From Callorhinchus milii (lineage: Eukaryota): a stretch of 64,000 nt of DNA. The number at the start of each line of letters is the position of its first letter. Within the stretch, counting starts at the first letter, position 1. The notes beneath the pieces were generated by a model that saw nothing but the letters and a program-made list of their open reading frames with translations, ran no database searches and had not been told where the DNA came from. Shown here in pieces: positions 1-64,000 of this stretch. The stretch is from the NCBI RefSeq assembly GCF_018977255.1, contig NW_024704742.1:70186001-70250000 (forward strand). Direction: 5' to 3'. The translations under genes were made by a program, and so were the position numbers.

Positions 1-1022
1 CCAAAACCATGAGCTGACCGTGGTGAGTCTTCCCGTCTGCTACTTTTGACCGAGCGAGGTTAGAATTGGGAGGCGGGGTGGGGAGGTAATGGGGCAAAGA
101 GAGAGCTGACACTGGTGATGTCTGACAAGCTGGTGTGCACTAGCCCACCAAGATCATAGAAACTGAGCCTTTCAGCCTTTGTTTCTGTGCTACTCTCATG
201 CTCTTTTATAGATATGTATATACAGTATATGTATGTGTATATATATATATGCACGCACACACTCACAAATGTCAGGTGATATCAAAGGGCAGGAATCCGA
301 CTAAAGGAGTTTCACCTTCACGATCAATCGGCAGTTGGTTTCAACACCTTACAACAACAATAATTTTATAGCATTTATATAGCTTCCTTCACACAGGGTA
401 GTTTCTCAGAGTGCTTGGACAACAAGGTTTTGCTATCTTTTTTCCTTCTCCTCCACTCCCACCCACCCCCCCCCCCCCCCACCCCAGTCACTCAATAATT
501 TAAGCAATATTTCAACTGAGGAAACATTCAGTGAAGAGTTTTGCTTGCACCAACCAGCAATCTGTCTGGCTATATGAAGTGGATGGTACATTTTCATACG
601 CACAATAAAGTGTGTCACCAATGTATTTCGCTTTTATACCTTGGACCTGTCTAAGACTTGTATGTTACAGAACTTGACGTGAAAAAGGATTGTATGGAAC
701 TGCTATTTTAGTAAAGTGCTTTTATTTTCTATAAAAAAGGAATCTGTGTTTCTTTAAATCATGAGATGGATTAAGCTTTTCAGTTTGTCGTTAATTTATT
801 TCTGTGCTCACACTGAATGAAAATGTGCTTGCATATATGTTCATATGCGCGTTGATGTGTCAGAATAGTGTGCGTATATTTGCCCATGCATGCACATGTG
901 TGTATGTGTGTGTGTCCATACAAACATGTGCATCTGTGCGTCAAGTGCTTTGAAATATCAATTTGATGTGAAAGGTGCTGCATTATTGTTAATTGTATTG
1001 TGTTTTATGTGGTGGGTGCTCG

Positions 1023-1347
1023 AATAATAATAATAATAATAATCCTTGCATTTGATATAGTGCTTTTCACGTCAAGAGGACGTCCCAAAGCGCTTCACAG
1101 AACACACTGTAAAGTGAATTGACTGTATATTTGTGGGCGAACGCGGCAGCCAATTGCGCACAGCAATGTCCCACAAACAGTCGTAGATTGAAATTGACCA
1201 ATTTATTATTGTTTTTGGTTTTGGAGGGATTATTATTAGGTGTGTGGAGTAAGGAAACTTGCCCAAGGTTTCGCCCTCTGCCTGGAATTGAACTCAGGTC
1301 TCTCGCTTGCAAAGCGAATGCTATGACCACTGAGCTACAGGGCTCCA
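1023..1347 (-). mobile_element. tRNA-derived SINE, short young form (family A), full length
   Basis: Minus strand begins TGGAGCCCTGTAGCTCAGTGG (A box) ... GAGTTCAATTCC (B box) and ends in an L2-like tail ...GCTTTGGGACGTCC...TATATCAAATGCAAGGA(TTA)n. Near-identical to copies at 4233, 15585, 16228, 34849 and 60234. Confidence 0.9.
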
Positions 1348-2739
1348 CGCACTACATAATAAGGCGTTAACTGTTTGATCTTTCACTTTATGGCTGTAAA
1401 TCTTGCAATAAGACAAAAGCATCCAGGAGTTTGATGTTGTCATGTAAGGATCTAGCTCTGGTTTATCTAAACATTGTTAGGGCTTATTTCTGAGAATCAG
1501 ATAGACTAACTAAGAATACTGTAATAAGATCCCAGAGGCAGATCAAAGCGGTAATCTCCAGAATTAGAACTATAGACAATTTACTAGATTGCAGAAGGCT
1601 ATTCTTATTGCAAAACATATTAAGGGATATGGGGATGGCAGTGTCAGGTTATTAGCTGGAGTTAGATTAGAAGATCAGCCATGATTGAATGGCGGGACAG
1701 GCTCGAAGGGACAAATGGCCTACTCCTGCTCCTACAAAAAAAAATTCATTCCATTGTGTCTGTGTTGGTTCTTTCAAAGAGCTATCCAATCAGTCCCATT
1801 GAACTGACCTTTCTCCTGTAGCCCGGCAAATTATTAATAATAATCCTAGTGTTTGATATAGCACTTTAACACATCGTTAAGACTTATCAAAGCGCTTCAC
1901 AGAATATACTGTAAAGTGCATTGACTGTATATTTTGTGGATTAAATATGCAGCCAATTTGCACAGAGCAATTTCCCACAAACAGCCATGAACTGAATGAT
2001 CAATTTTATTTGGGGTATTTGTTAGCCAGGACAACTTCTATAATAATAATAATAATCCTTGCATTTGATATAGCTCTTTTCATGTCTTCTAGACGTCTCA
2101 AAGAGCTTCACAGAATATGCTGTAAAGTGAATTGACTATTTTTGTGGGCGAATTGCGGCAGCCAATTGCGCACAGCAGTGTCCCACAAACAGTCGGGGTT
2201 TGAAGTGACTAATTTATTATTGGTTTTTTTTGAGGGATTGTTATCAGTCTTGTGGAGTAAGGAAATTTACCCAAGATTTCATCCTGCCGGGAATCGAATC
2301 CAGATCTCTCGCTTGCAAAGCGAGTTCTCTAACCGCTGAACTGCAGGACTTCCACAGCTACAGGTTCTCTTTGAACATTGCCATGAGATCTTTAACGTTC
2401 ACCTGAACAGGCAGATGGGACCTTGGATTCACGTCTCATCCAAAGGACGGCTCCTCCGACACTGCAACACCCCCCAGCACTGCATTGGAGTGTCAGCATT
2501 GACCAGGATGGTCAAACTTTAGGGCTGAGGAGAACCGGATGCCAGATTTGAGAAACTGCTATGGCCTGCCTAAGCAATATTTTTGTGTTTCCCTTCCAGA
2601 AACATAAGAATCATACAGGAATTCTGTTTTAAATTGTATTAATTAATTTTGCTATATTTTAGATACAATGCAAATGTTTTAAATAGGCAATCTAAATATA
2701 CATACAATTTTTTAAAGAATAATACAGACAGCGCTGAGG

Positions 2740-3902
2740 TCTCTATCTGTGTGTGTGTGTGTCTCTGTATCTGTCTGTGTATGTGTCTCTGTATCTTTCT
2801 GTGTGTCTCTCTGACCCTGTGTGTGTATCTTTCTCTGTGTGTATCTCTGTATCTTTCTATGTCTCTGTGTGTGTGTCTCTCCGACTCTGTGTGGGTGTCT
2901 CTCCTCTATCTGTCTGTGTCTGCCTGTCTGTCTGTCTGCCTGTCTGTGTGTATCTCTCTCTGTCTATGTGTGTCTCTGTATCTGTCTCTCTATATCTCTG
3001 TGTGGTGTCTCTCTCCCTCTGGCTGTCAGTGTGTGTGAGTGTATGTCTCCCCGTCTGTGTTTGTATGCGTGTTTCTCTCCCCGTCTGTGTGTGTGTATGT
3101 GTCTCTCTCTCTTCACGTGTTTGTGTGTGTGTGTATTTCTCTCTCTCTCTCTCTCTCTCCCCGTCTATCTGTCTGTGTATGTCTCACTCCCCACCCCCCC
3201 CACCCCCGTCTGTGTGTGTATGTGTCTCTCTTCCTCTGTCTGTGTGTGCGTCTCTATCTCCCTGTTCAGTCGGTGTGTGTGTATCTCTTTATGTGTCTCT
3301 GTATCTATCTCTCTATCTCTGTGTGTCTCTGACATTGTGTGTGTTTGTGTGTCTCCGTCTGTCTGTGTGTATCTCTCTCTCTGTCTATATGCATCTCTGC
3401 ATCTGTCTCTTTATATCTTTGTGCGAGTGTGTCTCTCTCCTCCTGTCTGTCAGTGTGTGTGTATGTCTCCCCTTGCCTCTCGCCGTGTGAGTGTGTGTGT
3501 CTCCCCATCTGTCTGTATATTGTATGTGTGTCTCTCTCTCCCCTCCCGTCTGGATATGTACGTGTGTCTCTCGCTCAGCCACTACACCCTAAACTGTGGA
3601 ACACTCCCTCAACCCCTCCGCCTTGCCCCCTCTCTCCCCTTTTTCAAGCCCTGCCTTAAAATCTAACCGTGCCTATGGTCACCTTCCCTCCCCCCCAGGC
3701 TCAGAGTCAGGCTCCGCCACTATAAAACGCCCTGAGATGCCAAGATGTGGAGGGCGCTATATAAGTGCAAGTTGTTGTTGTGTGTGTCTCTCCCTCTGTC
3801 TGTGTGTGTCTCTCTCTCCCCTCCCGTCTGTGTATGTCTGTGTGTGTGTGCCTCTCTCTCTCCCCTCCCCTGTCTGTGTGTGTATGGGTGTGTCTCTCTC
3901 CC

Positions 3903-3936
<34 letters not shown>

Positions 3937-5320
3937 ATGTCTCTTTCTCCCCGTGTGTGTATGTCTCTCTCCTCGCCCCACCCCCCCGTGTATGTATGTG
4001 TCTCTCTCTTTCTCCCTATCTGTGTGTGTATATGTATGTCTCTCCCTATGTATGTCTCTCACTGTCTCCCCTGTCTGTCTATGTATGTATGTCTCTCTCT
4101 CTCTCCCCCTGTGTGCATGTGTTGTGTGTGTCTCTCTCTCCCCCTATCTGTGTGTGTGTGTATGTATGTATGTCTCTCTCACCTTGTGTGCGTATGCCTC
4201 TCTCTCTCCCTCTGTCTGTGTATTTGTGTATATAATAATAATAATCCTTGCATTTGCTATGCGCTTTTCACGTCGGGAGGACGTCCCAAAGCGCTTCACA
4301 GAACACACTGTAAAGTGAATTGACTGTATAGTTGTGGGCGAACGCGGCAGCCAATTGCGCACAGCAATGTCCCATTGAAATTGACCAATTTATTTTGGTT
4401 TTGGAGGGATTATTATTAGGCTCTGTGTGGAGTAAGGAAACTTGCCCAAGGTTTCGCCCTCTGCCTGGAATTGAACTCAGGTCTCTCACTTGCAAAGCGA
4501 GTGCTCTAACCACTGAGCTACAGGACTCCACAATGTTTCTGTCTTTCCCCCATGTATGTATGTCTCTCTCTGCCCCTGTCAATGTCTGTGTGTTTGTGTA
4601 TCTCTCTCTCTGCCCGTCTGTGTGTGTGTGTGTCTCTCTCTCTCTCCCCCTATCCGTGTATGTCTCTCTCCCGGTGTAGTGTATATTTTTCTCTCTCCCA
4701 AGGTGTGTGTGTCTCTTTCCCCCAACCTTTTTGTGTGTGCGTGTCTCTCTCTCTCTCTATCCCCCTATGTGTGTGTCTTTCTCTCTCCCCCCTGATTGTG
4801 TCTCTCTCTCCCCCTGTGTGTGTGTGTCTCATTTTCTCTCTTCCCGGTCTGTGTGTGTGTCTCTCTCCACCTGTTTCTGTGTGTATGTGTCTCTCTCCCT
4901 GTGAGCCTGTGTGTGTCTCTCTCTTCCATATGTGTGTGTGTGTCTCTCCCCTTGTCTATGGGTGTTTCTATGTGTGTGTGTCTTTCTGCCCGTCAGTGTG
5001 TGTGTGTGTGTCCCTCTCCCCGTCTGTCTGTCTGTTTGTGTCTCTTTCCGACTTTCTGTCTGTGTGTCTCTCTCTCCCTTTCTGTCTGTCTGTGTGTATA
5101 TGCTTTGGGACGTCCTCACAACGTGAAAGGCGCTCTATAAATGTAATTTTGTTGTTGTTGTTGTTGATGTCTCACTCTCTCTCTCTCCCCCTGTCTGTGT
5201 GTGTGTGTCTCTCTCCCCACTTCTGACTGTCTGTATGTATGTCTCTCTCTCTCTCCCCGTCTGTGTGTCTGTGCCTCTCCCCGTGTGTGTGTGTTTCTCT
5301 CCCTCTCTCTCCTCTTATCT
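2740..5320. repeat. TG/TC low-complexity tract, interrupted by an L2 tail (~3575-3780) and a SINE (4233-4530)
   Basis: Continuous degenerate (TG)n/(TC)n mix; produces spurious C/V/S/L-rich ORFs. Confidence 0.95.
4233..4530 (-). mobile_element. tRNA-derived SINE family A
   Basis: Same head, body and (TTA)n tail as 1023-1347. Confidence 0.9.
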
Positions 5321-5324
5321 CCCC

Positions 5325-5866
5325 GTTTTCCTCTGCCACATTGCCCGTCTCCGACAATACCTCACTCCATAAGCTGCTGAAACCCTTGTCCATGCCTTTA
5401 TCACCTCTCGCTTGCACTACTCTAACACTCTCCTCGCTGGTCTCTCCTCCTCCATTATTCACAAAATTCAGCTCATCCAAAACTCCGCCGCCCCTATTCT
5501 CAACCGCATTAACCTCCACATCCCGATTACCCCAGCCCTTGCCAAACTCCACTGGCTCCCTGTCACAGAGCGGATCAACTTCTCTCTCGTGTTTAAATCC
5601 TTCCACACTTTGGCTCCCTGCTATCTCTCCAACCTCCTCTCTCCTCACTGCCTCCGCTTTACTTGCTCCGGCCTCCTCCTTGTCCCTCGAATCCTCTGCT
5701 TCACCATCGGCGGCCGTGCCTTCAGCCACTACACCCCGAAGCTATGGAAATCCCTCCCTCAATCCCTTCGTCTCGTCCCCTCTTTCCCTATTTTCAGGTT
5801 GCGCCTGAAGACCTTCCTCTTCAACCGTGTCTACGGTCACCTTCCCCTCCCCCTCGCTCCCCCGTT
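5325..5866 (+). mobile_element. L2-clade LINE 3' fragment (ORF2 C-terminal region, degenerate)
   Basis: Translation HYSNTLLAGL...KIQLIQNSAA...ITPALAKLHWLPVTERINF...LAPCYLSNLL...GGRAFSHYTPKLWKSLP...FRLRLKTFLF matches the characteristic L2 ORF2 C-terminus. Confidence 0.88.
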
Positions 5867-6262
5867 AAGTATGCAATATTTCTTAGAACCTTACAGCACA
5901 GGAGGCCATTCGGTCCATCGTGCATGTGCCGAAAAAGGGTTCTAAACGGAGTTCCTTAATTAAGAAATGATAACCACAAGGTGGACTCTATTTTTGGAGA
6001 TTACATTATGTCAGTTTACCGAGGGTGATGAGATTAACATAGGTTTTGTCATTTTTTAATAATAATCCTTGCCTTTTTTTAGTCAGCAGTCTGACCAAAA
6101 AAAGATTAATGGTGCACCATAGCATCCTTATCACCAGATGGCGACTGATTCACGAAAGTTGCTATGAGTTTGGTGCAGTGGCTGGACTGATTGAGACATG
6201 AGAAAAATAGCTTAAATTCCTAGTTTTTTGCACATGACAAGTAGCAGCCAGACAACAATAGT

Positions 6263-6765
6263 GAGCCTGGCTCAGTTAGTAATACTCTTGCCTCTGAGTC
6301 TGAAGGTTGTGGGTTCAAGCCCCACATCGGGACTTGAAATCACATAGTCTAAGTAAGCTGATACCACAATGTAGAGCTGCGGGTGATTGCATTGTCGGAG
6401 GTGCCATCTTTTGAATCGAGGTCCTGTTTGCCTGTTCAGGTGGATGTTATTAGGATGGCATTATTCGAAAAGAAAGGGAGTTTCTCTCTCCCAGTGTCTT
6501 GTCGAGCAATCCTCCAGATAAAATTGGTCACTGACTCCAAGTGGGACAATGCTTTGCACAAATTGGCTGCCATGTTGGCCAACGAAATGCACAGTTACAA
6601 AAATACACTTAACAGTAAATCCTGTGAACAACAACAACTTGCATTTATATAGTGCTCCTCACGCAGGGTAGCATTCCAGAACACTTGACAAGCTTGACAA
6701 AGCGCATTGAGACATTCTCCCATCGTGAAAAGCGCTGTATCAAATATAAGGATTATTATAATTAT
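6263..6765 (+). mobile_element. DeuSINE (SacSINE1/AmnSINE1-like) family C copy
   Basis: Head GAGCCTGGCTCAGTT...CCTCTGAGTC...GGGTTCAAGCCCCAC, central block TGCATTGTCGGAGGTGCC...CCTGTTCAGGTGGATGTT...GGCATTATTCGAA...GGGAGTTTCTC, and the shared 3' tail. Confidence 0.75.
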
Positions 6766-7874
6766 TAATAACTGAAGTGTACATTATAGGTGATATATTA
6801 TTATCAATTATTTATTATTACTCAATGAAGGATTATAATTGTTAATATGTTATTGTATTAATATTAGTAATGCAGCACCTTTTCACATAGGAGAATGCAT
6901 CAATACAATACAAAATAATATTTGTATAGCGCCTTTCACGTCGGGAGGACATCCCGAGGCGCTGGATGGACAGTCAGGGATTTGGACCCGAGCTGGGGGT
7001 TGGGATCGGGAGGGTGGATGGCAGGGAGGATAGGAAGGTCAACTTCCACATGAAATCGGATGACACCCAATTCTGTCTCTCAGCGTCCACGCTCGACTCA
7101 AGGACCACTGTAGCAGCTTGGGACACCCTCCACACGTGACAGGTGCTATACAAATGTAATTTTGTTTTGTAATAATACTTGCATTTGATCCAGCAACTTA
7201 TCACATTGATGAGATGTCTCAAAGCACTTCACAGAATATACTGCAAAGTGGATTGACTGTATTTTGTTTTGGAGGGATTTTTATCCCCAGTAAACAATCC
7301 ACCAATTGACTAACAACTGGGTTCTTACTTATTGCTTGGTAAACAGAGGCATGGAGTAAGGAAACTTGCCTAAGCTTTCGCTCTGCCTGAGAATCGAACC
7401 CAGATCCTCGTGCTTCCGAGGTGAGGGCTCTATCTACTACGATACTGGCCTCCCACACAAATGCTATATTTACAAATTTATATTTACACAGCACCTTTCA
7501 CATCAGGAGGACATCTTGAGGCGCTTAAGAATACTGTCTGTGCACTTGTGGTGGGGAGGAGAAAGATGACCAACAGTGCGGTCAAAGAGGTAGGTTTTGA
7601 GACAAATGTGTGTGTGTGGGGGGAGGAAAAGGGAGAGGTGAAAGGCAAATTCAAAGACAGGTTTGTAGGTGGGTTTCCACAGCAGAGCATGAAGGACCGA
7701 GGCCTCCTGATTAATTTCTTTTTGCAGCTACTTGAAAATCACCAGGAGAAAGCACCACAAGGAGTCAGGAGGCATTGATGTTCTTTGATGCTAAGCCAGT
7801 ATAATAATTTGTGCTGAGCCACATGCCTGGAAGCAGGTTTACAAGCAGCAGTTGTAATGTTGTGATGGCTTAAT

Positions 7875-8318
7875 GCCTGGCTCAATTGGTAGTCAGCCTC
7901 TGAGTCAGAAGGCTGTGGGTTCAAGTCCTCACATTGGGACTTTGACCTCACAGTCTATTCTGGGCTGGCACGCCAGCCAGCAATGCTGGATGGGAGCACC
8001 GGACTATCAGACACATCGTCCTTTGGATGAAATGTTAAACTGAGCTCCCCGTCTGTGTCTGTTCAGGTGGATAGTAAAGATACAAAAGCACTACACGAAA
8101 AAAGGGAGTTTTTCTCTCCTGATGTCCTGGCCATTTATCTCCCAGATAAATTCAGTCACTCACTTCATGCCTATTTGCAGGTTGTTGATGTGTGCAAATT
8201 GTCTGCTGTGTTCATCTAAGAACACACAGTCACTACACTACAGGGAATCCTGTGAAGCGCTTTGAGACATCCTCCTGGCGTGAAAGGCGCTGTACCAAAT
8301 GTAAAGATTATTATTATT
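7875..8318 (+). mobile_element. DeuSINE family C copy
   Basis: Same head and the core CCTTTGGATGAAATGTTAAACTGAG...CTGTTCAGGTGGA; tail ends (TTA)n. Confidence 0.72.
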
Positions 8319-9074
8319 TGCCAGTTAGCAGTCCACATACATAAACTATCAAGCTTTCCATAAAACCATTGAAATTTATAGCATAGAAAAAGGTCATTCA
8401 GTCCATCATGTCTGTGCCGCTCCTTCAAGAGCAATCCTTTCAGTCCCATTGACCTACACTGTTCTGCACACTCCTCATTTTAAGCTATTTATCTAGTTCT
8501 GGCTTGAAAACTAACATACATTCTGTCTTAATCACCGCTCCTGACACGACATTCCATATCCTAACCACTCCATGGGTAAAAAAATCTCTCCTAACCTCCC
8601 CATTTGCTCGTTTACTAACTATCTCACATTGATGCCCTCCAGTCACTTAGTCACAAAATAATCTCTCGCTGTTGACTTGTTCAATCTTTGTTGATTTTGA
8701 TTCTAATAAATAATCAACATTAATTAGGTCTGTGTTCATGAACATTGCGTGTGTGTGGGAGAGCGTGAAATATGTGTGTGGTAGTGGATGGAATGAATTC
8801 AAGCGAAGGAGGAGAGTGGAGGGTCTGTAAGTGTGTGAGTGAGGAAGAGCGCGGAAGGTGTGAGTGGGTGGGGAAGAGGGCAGGGGGTGTGAGTGAGCCC
8901 CTCCTGTGACTTTCCCCGCAGTATATATGAATGGTAATTTTTATACTTCTCACGCTCAACAGGCTATGTTGTCGGTGCATTGCTGAGTGTAACAGGCAAC
9001 AACAGGCAATGTGTAAGGCATTCCAGGTCGGGGGTCACATAAAGGATACTCAGACCTGAACCTGCGCATGACGG

Positions 9075-9375
9075 GAGAGAGGGAAGAAGGGAGAGAGGGC
9101 GAGGAGAGAGGGAGGAGGAGATGGGGGGAGGAAGGGGGAAAGAGGAGAGTGAGTGAGAGGAGAGTGAGGAAAGGAGAGTGAGGGAGAGGAAAGTGAGGGA
9201 GAGGAGGGGGGGAGGGAGAGAGGGGGAAGGGGGAAAGACGGGAGGAGGAAAGAAGAGAGAGGGAGGGAGGAGTAGGAGAGTAGGTAGATGGAAAAATAGG
9301 GAGGGGCGGGTAAGAGGATGAGGAGAGGGGATTGAGGAGGAGGAGGAGGGGGGAGTTGGAGAAGGAGGGAAGGAA
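9075..9375. repeat. Polypurine (GA/GGA-rich) low-complexity tract
   Basis: Almost pure G/A on the + strand for about 300 bp. Confidence 0.9.
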
Positions 9376-10349
9376 AATAAGCAGTCTGCACCCTCCCCCA
9401 CCCAACACACACACACACACCAAAACTAAGACTGGATTTAAGAAGCTTCCAATATCCTACCTGCATGCTGCTGAAATTTGAAGATGGTGATATTAAGGTT
9501 TAGAGCATGGAGTATTTAGGCCTGAGGGAGTGGATGGTGGGGGGTTGGAGGGGGAGAATAGTTATAGGAAGCTACTATACTGTCTGGTTCTGAGAGATTA
9601 CATACATACACTATCTATCTCTCGATACCACATGTGAGCACACAGCCTTGAATTAATATCTCCCTGGTGGGCTTATTTGAAGATTGCCATTAAAATGCAG
9701 GCTCAGCCAGGGGACTCAGCCCAACTTTTCTTTCTAGGTCAATTTGCTAATCAAATATTCGCTGTCTGACCTTGCAGCATTTGATGTGTTCTCGCGCGTA
9801 CGGTGCTGGTTGAGGCTTCACTGTCGGTGCTCCTCACAGCTTGGCTCGGACAGCAAGGTAAGAAGGTATAATAATAATAAAAATAATCCTTGTATTTGAT
9901 ATAGTGCTTTATCACATTATTGAGACGTCTCAAAGCTTCACGGAATATATTGTAAAATCAATTGACTGTATTTTGTGGGCGAAATGCGGCAGCCAATTGC
10001 GCACAGCAATGTCTCCGCCAATCGATTAACAACCAGGTTCCTACTTACTGCTGGGTAAACTGAGATGTGTGGTGTAAGGAATCTTGCCTAAGGTTTCGCC
10101 CCCCGGGAATCGAACCTGGGTCTTCTCAACAGCAACAACAACTTGGATTTATATAGCGCCCTCCACGCTGGATGGCGTCTCAGAACGCTTAACCTTCCCC
10201 CACCCTACCCCCGGTGCCGAGCCAGGGGGAGGGTGGAGGAAGGTGACCAAAGGCACAGTCAAGAGAAAGGTCTTCAGAAGAGACCTGAAAATAGGAAGAG
10301 AGGGGACGAGGCGAAGGGAGTGAGGAAGGGAGTTCCAGAGCCTCGGGTT

Positions 10350-10988
10350 ACATGCCTTGACTTACATGACAAATTTTTTCGCTGATTCCAGAATTTCATT
10401 TTGACCGAAAATGACGTGTCTTTGGTCTCTTCACCATTCTCATATGATGTTGACAAAACCCCATTTGATCTCCAACTCGAGCCTATTGACCTGCAATGTG
10501 ATCCATTGCTTGCGGAGCAATTCAAATCAGTGCCGCTTCCCAGTTTTTACGCCTCTTAATGAATATACCTTTCCAAAAATAAAGGCTCATGCCCGGAAGG
10601 TACTTGTGCTGTTTGGATCAAAATGCATATGGAAGGAGACATTTTCTGTGATGAAATTCAATAATTCAAAATCCAGATCTGTGATGACTGATGACCACCT
10701 TGCAGCAGTACTCTGCATTGCAACAACGGAGACAATGCTTGACTTCAGTTGTCTGGTTAACCCACATCAGCGCTCTCATTCATCCCATGAAATGAGCTTC
10801 TCACATTCTCATCAAAATGTGAAAAAATAATTTTAATGAATATCAATTGTATATACTTTATTTTGTGTATGTACAAGTGTAAGACGTGATTTTGAGCTAT
10901 TATTAAGCATTTGCATCTATAGCAAGTGTGTGGGCCGCTACCAAAACTCGTGAAGTGGCCGCCAGACAAAATAATGGGCCCAACCCTG
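10350..10988 (+). mobile_element. hAT (Charlie/SPIN/GTF2IRD2-like) DNA transposon 3' fossil: transposase C-terminal dimerisation region plus right end
   Basis: Across one stop and one frameshift it reads ...SLVSSPFSYDVDKTPFDLQLEPIDLQCD... then FPKIKAHARKVLVLFGSKCIWKETFSVMKFNNSKSRSVMTDDHLAAVLCIAT, the hATC FGSTYxCExxFSxMK motif. It ends in ...GGGCCCAACCCTG, the reverse of a CAGGG-type TIR. Confidence 0.85.
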
Positions 10989-11140
10989 GTTTACACAATA
11001 TCAATTCCAAGTCCTGACTCAGGGCTTAAACAACAACAACAACAACTGGTGCAGCCCCCGACTGGGCCTGGCTGACCACAAGTGAAACCAGTGCTGTGTG
11101 AGAGGGAGTCTGACCACAGTGTGAGCCACAGGCTGAGCTG

Positions 11141-11535
11141 AGGGGCGTGGCTCCCCACAGACTGGCAGGGCGGAGGGCGTGGCTCCCCACAGACTGGCAG
11201 GCCGGGGGGGCGTGGCTCCCCACAGACTGGCAGGGCGGGGGGCGTGGCTCCCCACAGACTGGCAGGGCGGGGGGGCGTGGCTCCCCACAGACAGGCAGGG
11301 CGGGGGGGCGTGGCTCCCCACAGACAGGCAGGGCTGGGGGGCGTGGCTCCCCACAGACAGGCAGGGTGGGGGGCGTGGCTCCCGACAGGCAGGGCGGGGG
11401 GGGCGTGGCTCCCCACAGACAGGCGGGGCGGGGGGGGGCGTGGCTCCCCACAGACTGGCAGGGCGGGGGGGCGTGGCTCCCCACAGACAGGCAGGGCGGG
11501 GGGCGTGGCTCCCCACAGACAGGCGGGGGGGGGCG
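11141..11535 (+). repeat. GC-rich minisatellite, 12 copies of a ~32-bp unit GGGCGTGGCTCCCCACAGAC(T/A)GGCAGGGC(G)n
   Basis: Twelve GCGTGGCTCCC cores counted directly. Confidence 0.95.
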
Positions 11536-11676
11536 GAGCTCCGCGGGCTGTCAATCACTGCGCGTGCGTCCCCACGCACGGCTGAAGCCGGGCAGCGCGT
11601 GATGCGTCAGTCAGTCTGTGTCTGTCCGCTGAGGAAGTGCAGAGGAGGAGAGGCTGAGGCTGGTGTAACACAGCAG
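11536..11676 (+). promoter_or_regulatory. ADISSP: Probable CpG-rich promoter and non-coding first exon of ADISSP (donor CAG/GTAAGG at 11677)
   Basis: CpG-dense unique sequence with NRF1-like TGCGCGTGCG, CRE-like GCGTCA and ETS GAGGAAGTG motifs, followed by a consensus 5' splice site. It is the only such island upstream of the ATG exon. The link to ADISSP is inferred. Confidence 0.55.
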
Positions 11677-12440
11677 GTAAGGCACTGTGTAACTACTGCA
11701 CTACACCAGGTAACAGGCTGTGCAACTACTGCACTACACCAGGTAAGACACTGTAACTACTGCACTACACCAGGTAAGAGGCTGTGCAACTACTGCACTA
11801 CACCAGGTAACAGGCTGTGCAACTGCACTACACCAGGGAAGAGGCTGTGCAACTTCTGCACTATACCAGGTAACAGGCTGTGCAACTACTGCACTACACC
11901 AGGTAAGACACTGTGTAACTACTGCACTACACCAGGTAAGAGGCTGTGCAACTACTGCACTACACCAGGTAAGACACTGTGTAACTACTGCACTACACCC
12001 GGTAAGAGGCTGTGCAACTACTGCACTACACCAGGTAAGAGGCTGTGCAACTACTGCACTACAACAGGTAAGAGGCTGTGCAACTACTGCAGTATACCAG
12101 GTAAGAGGCTGTGTCATTACTTCAATATACCAGGTAAGGGGCTGTGTCACTACTGCACTATACCAGGTAAGAGGCCGTGTCACTACTGCACTATACCAGG
12201 TAAGAGGCCGTGTCACTACTGCACTATACCAGGTCAGAGGCTCGGTAACTAGTGCATTATACCAGGTCAGAGCTTGGTAACTAGTACGTTATACCAGGTC
12301 AGAGCTCGGTAACTAGTGCGTTATACCAGGTCAGAGCTCGGTAACTAGTGCGTTATACCAGGTCAGAGCTCGGTAACTAGTGCATTATACCAGGTCAGAG
12401 CTCGGTAACTAGTGCATTATACCAGGTCAGAGGCTCGGTA
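11674..12440 (+). repeat. Minisatellite, about 24 copies of a 32-33-bp unit (CAGGTAAGAGGCTGTGCAACTACTGCACTACAC drifting to CAGGTCAGAGCTCGGTAACTAGTGCGTTATAC)
   Basis: Direct reading; degenerate units continue to about 12590. Confidence 0.95.
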
Positions 12441-12684
12441 ATGAGTGCAACACAGCTGATAAAAGACTGTAACTCATGCAGTAAGTAAGAGGTTGCTGTA
12501 ATTAGTGTAATACAGCTAGTAAGATACTGTGTAACTAGTGCAATACAGCTGGTAAGACTGTCTCTAGCTAGTGTAATACAGTAGATGGGAGACTAACCGA
12601 TGCAAAGCAGCAAATTAGAGAGAGAGAGAGTGTACGTGTGTGTGTGTGTGTACCTAGTGCAATTTAACCCAGCATAGTATATAG

Positions 12685-13050
12685 CAACAACAACAATGTG
12701 CATTTACACAGCGACCTTCGTGCGGGGTAGCGTCTCAGAGCAATGAACAGTGATGGAGCCTGCCGAGCCACGGGGCGGTGACCATAGTTATAGTCAAAGA
12801 GGAAGGTCTTGAGGCGTGATCTGAAAATAGGAAGGAAGGGGCAATGCGGAGGGTTTGAGCAAGAGTGTTCAAGAGTTTCGGACGTAATTGTTTAAAGTGC
12901 GGCCACTGATAGTGGAGAGGAGGACACGAGGAATAAGGAAGAAACCAGAGCCAGACGAGAGGAGGCCGAGGGTGTTGGCGTGGGGAATAATCAGGTCTGA
13001 GAGGTAGGGCGGTGCCAGGGTGTGAAGGCATTTGAGGATAAATAGTGAGC
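12685..13050 (-). mobile_element. L2 LINE 3' fragment
   Basis: Minus strand encodes KCLHTLAPPYLSDL...; ends in an L2-type tail with (TTG)n. Confidence 0.75.
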
Positions 13051-15584
13051 ATAGCAAAGTAGCAGACACAGAACCTTAGTTTAGCTGGCGTTGTGCTTGT
13101 GGTATGTATGTGACTGCCGAGGCATTGCAAATCTTTCCCCTATAAAATCCACTCTCACTACCCTTGAGCCATGAAGTGAATGACCAATTTTATCGGGGGA
13201 AGTTGCATGAGAATCTTTTTTTTAAAAGCTACCGCTAAAAGTTGTATTTTTTTTTAGGTGGGGTGGTGGGGGGGTATTAAAATTTGCCAAACTTTTTGTG
13301 CGCAGAGAGGTACTGAGCATCATCGCTTGTGAATCCTCTGTCGCTGTACTTTTGAAAAGAGCAGGCTCAGTGTTTGGAGAAAAAGAGTTTGCAAGTGGTT
13401 TAGTTTTCTGTACGGCGAGAGAGAAAGGAGGAAGGGAAAGTGAGAGGGTGGGGGATAGGGTTAGGAAAGAGAGTCAGAAAAGCCGGATGTTAATCTGTTT
13501 TTTATATATGTAGGATTTAATCTTGCTATTCAGTGATGTATTCAGCCGGTATGTTATTACAGTGATGTATTTAGTCCTCCCAATATCGCTCTGTCTCCCG
13601 CGCTCTGTCCTGTACAAACCCCCAGTTGTATGATGTTGCTCTCATTCACCATCCCACTGCCTTAATCGTGTTACAACGATCTTTCACACTTGACACAGTG
13701 CCCACCACGTCAAAACGCTTCATAGGTAATTTCTGCAAAGAGTGTGTTTTGCAGGTGAACACTGCAGCCAGTTTGCACATTGCAACGTCTCCGCAGACAG
13801 TCATGAAGTGAGCGAGTGACAAATTTTATCTGGGCCACTGATTGTGGAGTTTGCAAGCTGTTTAGTTTTCTGCATGGAGGGAAAGAAAGGAGGAAGGGAA
13901 AGTGAGAGGGTGGGGGATGGGGTAAGGGAAGAGAGAGAGAGACAGAAAAGACGGATGGTAACTCAGAGAAACTCCTTTCCCTTTTGCGAAAGATCTTTTA
14001 CCTCGGTTTTAAAGCGCTCCAAGACGCTATCCTGCATGAAGGGCGCCATGTAAATGCAAATTGTTGTTCATAATAATAATAATCCTTGCATTTGATATAG
14101 TCCCTTATCATGTTGTCGAGACATCTCAAAATGCTTCACAGGATATACTGTAACGTGGAGTGACTGTATTTTGTGGGTGAAATGCAGCAGCCGATTGCAC
14201 ATAGCAGCATCCCACAAACAGTGATGGAATGAGTGACCAATTTTATTTGTCGGCATGGTTTGCCGGGACACCGGGAGAGAAAAACTCCCTTCTCTGTTCG
14301 GATTGTGCTGTGGGATCTTCAATGTCTCATCCGAAGGACGGCACTTCCGACAATTCAGCGCACCCCCAGCACTTCACTGGAGTGTCAGCTGAGACTGAGC
14401 TCAAATCCGCGACATGGGGACCGTTTGACACCAATTGCTACAGATATCGATAGACTTCTTACAAATTCAAATAAATGCGGAGGAATTAATGTTGGTTGCC
14501 ATGGTGATCGCGTCCGCTGTTGTCTTGAACAAGGCTTGTTTGGTCTTTGCTGTTGCGGCTGGGTGGCGGCTGAGAGGATTTAACAGGATTCTCCTGTGTG
14601 AGTGGTTTGTCAGGTGTGGACTGCAGCGCTCGATCATAGAATCTTACCGCACAGAAGGAGGGGAGGTCCATCGTACCCGCGACAGCTCTTTGAAAGACGA
14701 TGACAAACTTGTGTGCAACATTAACGCTTTCTGATCCAGATCTGAGATCTGCCTGTCATTTCTCAACCTGCCTATTACAGGGCACTGTCTCTGTTCACCT
14801 GCTCACGTAGCTTACCTTCCTTACACTGTCTGTGGTTGTACGTTTCCCTCTCTGCACCACTTTGTATGTGTGTGTCTCTTCTCTATCCACCAATACCTGC
14901 CTGTGCCTCTCTGTCTGCTGTGTGTGCGTCGCTGCCGCTACCTCTGTCTACCTGTATTATACAAATGTAATGTTATGTGTGTTTCTCTCTCTGTAGTGTG
15001 TGTGTGTGTGTCTCAGTCTATCTCTCTACCTCGGTCTACCTGCGTGCACGTGTGTGTGTGTGTGTGTCTCTCTCTGTACCTCTCAGACTGTATATTTCTC
15101 TGCCTCTTTTGCACATGCCTGTGTGTATATCATGGCGTTGTATGGTTAAGTGTTTATAGAGACATTCAACCTAAGTGAAAGGTGTTAATTAAATGTAATT
15201 GTCATTGGAGCCTCAGAAAGGTTTCTGATAACAACAAATTACATTTAAATAGTGCATTTCACATTGGGAGGTTGTCCCAAGGTGCTGCACAGTCAAGGAT
15301 TTGCACCCGAACTGGAGGTTGGGATCAGGAAAGAGGGTGGGGGGGGGGAACACAATACAATGCAGGTGTTGTACATTACCCATTATTGTCAATGGCCGTT
15401 GGGGGCAGAGATTAACTGCCAGAAAGTGTTACCTGTGGTCATATATCCAGCACCTGGAATCCACCTTGATCGGTCGGCAGAGAGTAAAGCAGCTGCTGCT
15501 TAAACTCCACACCTCCAATTGGTTGAACCATTGCTCAATGGGAAGGGATGTGTGCCCGAGCTTCAGACAGGAAGATGATGGCAA

Positions 15585-15893
15585 TGGAGTCCTGTAGCTC
15601 AGTGGTTAGAGCACTCGCTTTGCAAGCGAGACACCTGGGTTCAATTCCAGGCAGAGGGTGAAACCTTGGGCAAGTTTCCTTACTCCACACACCTAATAAT
15701 AATCCCTCCAAAACAATAATAAATTGGTCATTTTCAATCCACGACTGTTTGTGGGACATTGCTGTGCACAATTGCCTGCTGTGTGCACCCACAAATATAC
15801 AGTCAATTCACTTTACAGTCTATTCTGTGAAGCGCTTTGAGACGTCTAGAAGATGTGAAAAGCGCTATATCAAATGCAAGGATTATTATTATT
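15585..15893 (+). mobile_element. tRNA-derived SINE family A
   Basis: TGGAGTCCTGTAGCTCAGTGGTTAGAGCACTCGCTTTGCAAG head and (TTA)n tail. Confidence 0.9.
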
Positions 15894-15954
15894 AATGCTC
15901 TCAAACATTTTGTGCTGAGATGTGTTGCCCAACGTGTCGCAGGGAGTTTCTGCT

Positions 15955-16950
15955 ACCGACCATCCACCTAGTGAGAGCTCAAACCCGTGCTTGTTGGTTG
16001 TCAAATGATCAACTAGTGACTATCCTCCAGAGGGGAGGGGGGGGGCAGCGAAGGTAAGTGGGTTCTCCTTGGATCTGAGCTGGCTTCAACACAACATGTT
16101 TGGCAACAGAATGTCATACTTGAGTCAGTCCTCTGTGATGGTCTCTAGTCCGGTTCCTGAGCCAGGTGGGTCTGCAGTGTTTCAGAGCACTGCTGATGAT
16201 AGCCCAGCCCAGCCTGGCTCATCATTGTGGAGTCCTGTAGCTCAGTGGTTAGAGCACTCGCTTTGCAAGTGAGAGACCTGAGTTCAATTCCAGGCAGAGG
16301 GCGAAACCTTGGGCAAGTTTCCTTACTCCACACAGAGCCTAATAATAATCCCTCCAAAACCCAAAACAATAATAAATTGGTCATTTTCAATCTACGACTG
16401 TTTGTGGGACATTGCTGTGCGCAATTGGCTGCCGCGTTTGCCCACAAATATACAGTCAATTCACTTTACAGTGTGCTCTGTGAAGCGCTTTGGGACGTCC
16501 TCCCAACATGAAAAGCGCTATATCAAATGCAAGGATTATTATTATTATTATTATCAGCAGGACCTGGAAGAGCAGACCAGTCCCTGGGGGCAGGGAATTC
16601 TCCCACTCAGCTCCTGTTAACCCTGCAAACCAAATCCGTAATGGTTAGCGTAGGATTGTCCTAGTGGGACAATCAGGGGGAAAGCTTACCAGACAGCGAT
16701 ATCAATGGCAAACAATGCCATTTTAGGTGGTTCGACTCCAGCAGTCACCAAAAAGCACTTAGCTCTCACCAACCTGCGCCTAATATTCTCCAGAATTAGG
16801 TAAGCAGAGTGTGCCGCTCGGAGCGAGGGAGGAAGAGCACATTCCATTCCAGACGCGTGTGAGTGGGATGCATAGAACTCTGTCTGGTTTAGATACCCTG
16901 AACCACAGTGATAGGTTTCTGTGTGTCAGACCCCTGGCTGACCAAAAAAG
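15955..16950 (+). mobile_element. Unclassified ~700-bp interspersed repeat (family D), interrupted by a family A SINE at 16228-16554
   Basis: Blocks such as GGTCTCTAGTCCGGTTCCTGAGCCAGG, CAGCTCCTGTTAACCCTGCAA, CCAACCTGCGCCTAAT and the terminal GTCAGAC..CTGGCTGACC(A)n recur in more than ten places in the window. Confidence 0.75.
16228..16554 (+). mobile_element. tRNA-derived SINE family A, nested in family D
   Basis: Full head-to-tail copy; the host repeat resumes at GCAGGACCTGG. Confidence 0.9.
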
Positions 16951-18449
16951 ACGCTTAAAAAATCCAGCAGTTATGCCTGTAACTCCTACAGTGGGGATCT
17001 CTGAGGCTTGACCGTTGCCAGCGTGTGCCTAAACTCTAGGGTTTTAGGTAAGTAGGATGTGTGTATCCTTCAGGGAGAGAGCGAGAGAGGGACACCACAC
17101 GCCACATAAACAGAAAGCCTGTGTACGGGAACCTCGGTTGTTTTGGAAACTCGAGCATGGTTTCAGGGTGAGTCAGACACATACTTGACTGACCAAAACG
17201 AAGATTGGCATTGGTTGATCTTTCCTCTGGAAGTTTCTAGAAAGTGTATGTGTGGGCATGCGTGTGGCCTGCAGCAATGTTGCAACTATCGATGTGCATT
17301 GATTGCCTCCGAGGTCGCTGGAAGGTTCTGGAATGGACACTTTTAGCATGCACTGTGCTAACAGATAGCAGGGAGGGTGTCAGGCTGTGACCTTAAACTC
17401 CCCGCGTGTGTGTGTAGTGACCTTTCTCCACGCTCGTGCCTCTCCTGTGCTTGACACCATTACGTGGGTCTCTGGATCAGATTACAGTCTCGTTTCGTGG
17501 GCTCTATGCTGGCAGCCTCCGGTGTGAATAGTTTGGAGACTTTGGATGCTCACTGTTAGCCTGGCTCAACCTTCTGACTCCAGCGCTCTCACCTCTGAAT
17601 CAGAAGGATGTGGGTTCGATCCCACATCAGGGAATTTGAGCTCAAAGTCCAGGCTGACTCTCCAGTAAGTGCTGGGGGGAGAGTCGCATTGTCAGAAGGA
17701 CTGTCCTTCAGATGAGATGTTAAACCTCACCCCCCATCTGTGCCTGTTCGGGGGGACATTAAAGATCCCACGACGTTATTGGAAAAGAGAAGGGAGTTGG
17801 AGTTTCACCCCTGGATAACATCGCTTACTCACTTCATGTTGCTGTTTGTGCAACAAATTTGTCTTTGACCTAATCTTAACAAACTGTCTTTGGTTCTAAC
17901 TTTGACTTTCAATTATCACATTCATCTACAAAATACACAGTTCACTGCACTTTACAGTAAAATCTGTAAAGCGCTTTGAAACGTGAAAAGGCGCAAAACT
18001 GGCGTTATTTATTATTGAATCTCCCGCACCCCCCTCCAACCCTCCTCTCTCCTCCTCCGCCCCCCCCCCCCATTCCTCCCTTCCGCCCTTTTCCCGTCCA
18101 TTCCCTTCCATCTCTCTCTCCTTCTCTCCCTTCCTCTCCCTCCCTCCCTCTCCCTTCTTTCTGTGCAGAAGGTTACTGTCTAAACCCCTGTGCTGCCCTT
18201 GAGACAGGACCGATATTAGTATCTTGAAGCCTGGCTGAGTGTGGGAAGGGGTATGTGGGGGTGGAGAAGATATTTCTGCCTGATTTCTTGGGACGTCCTA
18301 CTGATGTGAAAGACGTTATATAAATGCAATTTGTTGTTCCAGCTCCGGGTCCACCCCCTTTACTTATGTTGTCGCCCCACAGCTTCTTGGGAGGCGGGAT
18401 GGCCCTGTATTGATCCCACACACACAGACTCACAGCCGTGCGGGGAGAG

Positions 18450-18468
18450 ATGGATTTCACCAAAAAAG
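18450..18468 (+). CDS. ADISSP: ADISSP/C20orf27 coding exon 1 (MDFTKK-G, phase 1)
   Basis: GAGATGG Kozak context, donor AAG/GTGAGT at 18469, and phase compatible with the next exon. The likely acceptor is ...CCCCACAG at 18382. Confidence 0.8.
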
Positions 18469-19139
18469 GTGAGTGTGAGGTCTTAATGTGTCTGCTCTTA
18501 ATATTGCATGTGTGCGTGCGCCCCTGTGGAACATTGTGTGCGCCTGCAGTGTTGTGCGTGTAATATTGTGTAGTGTGTGTGAGTGAGAGAGAGTGTGTGC
18601 GTGTAATAGTGCTCGCGCGTGTGTGCGCAATAGTGTCCGCGTGTGTGTAATAGTGTGCGCGTGTGTGTAATAGTGTGTGCGTGTGTGTGTAATATTGTGT
18701 GTGTGTGTAATATTGCCACTCTCTGTTTAGGATCTGTGGAATATTCAGTAACCAGCTGCTCTCTGACAGGAAATGTTACTATATCAGATCGGAGGCCTGT
18801 TTAAGGTTTGACTTGTAGCCTCGATTTAGCTACCAGCCAGGCTCAGTCTCGCACGTCGCCTCTCGAGCGAGAAGCTTGCGATTTCCAGGGGTAATAATCC
18901 CTCAAAATAATTTGGTCACTCAATCCACGACTGTTTGTGGGATATTGCTGTGTGCAATTGGCTGCCGCGTTTCACCAACAAAATATACAGTCAATTCACT
19001 TTACAACATGTTCTGTGAAGCACTTTGAGATGTCTCAATGACATGATAAGGTGCTGTATCTTATGCAAGGATTCTTATTGTATAAGGATTGTTATTGTAT
19101 GTTATAAATGTGGTCGGTTGTTAAAAACCCATTTTTCAG

Positions 19140-19276
19140 GTTCAAAGGTCAAATGTCACGGGGGTGTTCGCTTTGGGGCGGAGGAGGGAGTGGCCAATCA
19201 CGTCCATTTTGAAGAGAAGTTGCACGACTCTGTGGTGATGGTGACCCAAGAGGAAGATGGCAGCTTTCTAGTCAAG
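19140..19276 (+). CDS. ADISSP: ADISSP coding exon 2
   Basis: TTTTTCAG acceptor; GSKVKCHGGVRFGAEEGVANHVHFEEKLHDSVVMVTQEEDGSFLVK matches human HVHFDEKLHDSVVMVTQESDSSFLVK; donor GTCAGA, phase 0. Confidence 0.96.
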
Positions 19277-20271
19277 GTCAGAGATTTGGTCGATGCATGG
19301 ATGGCATCCTGTCATTTGTTTGCTTTTTCCTCTGTCCCTCCCGTCTCCGTACGGAGGGTGGACACCATTCCGACATTCTGTCGCTAAGCGTGCCATGTCA
19401 CCTTGGAGCTGACTCAGCTCCGAGGAGACCCCACTTACAGCTCAGGGTCATCCTCCATGCCCCCCAACTCTTGCTCTCCATCCCTCTGGTTCCAAATGCA
19501 ATTTGTTGTTGTTGTCCATCTGAATAGGGCACAGACGAGACCTCGGTTTAACGTCTCATCCAAAGGTCGGATGTTAAAGATCCCACAGGGATATTTATAG
19601 TCCAAGGCGTGACCAGCAATCCTAACGATTAATTGCCTGTTTCCTTTACGGCTGTTTGTGGGGAACTTGATATGCGTCAGTTGGCTGCTGCTTTTGACCA
19701 CACATTAAAAAACACGGAGTCTTGGGAGTGATCTTTGAGAGCGCTTCAAGACATTTTGGTGTGATAACACTTTGGGTTATAAAAATGCAAATTTTGTTTT
19801 TTTTATTGCGATGTAAATTATGCATGTGTCTGCACTGCTCTTTTATCACAATTCCGAAGAACGCCTTCTGATGCAGCCTTCCGCATTGCAGTGGTCTGTC
19901 TGAAACTACAATATTCCTTGCGCTTAACAGCCGTGTAGTGAACCAGCAAGGGTTGGTTGCTCACAGCAATGCCAACCTGGCTCAGTCAGTAGTTTCTCTC
20001 TCCCAGTGTCCTGGCCCACACATTCTCCAGATAAAATTAGTCACTCAATTCATGGCTGTTTGAGGGACATTGCTGGGTACAAATTGATTGCCAGGTTTAC
20101 TTATGAAATACAGTCACTGCACTTTACAGTGAAGCATTTTGAGACTTTGCTACGATGTGTTAAGCTGCTGTATCAATAATTATTATCTGTTAGGTGCTTT
20201 GAGACATTTGTCTTGCGTAGCTTCAAATGAGGGAGAGTGGAATAGATGGGTATGGGAGATAGTGAGGAATG

Positions 20272-20543
20272 GGCAATCTATGCTGTTTTAGCTGGTTAAA
20301 CTGCAGCAATTACCCCAACGCACACTCTGGGGTCCCCAAGCCTTGGCTCTTGCCAACCTGTGCCTAATATTTCCCAGAGTTAGATAATCAGGATGTGTCC
20401 CTCCAGGGAGAGAGCGCACATTCCAACAATCTTACTCTGGGATTTCCATGTGTAGGTGGGATGCATAGAATTCTCAGTTTGGCTTGGATACTCTTAAGCA
20501 TGGGGATGGGTTTCCTATGTGTCAGACACCCGGCTGACCACCC
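20272..20543 (+). mobile_element. Family D repeat, 3' part
   Basis: ACCCCAACGCACACTCTGGGGTCCCCAAGCCTTGGC...GTCAGACACCCGGCTGACC; an ambiguous n follows at 20544. Confidence 0.75.
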
Positions 20544-21401
20544 NTCACTCTCCAAATAATATATTTTTTTAAAGACTCGGGTGGAGTATAAACGCCAGCG
20601 CAGACAGGTTGGATCTTGTGGCCTGTTTCCCTGCTGTAAAGTCTTTGTTAATCTTTTGAAAGGTACCCTGTCTGTGAGTGTCGTGAAACCCCCACTATTT
20701 GTGAACAAAGAAAATCGCACTGTTCTAGTGAACAAAGCCCCCCCACCCCGTGTCCGCCCACATTAAGCATCGGTTAATTCCAGGAGACAGCTTTGGCAGA
20801 GTCTTTTGACAAGGTAACAATTTTCCTTGTCAACGACTTGATTAGCTGTGTGTTCTCAGCGACTCAGAAGTAGGCAAAGTTGAAAGCCTCACAAGCAAGA
20901 GGACCAGGGTTTGATTCGCAGACAGAATGAAACCATAGGCAAGCTTCTTTATTCTACATGACTGTTTACTTAGCAGTAAGTAGGAACCTGGTTGTTAGTC
21001 GATTGGTGGATTGCTTTCCGGGGGTAATAATTCCTTCAAAAAATAATAATAATAATAATTTGGTCACTTCAATCCGCGACTGTTTGTGGGCTGCTGCTGT
21101 GCACAATTGGCTGCCATGTTTCGCCCACAAAAATATACAGTCAATTCACTTTACAGTATATTCTGTGAAGCGCTTTGAGACGTCTCAAAGACGTGATGAG
21201 GTGCTATATCAAATGCAAGGATTATCACTGTAAAGTGGAGTAACTGTATCGTATGGGCGATTGACCACAAAACTCGCAGTCTCTTCAGAATGATGGCGCC
21301 CAAGCCAAAGCAACACTTCCTCCAGTGCTGCGCTGGAGCATCACCTTATCTGCACTGAGTGCTGACTGCACCCTCGCTTGCTTGTTTCCATGCTCTTGCA
21401 G

Positions 21402-21540
21402 GTCGGCTTCCTGAAGATTAGCCACAAGTACGAGATCAGCTTCACTTTGCCAGCCGTCCGCAGCTTGGGCCGGGAGCTGTGTGCCGCCCCCATCCCACAT
21501 CTTCACTTGAAAGTGGTGGATATCTCCCCTGGCACTGATG
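21402..21540 (+). CDS. ADISSP: ADISSP coding exon 3
   Basis: CTCTTGCAG acceptor; VGFLKISHKYEISFTLPAVRSLGRELCAAPIPHLHLKVVDISPGTD matches human VGFLKILHRYEITFTLP...LHLKL; donor GTCAGT, phase 1. Confidence 0.96.
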
Positions 21541-22019
21541 GTCAGTTCACAGTCTGTCCCACCCAAGCCCCATCACCGCCCCTTCCTCCCATCACCGCCC
21601 CTTCCTCCCATCACTGCCTCTACCTATCCCCCTCATCCCCTCCCATGCACACCTACCATCACCATTCCACCCACCCCCCCCCCTTCACCTATCACAACTC
21701 CTGCCCTCCCCCATCCTTACCATACTCCATTGGCGGCAGTAGCTCAGCGAATCACAACATTTTATCCTGGCACGTCAAAGTACCTCACAGGATAATAATA
21801 ATAATCCTTGCATTTGATATAGCGCTTTTCACATCAGCCGTCGTCCCAAAGCGCTTCACAGAACACACTGTAAAGAGAATTGTGGCAGCTGCTTTGCACA
21901 CAGCACAATAATGATCCCCCTCACCTGCGCCGTTTCCCAAAACACTAGTTTTATCCAGGAGAAACTCCCTTCTCTTTTGCACATAGCACAGCAGGATCTT
22001 TAACGTACACCTGAACACA

Positions 22020-22535
22020 ACACCAAAATTACATTTGTAAAACACCTTTCATGTGGGGAGGATGTCCCAAGATGCTGGAAAGTCAGAGTTTCGGACCCGA
22101 GCTTGGGGTTGGGGAGGGTGTAGGGCAGAGGGGGAAGTGGGGAGATCGAAAGCACGGTCGAAGAGGAGGGTCTTGAGATAGGTCCTGAAAGTGGCAAGGG
22201 AGGGGGCGAGGCAGAGAGACTGTGGGATGGAGTTCCAGAGGGTGGAGGCAGAATGGTAGGTCCACCTGCCAATAGTGGGACGAGCGAGGCAGGGGATGTG
22301 AAGCAGGCTGGAGCCCGCTGAGCGGAGGGTGCGAGCAGGATGGTAGGGGGTTAGGAGGTTGCTGAGGTAGGGGGGAGCAAGGCCATGGAGAGCTTTGAAG
22401 GTGAGGACTAGGATCTTAAACTGTATCCTCTGTGTGATGGGAAGCCAGTGGAGTCGGCCAAAGATAGAGGTGATAAGGTCACAGAGCCTGGTGCGGGAGA
22501 TGACGCAGGCTGCAGCGTTCTGGATGATCTGCACA
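22020..22535 (-). mobile_element. L2 LINE 3' fragment
   Basis: IQNAAACVISRTRLCDLITSIFGRLHWLPITQRIQFKILVLTFKALHGLAPPYLSNLL...LWNSIPQSL...FRTYLKTLLF, followed by the 3' tail. Confidence 0.9.
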
Positions 22536-24270
22536 GGCAAAGACGAGGCCTGGGTTTAATGTCTCATGCGAAGGATGGAACTTTGTGTGTCAGTAACTTG
22601 GTTGATAGCACTCTCGCCTCTGAGTCATAAGAGTGTGGGACTAAACTGAGGTCCCATCTGCCTATCCAGGTGGATGTTAAAGATCCCACGGCACTATTTA
22701 AATGAAGAGAAGGGAGTTTCCCAGTGTCCTGGCCAACAATCCCCCAAAATAAAATTAGTCACTCACTCCATGGCTGTTTATAGCACGCTGCTGGGTGCAA
22801 TTTGGTTGCTGTATTTCACCCACAAAATATAAAGATAATTCCACCTTCATCCTATGAAATGCTTTGAAACATCTCAATGATGTGATGAGGCACAAAATTT
22901 AAAATAAAAAATGCAAGGATAGTTTTAGCTCCCCCTTGCACTCCCTATCACTGCCCTGGAGGCCAGCCTGGACTATGTGAGTTCAAAGTCCTGACATGGG
23001 GGGCTTGAACCCATAGCCTTCTGACTCTGAGGTGAGAGTGCTACTGACTGAGCCAGGCTAACACTTTAACATCCTTGTCCTAGTCTTAAATTGCTCCACT
23101 ATCACACTGCACTGCAGGTGACAGCCTGGCACAGGTGGTCACGCTCTCATCTGCAAGTCAGGGGCTCTGTGTCCAGATTTATCTTTCCGCGGCAAGGTAA
23201 TAGCTTCTCAAAAGGAGAATGTTACTAGGCAACAGACATTTTATGGATTGGCACACTGAAGAAATGTACTTCTGAGACGTGTGGTGGAGAGCCCAGATTA
23301 CTGTATACTTGTTTAAATCTTTCTCTCATTCAACCCTGTCCCTGCCACTCCTCCTCTTAAAAGACCTCCTGGGCTTTCATCCACCAAATATACAGTCAAT
23401 ACATAGGAACAGGACGAGGCCATTCAGCCCCTCGAGCCTGGTCCACCATTCTATAAGATAATGGCTGATCTGTACCTCAACTCCAATTACCTGCTTTTGC
23501 CCATATCCCTTGATACCCTTACCTAATAAATATCTATCCACCTCTTTACAGTATATTCTGTAAAGTGCTTTGAGATGTCTCAATGACGTGATAAGGTGCT
23601 ATGTCAAATGCAAGGATTATTATTATAAGTAAGGTGGCAGAGGTGATGTATTGTGAGTTTTGCTGGGGAAGTAGATGGGCATATGAAGGATAGAGGCTTG
23701 AGGGGGGGGTTTGGGGATGGGGCAGTAGATTGAATGGACAGTTTGCTCTGAGAGCCGGAGCTGAATGGCCTCCTTCTGTGCCTTAAACTTCCTCAATTCT
23801 GTTCCCTCATGGATTTAAGTTCACGATCAGTCCACTTTGCAGTATATCTTCAAAGCACTTTTGAGACATCACAACGACGTTATAAGGCGCTATATCAAAT
23901 GTAAGGATCATTATTGCTATTACATAGCTTGCTTGTGACTGCTGATTTCCTCCTTTGCTGCGAGTGATGAGGATTCCCTGCAGGGTGCCAGCAGATTTGT
24001 CCCTGAGGGAGGAGCAGCAAGCGGCACTCTTCTCCGGCTCGTCCGTCACGGACGCCCAACATGTCCCGTCTTGAGACCCACCTCTTTCGGTCGTCTTTCC
24101 CCTCCTCTCGGCTCCCCGCCCCGACTCGCGTTCCTGGTCAAAAGTCGTGCAGTGCTTCGAGACGTCCTCCCAACTTGAAAGGCGTTTAAGTGTGAACTGT
24201 ATTATACAAGTGCTGAATTGCTTGCTGTCGGGGCGGTGGCTAAGCCATGTTCACCTCTTGTTGCCTGCAG

Positions 24271-24393
24271 GTCACAAGGTCAAGTGTGAGTACCTGGCCC
24301 ACAAGGAAGGGGTGGTCAAGGAAGACCTGAAGTTGACCAGCGAGATGTCTGACAACCCCTGTGTGAAGGTGGTGATACAAGCTCGTGTCCTGG
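24271..24393 (+). CDS. ADISSP: ADISSP coding exon 4
   Basis: GCCTGCAG acceptor; GHKVKCEYLAHKEGVVKEDLKLTSEMSDNPCVKVVIQARVL matches human VKCEYSAHKEGVLKEE...CVRVTVQARVM; donor GTACGT, phase 1. Confidence 0.96.
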
Positions 24394-24459
24394 GTACGTG
24401 AGCGCTCCGAGGGCAACCACATAGTCAACCTTAAAAAGGGCTTCTGCTTGAGTTTTTGG

Positions 24460-24955
24460 ACAGCAGGGTGTCTGATGCAAATGGAAACCCATCACCATGC
24501 TTAAGAGTATTCAAATCAAACTGAGAATTCAATCCATCCCACCTACACATGGAAATCCCAGAGATAGATTGTTGGAATAGAATGCGACTCTCCCTGGAGG
24601 GACACAGCCTGTTTACCTAATTCCAGAAAGTATTAGGTGCAGGTTGGCAAGAGCCAAGGCTTGGGGACCGCAGAGTGTATGTTGGGGTAACTGCTGGAGT
24701 CTAACCAGCTAAAAACGCAGCTTGCTATTGATAGCACTGTTCGGCAAGCTTTCCCACTGCTTGTCCCTGCTAGGACCATCCTACCCATTAGGGCTTTGGC
24801 TTGCAGGGTTAACAGGAGCTGAGCAGGATGACTTCCTACCCCCAATGACTGGTCTGACCTTCCAGGTCCAGCCGATGAGCTAGGCTGGGGTGTGCTGTCT
24901 TCAGCAATGCCCTGGAATACTGCGATCTCACCTGGTGCAGACCTGGGACCTTGTT
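24460..24955 (-). mobile_element. Family D repeat
   Basis: Reverse complement of the blocks seen at 16-17 kb and 37.8-38.2 kb. Confidence 0.75.
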
Positions 24956-26734
24956 GAAGTTGACAAGTCTCTGATTGGGATTGAGATGCATTCAAATACT
25001 TCAGGATAGCAGGACTTGTACATGTGTTCAGGCCTGCGAGAGACATCCCAGAGATTTATTTATGGTACCTGATGCATGAAGCCCATTGCTGTGCTTAAGA
25101 GGCTCCACTGGGCCGGACGGGAGAATGGATTAGAGTAGTGAGCAGCAGCAAAGACACCACGAAAATGAGGCCAGTCGGATTTTCATCCATTCCGCCCCCT
25201 GCTCTCTGGAACTCCATCCTCGATGTCCGCTTACTTGCTAAAACCCCCTCACCTCATTCCAAGTCCGTCTCAAGACGTCGGAGTCCTGTAATGTAGTGGT
25301 TAGCCATTTGTAGAGCACTGCTGTGTGCAATTGGCTGCTGTTTCGCCCACAAAATACACTCCAATTTAAAATATATTCTGTGAAATGCTTTGAGACGTCT
25401 CAACAACATGATAAGGCGCTATATCAGTGTGGAAAGAGGAGATCAAATGGGCCGCAGGACTGTCTTCAATCGAATGCTAAGTAGCAGAGCTGGTGCAGTT
25501 AAAGGCTGGGTACAATGCTGTATATGAATACGGCTGGCTCCCAGCCAGTTGTCAGCATTGTGTGTGAGAAGGAGATTGCTTTGTTCACTTGAAAGACTTT
25601 CTGACAGCAGGAAAACAATTTATTAAACTCCACCCTGGTTTAACTTGTCACAGCCACTAAAAACATCACTGTCAAAATCCCAACCGCATTTATTTATGTA
25701 TTTATACATATGCCTAATAATAGTAGTAATAATAATCCTTGCATTTGATATAATGCCTTATCAAATCATTGAGATGTCTCAAAGCGCCTCATAGAATGCA
25801 CTGTAAAGTGAATTGACTGTATATTTTGTGGGCGAAAGACGGCAGCCAATTGCACAATGGCTAACTTGCCATATAGGGGTGATAACTCTGATAACTCATC
25901 ACAAGTTATCAGAAGTTTACAGTACATATATACAGCGTCTTTCACATCAGGGGGACGTCCCAAGGATGTCAAATGTTTGAACCTAAGCTGGGGGTTGGGT
26001 GATGGTGGGGGGGTTGTTGGGAGGTGGTGGAGAAAGACGACTGAAGGTTTGTTCAAAGAAGATGTCTTGAGATGGACCTTGAGGGAGACAAGGGGAGGGG
26101 GCAAGGCAGAAGGACTCTGAATGATTGATAAGAAGCAAAAGAAATTAGGAGGACTCATGTAATTTATAAACCCTGTCATTGGGGGGGAGAGAAGTTTAAT
26201 GGGAAAAGGGATGAAATAGATTTAATAGATGAAAATGATGGGAAGATCCTTATTAATAATAAATAATATAAATCCTTGCATTTGAAAGCACCAGGAAGAC
26301 GTCCTAAAGCACTTCTTAGGATTTGGGCTTCTGTCCAACAGCAACAACTTGCAAATATATCGCCCCTCACGCAGGGCATCTCCCCTCACGCAGCCATGAA
26401 GTGAGTGAGCAGCGTTATATTGGAGTGTATTGGTTCAAAGTCCTGACGTCAGGACTTGAACCCACAGCTTTCTTACTTGGTGGCGAGAGAGCTACCAATG
26501 GAGCCAAGCTGGTATTTGACTTGCGAAAACAGTGGGAGTGGTGTTGGTTTAATGGGAGATTGCCCGGTGGGTGGGTGGGTAATGGAAAGGAGAGTCCCTT
26601 GTTGCATGAGGTGGTGAAAGCACGACCTCTCTGGTTTTGTCCTGGGTTTGAGATGTAACAGACAGCGGTAGAAAGGAGTACGACAGAGCCCCAGGTAACA
26701 GACGGTTAGACCTGTCCTTTCCCACCGCTCAGTA

Positions 26735-27480
26735 GGCTCCAGCCTGCTCCACGTCCCTCATCCAGTGCTCTTCACCCCCCCCCCCCCTGCCCCTCCCAAC
26801 CATACCCCCACTGGTGGTTGGGCCTCCAGCTTCTTTGCCTGCACCCTTTGGAACTCCTTCCCACAGTCCCTTTGTCTCGCTCCCTTGCTTTCCTCCTTCA
26901 AGGTATGTCTCAAGACCCTCCTATTCGACCGTGTCTTTGGTCACCCTCCCTGTCCTCCATCCCCTATAATCCCAACCACCAGCTCGGGGTGTAATCCTTG
27001 GGACCAGCTCCTTGGGACATCGTCCTGACGTGAAAGGCGCTACACATGTAATTTGTTGTCTTGTGTAGCCAGCCACGTCCAGGGTGACACAGGACACTCT
27101 ATGGTTACTGGTGGCCGCTCACATCATTGTGCTTTGTCACCAGAGCGAGTGTGTCGCATGCCCATCACCCCAGTCCTCCACTGGCTCCGTGTCTCCCAAC
27201 CAATTCAAGTTCTTCGCCCTCACGCCCAAGCACCCTCCTACCTCACGGACTTGCTCATACCCCGTTCTTCTGCCTGTTCCCCTCCGCTCATCCAACACCT
27301 CCCTCGACCTCTCCCTCTGCACCACTCCTAAGCGGCTGAGCCTTCAGCCATTGCAACCCAGCCTCTGGCACTCCCAGCCTCTGGCGCTCGTCCCACTTGC
27401 CCCTCTATCTTCAAATCTCACCTGAAGAACTAATTCTGTAACCCCACGTATGGTCGCCTCCCCCTTCTCCTTGGCTCGGT
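26735..27480 (+). mobile_element. Two degenerate L2 3' fragments in tandem
   Basis: LWNSFPQSLCLAPLLSSFKVCLKTLLFDRVF plus tail, then PITPVLHWL...PSYLTDLL. Confidence 0.65.
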
Positions 27481-27619
27481 CTCCAATCCTCTCATTGCCA
27501 TGTAAACAAGCTCTTGTTCTATAAGGACCTCTGGGATTTCTTTTGTTGCCTTTGCTGCCACCTGTTGGCAGAGATGGTGAAGTGCTGCCCTCCTGTTACA
27601 AGTGCACATCTATGTATAC

Positions 27620-28020
27620 AATACAAAATGACATCTGTAAAGCATCTTTCATCTCGGGAGGACATCCCAAGGCGCTGAACAGTCAGGGATTAGGACCCGA
27701 GAGGGGTGGGATCACGGAGGGTGGAGGGTGGCCGATGGAGGGTCTTGAGACATGCCTTGAAGGAGGCAAGGGACGGAGCGAGGCGAAGGGAATGTGGGAT
27801 GGAGTTCTAGAGGGTGGGGGCAAAGAGAGGCTGAAGTCCGACTGCTCATGGTGGGCTGGACCGGGTGGGGGACATGGAGTAGCCCAGAGCCTGCCATGAC
27901 AGGTTGATAAGAGGTTAGCAGGTTGGAGAGGTAGGAGGGGGTAAGGCCATGGAGGGATTTGAAAGTGAGGACTAGGATTTTGAACTCGATCCTCTGAGGG
28001 ATAGGGAGCCAGTGGAGCCG
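27620..28020 (-). mobile_element. L2 LINE 3' fragment
   Basis: RLHWLPIPQRIEFKILVLTFKSLHGLTPSYLSNLL on the minus strand. Confidence 0.85.
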
Positions 28021-28252
28021 GGGTGGCACTTTCACATTGCTATGCACAACTAACTCCTGTGTTTTGCTCATAAAATCACAGTCAATCCACTTGACAGTAT
28101 ATTTTGTGAAGCGTTTTGAGACGTCTCAATGATGTGATAAGGCGCTATATTAAATGTAAGGATTATTAAATGTGAGGATGATTATTATATTGGGGGTGGG
28201 GAGAGAGACTGCTCTACCGGTTTTTGACTCACCTCCTCTGCTCTGGTTTCAG

Positions 28253-28353
28253 ACCGGTTACATGGGACCCCCATGTTGTTGGAGGGCGTCAAGTGCGTTG
28301 GCACAGAACCTGAATACGACTCGGAGCAAAGCGACTGGCAGGGATTTGACTAG
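28253..28353 (+). CDS. ADISSP: ADISSP last coding exon (spliced CDS 519 nt, 172 aa)
   Basis: GGTTTCAG acceptor; DRLHGTPMLLEGVKCVGTEPEYDSEQSDWQGFD* matches the human C-terminus DRHHGTPMLLDGVKCVGAELEYDSEHSDWHGFD*. Confidence 0.97.
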
Positions 28354-28543
28354 ACAGCACTGCACAGTCCAGCTAAGCTGCGAGTGACTCTGAGCAGCTC
28401 AACCATCGAGGGAAGGGACCCTGGCGCAGATCTGATTGAACTCGAGTTCGGTTGAAGACATTTTTTTTTCCTCGTTTTTGTTCTTCTGAGATACAGTATT
28501 ACCTCTTACAATTTCTTTTGAAATTTTTTTTAAACAAAGCAAA

Positions 28544-28953
28544 AATAAACTAGGGGCAAATAATGACTGTTTGGTGGTGGCAGGAAGGAGGGGGCACAGA
28601 GAGAAATCACTCGATTTTGTGTTTTTTCTTAGCACGTTTCTTAATCCGGAATTTTGAAACGCTGCTCTGGACTCCTGAGTTTCCCGCCTGTTGGAGTGAC
28701 ATTCCCGATGGTTATAAGGAAGGTGCCCTTCACCTCTCTCCCAACCTCCCCTCCCCCCCCAAAAAAACCCCAGTACTTTCTTAATTAAGAAATCCTGTTA
28801 AGAAATAGCGTTAAGTTGACTGCTGTGCCTATCTATGTGTGATGACGGTGGGGCTCTGTCAGCCAGTGAGTATGTGCTACACGTTAGGCTCAGAATGTTG
28901 TGTGGGGCCAGCGTGGAATGTCTTTATTAAATCATATCATAGCAGAAAATAAA
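28544..28953 (+). terminator. Candidate ADISSP polyadenylation signals (AATAAA at 28544 and 28948; ATTAAA at 28926)
   Basis: Hexamers in unique sequence downstream of the stop codon; usage unknown. Confidence 0.4.
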
Positions 28954-29955
28954 TCCACCTTTTGGACTCCCTATCGCTGAATGGATCAATTTCAAGTTTC
29001 TCACACTCGTGTGCAAATCACTTCACTCCCTGTCAAGAAGGGTCAGTTGACGATTGGTGTGATCGAAGAAGTAGGTTTTAAGATAATAATAATCCTTGCA
29101 TTTGATACAGCGCCTTATCACCTCTTTCACAGTGTGTACTATAAGGTGAATTGACTATATTTTGTGGGTGAAACACAGCAGCCAATTGCGCACAGTAGTG
29201 TCCCACAAACAGTGAAACAGTGAGTGATTACATTTTTTGAAGGGATTATTATCCTCTGAAAAACCGATCTGCCAATCAACTAACAACCAACTACTTGCTG
29301 CTAGGTAAACAGAGGTATGTGGGCTTAAGGAAAGTTGCCCAACATTTCACCCTGGTGGGAATCGAACCTAGGCCCTCTCACTTGCAAGGCAAGTGCTCTA
29401 ACCACTAAACTATAGGACTCCAAGATGGCATTTAAAGACAGTGGAGTGGGCAAAGAGACAGAATGGTAGAGGGAAACAGGGTAGGGACTGAGTGGTAGAG
29501 GGTGGAAGGGAGTTTACAGAGACTAAGGCCACAGGAGCTGAGGGTTCAGCCACTGATGGTGACAGAGTGGACAACAACAAATTACATTAACATAGCCAGT
29601 CAGGAGGATGGGAGGATGCACAGCAAATGCAAGTCAGCTGAGCGGAGGAGTGGGGTAGAGATCATCGGAGAGATCGAGAAAAAACTGTTGGAATGAATGG
29701 GCGTGAGGAAGAAAGGAGAGCTGGGGAGATCGCACCGCGGGATGGAAACTCAACAATTAGTATCTTTAATTTCATTTTTATTTTAATGTGGAATCACAGG
29801 GCTAGAGCCATACAGTAGTCATTTCCTTCCGCAAGCACAGCTTGCTCACAACATTGGTGGGAAATACCGCAAGCCATATCATGGCCTCAAATAATCTCTT
29901 ACTCCATTTGCACCTTTTGTCAGTTGCAGACCAGAAATCAGACATTTAATAATAA

Positions 29956-30278
29956 TTAAACGCAAAATACTGTAGATGCTGGAAATCTGAAACTGGGGCA
30001 TGTTGGCAGGGAGAGGCTTTTAAGGGCTAACAGAGAGGGGGGAGGCAGGGCAAGGAAGATAAAGGAGAAAATGGGGTAGAGGACAGTGGATAATGGGTTA
30101 AAGAGGTGTTAATGATGCAAAACAAAGGTGGGGGGGGATTGCAACAAAGCAGGTGAATAGAGGTGCCAACATGCCCCAGTTCTGACGAAGGGTCGTGGAC
30201 CCGAAACATTGACTCACTTTCCTTTCTCCGTAGATGCTGCCTGACCTCCTGAGTGTTCCCGGAGACTTCTGTTTTTGT
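29956..30278. mobile_element. Penelope-like element remnant with inverted terminal segment and degenerate hammerhead motif
   Basis: CTGACGA-AGGGTC-GTG-GACCC-GAAAC at about 30182-30207, followed by ...GATGCTGCCTGACC..CTGAGT. Perfect 18-bp inverted repeat 29991-30008 / 30164-30181. Flanking direct repeat TTTAATAATAA at 29945 and 30279. Confidence 0.7.
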
Positions 30279-31752
30279 TTTAATAATAACTTATGTTTGG
30301 AATTATTTTTCAATATAAGCATCCCAATCATGATATGAGAGGAACTCCCTTCTTTCTTCAGATAGCACCACAGTATCTTTAATGTCTACTCGAACAGACA
30401 AGGTCAGGGAGCTCAGGGACGCATCTCGGAAATGCAGCTCTCTCTCACCTCCTCCCACCGTACCCCTCCAACCCAGCACTGGAGCACCAGCCTAGACTGT
30501 GAGCCTGACGTGGAGGCTTGAACCCACAACTTTCTGAGCCAGCCAGAACCAAGAGCATTGGAACTAAGCGAGCGGATAAGAACAAAAGAATTGCTAAACA
30601 AAATCGGTGAGCAAAAGGATCACAATATCATTTGGGATGAGGAAAGCACCTTTGAGAGAGTCTCTGTCACTCTGTACGTCACAAGCTCAGCCAAAACAAT
30701 AAATAAATACATAAATAAATACCTTTACATCTTTAAAGAGTAAATGGAGCCCGTTGCGCCATTTCGGCCCATTGTATCTGTGTTGGATTTTTAGAGAATC
30801 CTTTCAGTCCCATTTACCTGCCCTTTCCCATACCCCTGTAGTTGATGCCTTTTAAATCCTAGATTAAAAGTCGCCTGTTGCGGTTATGGTTGTGTCGCCC
30901 ACAGTTTGACTTTTTGCATTTTTTCTATAAAAAAAGCAAACGAAAGAGAGCGGGGTGTAAAATAGATAGATAAATAAATAAATAAATAAAATGCCTCAAT
31001 ATTTTGTTCACAGGAGGAACATAGGAATGGGAAGAGACCATTCAGATGCTCGAGCCTGTTCCGCCATTCTATGAGATTGTGGCTGATCTGTACCTCCTTT
31101 GCTACATATCCCTTGATACCCTGACCTAACAAACATCTATCCACCTCAATCCTGAAAATGTGAATCGATGGTAACCCTGTCTTCTCCCTCTGAACAATCA
31201 GCTGTGTGGGGAATAGGGGAGGAAGAGAGACAACCCATGCTCAGATTCTAACCAGCTACGAAAACTTGGTAAAATACACATGTGGAAACCCATCCCCATG
31301 CTTAACAGTATCCAAACCAAACTGAGATTTCCATATATCCCACCTACACATGGAAATCCCAGAGATAGATTGTTGGAATGGAATGCGCACTCTCTCCCTG
31401 GAGGGAAACATCCTGCTTAACTAATTTACAGGTAAGCATGTTTTCTAAGCTGGTCATAGAAATTTACAACACAGAAGAAGACTATTCAGCCCATTGCATC
31501 TGTGTTGAATCTTTTAAAGAGAAATCCTTTCAGTCCCATCTACCTGCCATTTCCCATACCCCTGTAGTTGATTCCTTTTAAGTCCTAGATTAATCCGCAA
31601 TAAGTTAATGTTTTTTTGTTTAATCGACAGGTAATTTGACGTCAAACTGATCAAAATACCACCAACTTGGTTAAATAAATTAACTGGATAAGTAGAAAAA
31701 TATAACTTGAATTTTTAATCTTGCCGAAAGCTCTCAAAGTGCATTGCCGGCA

Positions 31753-31758
31753 TTTATT
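31753..31758 (-). terminator. Candidate polyadenylation signal of the p40-like gene
   Basis: AATAAA on the minus strand about 1.6 kb past the stop, followed by T-rich sequence; not proven. Confidence 0.3.
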
Positions 31759-32962
31759 GTTGGTGTAGTGACTGCGTTTATAGGCAAGCATGGCAGCAAT
31801 TTTGCTTACCCAATTATTATTAGTCAGTCAGGTGTCCACATGTGGAAAGCCATCACCGTGCTTAACATTTATCCAAACCAGGCACAGAGAATTCCATGCA
31901 TCCCACCTTCACATAGAAATTCCTGCATCTTGGAATGGTATGTGCACTCTCTCTCCAGAGGGAACCACTCTGCTTACCTAATTCTGGTGAATATGAGCCA
32001 TGAGAGCCAAGGCTCTTGGGGGTGGGGGGGAGGGAATCCCAGAGTATGCCTGGAGGAGGGGTTAACTGCTGGAGTTTAACCAGCTAAAACCACATAGCTT
32101 GCCATTGAGAGCACTATCTGGCAAACTCTTTGGAAATGCTGCCTTTAACAAGGAAACTGGGATAATGTGGGAGCCAATCCATTTATGGAATACACAGTCA
32201 CTACACTTCACAATAAAATCCCGTGAAGGGCTTTGAGACACGATATGTCACGGCGTCAAGGATTGTTATAGCTTAACTGATCATGCCAGGTTCTAAACAA
32301 AACACTCGATAAATAAAAGAATAAATATTAAATACATTATTATTCTGTTGCAAGCAAATTACTGCATAATAAATAGAATTCGATTGAGTTTTGACTATAT
32401 GATCTCAACAAATTAATTAGTGACTATTCTGAACAAGAAAGCTTAACTGAACTGTGTCTATCAATTGTGTGTTGATAAAGAAGTTTATAGTTAAAATAAA
32501 ATGTAAATATCTGTCGGTATGTTCTGTCTGGTTTGTGGATCTGCCTTGTTGGAATGAGTTCGGACATTGATCGGTCTAAAATGCACGAGGGGCTGAGTTC
32601 ATCAGCTATTAGCCCAACCTGCATTTTACGCACTTGTATCTTGTGTATTTATATTTGTGCATGGGGTGTGAATGTGTGTGAGTGAGTAAATGTGTGTCTG
32701 AGTATGAAAGAGTGAATATTTTTCTGTTCATTGTTTGCTGTGACTGAGTTGATTGTGAATGAATAAGTGTGAAGGAGTGGGTTATACTCTGTTGTGACCG
32801 AGCTGAGTGTGTGTGTGTTTGTTTCTGTTCACACTGCTGTGACCGAGCTGACTGTGTGTGTATGTGTGTGGGAATGATTGATTGAGTGAGTATGTGTGTG
32901 TGAGTGTGAGCAAGTGTTTTTCTGTTCGCTCTGTGCTGTGACTAAACTGACTGTGTGTGGGT

Positions 32963-33140
32963 GAGTGATTGTGTGTGTGTCCGAGTGATTGTGTTTGTGT
33001 CCGAGTGATTGTGTGTGTCCGAGTGATTGTGTGTGTCCGAGTGATTGTTTGTGTCCGAGTGATTGTGTGCGTCCGAGTGATTGTGTGCGTCCGAGTGATT
33101 GTGTGCGTCCGAGTGATTGTGTGTGTCCGAGTGATTGTGC
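32963..33140. repeat. 18-bp minisatellite (GTCCGAGTGATTGTGTGT), 9 copies, inside a TG-rich tract at about 32660-33320
   Basis: CCGAGTGATT counted at 32981, 33001, 33019, 33037, 33055, 33073, 33091, 33109 and 33127. Confidence 0.92.
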
Positions 33141-33332
33141 GTGTGTGACTGTGCGTGTGTGTGAGTGATTTTTGTCTGTGTGACTGTGTGTGTGTGACTG
33201 TGTGTGTGTGGGTGACTGTGTGTGTGTGGGTGACTGTGTGTGTGTAGGTGACTGTGTGAGTGACTGTGTGTGTGTGTGTACCTGAGTGTGTGTGAGTTTG
33301 TGTCTGTTTGCTCTGTGCTGTGACTGAGCTTC

Positions 33333-33476
33333 TCAATGTCGTACATTGCATGTTTGGTAGATGCTCCATTCGCTCCAGGGGGAGTTCAGGAAACTGTCCT
33401 TGGCTCGGATGCAAATCTTCACAGCCTTACACTTGTGCACCTGAACACCCTCCATACTGATGCCCTCTTGTATCTT
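33333..33476 (-). CDS. IL12B: IL-12/23 p40-like last coding exon (FnIII D3 end with WSxWS)
   Basis: KIQEGISMEGVQVHKCKAVKICIRAKDSFLNSPWSEWSIYQTCNVRH* aligns with p40 [22 protein letters not shown]; no transmembrane segment follows. Confidence 0.92.
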   Translation of the reverse strand, partial: KIQEGISMEGVQVHKCKAVKICIRAKDSFLNSPWSEWSIYQTCNVRH

Positions 33477-33953
33477 CTGTTTTCCCCACATGTAATTAAA
33501 AATAAAATCATCATCATGACAAGAACATCAACTCACACTCCAATTCCCTGCCCATTTCACTCTCCTTTCACACGTCAGTGAACAGGGACTCTTCCCTATT
33601 AGCTCCTGTTAACCCTGCAAGCCAAAGCCCTAACGGGTAGGGTGGTTCTGGCTGTATAAGCAGCAGGAAAGCTTGGCAGACACCGATACCAATGGCAAGC
33701 TATGCGGGTTTAGCTGGTTAGCAGTTACCCCAACGCACACTCTGGGGTCCCCAAGCCTTGACTCTTGCCAACCTGTGCCCAATACTCTCTGGAATTAGGT
33801 AAGCAGAGTACATCCCTCCAGGAAGTGAGAGGAAGAGTGCACATTCCATTATCCACACAGGAAAATAAGCTTAGAAATCTATTAAGAAATAACCCAGGAA
33901 TCCCAACCTCCACCTATCGCTGAACTTTCATATCTCCTTCAGGCTTCACTTAC

Positions 33954-34114
33954 CGTTTTGTTCTTCGAGGAGTTCCTTATTGGACTGTAAGAGATCTGGA
34001 AGGTCAGGGGAAAGTAGGAATGTGGCTTGGGCCATTCGGCCGGATATTCCCACCTCGCGTTCAGCTTGCAGTTCGTTATTGTGCACTTTATCGCCTGGGG
34101 TGGGTCTGGCTTGA
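33954..34114 (-). CDS. IL12B: p40-like coding exon 5 (D3 start)
   Basis: IKPDPPQAIKCTITNCKLNARWEYPAEWPKPHSYFPLTFQISY... aligns with p40 IKPDPPKNL...WEYPDTWSTPHSYFSLTF; acceptor ACACAG, donor GTAAGT, phases 1/0. Confidence 0.95.
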
Positions 34115-34848
34115 CTGTGTCATAGAGAAGGAAAGAGAAGAGAGAATAAGTACTTGTTCAAACATTTTCCAATTGTACGTAGGAGCACATAGCAGCAGCA
34201 CAAGGTGGGGGGAGGAACGTGTCCACCTGTACCGAACTCCGTACCCTCTCACCCCAGTCCTTGTCAGATCCCCTGGCTCCCTGTTGCAATATGGATCAAT
34301 TTAATTTGGGGGATTGTCAGCCAGGACACCGGGGGAGAAACTCCCTTCTCTTTTAGAATAGCGCCGAGGGATCTTTAACGCCTACCTGAGCAGGCACAGA
34401 TGGGAACTCAGTTTAATGTATCATCCGAAGGACGGCACCACCGAGAATGTTGCACACCCCTAGCGCTGCATTGGAGCATCCGCTTGGGCTATGTGATTCC
34501 AAGTCCCATCGTGGGGCTTCAACTCACAACTTTCTGACTCAGAGGTGAGAGTGCTACCATTGAGCCAGACTGGCATAGTGTGGAGAGCTCCATATGTATA
34601 AGCAAACTTTACCCTTCTCCCTTGCATGTCCCCCTGACCTCACCATCGCAGGTAATGCTACCTACACACACCGCCACCGCCCCCCCCAATCCCGGCTGGA
34701 CCTCCATCCCAGAGCTTCTCTCCCTCTCCTTTCCCCTCCTCAAAACCTTCCTTTTCGACCACACCTTCAGACATCCTCCCATCACACATTCCCGTTGCCC
34801 TTCACCCCTCTTAACTCCAACCCCTAACTCGGGTGCAAACAATAAAGG

Positions 34849-35163
34849 TTGAGACCTGTAGCTCAGTGGTTAGAGCACTCACTTTGCAAGCGAGAGACCT
34901 GAGTTCAATTCCAGGCAGAGGGCGAAACCTTGGGCAAGTTTCCTTACTCCACACGCCTAATAATAATCCCTCCAAAACCCAAAACAATAATAAATTGGTC
35001 ATTTTCAATCTACGACTGTTTGTGGGACATTGCTGTGCGCAATTGGTTGCCGCGTTCGCCCACAAATATATAGTCAATTCACTTTACACTGTGTTCTGTG
35101 AAGTGCTTTGGGACATCCTCCCGACGTGAAAAGCGCTATATCAAGTGCGAGGATTATTATATT
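34849..35163 (+). mobile_element. tRNA-derived SINE family A
   Basis: Full-length copy in an intron of the p40-like gene. Confidence 0.9.
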
Positions 35164-35353
35164 AAACACCTTTACTGTCCAGCGCCTTGGGTAATTTGTT
35201 GTTGTTGCACTGACGGGATCTCCAGTACTGACACAATAGGTCAAATGACTTCCTTCTGCCCTGTAAATTTCTACAATTCTATATTTGTCCCAAATCCCCT
35301 CCACTTTCCTCCCCCCAGTCTGTCGCCCAAGGCTTGGAATGTGTGACACTCAC

Positions 35354-35549
35354 TGATGTCACGGATGTAGAAGGGAACTCTGATGCTCTGGTAGGAGACT
35401 CGGTTGATGGCCTCCAGGTGAAATCAATGGGTTTGTATTCCTCTGCGTAAGATGAGAAGCTGGAATCAACAAAGCTGGCCTTGTAGTCAAGGCCTGAACT
35501 GGAGTAATTCACCTGATTCGGCTCACACTCCGACTTCAGTGTAGAGTTC
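35354..35549 (-). CDS. IL12B: p40-like coding exon 4 (D2 second half; gene exon 5); contains a 1-nt frameshift near 35417 in this sequence
   Basis: NSTLKSECEPNQVNYSSSGLDYKASFVDSSFSSYAEEYKPIDFT, then in a shifted frame EAINRVSYQSIRVPFYIRDI (p40: [31 protein letters not shown]). The exon is 196 nt but phases 2/1 require 197. Confidence 0.88.
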
Positions 35550-36138
35550 CTGAAGGAGAGTAAGAAAGGGAGGGAGGAAGAGAGAGGCAAGATCTCCAAT
35601 TAATGGACATTAAATTCACTTACGTTTACTGTGCATCCAAGTCCTAGCTGGACAAGCAGTAGGAAATAATAATTCTTGCATTTGATATAGCGCCTTATCA
35701 CGCTATTAAGACATCTCAAAGTGCTTTACAGAATATACTGTAAAGTAAATTGACTGCATATTTTATGGGCAAAACACGGCAGCTAATTGCGAACAATAAT
35801 ATCCAACAAACAGCCATGGATTGAGTGACTACATTTCTTTTGAGGGCATATTACTCCTGGAAAGTGATCTGCCAAGTGATTAACAATCAGGTTTCTACTT
35901 ATTGTGAGGTAAACAGAGGCACATGGAGTAAGGAAACTTGACTATGGTTTCGCCCTGCCAGGGAATCAAACTTGGGTGCTCTCACTTTCAATTAATTTGG
36001 TTAGTCAATGCACAAATTACAGTCAATCACTTTACAATATATTCTGTGAAGAGATTTGAGAAGTCTCAACGATGTGATAAGGTTTTAAATCAAGTAGAAG
36101 GATTATTATTATCTTGCTATTATTATTTTAGGCGTTAC

Positions 36139-36232
36139 CTTCTGCAGTACTTCACCCGAAACAAGGAATTGTTGGATTTGGTTTTCCATGAGCAGGTGAC
36201 CATTCCATTGAAGTTCCTGGAGATGCACTTCA
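36139..36232 (-). CDS. IL12B: p40-like coding exon 3 (D2 first half)
   Basis: VKCISRNFNGMVTCSWKTKSNNSLFRVKYCR aligns with p40 LRCEAKNYSGRFTCWW...FSVKSSR; acceptor CTTTCAG, donor GTAACG, phases 1/2. Confidence 0.93.
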
Positions 36233-36404
36233 CTGAAAGCAGATAAGAAACCAAGCATTACCTCTGTGTCTCTCTCCTGGTTGCCCCTTTCTCTCCTCAC
36301 AAGATCAATGAAGAAACCCTTTTGTCCCATCTGATCTTGTCCTGTCCTTCCAAAATCTCCACCCTTCCCACACTCCCATCGCAGCATCAACGTTTTCTTC
36401 AATG

Positions 36405-36978
36405 AGTCCTGCCGATGAGCCAGGCTGGGCTATGTTGTCATTAGCAGTGCCCTGGAATACTGTAGACTCGCCTGGCTCAGGAATCAGATTAGAGACCGTC
36501 ACAGAGGGCGGGCTCGATTCCAACATTCCGTTGCCAAATATGTTGTCACCTTGAGCCAGTTCAGCTCCAAGGAAACCCCTCTAACCTCCTACCCAAGGAG
36601 GACAGTCACTGGTTGGTCATTAGACATCCAACCAGTTCAGGTTTGAGCCCTCACTCGGTGGTTATCTCCCAGTTGCTTATAAAGTTCTCTATCAATGGCA
36701 AGCTGTGCAAGTTTAGCTGATTAGACTCCAGCAGTTACCCCAACGCACACTCTGGAGTCCCAAGCCTTGGCTCATGCAACCTGTGCTTATTACTTTCCGA
36801 AATTAGGTAAGCAGGATGCTTCCCTCCAGGGAGAGAGCGCACATTCCATTCCAATAATCCATCTCTGGGATTTCCATGTGTAGGTGGGATGCATGGAATT
36901 CTCAGTTTGGTTTGGAGACTCTTAAGTATGGTGATAGGTTTCCACATGTGTCAGACACCAGGCTGACCCCCAAAAAAT
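36405..36978. mobile_element. Family D repeat with inverted 5' half
   Basis: 36405-36665 is the reverse complement of the 5' half; 36690-36978 is the 3' half in + orientation ending CTGACCCC(A)n. Confidence 0.7.
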
Positions 36979-37039
36979 AACTGAATGAGTGAGTAGCACA
37001 CTCAAGGTGAACTGAGTGAGTGGAGGGGAGGCTTCTCAC

Positions 37040-37288
37040 CTCCGTCGCTCTCGAAGATGGGCGGTTTGTCTTCTTCAGTGATGAAAAGGTACGTGTGGGC
37101 GACCACCACCCCATTCCTCATGCATGTGTAATTGCCTGCGTCCGGCTGGTCAGCATTATTGATGATCAGCTGGCCAGAGGCTCCGACTGTTCCTCCCTGG
37201 ACTGCCTCCCCGTCTCGCAACCATATGACCTCCTCACTCAGGTTGTCGCAGCTCAAGTTGGCGACCATGTTCCTCTCCACTGTCCTGA
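37040..37288 (-). CDS. IL12B: p40-like coding exon 2 (Ig-like D1)
   Basis: RTVERNMVANLSCDNLSEEVIWLRDGE...GQLIINNADQPDAGNYTCMRNGVVVAHTYLFI aligns with p40 VVLTCD...ITW...[30 protein letters not shown]; acceptor TTGCAG, donor GTGAGA, phases 1/1. Confidence 0.93.
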
Positions 37289-37784
37289 CTGCAATCAGAT
37301 AGGACAGAAATGGGAAACAACATCAACGTTAACATCAACAACATCAACACCATTAATATCTACAAAGATATGAGCAACAACACCAACATCAAAAACAACA
37401 ACAACTGTGCATCCTATCTACCCCACCCCCCACCCCCCCCCCCCCCCCCCCCCCCCCCAACCCATTATTTTACATATCTCTATCATATCCCCTCAGAGCT
37501 CAAAAAAAAGCCCCAGTGTATGAAGCCTTTCCCTGTAACTGTACTTCCTCATTCCAGGCAACATAGGACAGCAATGAGGTCAGGATGTGTTGGGTTTACG
37601 GTCAAGCATTCTGTTGCTCACTCAAACATAACCACCTACGTATTACCGCAACGTGTCAGTGGGCACAGAACCAGACTCGAGTACGAGTCAAACAACAAAC
37701 TTCAGGAAAAACACACATGTCTTGTCATTCTTCTCTTGGCCACTAGATGGGGCACAAATAGATGGGAGAGAGTGTGGTCACTAT

Positions 37785-38182
37785 AGTCACTGGGGGCGGG
37801 GAATCCTCCCATTCAGCTCCTGTTAACCCTGCAAATCAAAGTCCTAACGGGTAGAGTGATTCTAGCTGGACAAGCAGCGGGAAAGCTTGCCAGACAGCAA
37901 TATCAATAGCAAGCTATGCTGTTTTAGCTGGTTAGACGTCAGCAGTTATCCCCAACTCACACTCTGGGGTCCCCAAGCCTTGGCTCTTGCCAACCTGCGC
38001 CTAATACTTCCCAGAATTAGGTAATCAGGATGTGTCCCTCCAGGGAGAGAGCGCACATTCCATTCCAGCAATCTATCGCTGGGATTTCCATGTATAGGTG
38101 GGAGGCATCAAATTCTCAGTTTGGTTTGGATACTCTTAAGCATGGTGATGGGTTTCCACATGTGTCAGACACATGGCTGGCC
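37785..38182 (+). mobile_element. Family D repeat, well-preserved 3' part
   Basis: AGTCACTGGGGGC...CAGCTCCTGTTAACCCTGCAA...GTGTCAGACACATGGCTGGCC. Confidence 0.78.
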
Positions 38183-40176
38183 CTCCACACGCAAAATAAA
38201 AAAATGCACTATGGTCAACATTAACAACTATAATAATTGCATTTGATATAGGGCCTTATCAAGTCATTGAGACGTCTCAAAGCACCTCATAAAATATACT
38301 GTACAGTAAATTGACTGGATATTTATTTTGTGGGCGAAAGACGGCAGCCAATTGCACAAAGCAAACTCCCACAAACGATCATAGATTGAAGGGACCAATT
38401 TTTTTTTGCAACTACAAGAACTTGCATTTACATAGCATCCTTCACATGAGTTAGAGTCTCAATTTAAGCATGGCGATGAGTGTGTCTGCATGTGTCAGAT
38501 AGCTGGCTAACCAAAACAAAATGACCAAAAGTGTGTGTGGTGGAGGAGTTACGTTTTTGAGACTTAATAATAATAATCCTTGCATTTGTCGTTGAGACGC
38601 CTCAAACCGCTTCACAAAATATACTGTAAAGTGGATTGACTGCATATTTTGTGGGCGAATTGTGGCAGCCAGTTGCATACAGCAATTTTCCACAAACAGT
38701 CGTGGATTGAGTGACCAAATTATTATTAATTTATGGAAGGGATTATTACCCCTAGAAAGTGATATGCCAATTGATTAACAACCAAGTTCCTGCTTGCTGC
38801 TAGATAAACAGAGGTGTGTGGAGTAAGGAAACGTGCTTAAGGTTTCGCCCTGCCTGGGAATCGAACCCAGGTCCTCTTGCTTGCGAGGCGAGTGCCCTAA
38901 CCACTGAACTATAGTAATACTAACGCCAGCCCTTCTGTGGAATATCAGACAGGACAGTGCGAGCTCAGAGCTCCTGATGGTAATAATAATGGGTGAGCTG
39001 AAAATGAGTTGGAAGTTCACCAAATGCAAACTGTCGGTAACATTAAAGTGGGCTGTGCGTGTCTTCGGAAATACTGTGAGTGTCTCTCGGCTGGTAAAGG
39101 TCATAAGAGAAATTAGTCTCATTCTAAACATTCTGCCACTGTTATCTTTGGATAAATTGCCTGCATTATGAAACTGGCTGATTTCCGCTTTTCATCAGCC
39201 TGGTTCAGTTCCTTGAACACAAAACACTCTGCAACTTTCAGCAAATTCTATTCGAAAGCATTGGCCAAAAAAAGCACACTTTACAGTCAATACTCCCCTA
39301 ATAATAATATTAATAACAATAATTCTTGCATTCAATATTGCACCTTATTGCTTCATTGAGACATCTCAAAGCGCTTCACAGAATACATCCAGCGCCTTGG
39401 GATGTCCTGCTGATGGGGAAGGCGCTATACAAATGTAATTTTGTATATTGTAAAGTGTGTATTTTGTTGGTGAAATGTGGCAGCCAATTGCGCACAGCAG
39501 TGTCCCACAAACAGTCGTGGATTGAGTAACCAAGTTATTATTATTTTTGGAGGGGAGGGATTTGATGGCACATGTCATGCTGTGTGTAGTGTATTCCTCA
39601 GTCTCTCTGCCTTGCCCCTCTCTTCCCATTTCAAGTGCCACCTGAAAACCTTCCTCTTCAATCATTCTTACGGCCACTTTCCCCCCACACCCCTGGCTCA
39701 GAGTCAGGCTCCACCACTGTTAAGCACTCTAAGATGCTACCCTGCGTGGAGGGTGCTGTATAAGTGCAAGTTGTTGTTATTGTGTTTGTGGTTATGACTC
39801 CTAGACCCATGTAACCAGTGGCCAAGCTGACCACCATATCACTGTGGTGTGTTTCAGGATAAGATTTATATGTTTGGAGGCATCCTCTCCATATTAACAT
39901 TGGGCAAAATGATAATAAATCACAAAAAGCACCTTTCCTGTCAGGAGGACATTTCAAAGCAAAGCGCTTCCCAGGATTTTACTGTAAAGGATCAGGTCCT
40001 GTGATATTGTCATCTTCCCACCCCCACCCCTTGGCTCCCATTGCCTCTGAATTGAACCCCCCCAGCTCAAGGGCAAACTCTCAAATGTCCAGCATCTTAA
40101 GATGTGAAAGACACTGTAAAAATGCAATTTGTTGAAGTTGTTATTCAGTGAGTAGGTACAAGACAGGATTACTTAC

Positions 40177-40249
40177 AATTCTTTGGAAACATAAACAGAC
40201 AGTCACCAGTAGAGAGAGAAAGGAGCAGGTAAATTGAGAAAGGCCACAT
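40177..40249 (-). CDS. IL12B: p40-like first coding exon (signal peptide)
   Basis: Strong acceptor TTTCCTTCTCTCTCCAG immediately followed by ATG, as in mammalian IL12B exon 2; MWPFSIYLLLSLSTGDCLFMFPKN-F is signal-like; donor GTAAGT, phase 1 compatible with the D1 exon. Confidence 0.88.
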
Positions 40250-41677
40250 CTGGAGAGAGAAGGAAAGAAACACATTAATACTGTGTACTTAAATATATTT
40301 ATATTATTAACAGAGAAATACTCCTTGCATTTCAGAACTTGAGGACGTCTCAAAGCGCTTCAGGGGGTTTACTCTTAAGTGTAAGTGTGTTTTGTGGGCA
40401 AATGTGAGTGAAGTGAGTGAACAATTTTATCTGGGGGATTGGGAAGATGAGTGGATCTCGAGGACACAGGGAGAGAGAAACGTCCTTCTCTTTCATCATG
40501 GGATCTTTAACGTCCTGAACAGGGAATGGACGGGACCACAGTTTAATGTTTCATCCAAAGGACGGCACCTCCGACAATGCAATGCACCTCCAGCACTGCA
40601 TTGGAGCATCAGCTTAAGAACATAAGAACTTAAGCATTTGCTGGAAGGTCCATCTAGTTTGCCTTCCACCATCCTGGCAGTCACTTGACATATCATGTCC
40701 CAAACTATATACTGTATCCCAAGATATTATTTTCTAACAGAAATCTATCTACTTTGTTCTTGAAACAAACAACATTCTCTGCTTTCACTGTCTCCCCAGT
40801 GAGCCTGTTCCATAACTTTACTACTCGCTCACTAGTGATTCTGCAGATTTGTTCTGAATTTCCGCCCCTGAGCAGTGAAAATATTGTAGATGGAGTGAAA
40901 TCTCACAACTTTCTGACTTAGGGGCGAGAGTGTTACCGACTGAGCCATGTGCTGACATCTAGCATAAACGCAAACTTTGATGGGATTTCAATGCTCTCCC
41001 AGTCTAATAATACTCTATCATTATAATTAATATTCCATTTTTTTTTAGCACTGTATTTTTTTGAAATGCCTCAGTGCATTTCACAGATAATCACTAACCC
41101 GTGGAGCAACTTTATTTTGTGGGAAAAAACATTTGCATCATTAAGCTCACTTGAAGTGAATCTGGGGGATTGCTGGCCAGGACACCGGGAGAAATTCCCT
41201 TCTCTATTTGAATAATTGGAATCCTGTAGCTTAGTAGTTAGAGAACTCACTTCACAAGCGAGAAGACCTGGGTTTGATTCCCAGCCAGGGTGAAACGTTG
41301 GGCAAGTTTCCTTATTCCATTAAGTAGCTAGCAGTAAGTAGGAGCCCAGTTGTAAGTCGATTGGTGCAACATTTACAATCCCTTTCCAGCAGTAATAATT
41401 GCTTAAAATAATAATTTAAAAAAATAATATTTTGTGGGTGAAACGCAACAGCCAATTGTACACAGCAGTGTCCCACAAACAGTTGTGGAGTGAGTGACCA
41501 ATTTATTATTATTTTTTTTAAACTGTAAAGTGGTTTTGCGAGTGTAACTTGGCAGCCAATTGTACGGAACCTCTGACAATACAGTGTACACCCCCTGTCC
41601 CCTCCATCCCAGCACAGCAAGGAAATGTCAGCCTTTAAGTCCCTGTAAATATCCTTGTAAGCAGTTAAATAATTTTG

Positions 41678-42235
41678 GGTCAGCTGGGTGTCTGACATGC
41701 AGAAACCCATCTCCGCGCTTTACAATATTCAAACCAGACCAAGAATTCCATGTATGTCACCTATACTTGGAAATTGTTGCGTCTGGAGTGGAATGCGCAC
41801 TCTCTTTTGCCCTGGAGAGATACATCCTGCTTTACTAATTGCAGGAGAGTATTAGACATAGGCTGGCACTAGCCAAGGCTAGGGGAACCCTGGAGTGTGT
41901 GTTGGGTGGGGCGGTAGCTTCTGGAATGTAACTCGCTAAAACCACACAACTTGCCATTGGTATAACTGTCTGGCAAGCTTTCTCACTGCTTGTCCAGCTT
42001 GGACCATCCTATCCGTTAGGGCTTTGGCTTGCAGAGTTAACAAGAGCTGAGTGGGATGACTCCCTGCCCCCAGTGACTGATCTGTCCTGCCAATGAGCCC
42101 GGCTTGGCTGGGCTGTCATCGGGGCAGTCTCCTGGAATAGTGCGGGCTCGCCTGGCTCAGGAACCAGACTAGAGACCACCACATTCCATTGTCGGACACT
42201 TCACCATGTAGCCAGCTCAGCCCCGAGGGCTCCCG
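41678..42235 (-). mobile_element. Family D repeat
   Basis: Near full-length reverse-complement copy. Confidence 0.72.
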
Positions 42236-42954
42236 GTTTAGCATCCCTTACCCTGTCCCCCCAAGGGAAAAGGGAGTTTCTTTCTCCCCATGTCCTGGCC
42301 AACAATCCCCCTAATAATACTAGTCACTCATTCCACGGCTGTTTGTGGGATGTTGCTATGCGCAAATTGAGGTGCTGCATTGCCTACAAAAACACAGTCA
42401 TTACACTTTACGGTAATATAAATCACATTAAACTGAGGTCTCACTTGTGCCTATTTTAGATCCAACCACACTGTTCATAACAAGAAGGGAGTTTCTCTTT
42501 GTGTCCTGACCAATAATCCCCCAGTCAAAATAGGCTGTTTTGCAACAACGTTCATTGACACATTGCTGCGTGTACATTGACTACCACATTCAATTATTAA
42601 TATCTAGGGTAAAATTCCAGATTTACATGGCATTAACGTGGCATTTGAGAGAGTCCAAAATCAGGCATTAACTCTCTGACTCTTTGCAGGATGTTGCTGT
42701 TTGCAAGTTGGCTTGCATGTTCACCTACAAAACACATAGTCACTGCACTTTATAGTTTACATTATATCCTCTGAAAATGACTCGACAATGTGATAAGGCT
42801 CTATATCAAATTCAAGGGTTATTATTATTAATCATAATAAAAGTGTTAAATTCTTAAATGCAGTCTTTAATTTTAAAGCCAGGGTTTTTTTGTAAGTTTT
42901 TTTAAAGTCTTATACTGAATTCAACAATTTGACAAATTCTCTACAATCTAGAAT

Positions 42955-43378
42955 AATAACAATAAATATCCTTACATTTGATACAGCACCTTAACACATC
43001 ATCAAGACATCTCAAAGCATCTCACAGGTTATACTGTAAAGTGTACTGACTGTATTTTGCGAGTGAATTACGGCAGGCAGTGTACGCACAGCAATGTCCC
43101 ACAAACAGCCATGGAGTGAGTGATCATTATTTGTATTTTGGGGGATTGTTGGCCAGGACACAGGGAGAGAGAAACTCCCTTCTCTTTTCGAATAGTGCCA
43201 TGGAATGTTTAACACCCACCTTAACAGGCACCAACAGGATCTCGGTTTAGCATCTCATCCAAAGGATGGCGATTCCGACAAGGCAGCACAAGCCCAACAC
43301 TGCAAGTCCCGGCGTGGTATTTGAACCCACAATCTCTGGCTCAGAGGTGAGAGCGCTACCATTGAGCCAGGCTGACAC
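42955..43378 (-). mobile_element. DeuSINE family C, full-length copy
   Basis: Head, Deu-like core (CCTTTGGATGAGATGCTAAACCGAG) and tail all present. Confidence 0.75.
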
Positions 43379-46300
43379 ACAATGCCCACGAAGTACATAG
43401 TCATTACGCTTCACAGTAAATGCTGTGAAACGCTTTGAGACGTCCCAATGTTGTATCAAATACAAGAATTATTATTATTGTAATTATCATATTTAAAGCT
43501 TCTCATTTACCTTATGGTGCTAATTGTAACCGTTAATTCTCTTTAACTTGAATACACCTGCCTTTGTCTCCACTTAGTTTCAGGTTTTAACGTCTCATCT
43601 GAAGGACTGCACCTCCAACAATGCAGCGAGAGCACTAATGTGTCCAGTGCAGCCTGGCGTAGGTTTAATGCTTCTCTTTTTCTATGCACTGTCCCCTTAT
43701 ACAGAGATAAGATGCCAAGTAAGTAATCAACACAAAATAACCCCCACCACAGCTATTCACTTGTTAAAGCGGAAGTCAACAATGGGAAAAACCTGGACGA
43801 AGGGTATCTAGTGGTGTATTTAAGCTGGTATTACAGTCAGACAAAGTTGTTTGTTATACAGTCAGATATAATGTGTTTTGTGGAGTGAGTTAGAGTTTTT
43901 TTGGCACAGTTGGGTGTCTGACACATGCAAAACCCATCACCACGCTTAAGAGTATCCAAATCAAGCTGAGAATTAATAATAATAATCCTTGCATTTAATA
44001 TTACGCCTTATCACGTCTTTGAAATGTCTCAAAGAGCTTCACAGTGAATTGACTGTATTTGGTTGGCAAAATGCAAATAATCATGGATTGAGTATTATTC
44101 ATCTATTATTATTTTTGAAGGGTTTATTACCTCAGGTAAAGCAATCCGCCAATCGACTAATGACTGGATTTCTACTTACTGCTCGGCAAACAGAGGCGTG
44201 TGCAGTAAGGAAACTTACCTAACGTTTCGCCCTGCTCCGGGAATCAAACCTAGGAATACTCGTTTGCGAAGCGAGTGCTCTAACCACTATGCTACAGGAC
44301 TCCACAAATTGCATGCATCCCACCTACACATGGAGATTCCAGAGATTGATTTTATAGATTATTAGAAATTGATAGATGAGCCAGGCTGGGCTGGGCTGTG
44401 CTGTCACCAGCAGTGCCCTGGAATACTGCAGACCTGTCTGGCTCAGGAACTGGACTAGAGACCAAGAGGTCTGGCTCCATTCCAACATTCCGTTGCCGAA
44501 CATGTCACCTTGTATTATATATTATATTAGAACTGTGAATTATAGAGTGAGATGGGGTTTGTACAATAATAATAATAATCCTTGCATTTGATATAATGCC
44601 TTGTCATGTCTCAAAGCGCCTTCAAGTTTGCAAGAGGAATTGTTGGAATTATTTGAGTGAGATAAGCAGCAGAAATTGCTTAGAGAGGTTCTGAAAAGTC
44701 TGCTCAGTTACTCATACACACCCATATTCTCATTTACCAACGATTATTCCAGTAAAGATAGACAGAGAACACCCACTCACAGAGCCTGAGAGATTCCCAC
44801 AGTAGGTTCCCTTGATCTACCCCACGCCTTTGGTGAGAGCACTGCTGCCTCTCCTTTTCACACAGTTTCTGCTCCTCACACACAGAGAGAGTGCTATCCC
44901 TATTCTAAACTCCTAGCTAAGATTTCACATGAAGGGTAAGTATAGGTTCTCTTGCCAATCATGAGTTCGAATCTTTCTCTCAGAGAAAAATGAATAGCAT
45001 TCACTTTAAAAAGGGAAAGACAGAGAAAAATAATAGAAATAACACAAAAAAGAGAGAAATCACTTTGAAAAGCAAGGGAAGATACACATAAAAGAGAGGG
45101 AGAGAGAAAAGGACAAATTGCAAGAGTCAAAAAGGAAACAGAGTGAAGTCAAAAAACTTAAAGTGGGAAATTCAGAACTTATAAAGTTTAAAATTTTTAA
45201 AACTGTTTTTGAAATTCTTTGAAATTTGACTTTCAAGTTAGTTCTCTCTGTTCACTGTTACTGGGTTACTCCTCCCTACCCCAAAATACATTTTAAAAGC
45301 AAAAAAATTTAGGTAAACTTTCAAAGAAGTGAATTAATTGAATATTGTACTTGTAATCTGAATTATTTAACAGCCAAAAGAGAAAATGGTTAAACTTGGG
45401 ATTAATGCTTCTATTGGGTCTTTCACTGATCAATTTTTTTATAATCTATAATTTATAATTCCTGATTTGTTAGAAATCGTTTGTTGTGTTCCTGGTTTAG
45501 GTTTTGAATTGACTATTTTACCAAAAAGTCAACTAATTTGCTCTGTCAGTTATTTTTAGAGAACCACTGCACTATGATAATGTATTTGATTTATATTTTA
45601 ACTATTTGTTTTGACAGAATCAATTAAATCATTCTTGTGTTGGTTTTGTTTTACAGGAACAGCGTTCCAGGAGAAAATTATTATTAATAATAATATATTG
45701 TTAATTAATATTATTATTAATAATAAGCCATTGATATGGCACCTTTCATCTTGAGAAGATGTCTCACAGCGCTTTGCAGGATTTTACTGTAAAGTGAGGT
45801 CCCTGTGTACTTGTGGACGAACGCTGCAGCAAGTTTGAGCACATTGACAGCTGTGAAAGTGAGTGACCGTTTGCACACACACAAATGGCACCCTATAAAT
45901 CTGTGCATTATAACAATTAATAACAATAATAATTCTTGCATTTGATATAGCGCCTTATGATGACGTCTCAAAGTGCTTCACAGAATATACTGTTAAATAA
46001 ATTGGCCTAAAAATAACAATTTATTAAAAAATTTAAATAAGAATTGAAAGTGCACAAGGGTATGATTAGCGAATGTGAGAAAAAATTAAGACGTTGTCTG
46101 TTTTTCCCCCAAAATTTGGCAGAGTCACTGGTGCAAAATTGCAATGTTTCCTAACACATACCATGTGTTAATTATCACAGTGAATCTATTTGGAAATATT
46201 GTATTTTTTCACCTCTATTTTCTCCCATCCCCACCACATTTTTTTGATGCCTTACATACCATGACATAGAAAGTCAAACAAACATACAGCACAACTATTC

Positions 46301-46513
46301 TAAACAAATTTTCATTTGCACGTCAGGAGGAGCCCAAGGAGGTTAACAGAGATGGCTGGGTAACTGAGCTGGAGGTGGGACCAAAGGAGGGTGAAGAGGG
46401 GAAAGATGACAGAAAGCGCGTTCAAAGAGGTAGATCTTGAGTCAGGGAGCGAGGGAGAGATTCAGAGGGACTCCGGAGATGGAGTTCCAGAGAGGGGACA
46501 CAGAAAATAAAAA

Positions 46514-46892
46514 ATAATAATCCTTCCATTTGATATAGCGCCTTATCGCGTCTTCAAGACGTCTCAAAGCGCTTCACTGAATATACTGTAAAGTGAATTG
46601 ACTGTATATTTCGTGGACAAAATGCGGTAGCCAATTGCACACAGCAGTGTCCCACAAACAGTCGTGGATTAAATGACCAAATTATTTATTTATTTATTTA
46701 TTTATTTGAAGGGATTATCACCACTGGAAAAGCGATCCACCAATCAACTAACAACCAGGTTCCTACTTCTGCTAGATAAACAGAGGTGTGTGAAGTAAGG
46801 AAACTTGCCTAACGTTTTGCTCTGCCCGGGAATCGAACCCAGGTCCTCTCGCTTGGGAGGCGAGTGCTCTAACCACTAAACTGCAAGATTTC
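46514..46892 (-). mobile_element. tRNA-derived SINE, long form (family B). Similar copies lie near 20880, 29083, 38566, 47780, 49027, 50540, 51280, 53179, 54010, 57534, 58775, 60988 and 61861
   Basis: Same head and tail as family A plus an internal ~65-bp segment CTCTGTTTACCTAGCAGTAAGTAGGAACC..GTTGTTAGT.GATTGG.GGATCGCTTT. Confidence 0.85.
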
Positions 46893-47303
46893 ATAGATAG
46901 GTTGAAAGCCCACCTGCCAATAGTTAGTTAAAGACTTGCAACAAATATAGCATTAATAATAAAATATAGAATACAAAAAGCTGGGTGAAAATTCATCAAT
47001 ATTGATAAAGTTCTCTGTTCTGAAGTCCCTTCTATCTTAAACATAGATTGATAATTCCATTTAACTTACACAATAAATACACAACGGTATAAAATGTGAT
47101 ATTTCCTAACAGACCCAATGTGATAAAACATAATATATCTCATTAAATCAGTTAGGAAACATTGCATTCACATTCTTACATAATAATAATCCTTGTATTT
47201 GATACAGCGCCTTAACACGTCGTTGAGACGTCTCAAAAGGCTTCGAACCCCTCTGGTTTCTGTTATGAAAACCTATATTTTTTAGAAGTCAGTTGTTCCT
47301 CAC

Positions 47304-47398
47304 CTTTGTTTCTGTGGGGGGTGTCTCTCGGGTAGTTCTGGCTGAAGTTGTCAGGGGAGTTGTCCGAGTGTGTGAGAGAGAGAGAAAGCCAGTGAATG
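47304..47398 (-). other. IL12B: Probable non-coding exon 1 of the p40-like gene
   Basis: Lies about 30 nt downstream of a TATA box and ends at donor AAG/GTGAGG (47303). Mammalian IL12B also has a short non-coding exon 1 spliced to an ATG-first exon 2. Confidence 0.6.
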
Positions 47399-47420
47399 CC
47401 TTGTCGAAGGAGAGCGACCC

Positions 47421-47570
47421 TTTTTTATACAAACCTGCTCGCCCTTGCAAAACTAAGTCTCAGCCAGTAGTAGCCAATCTCAGATCCTGTAGGTTCAGTG
47501 ATGACACCAGAACACATTGATTTCCAAGAACTTTCAAAGCCCCGAAAAAAAAACAGAAACTCCCCTCAGG
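47421..47570 (-). promoter_or_regulatory. Probable p40-like core/proximal promoter
   Basis: TATAAAAAA at 47429-47421, C/EBP-like TTTTGCAAG at about 47452-47444, CCAAT at 47474-47478 and kB-like GGGGAGTTTC at 47565-47556. Confidence 0.55.
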
Positions 47571-48489
47571 TTATTAGACGTTGGATGGATGGATGGATGG
47601 AGTCATGACTCGATGTAGAACTATCCGTAAGACCCTCGCTGGCAATCCGTGGAGCATGTCAAAGCGCTCCGAGATGGCCTCCTGCCCACACCACCACTCT
47701 GAGGAAAGGCACTAGACAAATACAAATTGTCGTTGTGTATCATCAAGATGGAACAGTAAACTGTACTTTTTCAGTTTTTGTCAGCGAGAGGACTTGGGTT
47801 CAATTTCTGGGCACTGCGAAATTTTGGGCAAGTTTCCTTACTCTACACGCCTCGGTTTACCAAGCAATAAGTATGAAACCGGTTGTTAGCTGATTGACGG
47901 ATCGCTTTCTGGGGATAATAATCCCTCCCAAAAAAGTTTGGTTGCTAAATCCACTACTTTGTTGGACACTGCTGTGCGCAATTGGCTGCCGCATTTCGCC
48001 CACAAAATATACAGTCAATTCACTTTACAATATATTCTGTGAAGCCCTTTGAGACGTCTCAAACATGTGATAAGGCGCTATATCAAATGCAAGAATTATT
48101 GTTATATATTATTATATGGAAGTGCTTCACACTACACCACTTACAAGTGCAGTGACTTTTTAACCTGGTATCTGGGTTGGCCATACCCTTTTCAGTGCCT
48201 TGGGATGTCCTCCCAACATGAAAGCAGCAATATAAATGTAAATTTGTTGATGTTGTTTCCATCCCTGCTATCTGCTCAGACTCACCTTCCCAACAACAAC
48301 AACTTGCACTTATATAGCATCCTTCATGCTGGATGGCAATTTGGGCGCTTAATAGTGCCCAATGCCGAGCCAGGGGGAGGGGGGAGATGGCGCGGTAAGC
48401 ACGGTCGAAGGAAAAGGTCTTCAAGTGCGTCCTGAAAATGGGGAGAGAGGGAGCTGACCTGTCCCTCTCCCAGCCATCCCTCACCGTTA

Positions 48490-48660
48490 TAACGGAATGC
48501 CAAACTTCCAGGTCGTTAGCTCACTGCTGATGTCACTTCCTGCATATTGCGCAGGAATAGCCCTCGGTGTAACTTCCTGCGCACACGCACAGGAAGCACC
48601 GCCAATGTCGCTTCCTTCACAACGCGCGAGCTGAGCAGCACGCAGGAAGTCACATCACAA
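48490..48660. promoter_or_regulatory. ETS-motif cluster, candidate enhancer
   Basis: Eight GGAA/TTCC cores in about 160 bp, three of them perfect ACTTCCTG/CAGGAAGT, in CpG-rich unique sequence. Confidence 0.45.
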
Positions 48661-49162
48661 AGCAGGACGTTGCCCGTTTTATTTGGGGAGTGCGGGTTGT
48701 CAACCTGTCCGCACTGGGAGCCACACACACAACCAGATTCCACAGGAGACTCTGGTTATAAGAAAACTCCTGCTCCAGTGAAATGTTTGATAAACGGAGG
48801 TCGCCCTTGATTTGGAGGCAAAGACGGAAGCCAATTTACAAACCGCCATGAAGTGAATGGTGAAGTTTTCAAAAGGAATTGTTGGTCAGGATACCAGGAA
48901 AATCTCTCTTCCAATCGCGCCGTGGGATTTTATTACAGTGACAGATGGGAGTTCCCTTGGGTCACTCTGAATTATAATCAGAATAATGATGACAACAATT
49001 TTTAAATTTGATGCAGCTTTTTGTAGTAATAATAATCCCTGCATTTGATATAGCGCCTTATCATGTCTTCAAGACGCTTCGAACCACAATTGACTGTATA
49101 TTTGTGGGTGAATCGCAGCAGCCAATTGCACACGGCAGTGTCCCACAAACAGTCGTGGATTG

Positions 49163-49246
<84 letters not shown>

Positions 49247-49313
49247 GGTTGGTTGGTTGGTTGGTTGGTTGGTTGGTTGGTTGGTTGGTTGGTTGGTTGG
49301 TTGGTTGGTTAGT
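49163..49313. repeat. Compound microsatellite (AGTT)n-(GGTT)n inside a family B SINE
   Basis: Direct reading. Confidence 0.97.
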
Positions 49314-52300
49314 TGTTTGTTTATTTATTCATTTTTGAAGGGATTGCTACCCTCAGAAAAGTGATCCGTCAATCAACTAACAACCAAGTTCCTACTTACA
49401 GCTCGATCAACAGAGGTGTGTGGAATAAGGGAACTTGCCTAAGGTATCACCCTGCGCAGGAATCGTATCCTGGTCCTCTCACTTGTAAGACAAGCACACT
49501 AAGCGATATGCTGCAGGATTGCCTGTGAGTGAACATTTGGTTAACAAATGGAGTTTCTCTTGCTTTTGCCCACACGTACTTTTTTGCATACCAGGGATTC
49601 ATTTTAAAGGAATCTGGTTATGTCATACCACAGATTAGACTGGAAAAGTGCTTTTAATTTACTCTCGCCTCTGAGTCAGAAAATTGAGAATTCAAAATTT
49701 AAGGTTGGGATTTTTTTACTCACAGCTGACACAGCAGTGCAGTGCTGCGGGGAGACCCCTGCATTGTCGGAGGTGCTGTCCTTCAGATGAGAGGATTGGA
49801 GCACTCGCCTCGCGAGCGAGAGACCCGGGTTTGATTCCCAGCAGGGCAAAACGATGGGTAAGTTTCCTTACTCCTCACGCCTCTGTTTACCTCGAAGTAA
49901 GTAGGAATTCTGTTGTTAGTCGATTGGAGGATCACTTTTGTGGAGGTAATAATTCCTTCAAAAAAAATAATAAATTGGTCACTTCAATCCATGCCTCTTT
50001 GTGGGACACTGCTATGCACCAATTGCCTGACAAAATATACAGTCACTACACTCCACCAATTCCTCTGAAGCACTTTGAGATGTCTCAATGGCATTATAAG
50101 ATGCTATGTCCCTAAATCCCTCCATGGTCTCACCTCCACACTAGCTCTGTGATCTCCTCAAGCTGTAATGGCCTGGCCACTCCCTCCACTCAGGGGGCAC
50201 CAGCCTGCTTCACGTCCCCCCTGCCCGCCCCAACATTGTCAGGTGAGCTTTCAGCCGGTCAGCCCCAGTTCTCTGGAACTCCATCCAAGATTCCTTCGTT
50301 CAAGGTCTGTGTCAAGACCTACCTCTTTGACCGTGCTGTTGGTCATCTTTCTCCTCCCCCTACCCAGTCCCCTTCCCCCTCAGCTCCCAGCTCGGGTTCC
50401 TGGTCAGCAATGTGAGGCAGTTTGAGACATCCTCCTGACAAGGAAAGCGCTGTATAAATGTAAATTGTAAATGTCAGCTCCCTGTCACTGTCTCAGCCAT
50501 TATATTCGCTTTAATACCACGATTCCCAAATTCCCGTGTTGTCCTGTAGCATAGTAGTTAAAGCACTCGCCTCACAAGCAAAAGGACCTGGGTTCGATTC
50601 CCGGGCAGGGCAAAATCATAAGTAAGTTTCCTTACTCCACATGCCTTTGTTTACCTAGCATTAATTAGTAACCCAGTTGTTAGTTGATTGGGGGATCGCT
50701 TTCCGGGGGTAATAATCCCTTAAAAAAAATTGGGTCACTCAATCCACCACTGTTTGTGGGACACTGCTATGTGCAATTGGCTGCCACGTTTTGCCCATAA
50801 AATATACAGTCAATTCACTTTACAATATATTCTATGAAGCGCTTTGAGACGCCTTAATGACGGGATAAAGCGTTATATTAAATGTAAGAATTATTATTAT
50901 GTTCTTAGGCTGAAAACCATTGCCTTAAATTTAAGATGGTGCAGGGTTCTTTTTGAAGGGTGGGGAGAATAAAAACTTAAATTTTGTGGTAATTTGGAAA
51001 CAATATTGAGGAGTGCCCGAAACGTGCCCATGAAAACCACCTTCCAGATTCTGAGTGAAGGACTATTTTTTTTCCCCAAAATTCCATGTGCTCCTTAAAT
51101 TGAGTCTTGATTTGGAAAATGATTTCATGCGATTTGATCTCAGGCCACTTCGAGGAAACTGGTTGGGAATTAAAGCTGAATTCCAGACTTTTCCCCCAAA
51201 ATTTCACATTTCAACCAGTGTCGTGGGGGGTTGGGGAGCGTGGGGGGCTGGTTAGGGGTTAGGGACGTTTGTATGAGATGTTGTAGCTCAGTGGTTAGAG
51301 CATTGGCCTCGCAAGCAAGGGGACCTAGGTTCGAATCCCGGCAAGCGAAACCTTAAGCACGTTTCCTTACTCCACACGCCTCTGTTTACCTAGCAGTAAG
51401 TAGGAACCCAGTTGTTGGTCGATTGACAGATTGTTTTCTGGCGGAAATAAAAAAAAATGTGGTCACTCAATCCACAACTGTTTGTGGACAGACACTGCTT
51501 TGTGCAATTGGCTCCTGAGTTTTGCCCATAAAATGCACAGTCAATACACATTGCAATATATTCTGTGAAGCTCTTTGAGATATCTTAACGATGTGATAAG
51601 GAGCAAATGCAAGGATTATTATTATTGTGGGACATTACTGTGCGCAAATTGGCTACTGCGTTTGCCACAAAATACAGTCATTGCACTTTACACTAAAATC
51701 TTGTATTGCTCTCTGAGACGTGCTCCCAATTTATAAGGCGCTGTAGAAAAGCAAGGATAGTGATTTTTTTTCTTGAAATTCAAGGTGGCTCATTCTGGTT
51801 TGGAAGCCGAAATCTCCTGTTTTTTTAAGAACAGCAGAAATAAACACACAGCTTCCAAATTGAGACTGGATTTAACAGCACGTACCACAAATATCTCAAA
51901 GGCTGAGCCCAAGTGAAAATTTGGGATTTCGTATTTTAAAGTATTATCCAATTCCTCGCCCCCCAAAAAACCCCAGCCCATAATAATAATAATCTTTGTA
52001 TTGTCTTTCATATTGGCAGGAAGTCTCAAAGTATTTCACATATTCACTTTAACGTGTAGTGACTATGTATTTTGTGGCCTCATCTGAAGGACAGTACCTC
52101 TGACAATGATACGCTCTCCCGAGCATTGTAATAGAGCATCTGCCTGGACCATGTGAATTCAATGTCATTGGGGACTTGAACCCATAATCTTGTGACTCAG
52201 AGATGAGAAGTCTTACCAGTTTGTCATGATATGAAACCACAACTGAGTTTCAGTCTAAAATTTATCAAATTACACATTTTGATCATGTTTCATCCATCGC

Positions 52301-55300
52301 CTTAATCCACTTTCGTTTTCCCTATCCTTCGGCATCTACAGACAGTTTAGGATTCCTCCTTTTGATATCTGATCTAAAATCTTCACAATAGATTTTAATT
52401 TCAGTGGAAGTTTAATTTACTCCATTGACCTTTCTAAGCTCCTTCCTGTGATTTTTTTGGGTGCTGGGGGCGAAACAAATTAGGTGGCATGTCCTCTGTG
52501 TAGATAATAATACTACTGCTACTCATAATAATAACCCTTGCATTTGATATAGCGCCTTATCAAGTCATGTAGACGTCTCAAAGCATTTCACAGAATATAC
52601 TGTAAAATGGATTGACTGAGTATTTTGTGTATGAAACACTACAGTCAATTGCACACAGCAGAAGCAACAAACAGTCATGGATTGAGTGATCAATTTTTTT
52701 AGGTAATTATTACCCCTGGAAAGTGATCCGCCAATCAATTAACAACTGAGTTTCTACTTACTGCTAGATACATAGAGGCATATGGAGAAAGGAAACTTGC
52801 CTGGGAATTGAACCCGCGTCCTCTCGCTTGTGCTATGAGACTCCGCAAATTCAGAATGGGAACAAGCTATGGCACGTTTTATAATGTTCTCCCCTTACTC
52901 CCTCCTACGCCCCTGCGTCCTGTCCTCCACCCCAGAGGAGATCAGCTGAGTCAGCAATTCTCTGATTGGGATAACATAGCAATTCCCGATTGGCATAGCT
53001 CAATACCAAACTCACTAGGATCCAGATTGACTTCTGCCCTGCTAATGGTTAGTGAGAGGGCAGTAGAGGAAGAGGGGAGTGAGCTTTTTGAAACAATGCT
53101 TTGGTTCAGTGGGTGCTGGGGAAAATACTGATGGCCACAGAGAGGAGCCAGTGGTAAGACCAGATAGTGTCTTAACACTGTGGAGTCCTGTAGTGTAGTG
53201 GTCAGAGCACTTGACTCGCAAGCGAGAGGACCTGGGTTTGATTCCCAGGTGGGGCAAAACTTTGGGCAAATTTTCTTACTCCACATGCCTCTGTTTACCT
53301 AGCAGTAAGTTAAAACCCAGTTGTTAGTCAATTGGCAGAGCATTTTCCTGGGGTAATAATCCCTTCAAATAAAATAAAACAATAATAATTTGGTCACTCA
53401 ATCCATAGATGTTTGTGGGACACTGCTGTGTGCAATTGGCTGCCGCGTTTCACCCACAAAGTATACAGTAAATTCACTTTACAGTGTATTCTGAGAAGTG
53501 CCTTGAGATGTCTCAACAGCGTGATATGGCACTATATGAAATGCGATAATGATATAAATCTTTGCATTTGATATGATAATAAGGTCCCTTATAAGCAGAC
53601 GAGGCCTCAGTTTAATGTATCACCCAAAGCACGACACCTCCAACAACAGCACTCTACAGCACTGCGCTGGGGGGGTCAGCCTAGACTGTGACTGTGTGAG
53701 CTTAAAATCCAGACCCGGGGCTTGAACCCACCACCCTCTGTCTCAGAGAGAGCTAAGTGAGGGAGAAGAAAAAAACGTCAACTTCACAAACAACGAATAG
53801 GAAAAAGAACTTTCCTTTTTTAATCTTGGTTCCTTTAACTGGCTGGCCTGCGTGATTCCCATCTCTAAAACAAGAAGCTATTTAACTAAGAAGCTGGGGT
53901 GGTGTGACAGGTTTGTAAAGTTTCTGACAGAGGTAATGTGGGGAAGATGGAACTCCCAGCTGGTGGGTCTGGATCAGTGTGTGTCCAAGGGACACTCCCC
54001 CTCCATATCATGGAGCCCTGTAGTGTAGTGGTTAAGCGCTCACCTCGCAAGTGAGAGGACCCGGGTTCAATTCCCAGATGGGACGAAACCTGAGGCAATT
54101 TCCTCACTCCACACACCTCTGTTTACCTAGCAGTAAGTAGGAACCCGCTTGTCAGTCAATTGTCGAATCGCTTTTTCGGAGGTAATAATCCCTTCAAAAC
54201 ATTATTTAAAAAATAATAAATTGGTCACTCAATCCACGCCTGTTTGTGGGACATTGCTGTGTGCAATTGGCTGCCGCATTTGGCCCACAATATATATAGT
54301 CAATTCACTTTACAGTATATTCTGTGAAGCGCTTTGAGAAGTCTAGAAGACGTGATAAGGTGCTATATCAAATGCAAACCTTATTTTTTTTTGGATTATT
54401 ATTATCTCAGAGATGATAGGCTTCTGGTGGTCAGTGGAGATTTGACTCTTATTCTTGGGGTGGGGTGGTGGTTGGAAAGAAAGCAGGGATTTTGTTACAG
54501 CTGAACTGGTTCCCAGGGTGAGATGCTTGGTATCCAACTGTCGGAATCCAGGCCACCCTCTGTGGTGATCTCGTGCCTGGTTCCTGAATTAGGTGGGTCT
54601 TCAGTACCCCAGGGCAATGGGTTTCCTGTATCAGACACCTGACAATGTGAAATCAGCTATCGCCAGTTGAATGACAGAAAGTGAGTAATTAACTCAGAAA
54701 ATTGCATAATGCCTTACATTATATTACAGTTCAATAAGCGACCAGGTCTCCAGAAAGCCCCAGACCTATTGCATTCACATCCTCCTGATGGAGCAAACAT
54801 CTAGAGGAAAGCTTACGAAGGTTTCTCAATCTGACTCAGTTTTCATAGAATATAAAGGCTTCAGAGAGATTTCATGTCCCAATGTCTGTGCTGATTGGGT
54901 TTGCAATCCTTGCATTTCATATAGTGCCTCATCAAGTTTTCAAGACGTATCAAAGTGCTTCACAGACTAAGTCTACGTAAAGTGAATTGACTGTATATTT
55001 TGTGGGTGAAACACGACGGCCAATTGCGCACAGCAGTGTCCCACAAACAATTGTGGATTGAGTGAGCAATTTATTTTTCTCTGAAGGAATTATTACCACT
55101 GGGAAAGCAATCTGACAATCAACTAACAACCGGGTTCCAACTTCCTAGGTAAACACAGGTATGTGGAATAAGGAAACTTGACCAACGTTTTGCTATGGCC
55201 GGAATCTTTAATGTCGACCTGAACAGGCATCTGTTTAAAGTCTCATCCGAAGGACGGCACTTCCGACAATACAACGCTCTCCACAGCACTGCATTGGATT

Positions 55301-57094
55301 GTCAGCCTGGACTGTGAGCTCAAAGACCTGATGTGGAGACTTGAACCCACAGCCTTTATGAATTGAAGGCGAGATCGCTAACTCACTGAGCCAGGCTGAG
55401 ACTCCTGTTAGAAACTAAGTCGTATTCTGTGAGCCCATCACTGACATCCTTACCACCAATTGGTGGATTGGTGGATTGGTGGATTACCGCTTGTTATCCC
55501 TCAGGGATCTAAAGTACGACCCTCACTTTCAAATACCTCTGTGACCTTGATCCACCCTAACACTACGGTTTCTTTCTGTCTTGTCCCTCTACCCAAACCC
55601 CGCTCCTAGTCACCTCAGCTGGGCTCAGTCAGAAGCTTTCACAACCAGATTGTGTCTTATCACTCATCGAATCACATTTGGCACTAAAATCTGGTTCAGT
55701 AGGAGCACTCCAGCCTCTAGGTTAGAGGGTTGTGGGTTCAAGCCCTACATTGGGACTTTGAATTCACAATCTAGGCTGATGCTTTAGTTCAGCACTGCAT
55801 TGTCGAAGTTGGCGTCCTTCGGATGAGACGTTAAACTGAGGGCCGGTCTTTGCCTGTTCCAGTGTCTTTAAAGATTACATGGCATTATTGGAAAAAAGAA
55901 CAGAGTTTCTCTCTCCCGGAATTTCTCTGTCCTGGTCAACAATTCCCCAGGTAAAATTAGTCACTCATTTCACAGCTGTTTATGGGACATCGCTGTGTGC
56001 AAATTGGCTTCTGCATTCGCCCACGAAATACACATTCACTACACTTTATAGTAAATCCTGTGAAAGCGCATTGAGATGTGCTCGGGCCATGAAAGGAGCT
56101 GTGTCAAATACTTGGATGATTGTTTATTATCGTCAGTTTGTGGGTAATTGTTAGTTTAACACAGGTTGTCTGTTCCTTGCAAAGTTCTGGGTGACCTTTT
56201 TGAAATTATAGGAATGATATCAAAAGCAAAAATTGTCATAATAATAATCCTTGCGTTTGATATAACGCCTTATCATGTTGTCAAGACGTGAATCTCAAAG
56301 CACTTCGCAGAATATACTGCAAAGTGAATTGACTCTGTTTTTTGCAGGCGAAACGTGGCAGCCAATCACGCACAGCAGTGTCCCACAAACAGTCGTGGAT
56401 TGAGTGACAACTACATAAAAAAAATTTGGAAGGGATTATAAAGCGCTCTGGGACGATACCCTGTGTGAGTGGCGTGATATAAATGCAAGTTGTTGTTGTT
56501 GTTATTACCCTCAGAAAGTGAACCGCCAATCGAATAACAACCGGGTTCCTACTTATTGCTCTACCCATGACATTACATGACACTCCATGTTCAACTCTGG
56601 TATCCTGTCTGTGCCTGTTCGAGTGGACATTAAAGATCCAGTGGGTCACGATAGGGGGTTAATTGCCCCATTTTTCTATGTCAGTTTTTGCTCCTCCATG
56701 GAAGCTTTCCATTTTATTGCCAACCCCTATTCTCTCCCCATACCCTCCAATCCCACAAAATAGCACAATCTCACCACTATACAGTAAATCATATGAAGAG
56801 CTTTGAGATACCTCAATGATATGATAAGGCACTTCATCAAATGCAAGGATTATTATTATTGTCTAATTCTCTCTTATATGTCCACAATCAACTCTGGTCC
56901 CACAGCTATCCCAGGCAAATCATTCTCCACCCTGACAACCCTCTAGAGAAAAAGTTTCTCTGAGCCTCTCCTGTTTCTCCCCAACCCACCTTTGTGAACT
57001 CATGCCCCACTTTGCTCAAGCCCCGCCCAGCGGCAAGAGTATTTCACGTTTAACTCTCTCACTGAGTAGAAAATTCAGCAATCTGAATTCAAAA

Positions 57095-57530
57095 TAAATA
57101 ACAATCCTTGTATTTGATACAGAGACTTTTACGTCATTGAGACATTTCAAAGCGTTTCCCAGGGTCTACTGTAAACTGGTTGAATGTTTTTGTGGGAGAA
57201 ACGCGGCAGCCAATTTGTACACAGCCATGTCCCACAAACAGCTATGGAGTGACTGACCATTTTTATATGGAGAATTGTTGGCCAGAACGTTGGGAGAGAG
57301 AAACTCCATTCACCTTTCGAATAGCGCCATGGGATCTTAAATGTCCAGTAGAACAGGTACAGAAGGGGCCTCAGGTTAACATCTCATCTGAAGAATGGCA
57401 TGTCCAACAATACAACGCAACCCCAGCACTGCATTGGAGCATCAGATTACACTATATGATTCCAATTCCCATTGTGGAGCTTGAACACACAACCTTCTGA
57501 CTCAGGAGCAGAGTGTTACCACAGCTAGGC
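57095..57530 (-). mobile_element. DeuSINE family C copy (others near 14070, 17556, 34305, 55690 and 60560)
   Basis: Reverse-complement head, core and tail. Confidence 0.7.
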
Positions 57531-58000
57531 TAAATAATAATAATAATTCTGGCATTTGATAGAGTGCCTTATCATGTCTTTGAGCACTTCACAGAATATA
57601 CTGCAAAGTGAATTGACTGTGTGTTTTGTGGGTGGAACGTGGCAGCTAATTGCACACAGTACTGTCCCACAATCAGTCATGGATTGACTGCATGAGTGAC
57701 CACATTTTTTTTTGAGAGATTATTGTCCCCAGAAAGCAATCCACTAATCAACTAACAATCGGGTTCCTACTTACTGCTAGGTGAACTGAGGCGTGTGGAC
57801 TAAAGAAACTTGCCCAATGTTCCCCCTGCCGGAGAATTGAACCTGGATCCTTTTGCTTGCAAGGCGAGTGCTCTAACCACTACGTTACAGGACTCCACAA
57901 CGAATGCGAATGACAGGTAGAGATGGAATTCATTCGCTCAGGCAGTAAGCCGACCCCACTTTTACCAAAGACGTTACCAGTTGGTTGAGGCCAGAACACT

Positions 58001-58385
58001 GGGTTAAGCTATGAGCACCGATTAGACAAGCTAAGGCTCTTCAGTCTTGAGAGAAGACAACTCAATAACAACAACAACTTGCATTTATATAGCGCCCCTC
58101 ACACAGGGTAGCGTCCCAGAGTGCTTGACACTGGCGGAGCAGAGGGGACCTCATAGAGGTGTATAAAATTTTAAATGCAATTGAAAAAGTAAACCTAGAT
58201 CATTACTTTAAGTAAGACAGTAGAACAAGAGGACACGTGTTTAGAGTTGTAAAGGGGCAATTTCAGACCAGATGGCAGGAAGTTTTTCTTTACCCAGAGG
58301 ATAATTAATAACTGGACAAGTTTGTCACAAAGGGAGGCTGAGAGCAGGACACTGGAAGCCATCTAAAAAGCAGCTCGAAACTGTA
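58001..58385 (+). mobile_element. CR1 LINE ORF2 3' fragment, interrupted by an inverted L2 tail (~58064-58142)
   Basis: LSYEHRLDKLRLFSLERRQL ... RGDLIEVYKILNAIEKVN ... SRTRGH, the hallmark CR1 C-terminal motifs. Confidence 0.85.
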
Positions 58386-60233
58386 ATAAATAAAATAATA
58401 AATAATCCTTGCCTTTGATATAGAGCTTTTCACGTCTTCTAGACAACTCAAAGCGCTTCACAGAATATACTGTAAAGTAAATTGACCGAATATTTGTGGG
58501 TGAAACTCGGCAGCCAATTGCGCACAGCAGTGTCCCACAAACAGTTGTAGCTTGAGGGACCAAATTATTATTTATTATTATAAAAATAAGTGATGGGGGC
58601 GATGTACTGGAGGGATGAAATCAGAAGGGCATTCTTCATCCAGAAAAATATAATATACTATGGACACTTTCTCCCAGTGACAATCCCCCAGATAAAATTG
58701 ATCATTCACTCCATGGCTATTTGTGGGATACTGCTGTGTGCAAATTGGCTGCCATATTATGCCCACAAAATTCGACATAGCGCCTTACCACATCTTCGAA
58801 ACATCTCAAAGCACTTCACAGAATATACAGTAAATTAATTGTATATTGTGTGGGTGAAACGTGGCAGCCAATTGCACACAGCAATGTCCAACAAATAATC
58901 AGGGATTGAGTGACCAAATTCCTTTTTTTAAGGTATTATTATCCCAGAAAGCGATCTGTCAATCGACTAACAACCAGATTCCTACTAACTGCTTGGTAAA
59001 CGGAGGCATTTAGGGTAAGGAAACTTGCCTAAGGTTTCACCCTGCCGGGAATCGAAATTGCGACCTCTCACTCTAACCAATACACTACAGGACTTTACAA
59101 TCTTGTGACTGTGATTTGTGACTCATTTATGGAACATCTCGGAGCTGGGATGGAGGACAGTAGGGTGGTTGTTCTGGAAGGGGAGATTAGTTGGGTTGAA
59201 GGCCTGTCATCACCCGAGCCAGCTTTGTGGTCCTGTGTAAGACCTTCAGAAATTCCAGACTATGAGCATCTTGTCTCCTTGACCTTTAACACATCATCAC
59301 AGAAACCTCACAAGTTTTTGAACATGATCTTAGCACAGACTAAGAGGGGGATTAACCTCTTCAGGGAAGCCAGCGCAGAGTCAGCAAGCTTCTCTCAGCC
59401 AGTCGTTGAGACATCCACTGTGGGAAAAGACGGCAGATTCCAATTTCCCCGCGTTATCTAATCTCAGGCAATGCCGGGCTGATTGTCTGTCTACGTGGTT
59501 GTGTGCGTGTGTGTATAGAGTCATGTGAAGGGATTATTCTTCTGTTTTTCCAGGGCTAATAATCCCTTCAAAAAAAATGTGGTCACCTAATCCATGACTG
59601 TTTGTGGGACACTGCTGTGCACAATTGGCTGCTGCCCTTTGTCCACCAACTATACATTCAATTCACTTTACAGTATATTCTGTGAAGCGCTTTGAGACGT
59701 CTCAACAATGTACAAGGCGCTATATTGAATGCAAGGATTATTATTATATTATTACTGCCTCCCCCAGGTTAGAAATCAGAAAAGGTTTCCTTCTCCCTAG
59801 TCGCTGAATCAGTATCACTCAGATGGTAGCGCTTCTGCTTCTAACCCAGTTAATAATGAATAATACTTCCATTTTTCGCCCACATATTACAAAGTCAATC
59901 CACTTTACAATATATTCATAGAATCATACAGAATCTTTCAACACAGGAAGCCATTTGGCCCATCATGCCTGTGCTGGCTCATTGAAAGAACTATCCAACC
60001 AGTCCTACTTCCCTAGCAAATGTTTTCTTTTCAAGTGCCTATCCAATTCCCGTTCAAAAGTTATTATCAGCCTTTCAGACAGTGCATTCCAGATTGTAAC
60101 AACTCTCTACGTGAAAAAATGTTCTCCTCGTCTCCCCTCTGACTGTTATCATGATCTGTAAAGCTCTTTGAGACGTCTCAACGATGTGATAAGGCATTAC
60201 ATCAAAATCAAGCATTATTAATATTATTATACT

Positions 60234-60556
60234 TGGAGTCCTGTAGCTCAGTGGTTAGAGCACTCGCTTTGCAAGCGAGACACCTGAGTTCAATTCCAGG
60301 CAGAGCGAAACCTTGGGCAAGTTTCCTTACTCCACACAGAGCCTAATAATAATCCCTCCAAAACCAAAAACAATAATAAATTGATCATTTTCAAACCACG
60401 ACCGTTTGTGGGACATTGCTGTGCGCAATTGGCTGCCGCGTTCACCCACAAATATACAGTCAATTCACTTTACAGTGTGTTCTGTGAAGCGCTTTGGGAC
60501 GTCCTCCCGACGTGAAAAGCGCTATATCAAATGCAAGGATTATTATTATTATTATT
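60234..60556 (+). mobile_element. tRNA-derived SINE family A
   Basis: Full-length copy nearly identical to 16228-16554. Confidence 0.9.
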
Positions 60557-63444
60557 TGATATATGTACATTTCATGTCAGGAGGATGTCTCAAAGTTCTT
60601 CACAGGATTTTACTGTAAAGTTCAGTGACTGTGTATTTTGTAGGTAAACATGGCAGGCAGTTTGTGCACAGCACCATTCTGCAACTTCCATGAAACTGAT
60701 GACCTATTTTATTTGGGGGAATTGTTGGCCAGGGCACCGGGAGAGAGAAACTCTGTATTATTTTTCGAATAGTGCCTCGGGCTCTTTAACGTCCATCTGA
60801 AACAGGGCACGAATGGGGAGCTCGGTTTAACGTCTCACCTGAAGGACAGTGCCTCCGACAATGCAGCACTCCTCCCAGCACTGCACTGGGTATTGAAGTG
60901 TCAGCTTAGATTGTGTGAGTTCAAAGTCCTGACTTGGGGGCTTGAACTCACGACCTTCTAACTCAGAGCTACGGGATCTTTGGATCTGTGGAGTCCTGTA
61001 GCTCAGTGGTTAGAGCACTCCCGTTGCAAGTGAGTAACCTGGGTTCTATTCCCGGCAGGGAGAAATGTTGGGCAAGTCTCCTTACTCCACACACTTCTGT
61101 TTACCTGGCAGTAAGTAGGAACCCAGTTGTTAGTCAATTGTCAGATCGCTTTCTAGGGATAGTAATCCCTCAAAAAAAAACAATAATAATTTGGTCACTC
61201 AATCCACGACTGTGGGACGCTACTGTGTGCAATTGGCTGCCACGTTTCGCCCACAAATATATGGTCAGTTCACTTTCCAGTATATTCTGTGAAGCCCTTT
61301 GAGACGTCTAGATGACATAAAAAGCGCAATATCAAGTACAAGGATTATTATTATTACCCACTGAGCCAGGCTGAGACTCATAAATCTGTTGGAAGGATTC
61401 TGTGTAAACAAGGGACTCTCCCATCACTTTGGTAGAGTAGTTGAGATAGTTCCTTCTGTCATTTTTTCATGGCACAAAGATGGAAAGCCCTTACCGCAGT
61501 AAAAGTCATTTTTAATCGTATTTACCTGTAAGAATGACTTTACTACTTGGAAGGAAATAACATTGCTGCGATGCTGTGTGCTTTCACAAAAAAATCCATT
61601 CCCTCATTTTGTGTCGCTTTTTATTTTTCCTTCCTTTCCCTGCGCTGCTGAGGCCATTTCTCAGTATAAGGCAGTGATTTATTAAAGATTCCCTTGTTGG
61701 GGAGGATCTGTGTGTGTGCGTGTGTGTGTGAGGGGGAAACGTGTTCAAATCTCACTCTTGCTTCTCAGCATAATTATTGCTGACACAGTGATGTACCCAA
61801 CAATATAGCCCAAGTTGACCCTCCAATATGGTGCATTGGATGGATCGTCCCTCAGTAAAATGGAGTCCTGTAGCGTAGTGGTTAGCGAGCTCACCTTGCA
61901 AGAGATAGGACCCGGGTTTGATTCCTGAGCCGGGCGAAACCTTACACAAGTTTGTTTACTCCACAAGCTTCTACTTACATACCAGTAAGTAGGAACCCAA
62001 TCATTAGTTGATTGGCGGATCACTTTCCGACAGTAATAATCCCTTTAAAATTAATAATAATAATAAATTGGTCACTCAATTCATAACTGTTTGTGGGACA
62101 CATTGCTGTGCGCAATTTGTTTGTCGGGTTTCGCCCACAAAATATACTGTCAATCCAAACTACAGTATATTCTGTGAAGCACTTTGCAAGTCTCAACGAC
62201 GCAATTAGGCACACTATCAAGTGCAAGGATTATTATAATAAAACAAAAGTTGTTAAGCCAGCCCTCTGTGATGGAGTCCAGACTTGGTTCATGAGCTAGG
62301 TAGGTCCACAATATTCTAGGGCACTGCTGATGACAACACAACTCAGCCTGGCTCATTGATAGGACCTGGAAATGCAGAGCAGTCACTGGGGGCAGAGAAT
62401 CCTCCCATTAAGCTCTTGTTAACACTGCAAGCCAAAGCCCTAACAGGTAGGGAGGACCTACAAAATACACAGTCAATACACTTTCAGTATAATAATAATA
62501 ATCCTTGCATTTGGTATAAGTGCCTTATCACGTCTCAAAGTGCTTCACAGAATATACTGGAAAGTGAATCAACTATATTTTCTGGGCTAAACAATGTAAA
62601 CAGTCAATTCATAGTATGCGGTATATCTGGTGAAGCGCTCTGAGACATCTCAACAACGTGATAAGGCTGTATTATTATATCAAATAGATTATTCATTTAA
62701 TAACAGCAGAGTTGCATTCTGCGGATGTGTGCGGAGTTCCAGGATTCGAGTTTCATAGCAAAAACCACAAACCAAGAGCTGGACACAGATAATTGCTTGT
62801 TATGCAACACAGTCACCCAGAAAAATCAGGTGATTCCTGGCCCCAGAGTAGACCCGATCTTGTCAGCTCAATCTGTGTGTGCCAGACTGCAGTTAGGAAA
62901 CATGCAAGAGTAGATAGGGGTAGAAATCTTGTGACTTACTGTAGTTTTTAGAAAAACGGCCCATGTGCCTGCCTACTGACTGACTAAAGGAAACCCCAAT
63001 CGGCTAGCCCTACTGTTGTCGCTCGTATCTCAATAGACTCGTCAGGAGCTGGGAGAAATTCAACCTCCCTCAGATTCCACAGCAGGTCTGAACTGGCAGA
63101 ATTGTTGAATCTTATCAGTAACAATAAATAATCCTTTCAATCAATCCATATCACATCATCAATGACATCATCGCGATGCCTCCAACTCGCTTCACAGGAT
63201 TTTAATAATAATCATCCTTGCATTTGATACAATGCTTTATCAGGTCGTTGAGACATATCAAAACACTTCACAAGATATACTGTGAAGTGGAGTGACTGTG
63301 TACTTCTGTGGGCGAAACGAGGCAGCCAGCAGTGTCCCACAAACAGTTGTGGATTGAGTGGTCACATTTTTTTGAGGGATTATTACCTTTGGTAAGTGAT
63401 CAGCCAATCGACTAACAACCGGGTTCCTACTTACTGCTAGGTAA

Positions 63445-63782
63445 ACAACAACAACTTGCATTTATATAGCGCATCCATGCTGGGTAGTGTCTCGGAGCAC
63501 TTAACAGTGGCAGAGCCTGACTCCATGCTGGGGGGAAGGTGGGAGGTGAACCTAAGCATGATTGAAAAGGAAAGTTTTCAGGCGGGTCTTGAAAAAAGGG
63601 GAGAGAGGACGCAAGGCGGAGGGATTGAGGGAGAGTATTCCAGAGTTTCGGGATGTAGTAGCTAAAAGCGTGAACTCCAATGGTTGAGCGAAGGGTGTGA
63701 GGGACGAGCAGGAAGCTGGTGTCAGTTGAGTGGAGGTGCCGGGTGGTGGATTGGTGAGGAGGTCAGAGAGGTAGGGAGGCAT
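63445..63782 (-). mobile_element. L2 LINE 3' fragment inserted within a family B SINE
   Basis: PPYLSDLL...FKTRLKTFLFNHA plus (TTG)n tail; the SINE is split at about 63445 and resumes at about 63782. Confidence 0.75.
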
Positions 63783-64000
63783 GTGGAGTAAGGAAACTTG
63801 CCTAAGGTTTTGGCCTGCCCAGGAATCAAACTCGGTTCTATTGCTTGCGAGGCAAGCGCACTAACCATTGTACCACAGGATTCCTATACTCAGATACACT
63901 GTCATCACTCTTTGTACACATACTGTTATCAACCTGCATCACTCTGTGTGAATCCCTGACCTGCTGCTGATGGCCAGCCCGGTGATGGTGGTGGGTGGCC

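What the first reader, a model, noticed from the sequence alone, without database searches (positions are those of the whole stretch)
33333..40249. An IL-12/23 p40-like cytokine subunit beside ADISSP: possible ancient IL12B paralogue lost in mammals
Seen: six exons give a secreted Ig+FnIII+FnIII protein of about 305 aa with p40 motifs (DAGxYTC, AEE, FYIRDI-IKPDPP, WEYP..W..PHSYF, WSEWS) and intron phases 1,1,2,1,0; it is convergent with ADISSP, with stops about 5 kb apart. Known: those phases match human IL12B, which lies with UBLCP1/RNF145/EBF1/ADRA1B on 5q33, while ADISSP lies on 20p13, which also carries ADRA1D and EBF4. Inference: this may be a whole-genome-duplication ohnologue of IL12B in the sister paralogon, possibly related to divergent fish p40c-type genes. 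That would imply an extra branch of IL-12-family heterodimers in cartilaginous fish.
Basis: partly seen in the sequence, partly recalled or inferred. Interest (0 to 1): 0.82.

Follow-up and report, generated by a model that had tools for sequence, protein, structure and literature searches.

The report
Ancient second IL-12 p40 gene
Beside the gene ADISSP, the elephant shark carries a second copy of the immune-signal subunit p40, which probably split from the ordinary IL12B gene before sharks and bony vertebrates parted and which no mammal is known to keep.

Summary
Window 33333-40249 (minus strand) holds a six-exon gene for a secreted Ig + FnIII + FnIII protein of 305 aa, with GT-AG introns in phases 1,1,2,1,0. 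It is convergent with ADISSP, and the two stop codons lie 4,980 bp apart.

The genome is Callorhinchus milii. The gene is already annotated there as 'interleukin-12 subunit beta-like' (XP_007906151.1). The window has a one-base frame break in exon 4. Contigs from three public runs and the older RefSeq protein carry the missing base, so intact copies exist.

A second p40 gene lies on contig C13 with the same intron phases, and it groups with bony-vertebrate IL12B (99/95). The window gene does not. With eight elasmobranch orthologues it is sister (92/85) to a clade of 'IL12B-like' genes from lungfish, amphibians, reptiles, birds and ray-finned fishes, which includes teleost p40c.

Both shark loci sit in matching gene neighbourhoods, each with GFRA, CDC25, PANK, EBF and RNF145-type genes. 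The window's neighbourhood also holds ADISSP and a SPEF1-type exon, as at human 20p13.

So the ohnologue reading is supported. However, the lineage is not shark-specific, orthology to p40c is favoured but not proven, and function is inferred. The scan had not noted this gene before.

The parts
40177..40249 (-). Exon 1: ATG and signal peptide (MWPFSIYLLLSLS...), ends in phase 1
   Evidence: The sequence has a GT donor. The N-terminus resembles that of elasmobranch orthologues, e.g. MWSFSLRLLIS in P0007. That this is a signal peptide is inferred; no predictor was run.
37040..37288 (-). Exon 2: Ig-like domain D1 (LSC ... DAGNYTC), phase 1 to 1
   Evidence: Pfam Ig_3/ig hits. This exon is 99-100% identical to C. 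milii 'interleukin-12 subunit beta-like' proteins.
36139..36232 (-). Exon 3: start of FnIII domain D2 (VKC...VTCSW), phase 1 to 2
   Evidence: Weak IL12p40_C hit on the exon alone. It falls inside the PF10420 match of P0002, residues 77-156.
35354..35549 (-). Exon 4: rest of D2 (YAEE ... FYIRDI), phase 2 to 1. As assembled it is 196 nt and out of frame by one base.
   Evidence: Searches show two frames. RefSeq protein P0002 reads PIDFTLEAINR straight through.
35417..35418 (-). Site of the one-base gap in the window's assembly
   Evidence: table 4: a T is put in behind + strand position 35417 in one contig each of X1, X2 and X5. With it the CDS is 918 nt and open, and matches P0002 at 274/274 positions.
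33954..34114 (-). Exon 5: first half of FnIII domain D3 (IKPDPP ... WEYPAEWPKPHSYFPL), phase 1 to 0
   Evidence: The exon is 57% identical to its counterpart in the C13 p40 gene.
33333..33476 (-). Exon 6: end of D3 with RAKD and WSEWS, then TGA
   Evidence: The Asp and both Trp columns are conserved.
21387..28353 (+). ADISSP (DUF4517) gene, convergent neighbour. Three domain-bearing exons were seen; the stop is at 28351-28353.
   Evidence: PF15006 matches. Translation of the last exon.
32948..33307 (.). TG-rich 18-bp tandem array starting 26 nt beyond the p40 stop codon (3' UTR or downstream)
   Evidence: Tandem Repeats Finder: period 18, 19.7 copies.

Best explanation
This is the elephant shark's member of a second, ancient lineage of IL-12/IL-23 p40 genes. 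It is a real and, in the species, intact gene for a secreted beta-chain made of an Ig domain plus a two-FnIII cytokine-binding module.

Origin. It arose together with IL12B from a duplication that predates the split of cartilaginous and bony vertebrates. The duplication was most likely one of the two early vertebrate genome duplications, because the two shark p40 genes sit in matching paralogous chromosome segments. C1 resembles human 20p13 and C13 resembles human 5q31-q34. The lineage most probably equals the one called p40c in teleosts and 'IL12B-like' in lungfish, amphibians, reptiles and birds. No mammalian member was seen.

Inferred mechanism. Like p40, it is secreted and clasps a four-helix alpha chain (p35- or p19-type), using the conserved pocket Asp near WSEWS. 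The resulting heterodimer is then presented to IL-12Rbeta1-type receptors. Because the Cys that links p40 to its alpha chain is a Ser here, the pairing would be non-covalent. Alternatively the protein may act alone as a monomer or homodimer.

Shown: gene structure, family membership, fold, the two loci, the tree and the synteny. Inferred: secretion, partners, receptor use and any role in immunity.
For: Family membership:
- Pfam IL12p40_C scores 42.4 bits against a cut-off of 25.
- The best 13 PDB sequences are all p40; IL-11Ralpha comes next at E 3e-13.
- The AlphaFold model has pLDDT 91.3. All 28 listed Foldseek rows at ranks 1-41 are p40 chains, with TM 0.63-0.73.

Orthologues: eight elasmobranch proteins at 43-51% identity.

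Second locus: the C13 gene has six exons, the same intron phases 1,1,2,1,0 and the same junction positions, and is 34% identical.

Careful ML tree, 54 rows x 292 columns, rooted on IL6R/IL11RA/CNTFR:
- p40 as a whole: 100/100
- window clade: 100/99
- canonical IL12B including the shark C13 clade: 99/95
- 'like' clade including p40c: 99/94
- window clade + 'like' clade: 92/85

AU test: holding all shark p40s in one clade costs 21.7 lnL, p = 0.0045.

Discrete characters shared with the 'like' clade:
- Trp after the second Ig Cys: 7/8 (window clade) and 18/19 ('like' clade), against 1/20 in canonical IL12B.
- Trp two residues after WSxWS: 7/8 and 14/17, against 0/19.
- Second Cys of the second D2 disulfide: 0/7 and 0/19, against 20/20 in canonical IL12B and 8/8 in the outgroups.

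Synteny:
- C1: PANK 68.52, CDC25 69.46, GFRA 69.66, CH_2 (SPEF1-type) 70.16, ADISSP 70.21, p40-like 70.22, EBF 70.67-70.73, RNF145-type 70.76 Mb.
- C13: PANK 6.61, SLU7 7.46, GFRA 10.74, CDC25 10.79, RNF145-type 12.44, EBF 12.49-12.64, p40 13.40 Mb.

p40c identity: Carassius 'IL-12 p40c1/c2' proteins are 63% identical to P0136, a member of the 'like' clade.

Pocket Asp: kept in 8/8 of the window clade.

Function of the relative: a trout p35/p40c recombinant is bioactive (PMC4929537, section 5.4 read).
Against: - In the larger, quick 83-row tree, window clade + 'like' clade had only 43% SH-aLRT. There the AU test did not reject one clade of all shark p40s (lnL difference 13.9, p = 0.215).
- In the 54-row set, the window clade as sister to canonical IL12B is not rejected (lnL difference 2.5, p = 0.141).
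- I chose the 54 rows after seeing earlier trees.
- C. milii itself has Met and Tyr at the two Trp sites that mark the lineage.
- VPS16, which I recall as lying near EBF4 at human 20p13, is on C6 and not on C1, so collinearity is partial.
- An RNF145-type gene lies near the window gene too. Taken alone, that would suggest a 5q33-like locus.
- The map position of the 'like'/p40c genes in other species could not be checked.
- The window's own copy has a frame break. In X1 and X2 about half of the depth at that site lacks the extra base.
- The interchain Cys is absent. A grass carp study modelled p40c as unable to form the disulfide-linked heterodimer (PMC8481787, passages).
- Human map positions and residue numbers are recalled.
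Confidence: 0.7

Rival explanations
1. A third, separate early-vertebrate ohnologue. The window clade is an ancient paralogue of IL12B but is not orthologous to the bony-vertebrate p40c/'IL12B-like' clade. Sharks lost one lineage and bony vertebrates lost the other.
For: Window clade + 'like' clade is below the 95% mark (92/85; 43 in the 83-row quick tree). The AU test does not reject the window clade beside canonical IL12B (p = 0.141). Four EBF-bearing segments exist (C1, C7, C13, C28), so up to four p40 ohnologues were possible. Synteny of the 'like' genes was not testable.
Against: This reading needs one more duplication and two more losses. Three discrete characters are shared by the two clades, one of them derived relative to the outgroups. 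The ML topology joined the two clades in all three IQ-TREE builds; the first FastTree overview left them unresolved.
Confidence: 0.15
2. A duplication of IL12B special to cartilaginous fishes, with one copy evolving fast and drifting out of the IL12B clade in trees.
For: In the 83-row quick analysis, the AU test did not reject a single clade of all shark p40s (p = 0.215). Both shark lineages lack the interchain Cys.
Against: The 54-row careful analysis rejects it (p = 0.0045). The two loci lie on different chromosomes inside segments that each carry their own GFRA, CDC25, PANK, EBF and RNF145-type genes. The window locus keeps ADISSP and a SPEF1-type exon as neighbours. The window clade shares characters with the 'like' clade rather than with shark IL12B.
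Confidence: 0.07
3. A dying gene: the frame break in exon 4 is real and the locus is a pseudogene, or a null allele, in the elephant shark.
For: The window sequence lacks one base, and everything after residue about 170 is out of frame. In X1 and X2, part of the depth at the site lacks the inserted base (9 of 19.3 and 6.7 of 10.8 carry it).
Against: The older assembly's RefSeq protein is intact. One contig in each of three runs carries the base. There are no other stops, and all splice sites are intact. Orthologues are conserved in eight elasmobranchs.
Confidence: 0.05

Closest known systems
Teleost IL-12 p40c (carp, ginbuna p40c1/c2, trout, grass carp; zebrafish si:dkey-88e18.2) and the automatically named 'interleukin-12 subunit beta-like' genes of lungfish, amphibians, reptiles and birds
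   Same: - Sister clade in the ML tree (92/85).
- Shares with the window clade the loss of the second Cys of the second D2 disulfide.
- Also shares, with the window gene's elasmobranch orthologues (7/8), a Trp after the Ig Cys and a Trp two residues after WSxWS; C. milii itself has Met and Tyr there.
- The ray-finned and lungfish members also lack the interchain Cys.
   Different: Only 25-31% identical to the window protein. The first Cys of the lost disulfide is still present in the shark clade, whereas most 'like' members have Trp near there. Tetrapod members keep the interchain Cys (10/19). Their chromosomal position was not checked.
Mammalian IL-12/IL-23 p40 (IL12B; PDB 1F42, 1F45, 3DUH, 6WDQ)
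   Same: - Same three-domain fold; best sequence and fold matches.
- WSxWS motif, AEE and IKPDPP motifs, and the pocket Asp are kept.
   Different: About 27-33% identity. There is no interchain Cys (Ser instead) and no second D2 disulfide. The locus is different (beside ADISSP), and the gene is outside the IL12B clade.
The elephant shark's own IL12B orthologue at C13:13402099-13407130
   Same: Six coding exons with identical phases and junction positions. It also lacks the interchain Cys. It is linked to EBF- and RNF145-type genes.
   Different: 34% identity. It groups with bony-vertebrate IL12B (99/95), keeps the second D2 disulfide, has WSEP instead of WSEW, and has Glu at the pocket Asp position.
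IL-6R alpha, IL-11R alpha, CNTFR alpha and EBI3 (soluble or alpha-type class I cytokine receptor chains)
   Same: Ig + cytokine-binding-module architecture. They are the next best sequence and fold matches.
   Different: Much weaker matches: E 3e-13 or worse, against 7e-34 for p40. They are separated from all p40s at 100/100 in the tree.

Membership tests
IL-12/IL-23 p40 family (Pfam PF10420-bearing beta chains) | Pfam IL12p40_C match above the curated cut-off | tested here: met
   P0002 scores 42.4 bits against a cut-off of 25, residues 77-156.
IL-12/IL-23 p40 family (Pfam PF10420-bearing beta chains) | Ig-like D1 followed by two FnIII domains; no membrane anchor; WSxWS near the C-terminus | tested here: met
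   The model is all-beta with pLDDT 91.3. The best 28 listed fold matches are p40 chains. WSEWS is followed by only 10 residues before the stop. Absence of a TM helix is read from the sequence, not predicted by a tool.
IL-12/IL-23 p40 family (Pfam PF10420-bearing beta chains) | Falls inside the p40 clade when IL6R/IL11RA/CNTFR are the outgroup | tested here: met
   p40 is monophyletic at 100/100.
IL-12/IL-23 p40 family (Pfam PF10420-bearing beta chains) | Acidic residue of the pocket that takes the alpha chain's Arg (human Asp290; numbering recalled) | tested here: met
   Asp in 8/8 of the window clade, 18/18 filled cells of the 'like' clade and 17/18 of bony IL12B.
IL-12/IL-23 p40 family (Pfam PF10420-bearing beta chains) | Cys that forms the interchain disulfide with p35/p19 (human Cys177; numbering recalled) | tested here: not met
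   Ser in 8/8 of the window clade and 2/2 of shark IL12B, against Cys in 18/18 of bony IL12B. This is a feature of bony-vertebrate IL12B rather than of the whole family.
IL-12/IL-23 p40 family (Pfam PF10420-bearing beta chains) | Forms heterodimers with a p35- or p19-type chain | not testable with these tools
   No shark p35/p19 protein could be handed to the complex predictor, because a spliced model from the genome is not accepted.
IL12B orthology group (canonical p40) | Groups with tetrapod and ray-finned IL12B in trees | tested here: not met
   It lies outside the 99/95 IL12B clade, which holds the C13 gene instead. The AU test of one shark clade gives p = 0.0045 but p = 0.215 in the 83-row quick set.
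IL12B orthology group (canonical p40) | Both disulfides of domain D2 kept | tested here: not met
   The second Cys of the second disulfide is absent in 7/7 of the window clade. It is present in 20/20 of canonical IL12B and 8/8 of the outgroups.
p40c / 'IL12B-like' lineage | Sister to, or inside, the clade that holds named p40c proteins | tested here: inconclusive
   Sister at 92/85, 84 and 43. The rival placement beside IL12B is not rejected (p = 0.141).
p40c / 'IL12B-like' lineage | Lineage-marking residues: Trp after the Ig Cys, Trp two residues after WSxWS, and loss of the D2 Cys | tested here: met
   All three are met in the 7 elasmobranch orthologues. C. milii itself meets only the Cys loss, having Met and Tyr at the two Trp sites.
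p40c / 'IL12B-like' lineage | Same chromosomal neighbourhood in other vertebrates | not testable with these tools
   No other vertebrate genome is held. No paper found gives the position.
Early-vertebrate (2R) ohnologue pair with IL12B | The two genes lie in segments that share several other paralogue pairs | tested here: met
   GFRA, CDC25, PANK, EBF and RNF145-type genes occur on both C1:68.5-70.8 Mb and C13:6.6-13.4 Mb.
Early-vertebrate (2R) ohnologue pair with IL12B | Both lineages present in cartilaginous and in bony vertebrates | tested here: inconclusive
   This holds if the window clade and the 'like' clade are one lineage (see above). IL12B itself is in both groups.

The most novel reading that the evidence does not exclude
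The ancestor of jawed vertebrates already had two p40 beta chains, made by genome duplication: IL12B, and a second one ('IL12B2', the p40c lineage) beside ADISSP. The second has been kept for over 400 million years in sharks, ray-finned fishes, lungfish, amphibians, reptiles and birds, and was lost only on the way to mammals. It lacks a domain-2 disulfide, and outside the tetrapods also the interchain cysteine. It would therefore build a parallel set of non-covalent IL-12/IL-23-like cytokines, or p40-only signals, with their own receptor use. If so, teleost p40c is not a product of the fish-specific duplication, as the grass carp paper states for fish p40 paralogues in general.
Probability: 0.45. 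Interest if true: 0.7.

Novelty: new member of a known kind. Interest (0 to 1): 0.5.

Why it matters
p40 is the shared subunit of IL-12 and IL-23, the cytokines that steer Th1 and Th17 immunity, and it is a drug target in people.

Fish immunologists know a divergent 'p40c'. One paper I read puts the multiple fish p40 genes down to the teleost-specific genome duplication (PMC8481787, passage in its introduction). A 2025 survey of 405 species traces p40 back only to a bichir (PMC12162339, passages).

The shark locus gives a firm anchor for an older origin. There are two p40 genes in two paralogous chromosome segments, one of them sister to the p40c/'IL12B-like' clade. That makes a concrete question testable: what did the second p40 do in the first jawed vertebrates, what does it still do in birds, reptiles and amphibians, and why could mammals do without it?

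It does not reveal a new kind of molecule, and the gene itself is already in the databases.

Tried and rejected
Synteny and neighbouring genes:
- UBLCP1 by its NIF domain: 12 matches genome-wide, none near either p40 locus. This is not informative, because its exons are short.
- VPS16 as a 20p13 marker lies on C6, not C1.
- Pfam on 124 window ORFs of 75 aa or more, chosen from 146 (the 22 ORFs inside the finding's span, 33324-40132, were left out): only ADISSP was hit.
- Pfam on 140 ORFs of 112 aa or more from 116 kb of C1 flanks and 140 kb around the C13 gene. An earlier list of 397 ORFs of 85 aa or more was cut to these 140. Hits were LINE reverse transcriptases, one DEAH-helicase exon and one matrix-metalloproteinase gene; no 5q33 or 20p13 marker was found.

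Expression:
- No RNA holder was listed for the gene.
- Bins of the guessed-RNA runs X5 and X13 without cover say nothing.
- A 191-nt contig of X5 (guessed RNA) fits 35354-35509 and stops fitting exactly at the exon 4 donor, with 34 letters unplaced. This hints at a spliced transcript, but I could not see those letters.

Other searches:
- Earlier notes of this scan hold nothing on this gene or its relatives.
- Literature searches turned up no paper in the library that places p40c or 'IL12B-like' genes in sharks or tetrapods, or in a 2R paralogon. Subscription papers are not searched; I recall Wang and Husain 2014 and Huising 2006 as the likely places.
- The 371-aa ORF at 11137-12249 is two 33-bp minisatellites, not a gene.

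Not attempted:
- Complex prediction with a shark p35/p19, because no acceptable partner sequence was available.
- A fold of the C13 protein, because it is a spliced model.

Full report
**What is there.**
On the minus strand of window 33333-40249 lies a six-exon gene. The exons are 40249-40177, 37288-37040, 36232-36139, 35549-35354, 34114-33954 and 33476-33333. Every intron is GT-AG, and the phases are 1,1,2,1,0.

The protein is a signal-like N-terminus, an Ig domain and two FnIII domains ending in WSEWS. Exon 2 is 99-100% identical to three database proteins of Callorhinchus milii named 'interleukin-12 subunit beta-like'. So the species is the elephant shark and the gene is already annotated. 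The window is G000:C1:70186001-70250000.

**The frame break.**
As assembled, exon 4 has 196 nt, so AEE and FYIRDI fall in different frames. The RefSeq protein from the older assembly reads straight through (PIDFTLEAINR). Logan contigs of three runs carry one extra base behind + strand position 35417:
- X1: depth 9 of 19.3
- X2: depth 6.7 of 10.8
- X5: depth 2.5 of 2.5
- X13: no cover

With that base the model is 305 aa, and residues 32-305 equal the RefSeq protein at 274 of 274 positions. Intact copies therefore exist in the species. The window's gap is either an assembly slip or a null allele; the depth split in X1 and X2 leaves the second possibility open.

**Family.**
- P0002 passes Pfam IL12p40_C at 42.4 bits against a cut-off of 25.
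- Of 40 PDB sequences matched, the best 13 are all IL-12 subunit beta (E 7e-34 to 5e-31). IL-11Ralpha follows at 3e-13, then CNTFR, IL-6R and EBI3.
- An AlphaFold model built on a 47-row alignment has pLDDT 91.3 and pTM 0.80.
- All 28 listed Foldseek rows at ranks 1-41 are p40 chains of IL-12 or IL-23.

**Neighbour.**
ADISSP (DUF4517) occupies window 21387-28353 on the + strand.

**A second p40.**
Whole-genome searches with exon 5 and with P0002 find only one other locus, on C13. Using tblastn and splice sites, I built a six-exon model there of 339 aa, at C13:13407130-13402099, minus strand. It has the same phases and the same junction positions. The two shark proteins are 34% identical.

**Relatives.**
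- A word-indexed search gave 83 hits among 268 candidates. Eight were elasmobranch 'IL12B-like' proteins at 43-51% identity, followed by bird IL12B at about 32%.
- A full HMMER scan of 1.84 billion representatives gave 321 hits, of which the best 150 were listed.
- Names for 30 representatives came from cluster look-ups.
- A third search showed that ginbuna 'IL-12 p40c1/p40c2' proteins and carp 'Si:dkey-88e18.2' are 61-63% identical to the Triplophysa protein P0136.

**Trees.**
I built four, in order.
1. FastTree, 115 rows. This dropped representatives outside 150-560 aa and rows under 200 aa.
2. Quick IQ-TREE with the C20 mixture, 83 rows x 308 columns. I dropped fragments and four long-branch rows.
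3. Quick tree of 54 rows x 292 columns.
4. Careful tree of the same 54 rows. I picked these 54 rows after seeing the earlier trees, which is a weakness.

All trees were rooted on IL6R/IL11RA/CNTFR. The careful tree gives:
- p40 as a whole: 100/100
- canonical IL12B: 99/95, with the shark C13 clade (100/99) as sister to bony-vertebrate IL12B (95/96)
- window clade: 100/99
- 'like' clade: 99/94, holding lungfish, caecilian, newts, frogs, turtle, alligator, a bird, python, bichir, bowfin and teleost p40c
- window clade + 'like' clade: 92/85

In the 83-row quick tree that last join had only 43% support.

AU tests:
- All shark p40s held as one clade: p = 0.215 in the 83-row set and p = 0.0045 in the 54-row set.
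- Window clade beside canonical IL12B: p = 0.141, not rejected.

So the sequences place the C13 gene firmly as IL12B. They place the window gene firmly outside that clade in the careful set. Sisterhood to p40c is favoured but not proven.

**Discrete characters.**
- Trp after the second Ig Cys: window clade 7/8, 'like' clade 18/19, canonical 1/20.
- Trp two residues after WSxWS: 7/8, 14/17 and 0/19.
- Second Cys of the second D2 disulfide: 0/7, 0/19, 20/20, and 8/8 in the outgroups. Its loss is therefore a derived state shared by the two clades.
- C. milii itself has Met and Tyr at the two Trp sites.
- The interchain Cys is Ser in all 8 of the window clade and in both shark IL12B proteins. It is Cys in 18/18 of bony IL12B. 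In the 'like' clade it is Cys only in the tetrapod members (10/19).
- The pocket Asp is kept in 8/8 of the window clade.

**Synteny inside the shark genome (Pfam family scans).**
- EBF genes lie on C1, C7, C13 and C28.
- RNF145-type genes lie next to the EBF genes on both C1 and C13.
- PANK genes lie on C1, C13, C7, C24 and C377.
- CDC25 genes lie on C1 and C13 only.
- GFRA genes lie on C1, C13, C7, C28 and three other contigs.
- SLU7 lies on C13 and C7.
- A SPEF1-type CH_2 exon lies 45 kb from ADISSP.

From memory, human 20p13 holds GFRA4, ADISSP, SPEF1, CDC25B, PANK2 and EBF4. Human 5q31-q34 holds GFRA3, CDC25C, EBF1, RNF145, IL12B, SLU7 and PANK3. On that recall, C1 matches the first region and C13 the second. 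VPS16 on C6 shows the match is not complete.

**How it probably works (inferred).**
It is a secreted beta chain that pairs non-covalently with a p35- or p19-type helical chain, or acts alone. Two papers bear on this:
- A review reports that a trout p35/p40c protein induces IFN-gamma faster than p35/p40b and also induces IL-10 (PMC4929537, section 5.4 read).
- A grass carp study argues from models that p40c cannot form the disulfide-linked dimer (PMC8481787, passages).

**Novelty.**
Eight literature searches found no paper in the library that links p40c to shark or tetrapod genes, or to a 2R paralogon.
- PMC12162339 (passages) names a bichir p40 as the oldest.
- PMC6238376 (passages) treats the alpha chains in sharks, not p40 paralogues.
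- Subscription papers were not searchable.

I file this as a new, well-anchored member of a known kind.

Noticed in passing
G000:C1:70762429-70770021 (minus strand), 0.54 Mb from the window gene: A second RNF145-type (TRC8_N) gene sits next to the C1 EBF gene, mirroring the RNF145-EBF pair on C13. From memory, humans have no RNF145 copy at 20p13, so this looks like another ohnologue kept in the shark and lost in mammals.
   Followed up: partly
alignment A2; window exon 4 (about 35440) and C13 exon 4: All cartilaginous-fish p40 proteins examined, in both lineages (8 + 2), have Ser where bony-vertebrate IL12B (18/18) has the Cys that bonds p40 to p35/p19. Covalent IL-12 may therefore be an innovation of bony vertebrates.
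   Followed up: partly
window 11128-11533 and 11670-12435: Two GC-rich 33-bp minisatellites (12.5 and 23.5 copies) create a 371-aa open frame with no Pfam match. It is a repeat, not a gene.
   Followed up: yes
window 34856-34918 (+), 38854-38911 (-), 41221-41292 (+), 29347-29419 (-): tRNA-like heads of SINE-type repeats lie in the introns and flanks of the p40-like gene. The same bins have contig depths in the hundred-thousands to millions, so they are very abundant repeats.
   Followed up: partly
window 37183, 37220 (exon 2) and 37330, 37341, 37390 (intron 1): Contigs of X1, X2 and X13 agree with each other and differ from the window at two exon-2 bases, one intron-1 base, a 9-nt insertion and a 1-nt insertion in intron 1. 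These may be alleles or assembly differences.
   Followed up: no
L007:2073-4222 (minus strand) = C13:13372073-13374222: A matrix-metalloproteinase gene (Peptidase_M10 + PG_binding_1) lies about 28 kb from the shark IL12B orthologue. From memory, no such neighbour exists at human 5q33.
   Followed up: no
L026:6977-7321 (minus strand) = C1:70276977-70277321: A DEAH-box helicase exon (HA2 domains) lies 27 kb beyond the window's end. It is the next recognisable gene upstream of the p40-like gene, and its identity was not determined.
   Followed up: no
G000:C7:20519914-20523509: A second SLU7-like gene lies on C7, near that chromosome's PANK and EBF genes, besides the one on C13. From memory, SLU7 is single-copy in humans.
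   Followed up: no
window 37430-37480 (minus strand, intron 1): A run of about 45 G's, broken by a few T's, lies 150 nt upstream of exon 2. Contigs seem cut there.
   Followed up: no
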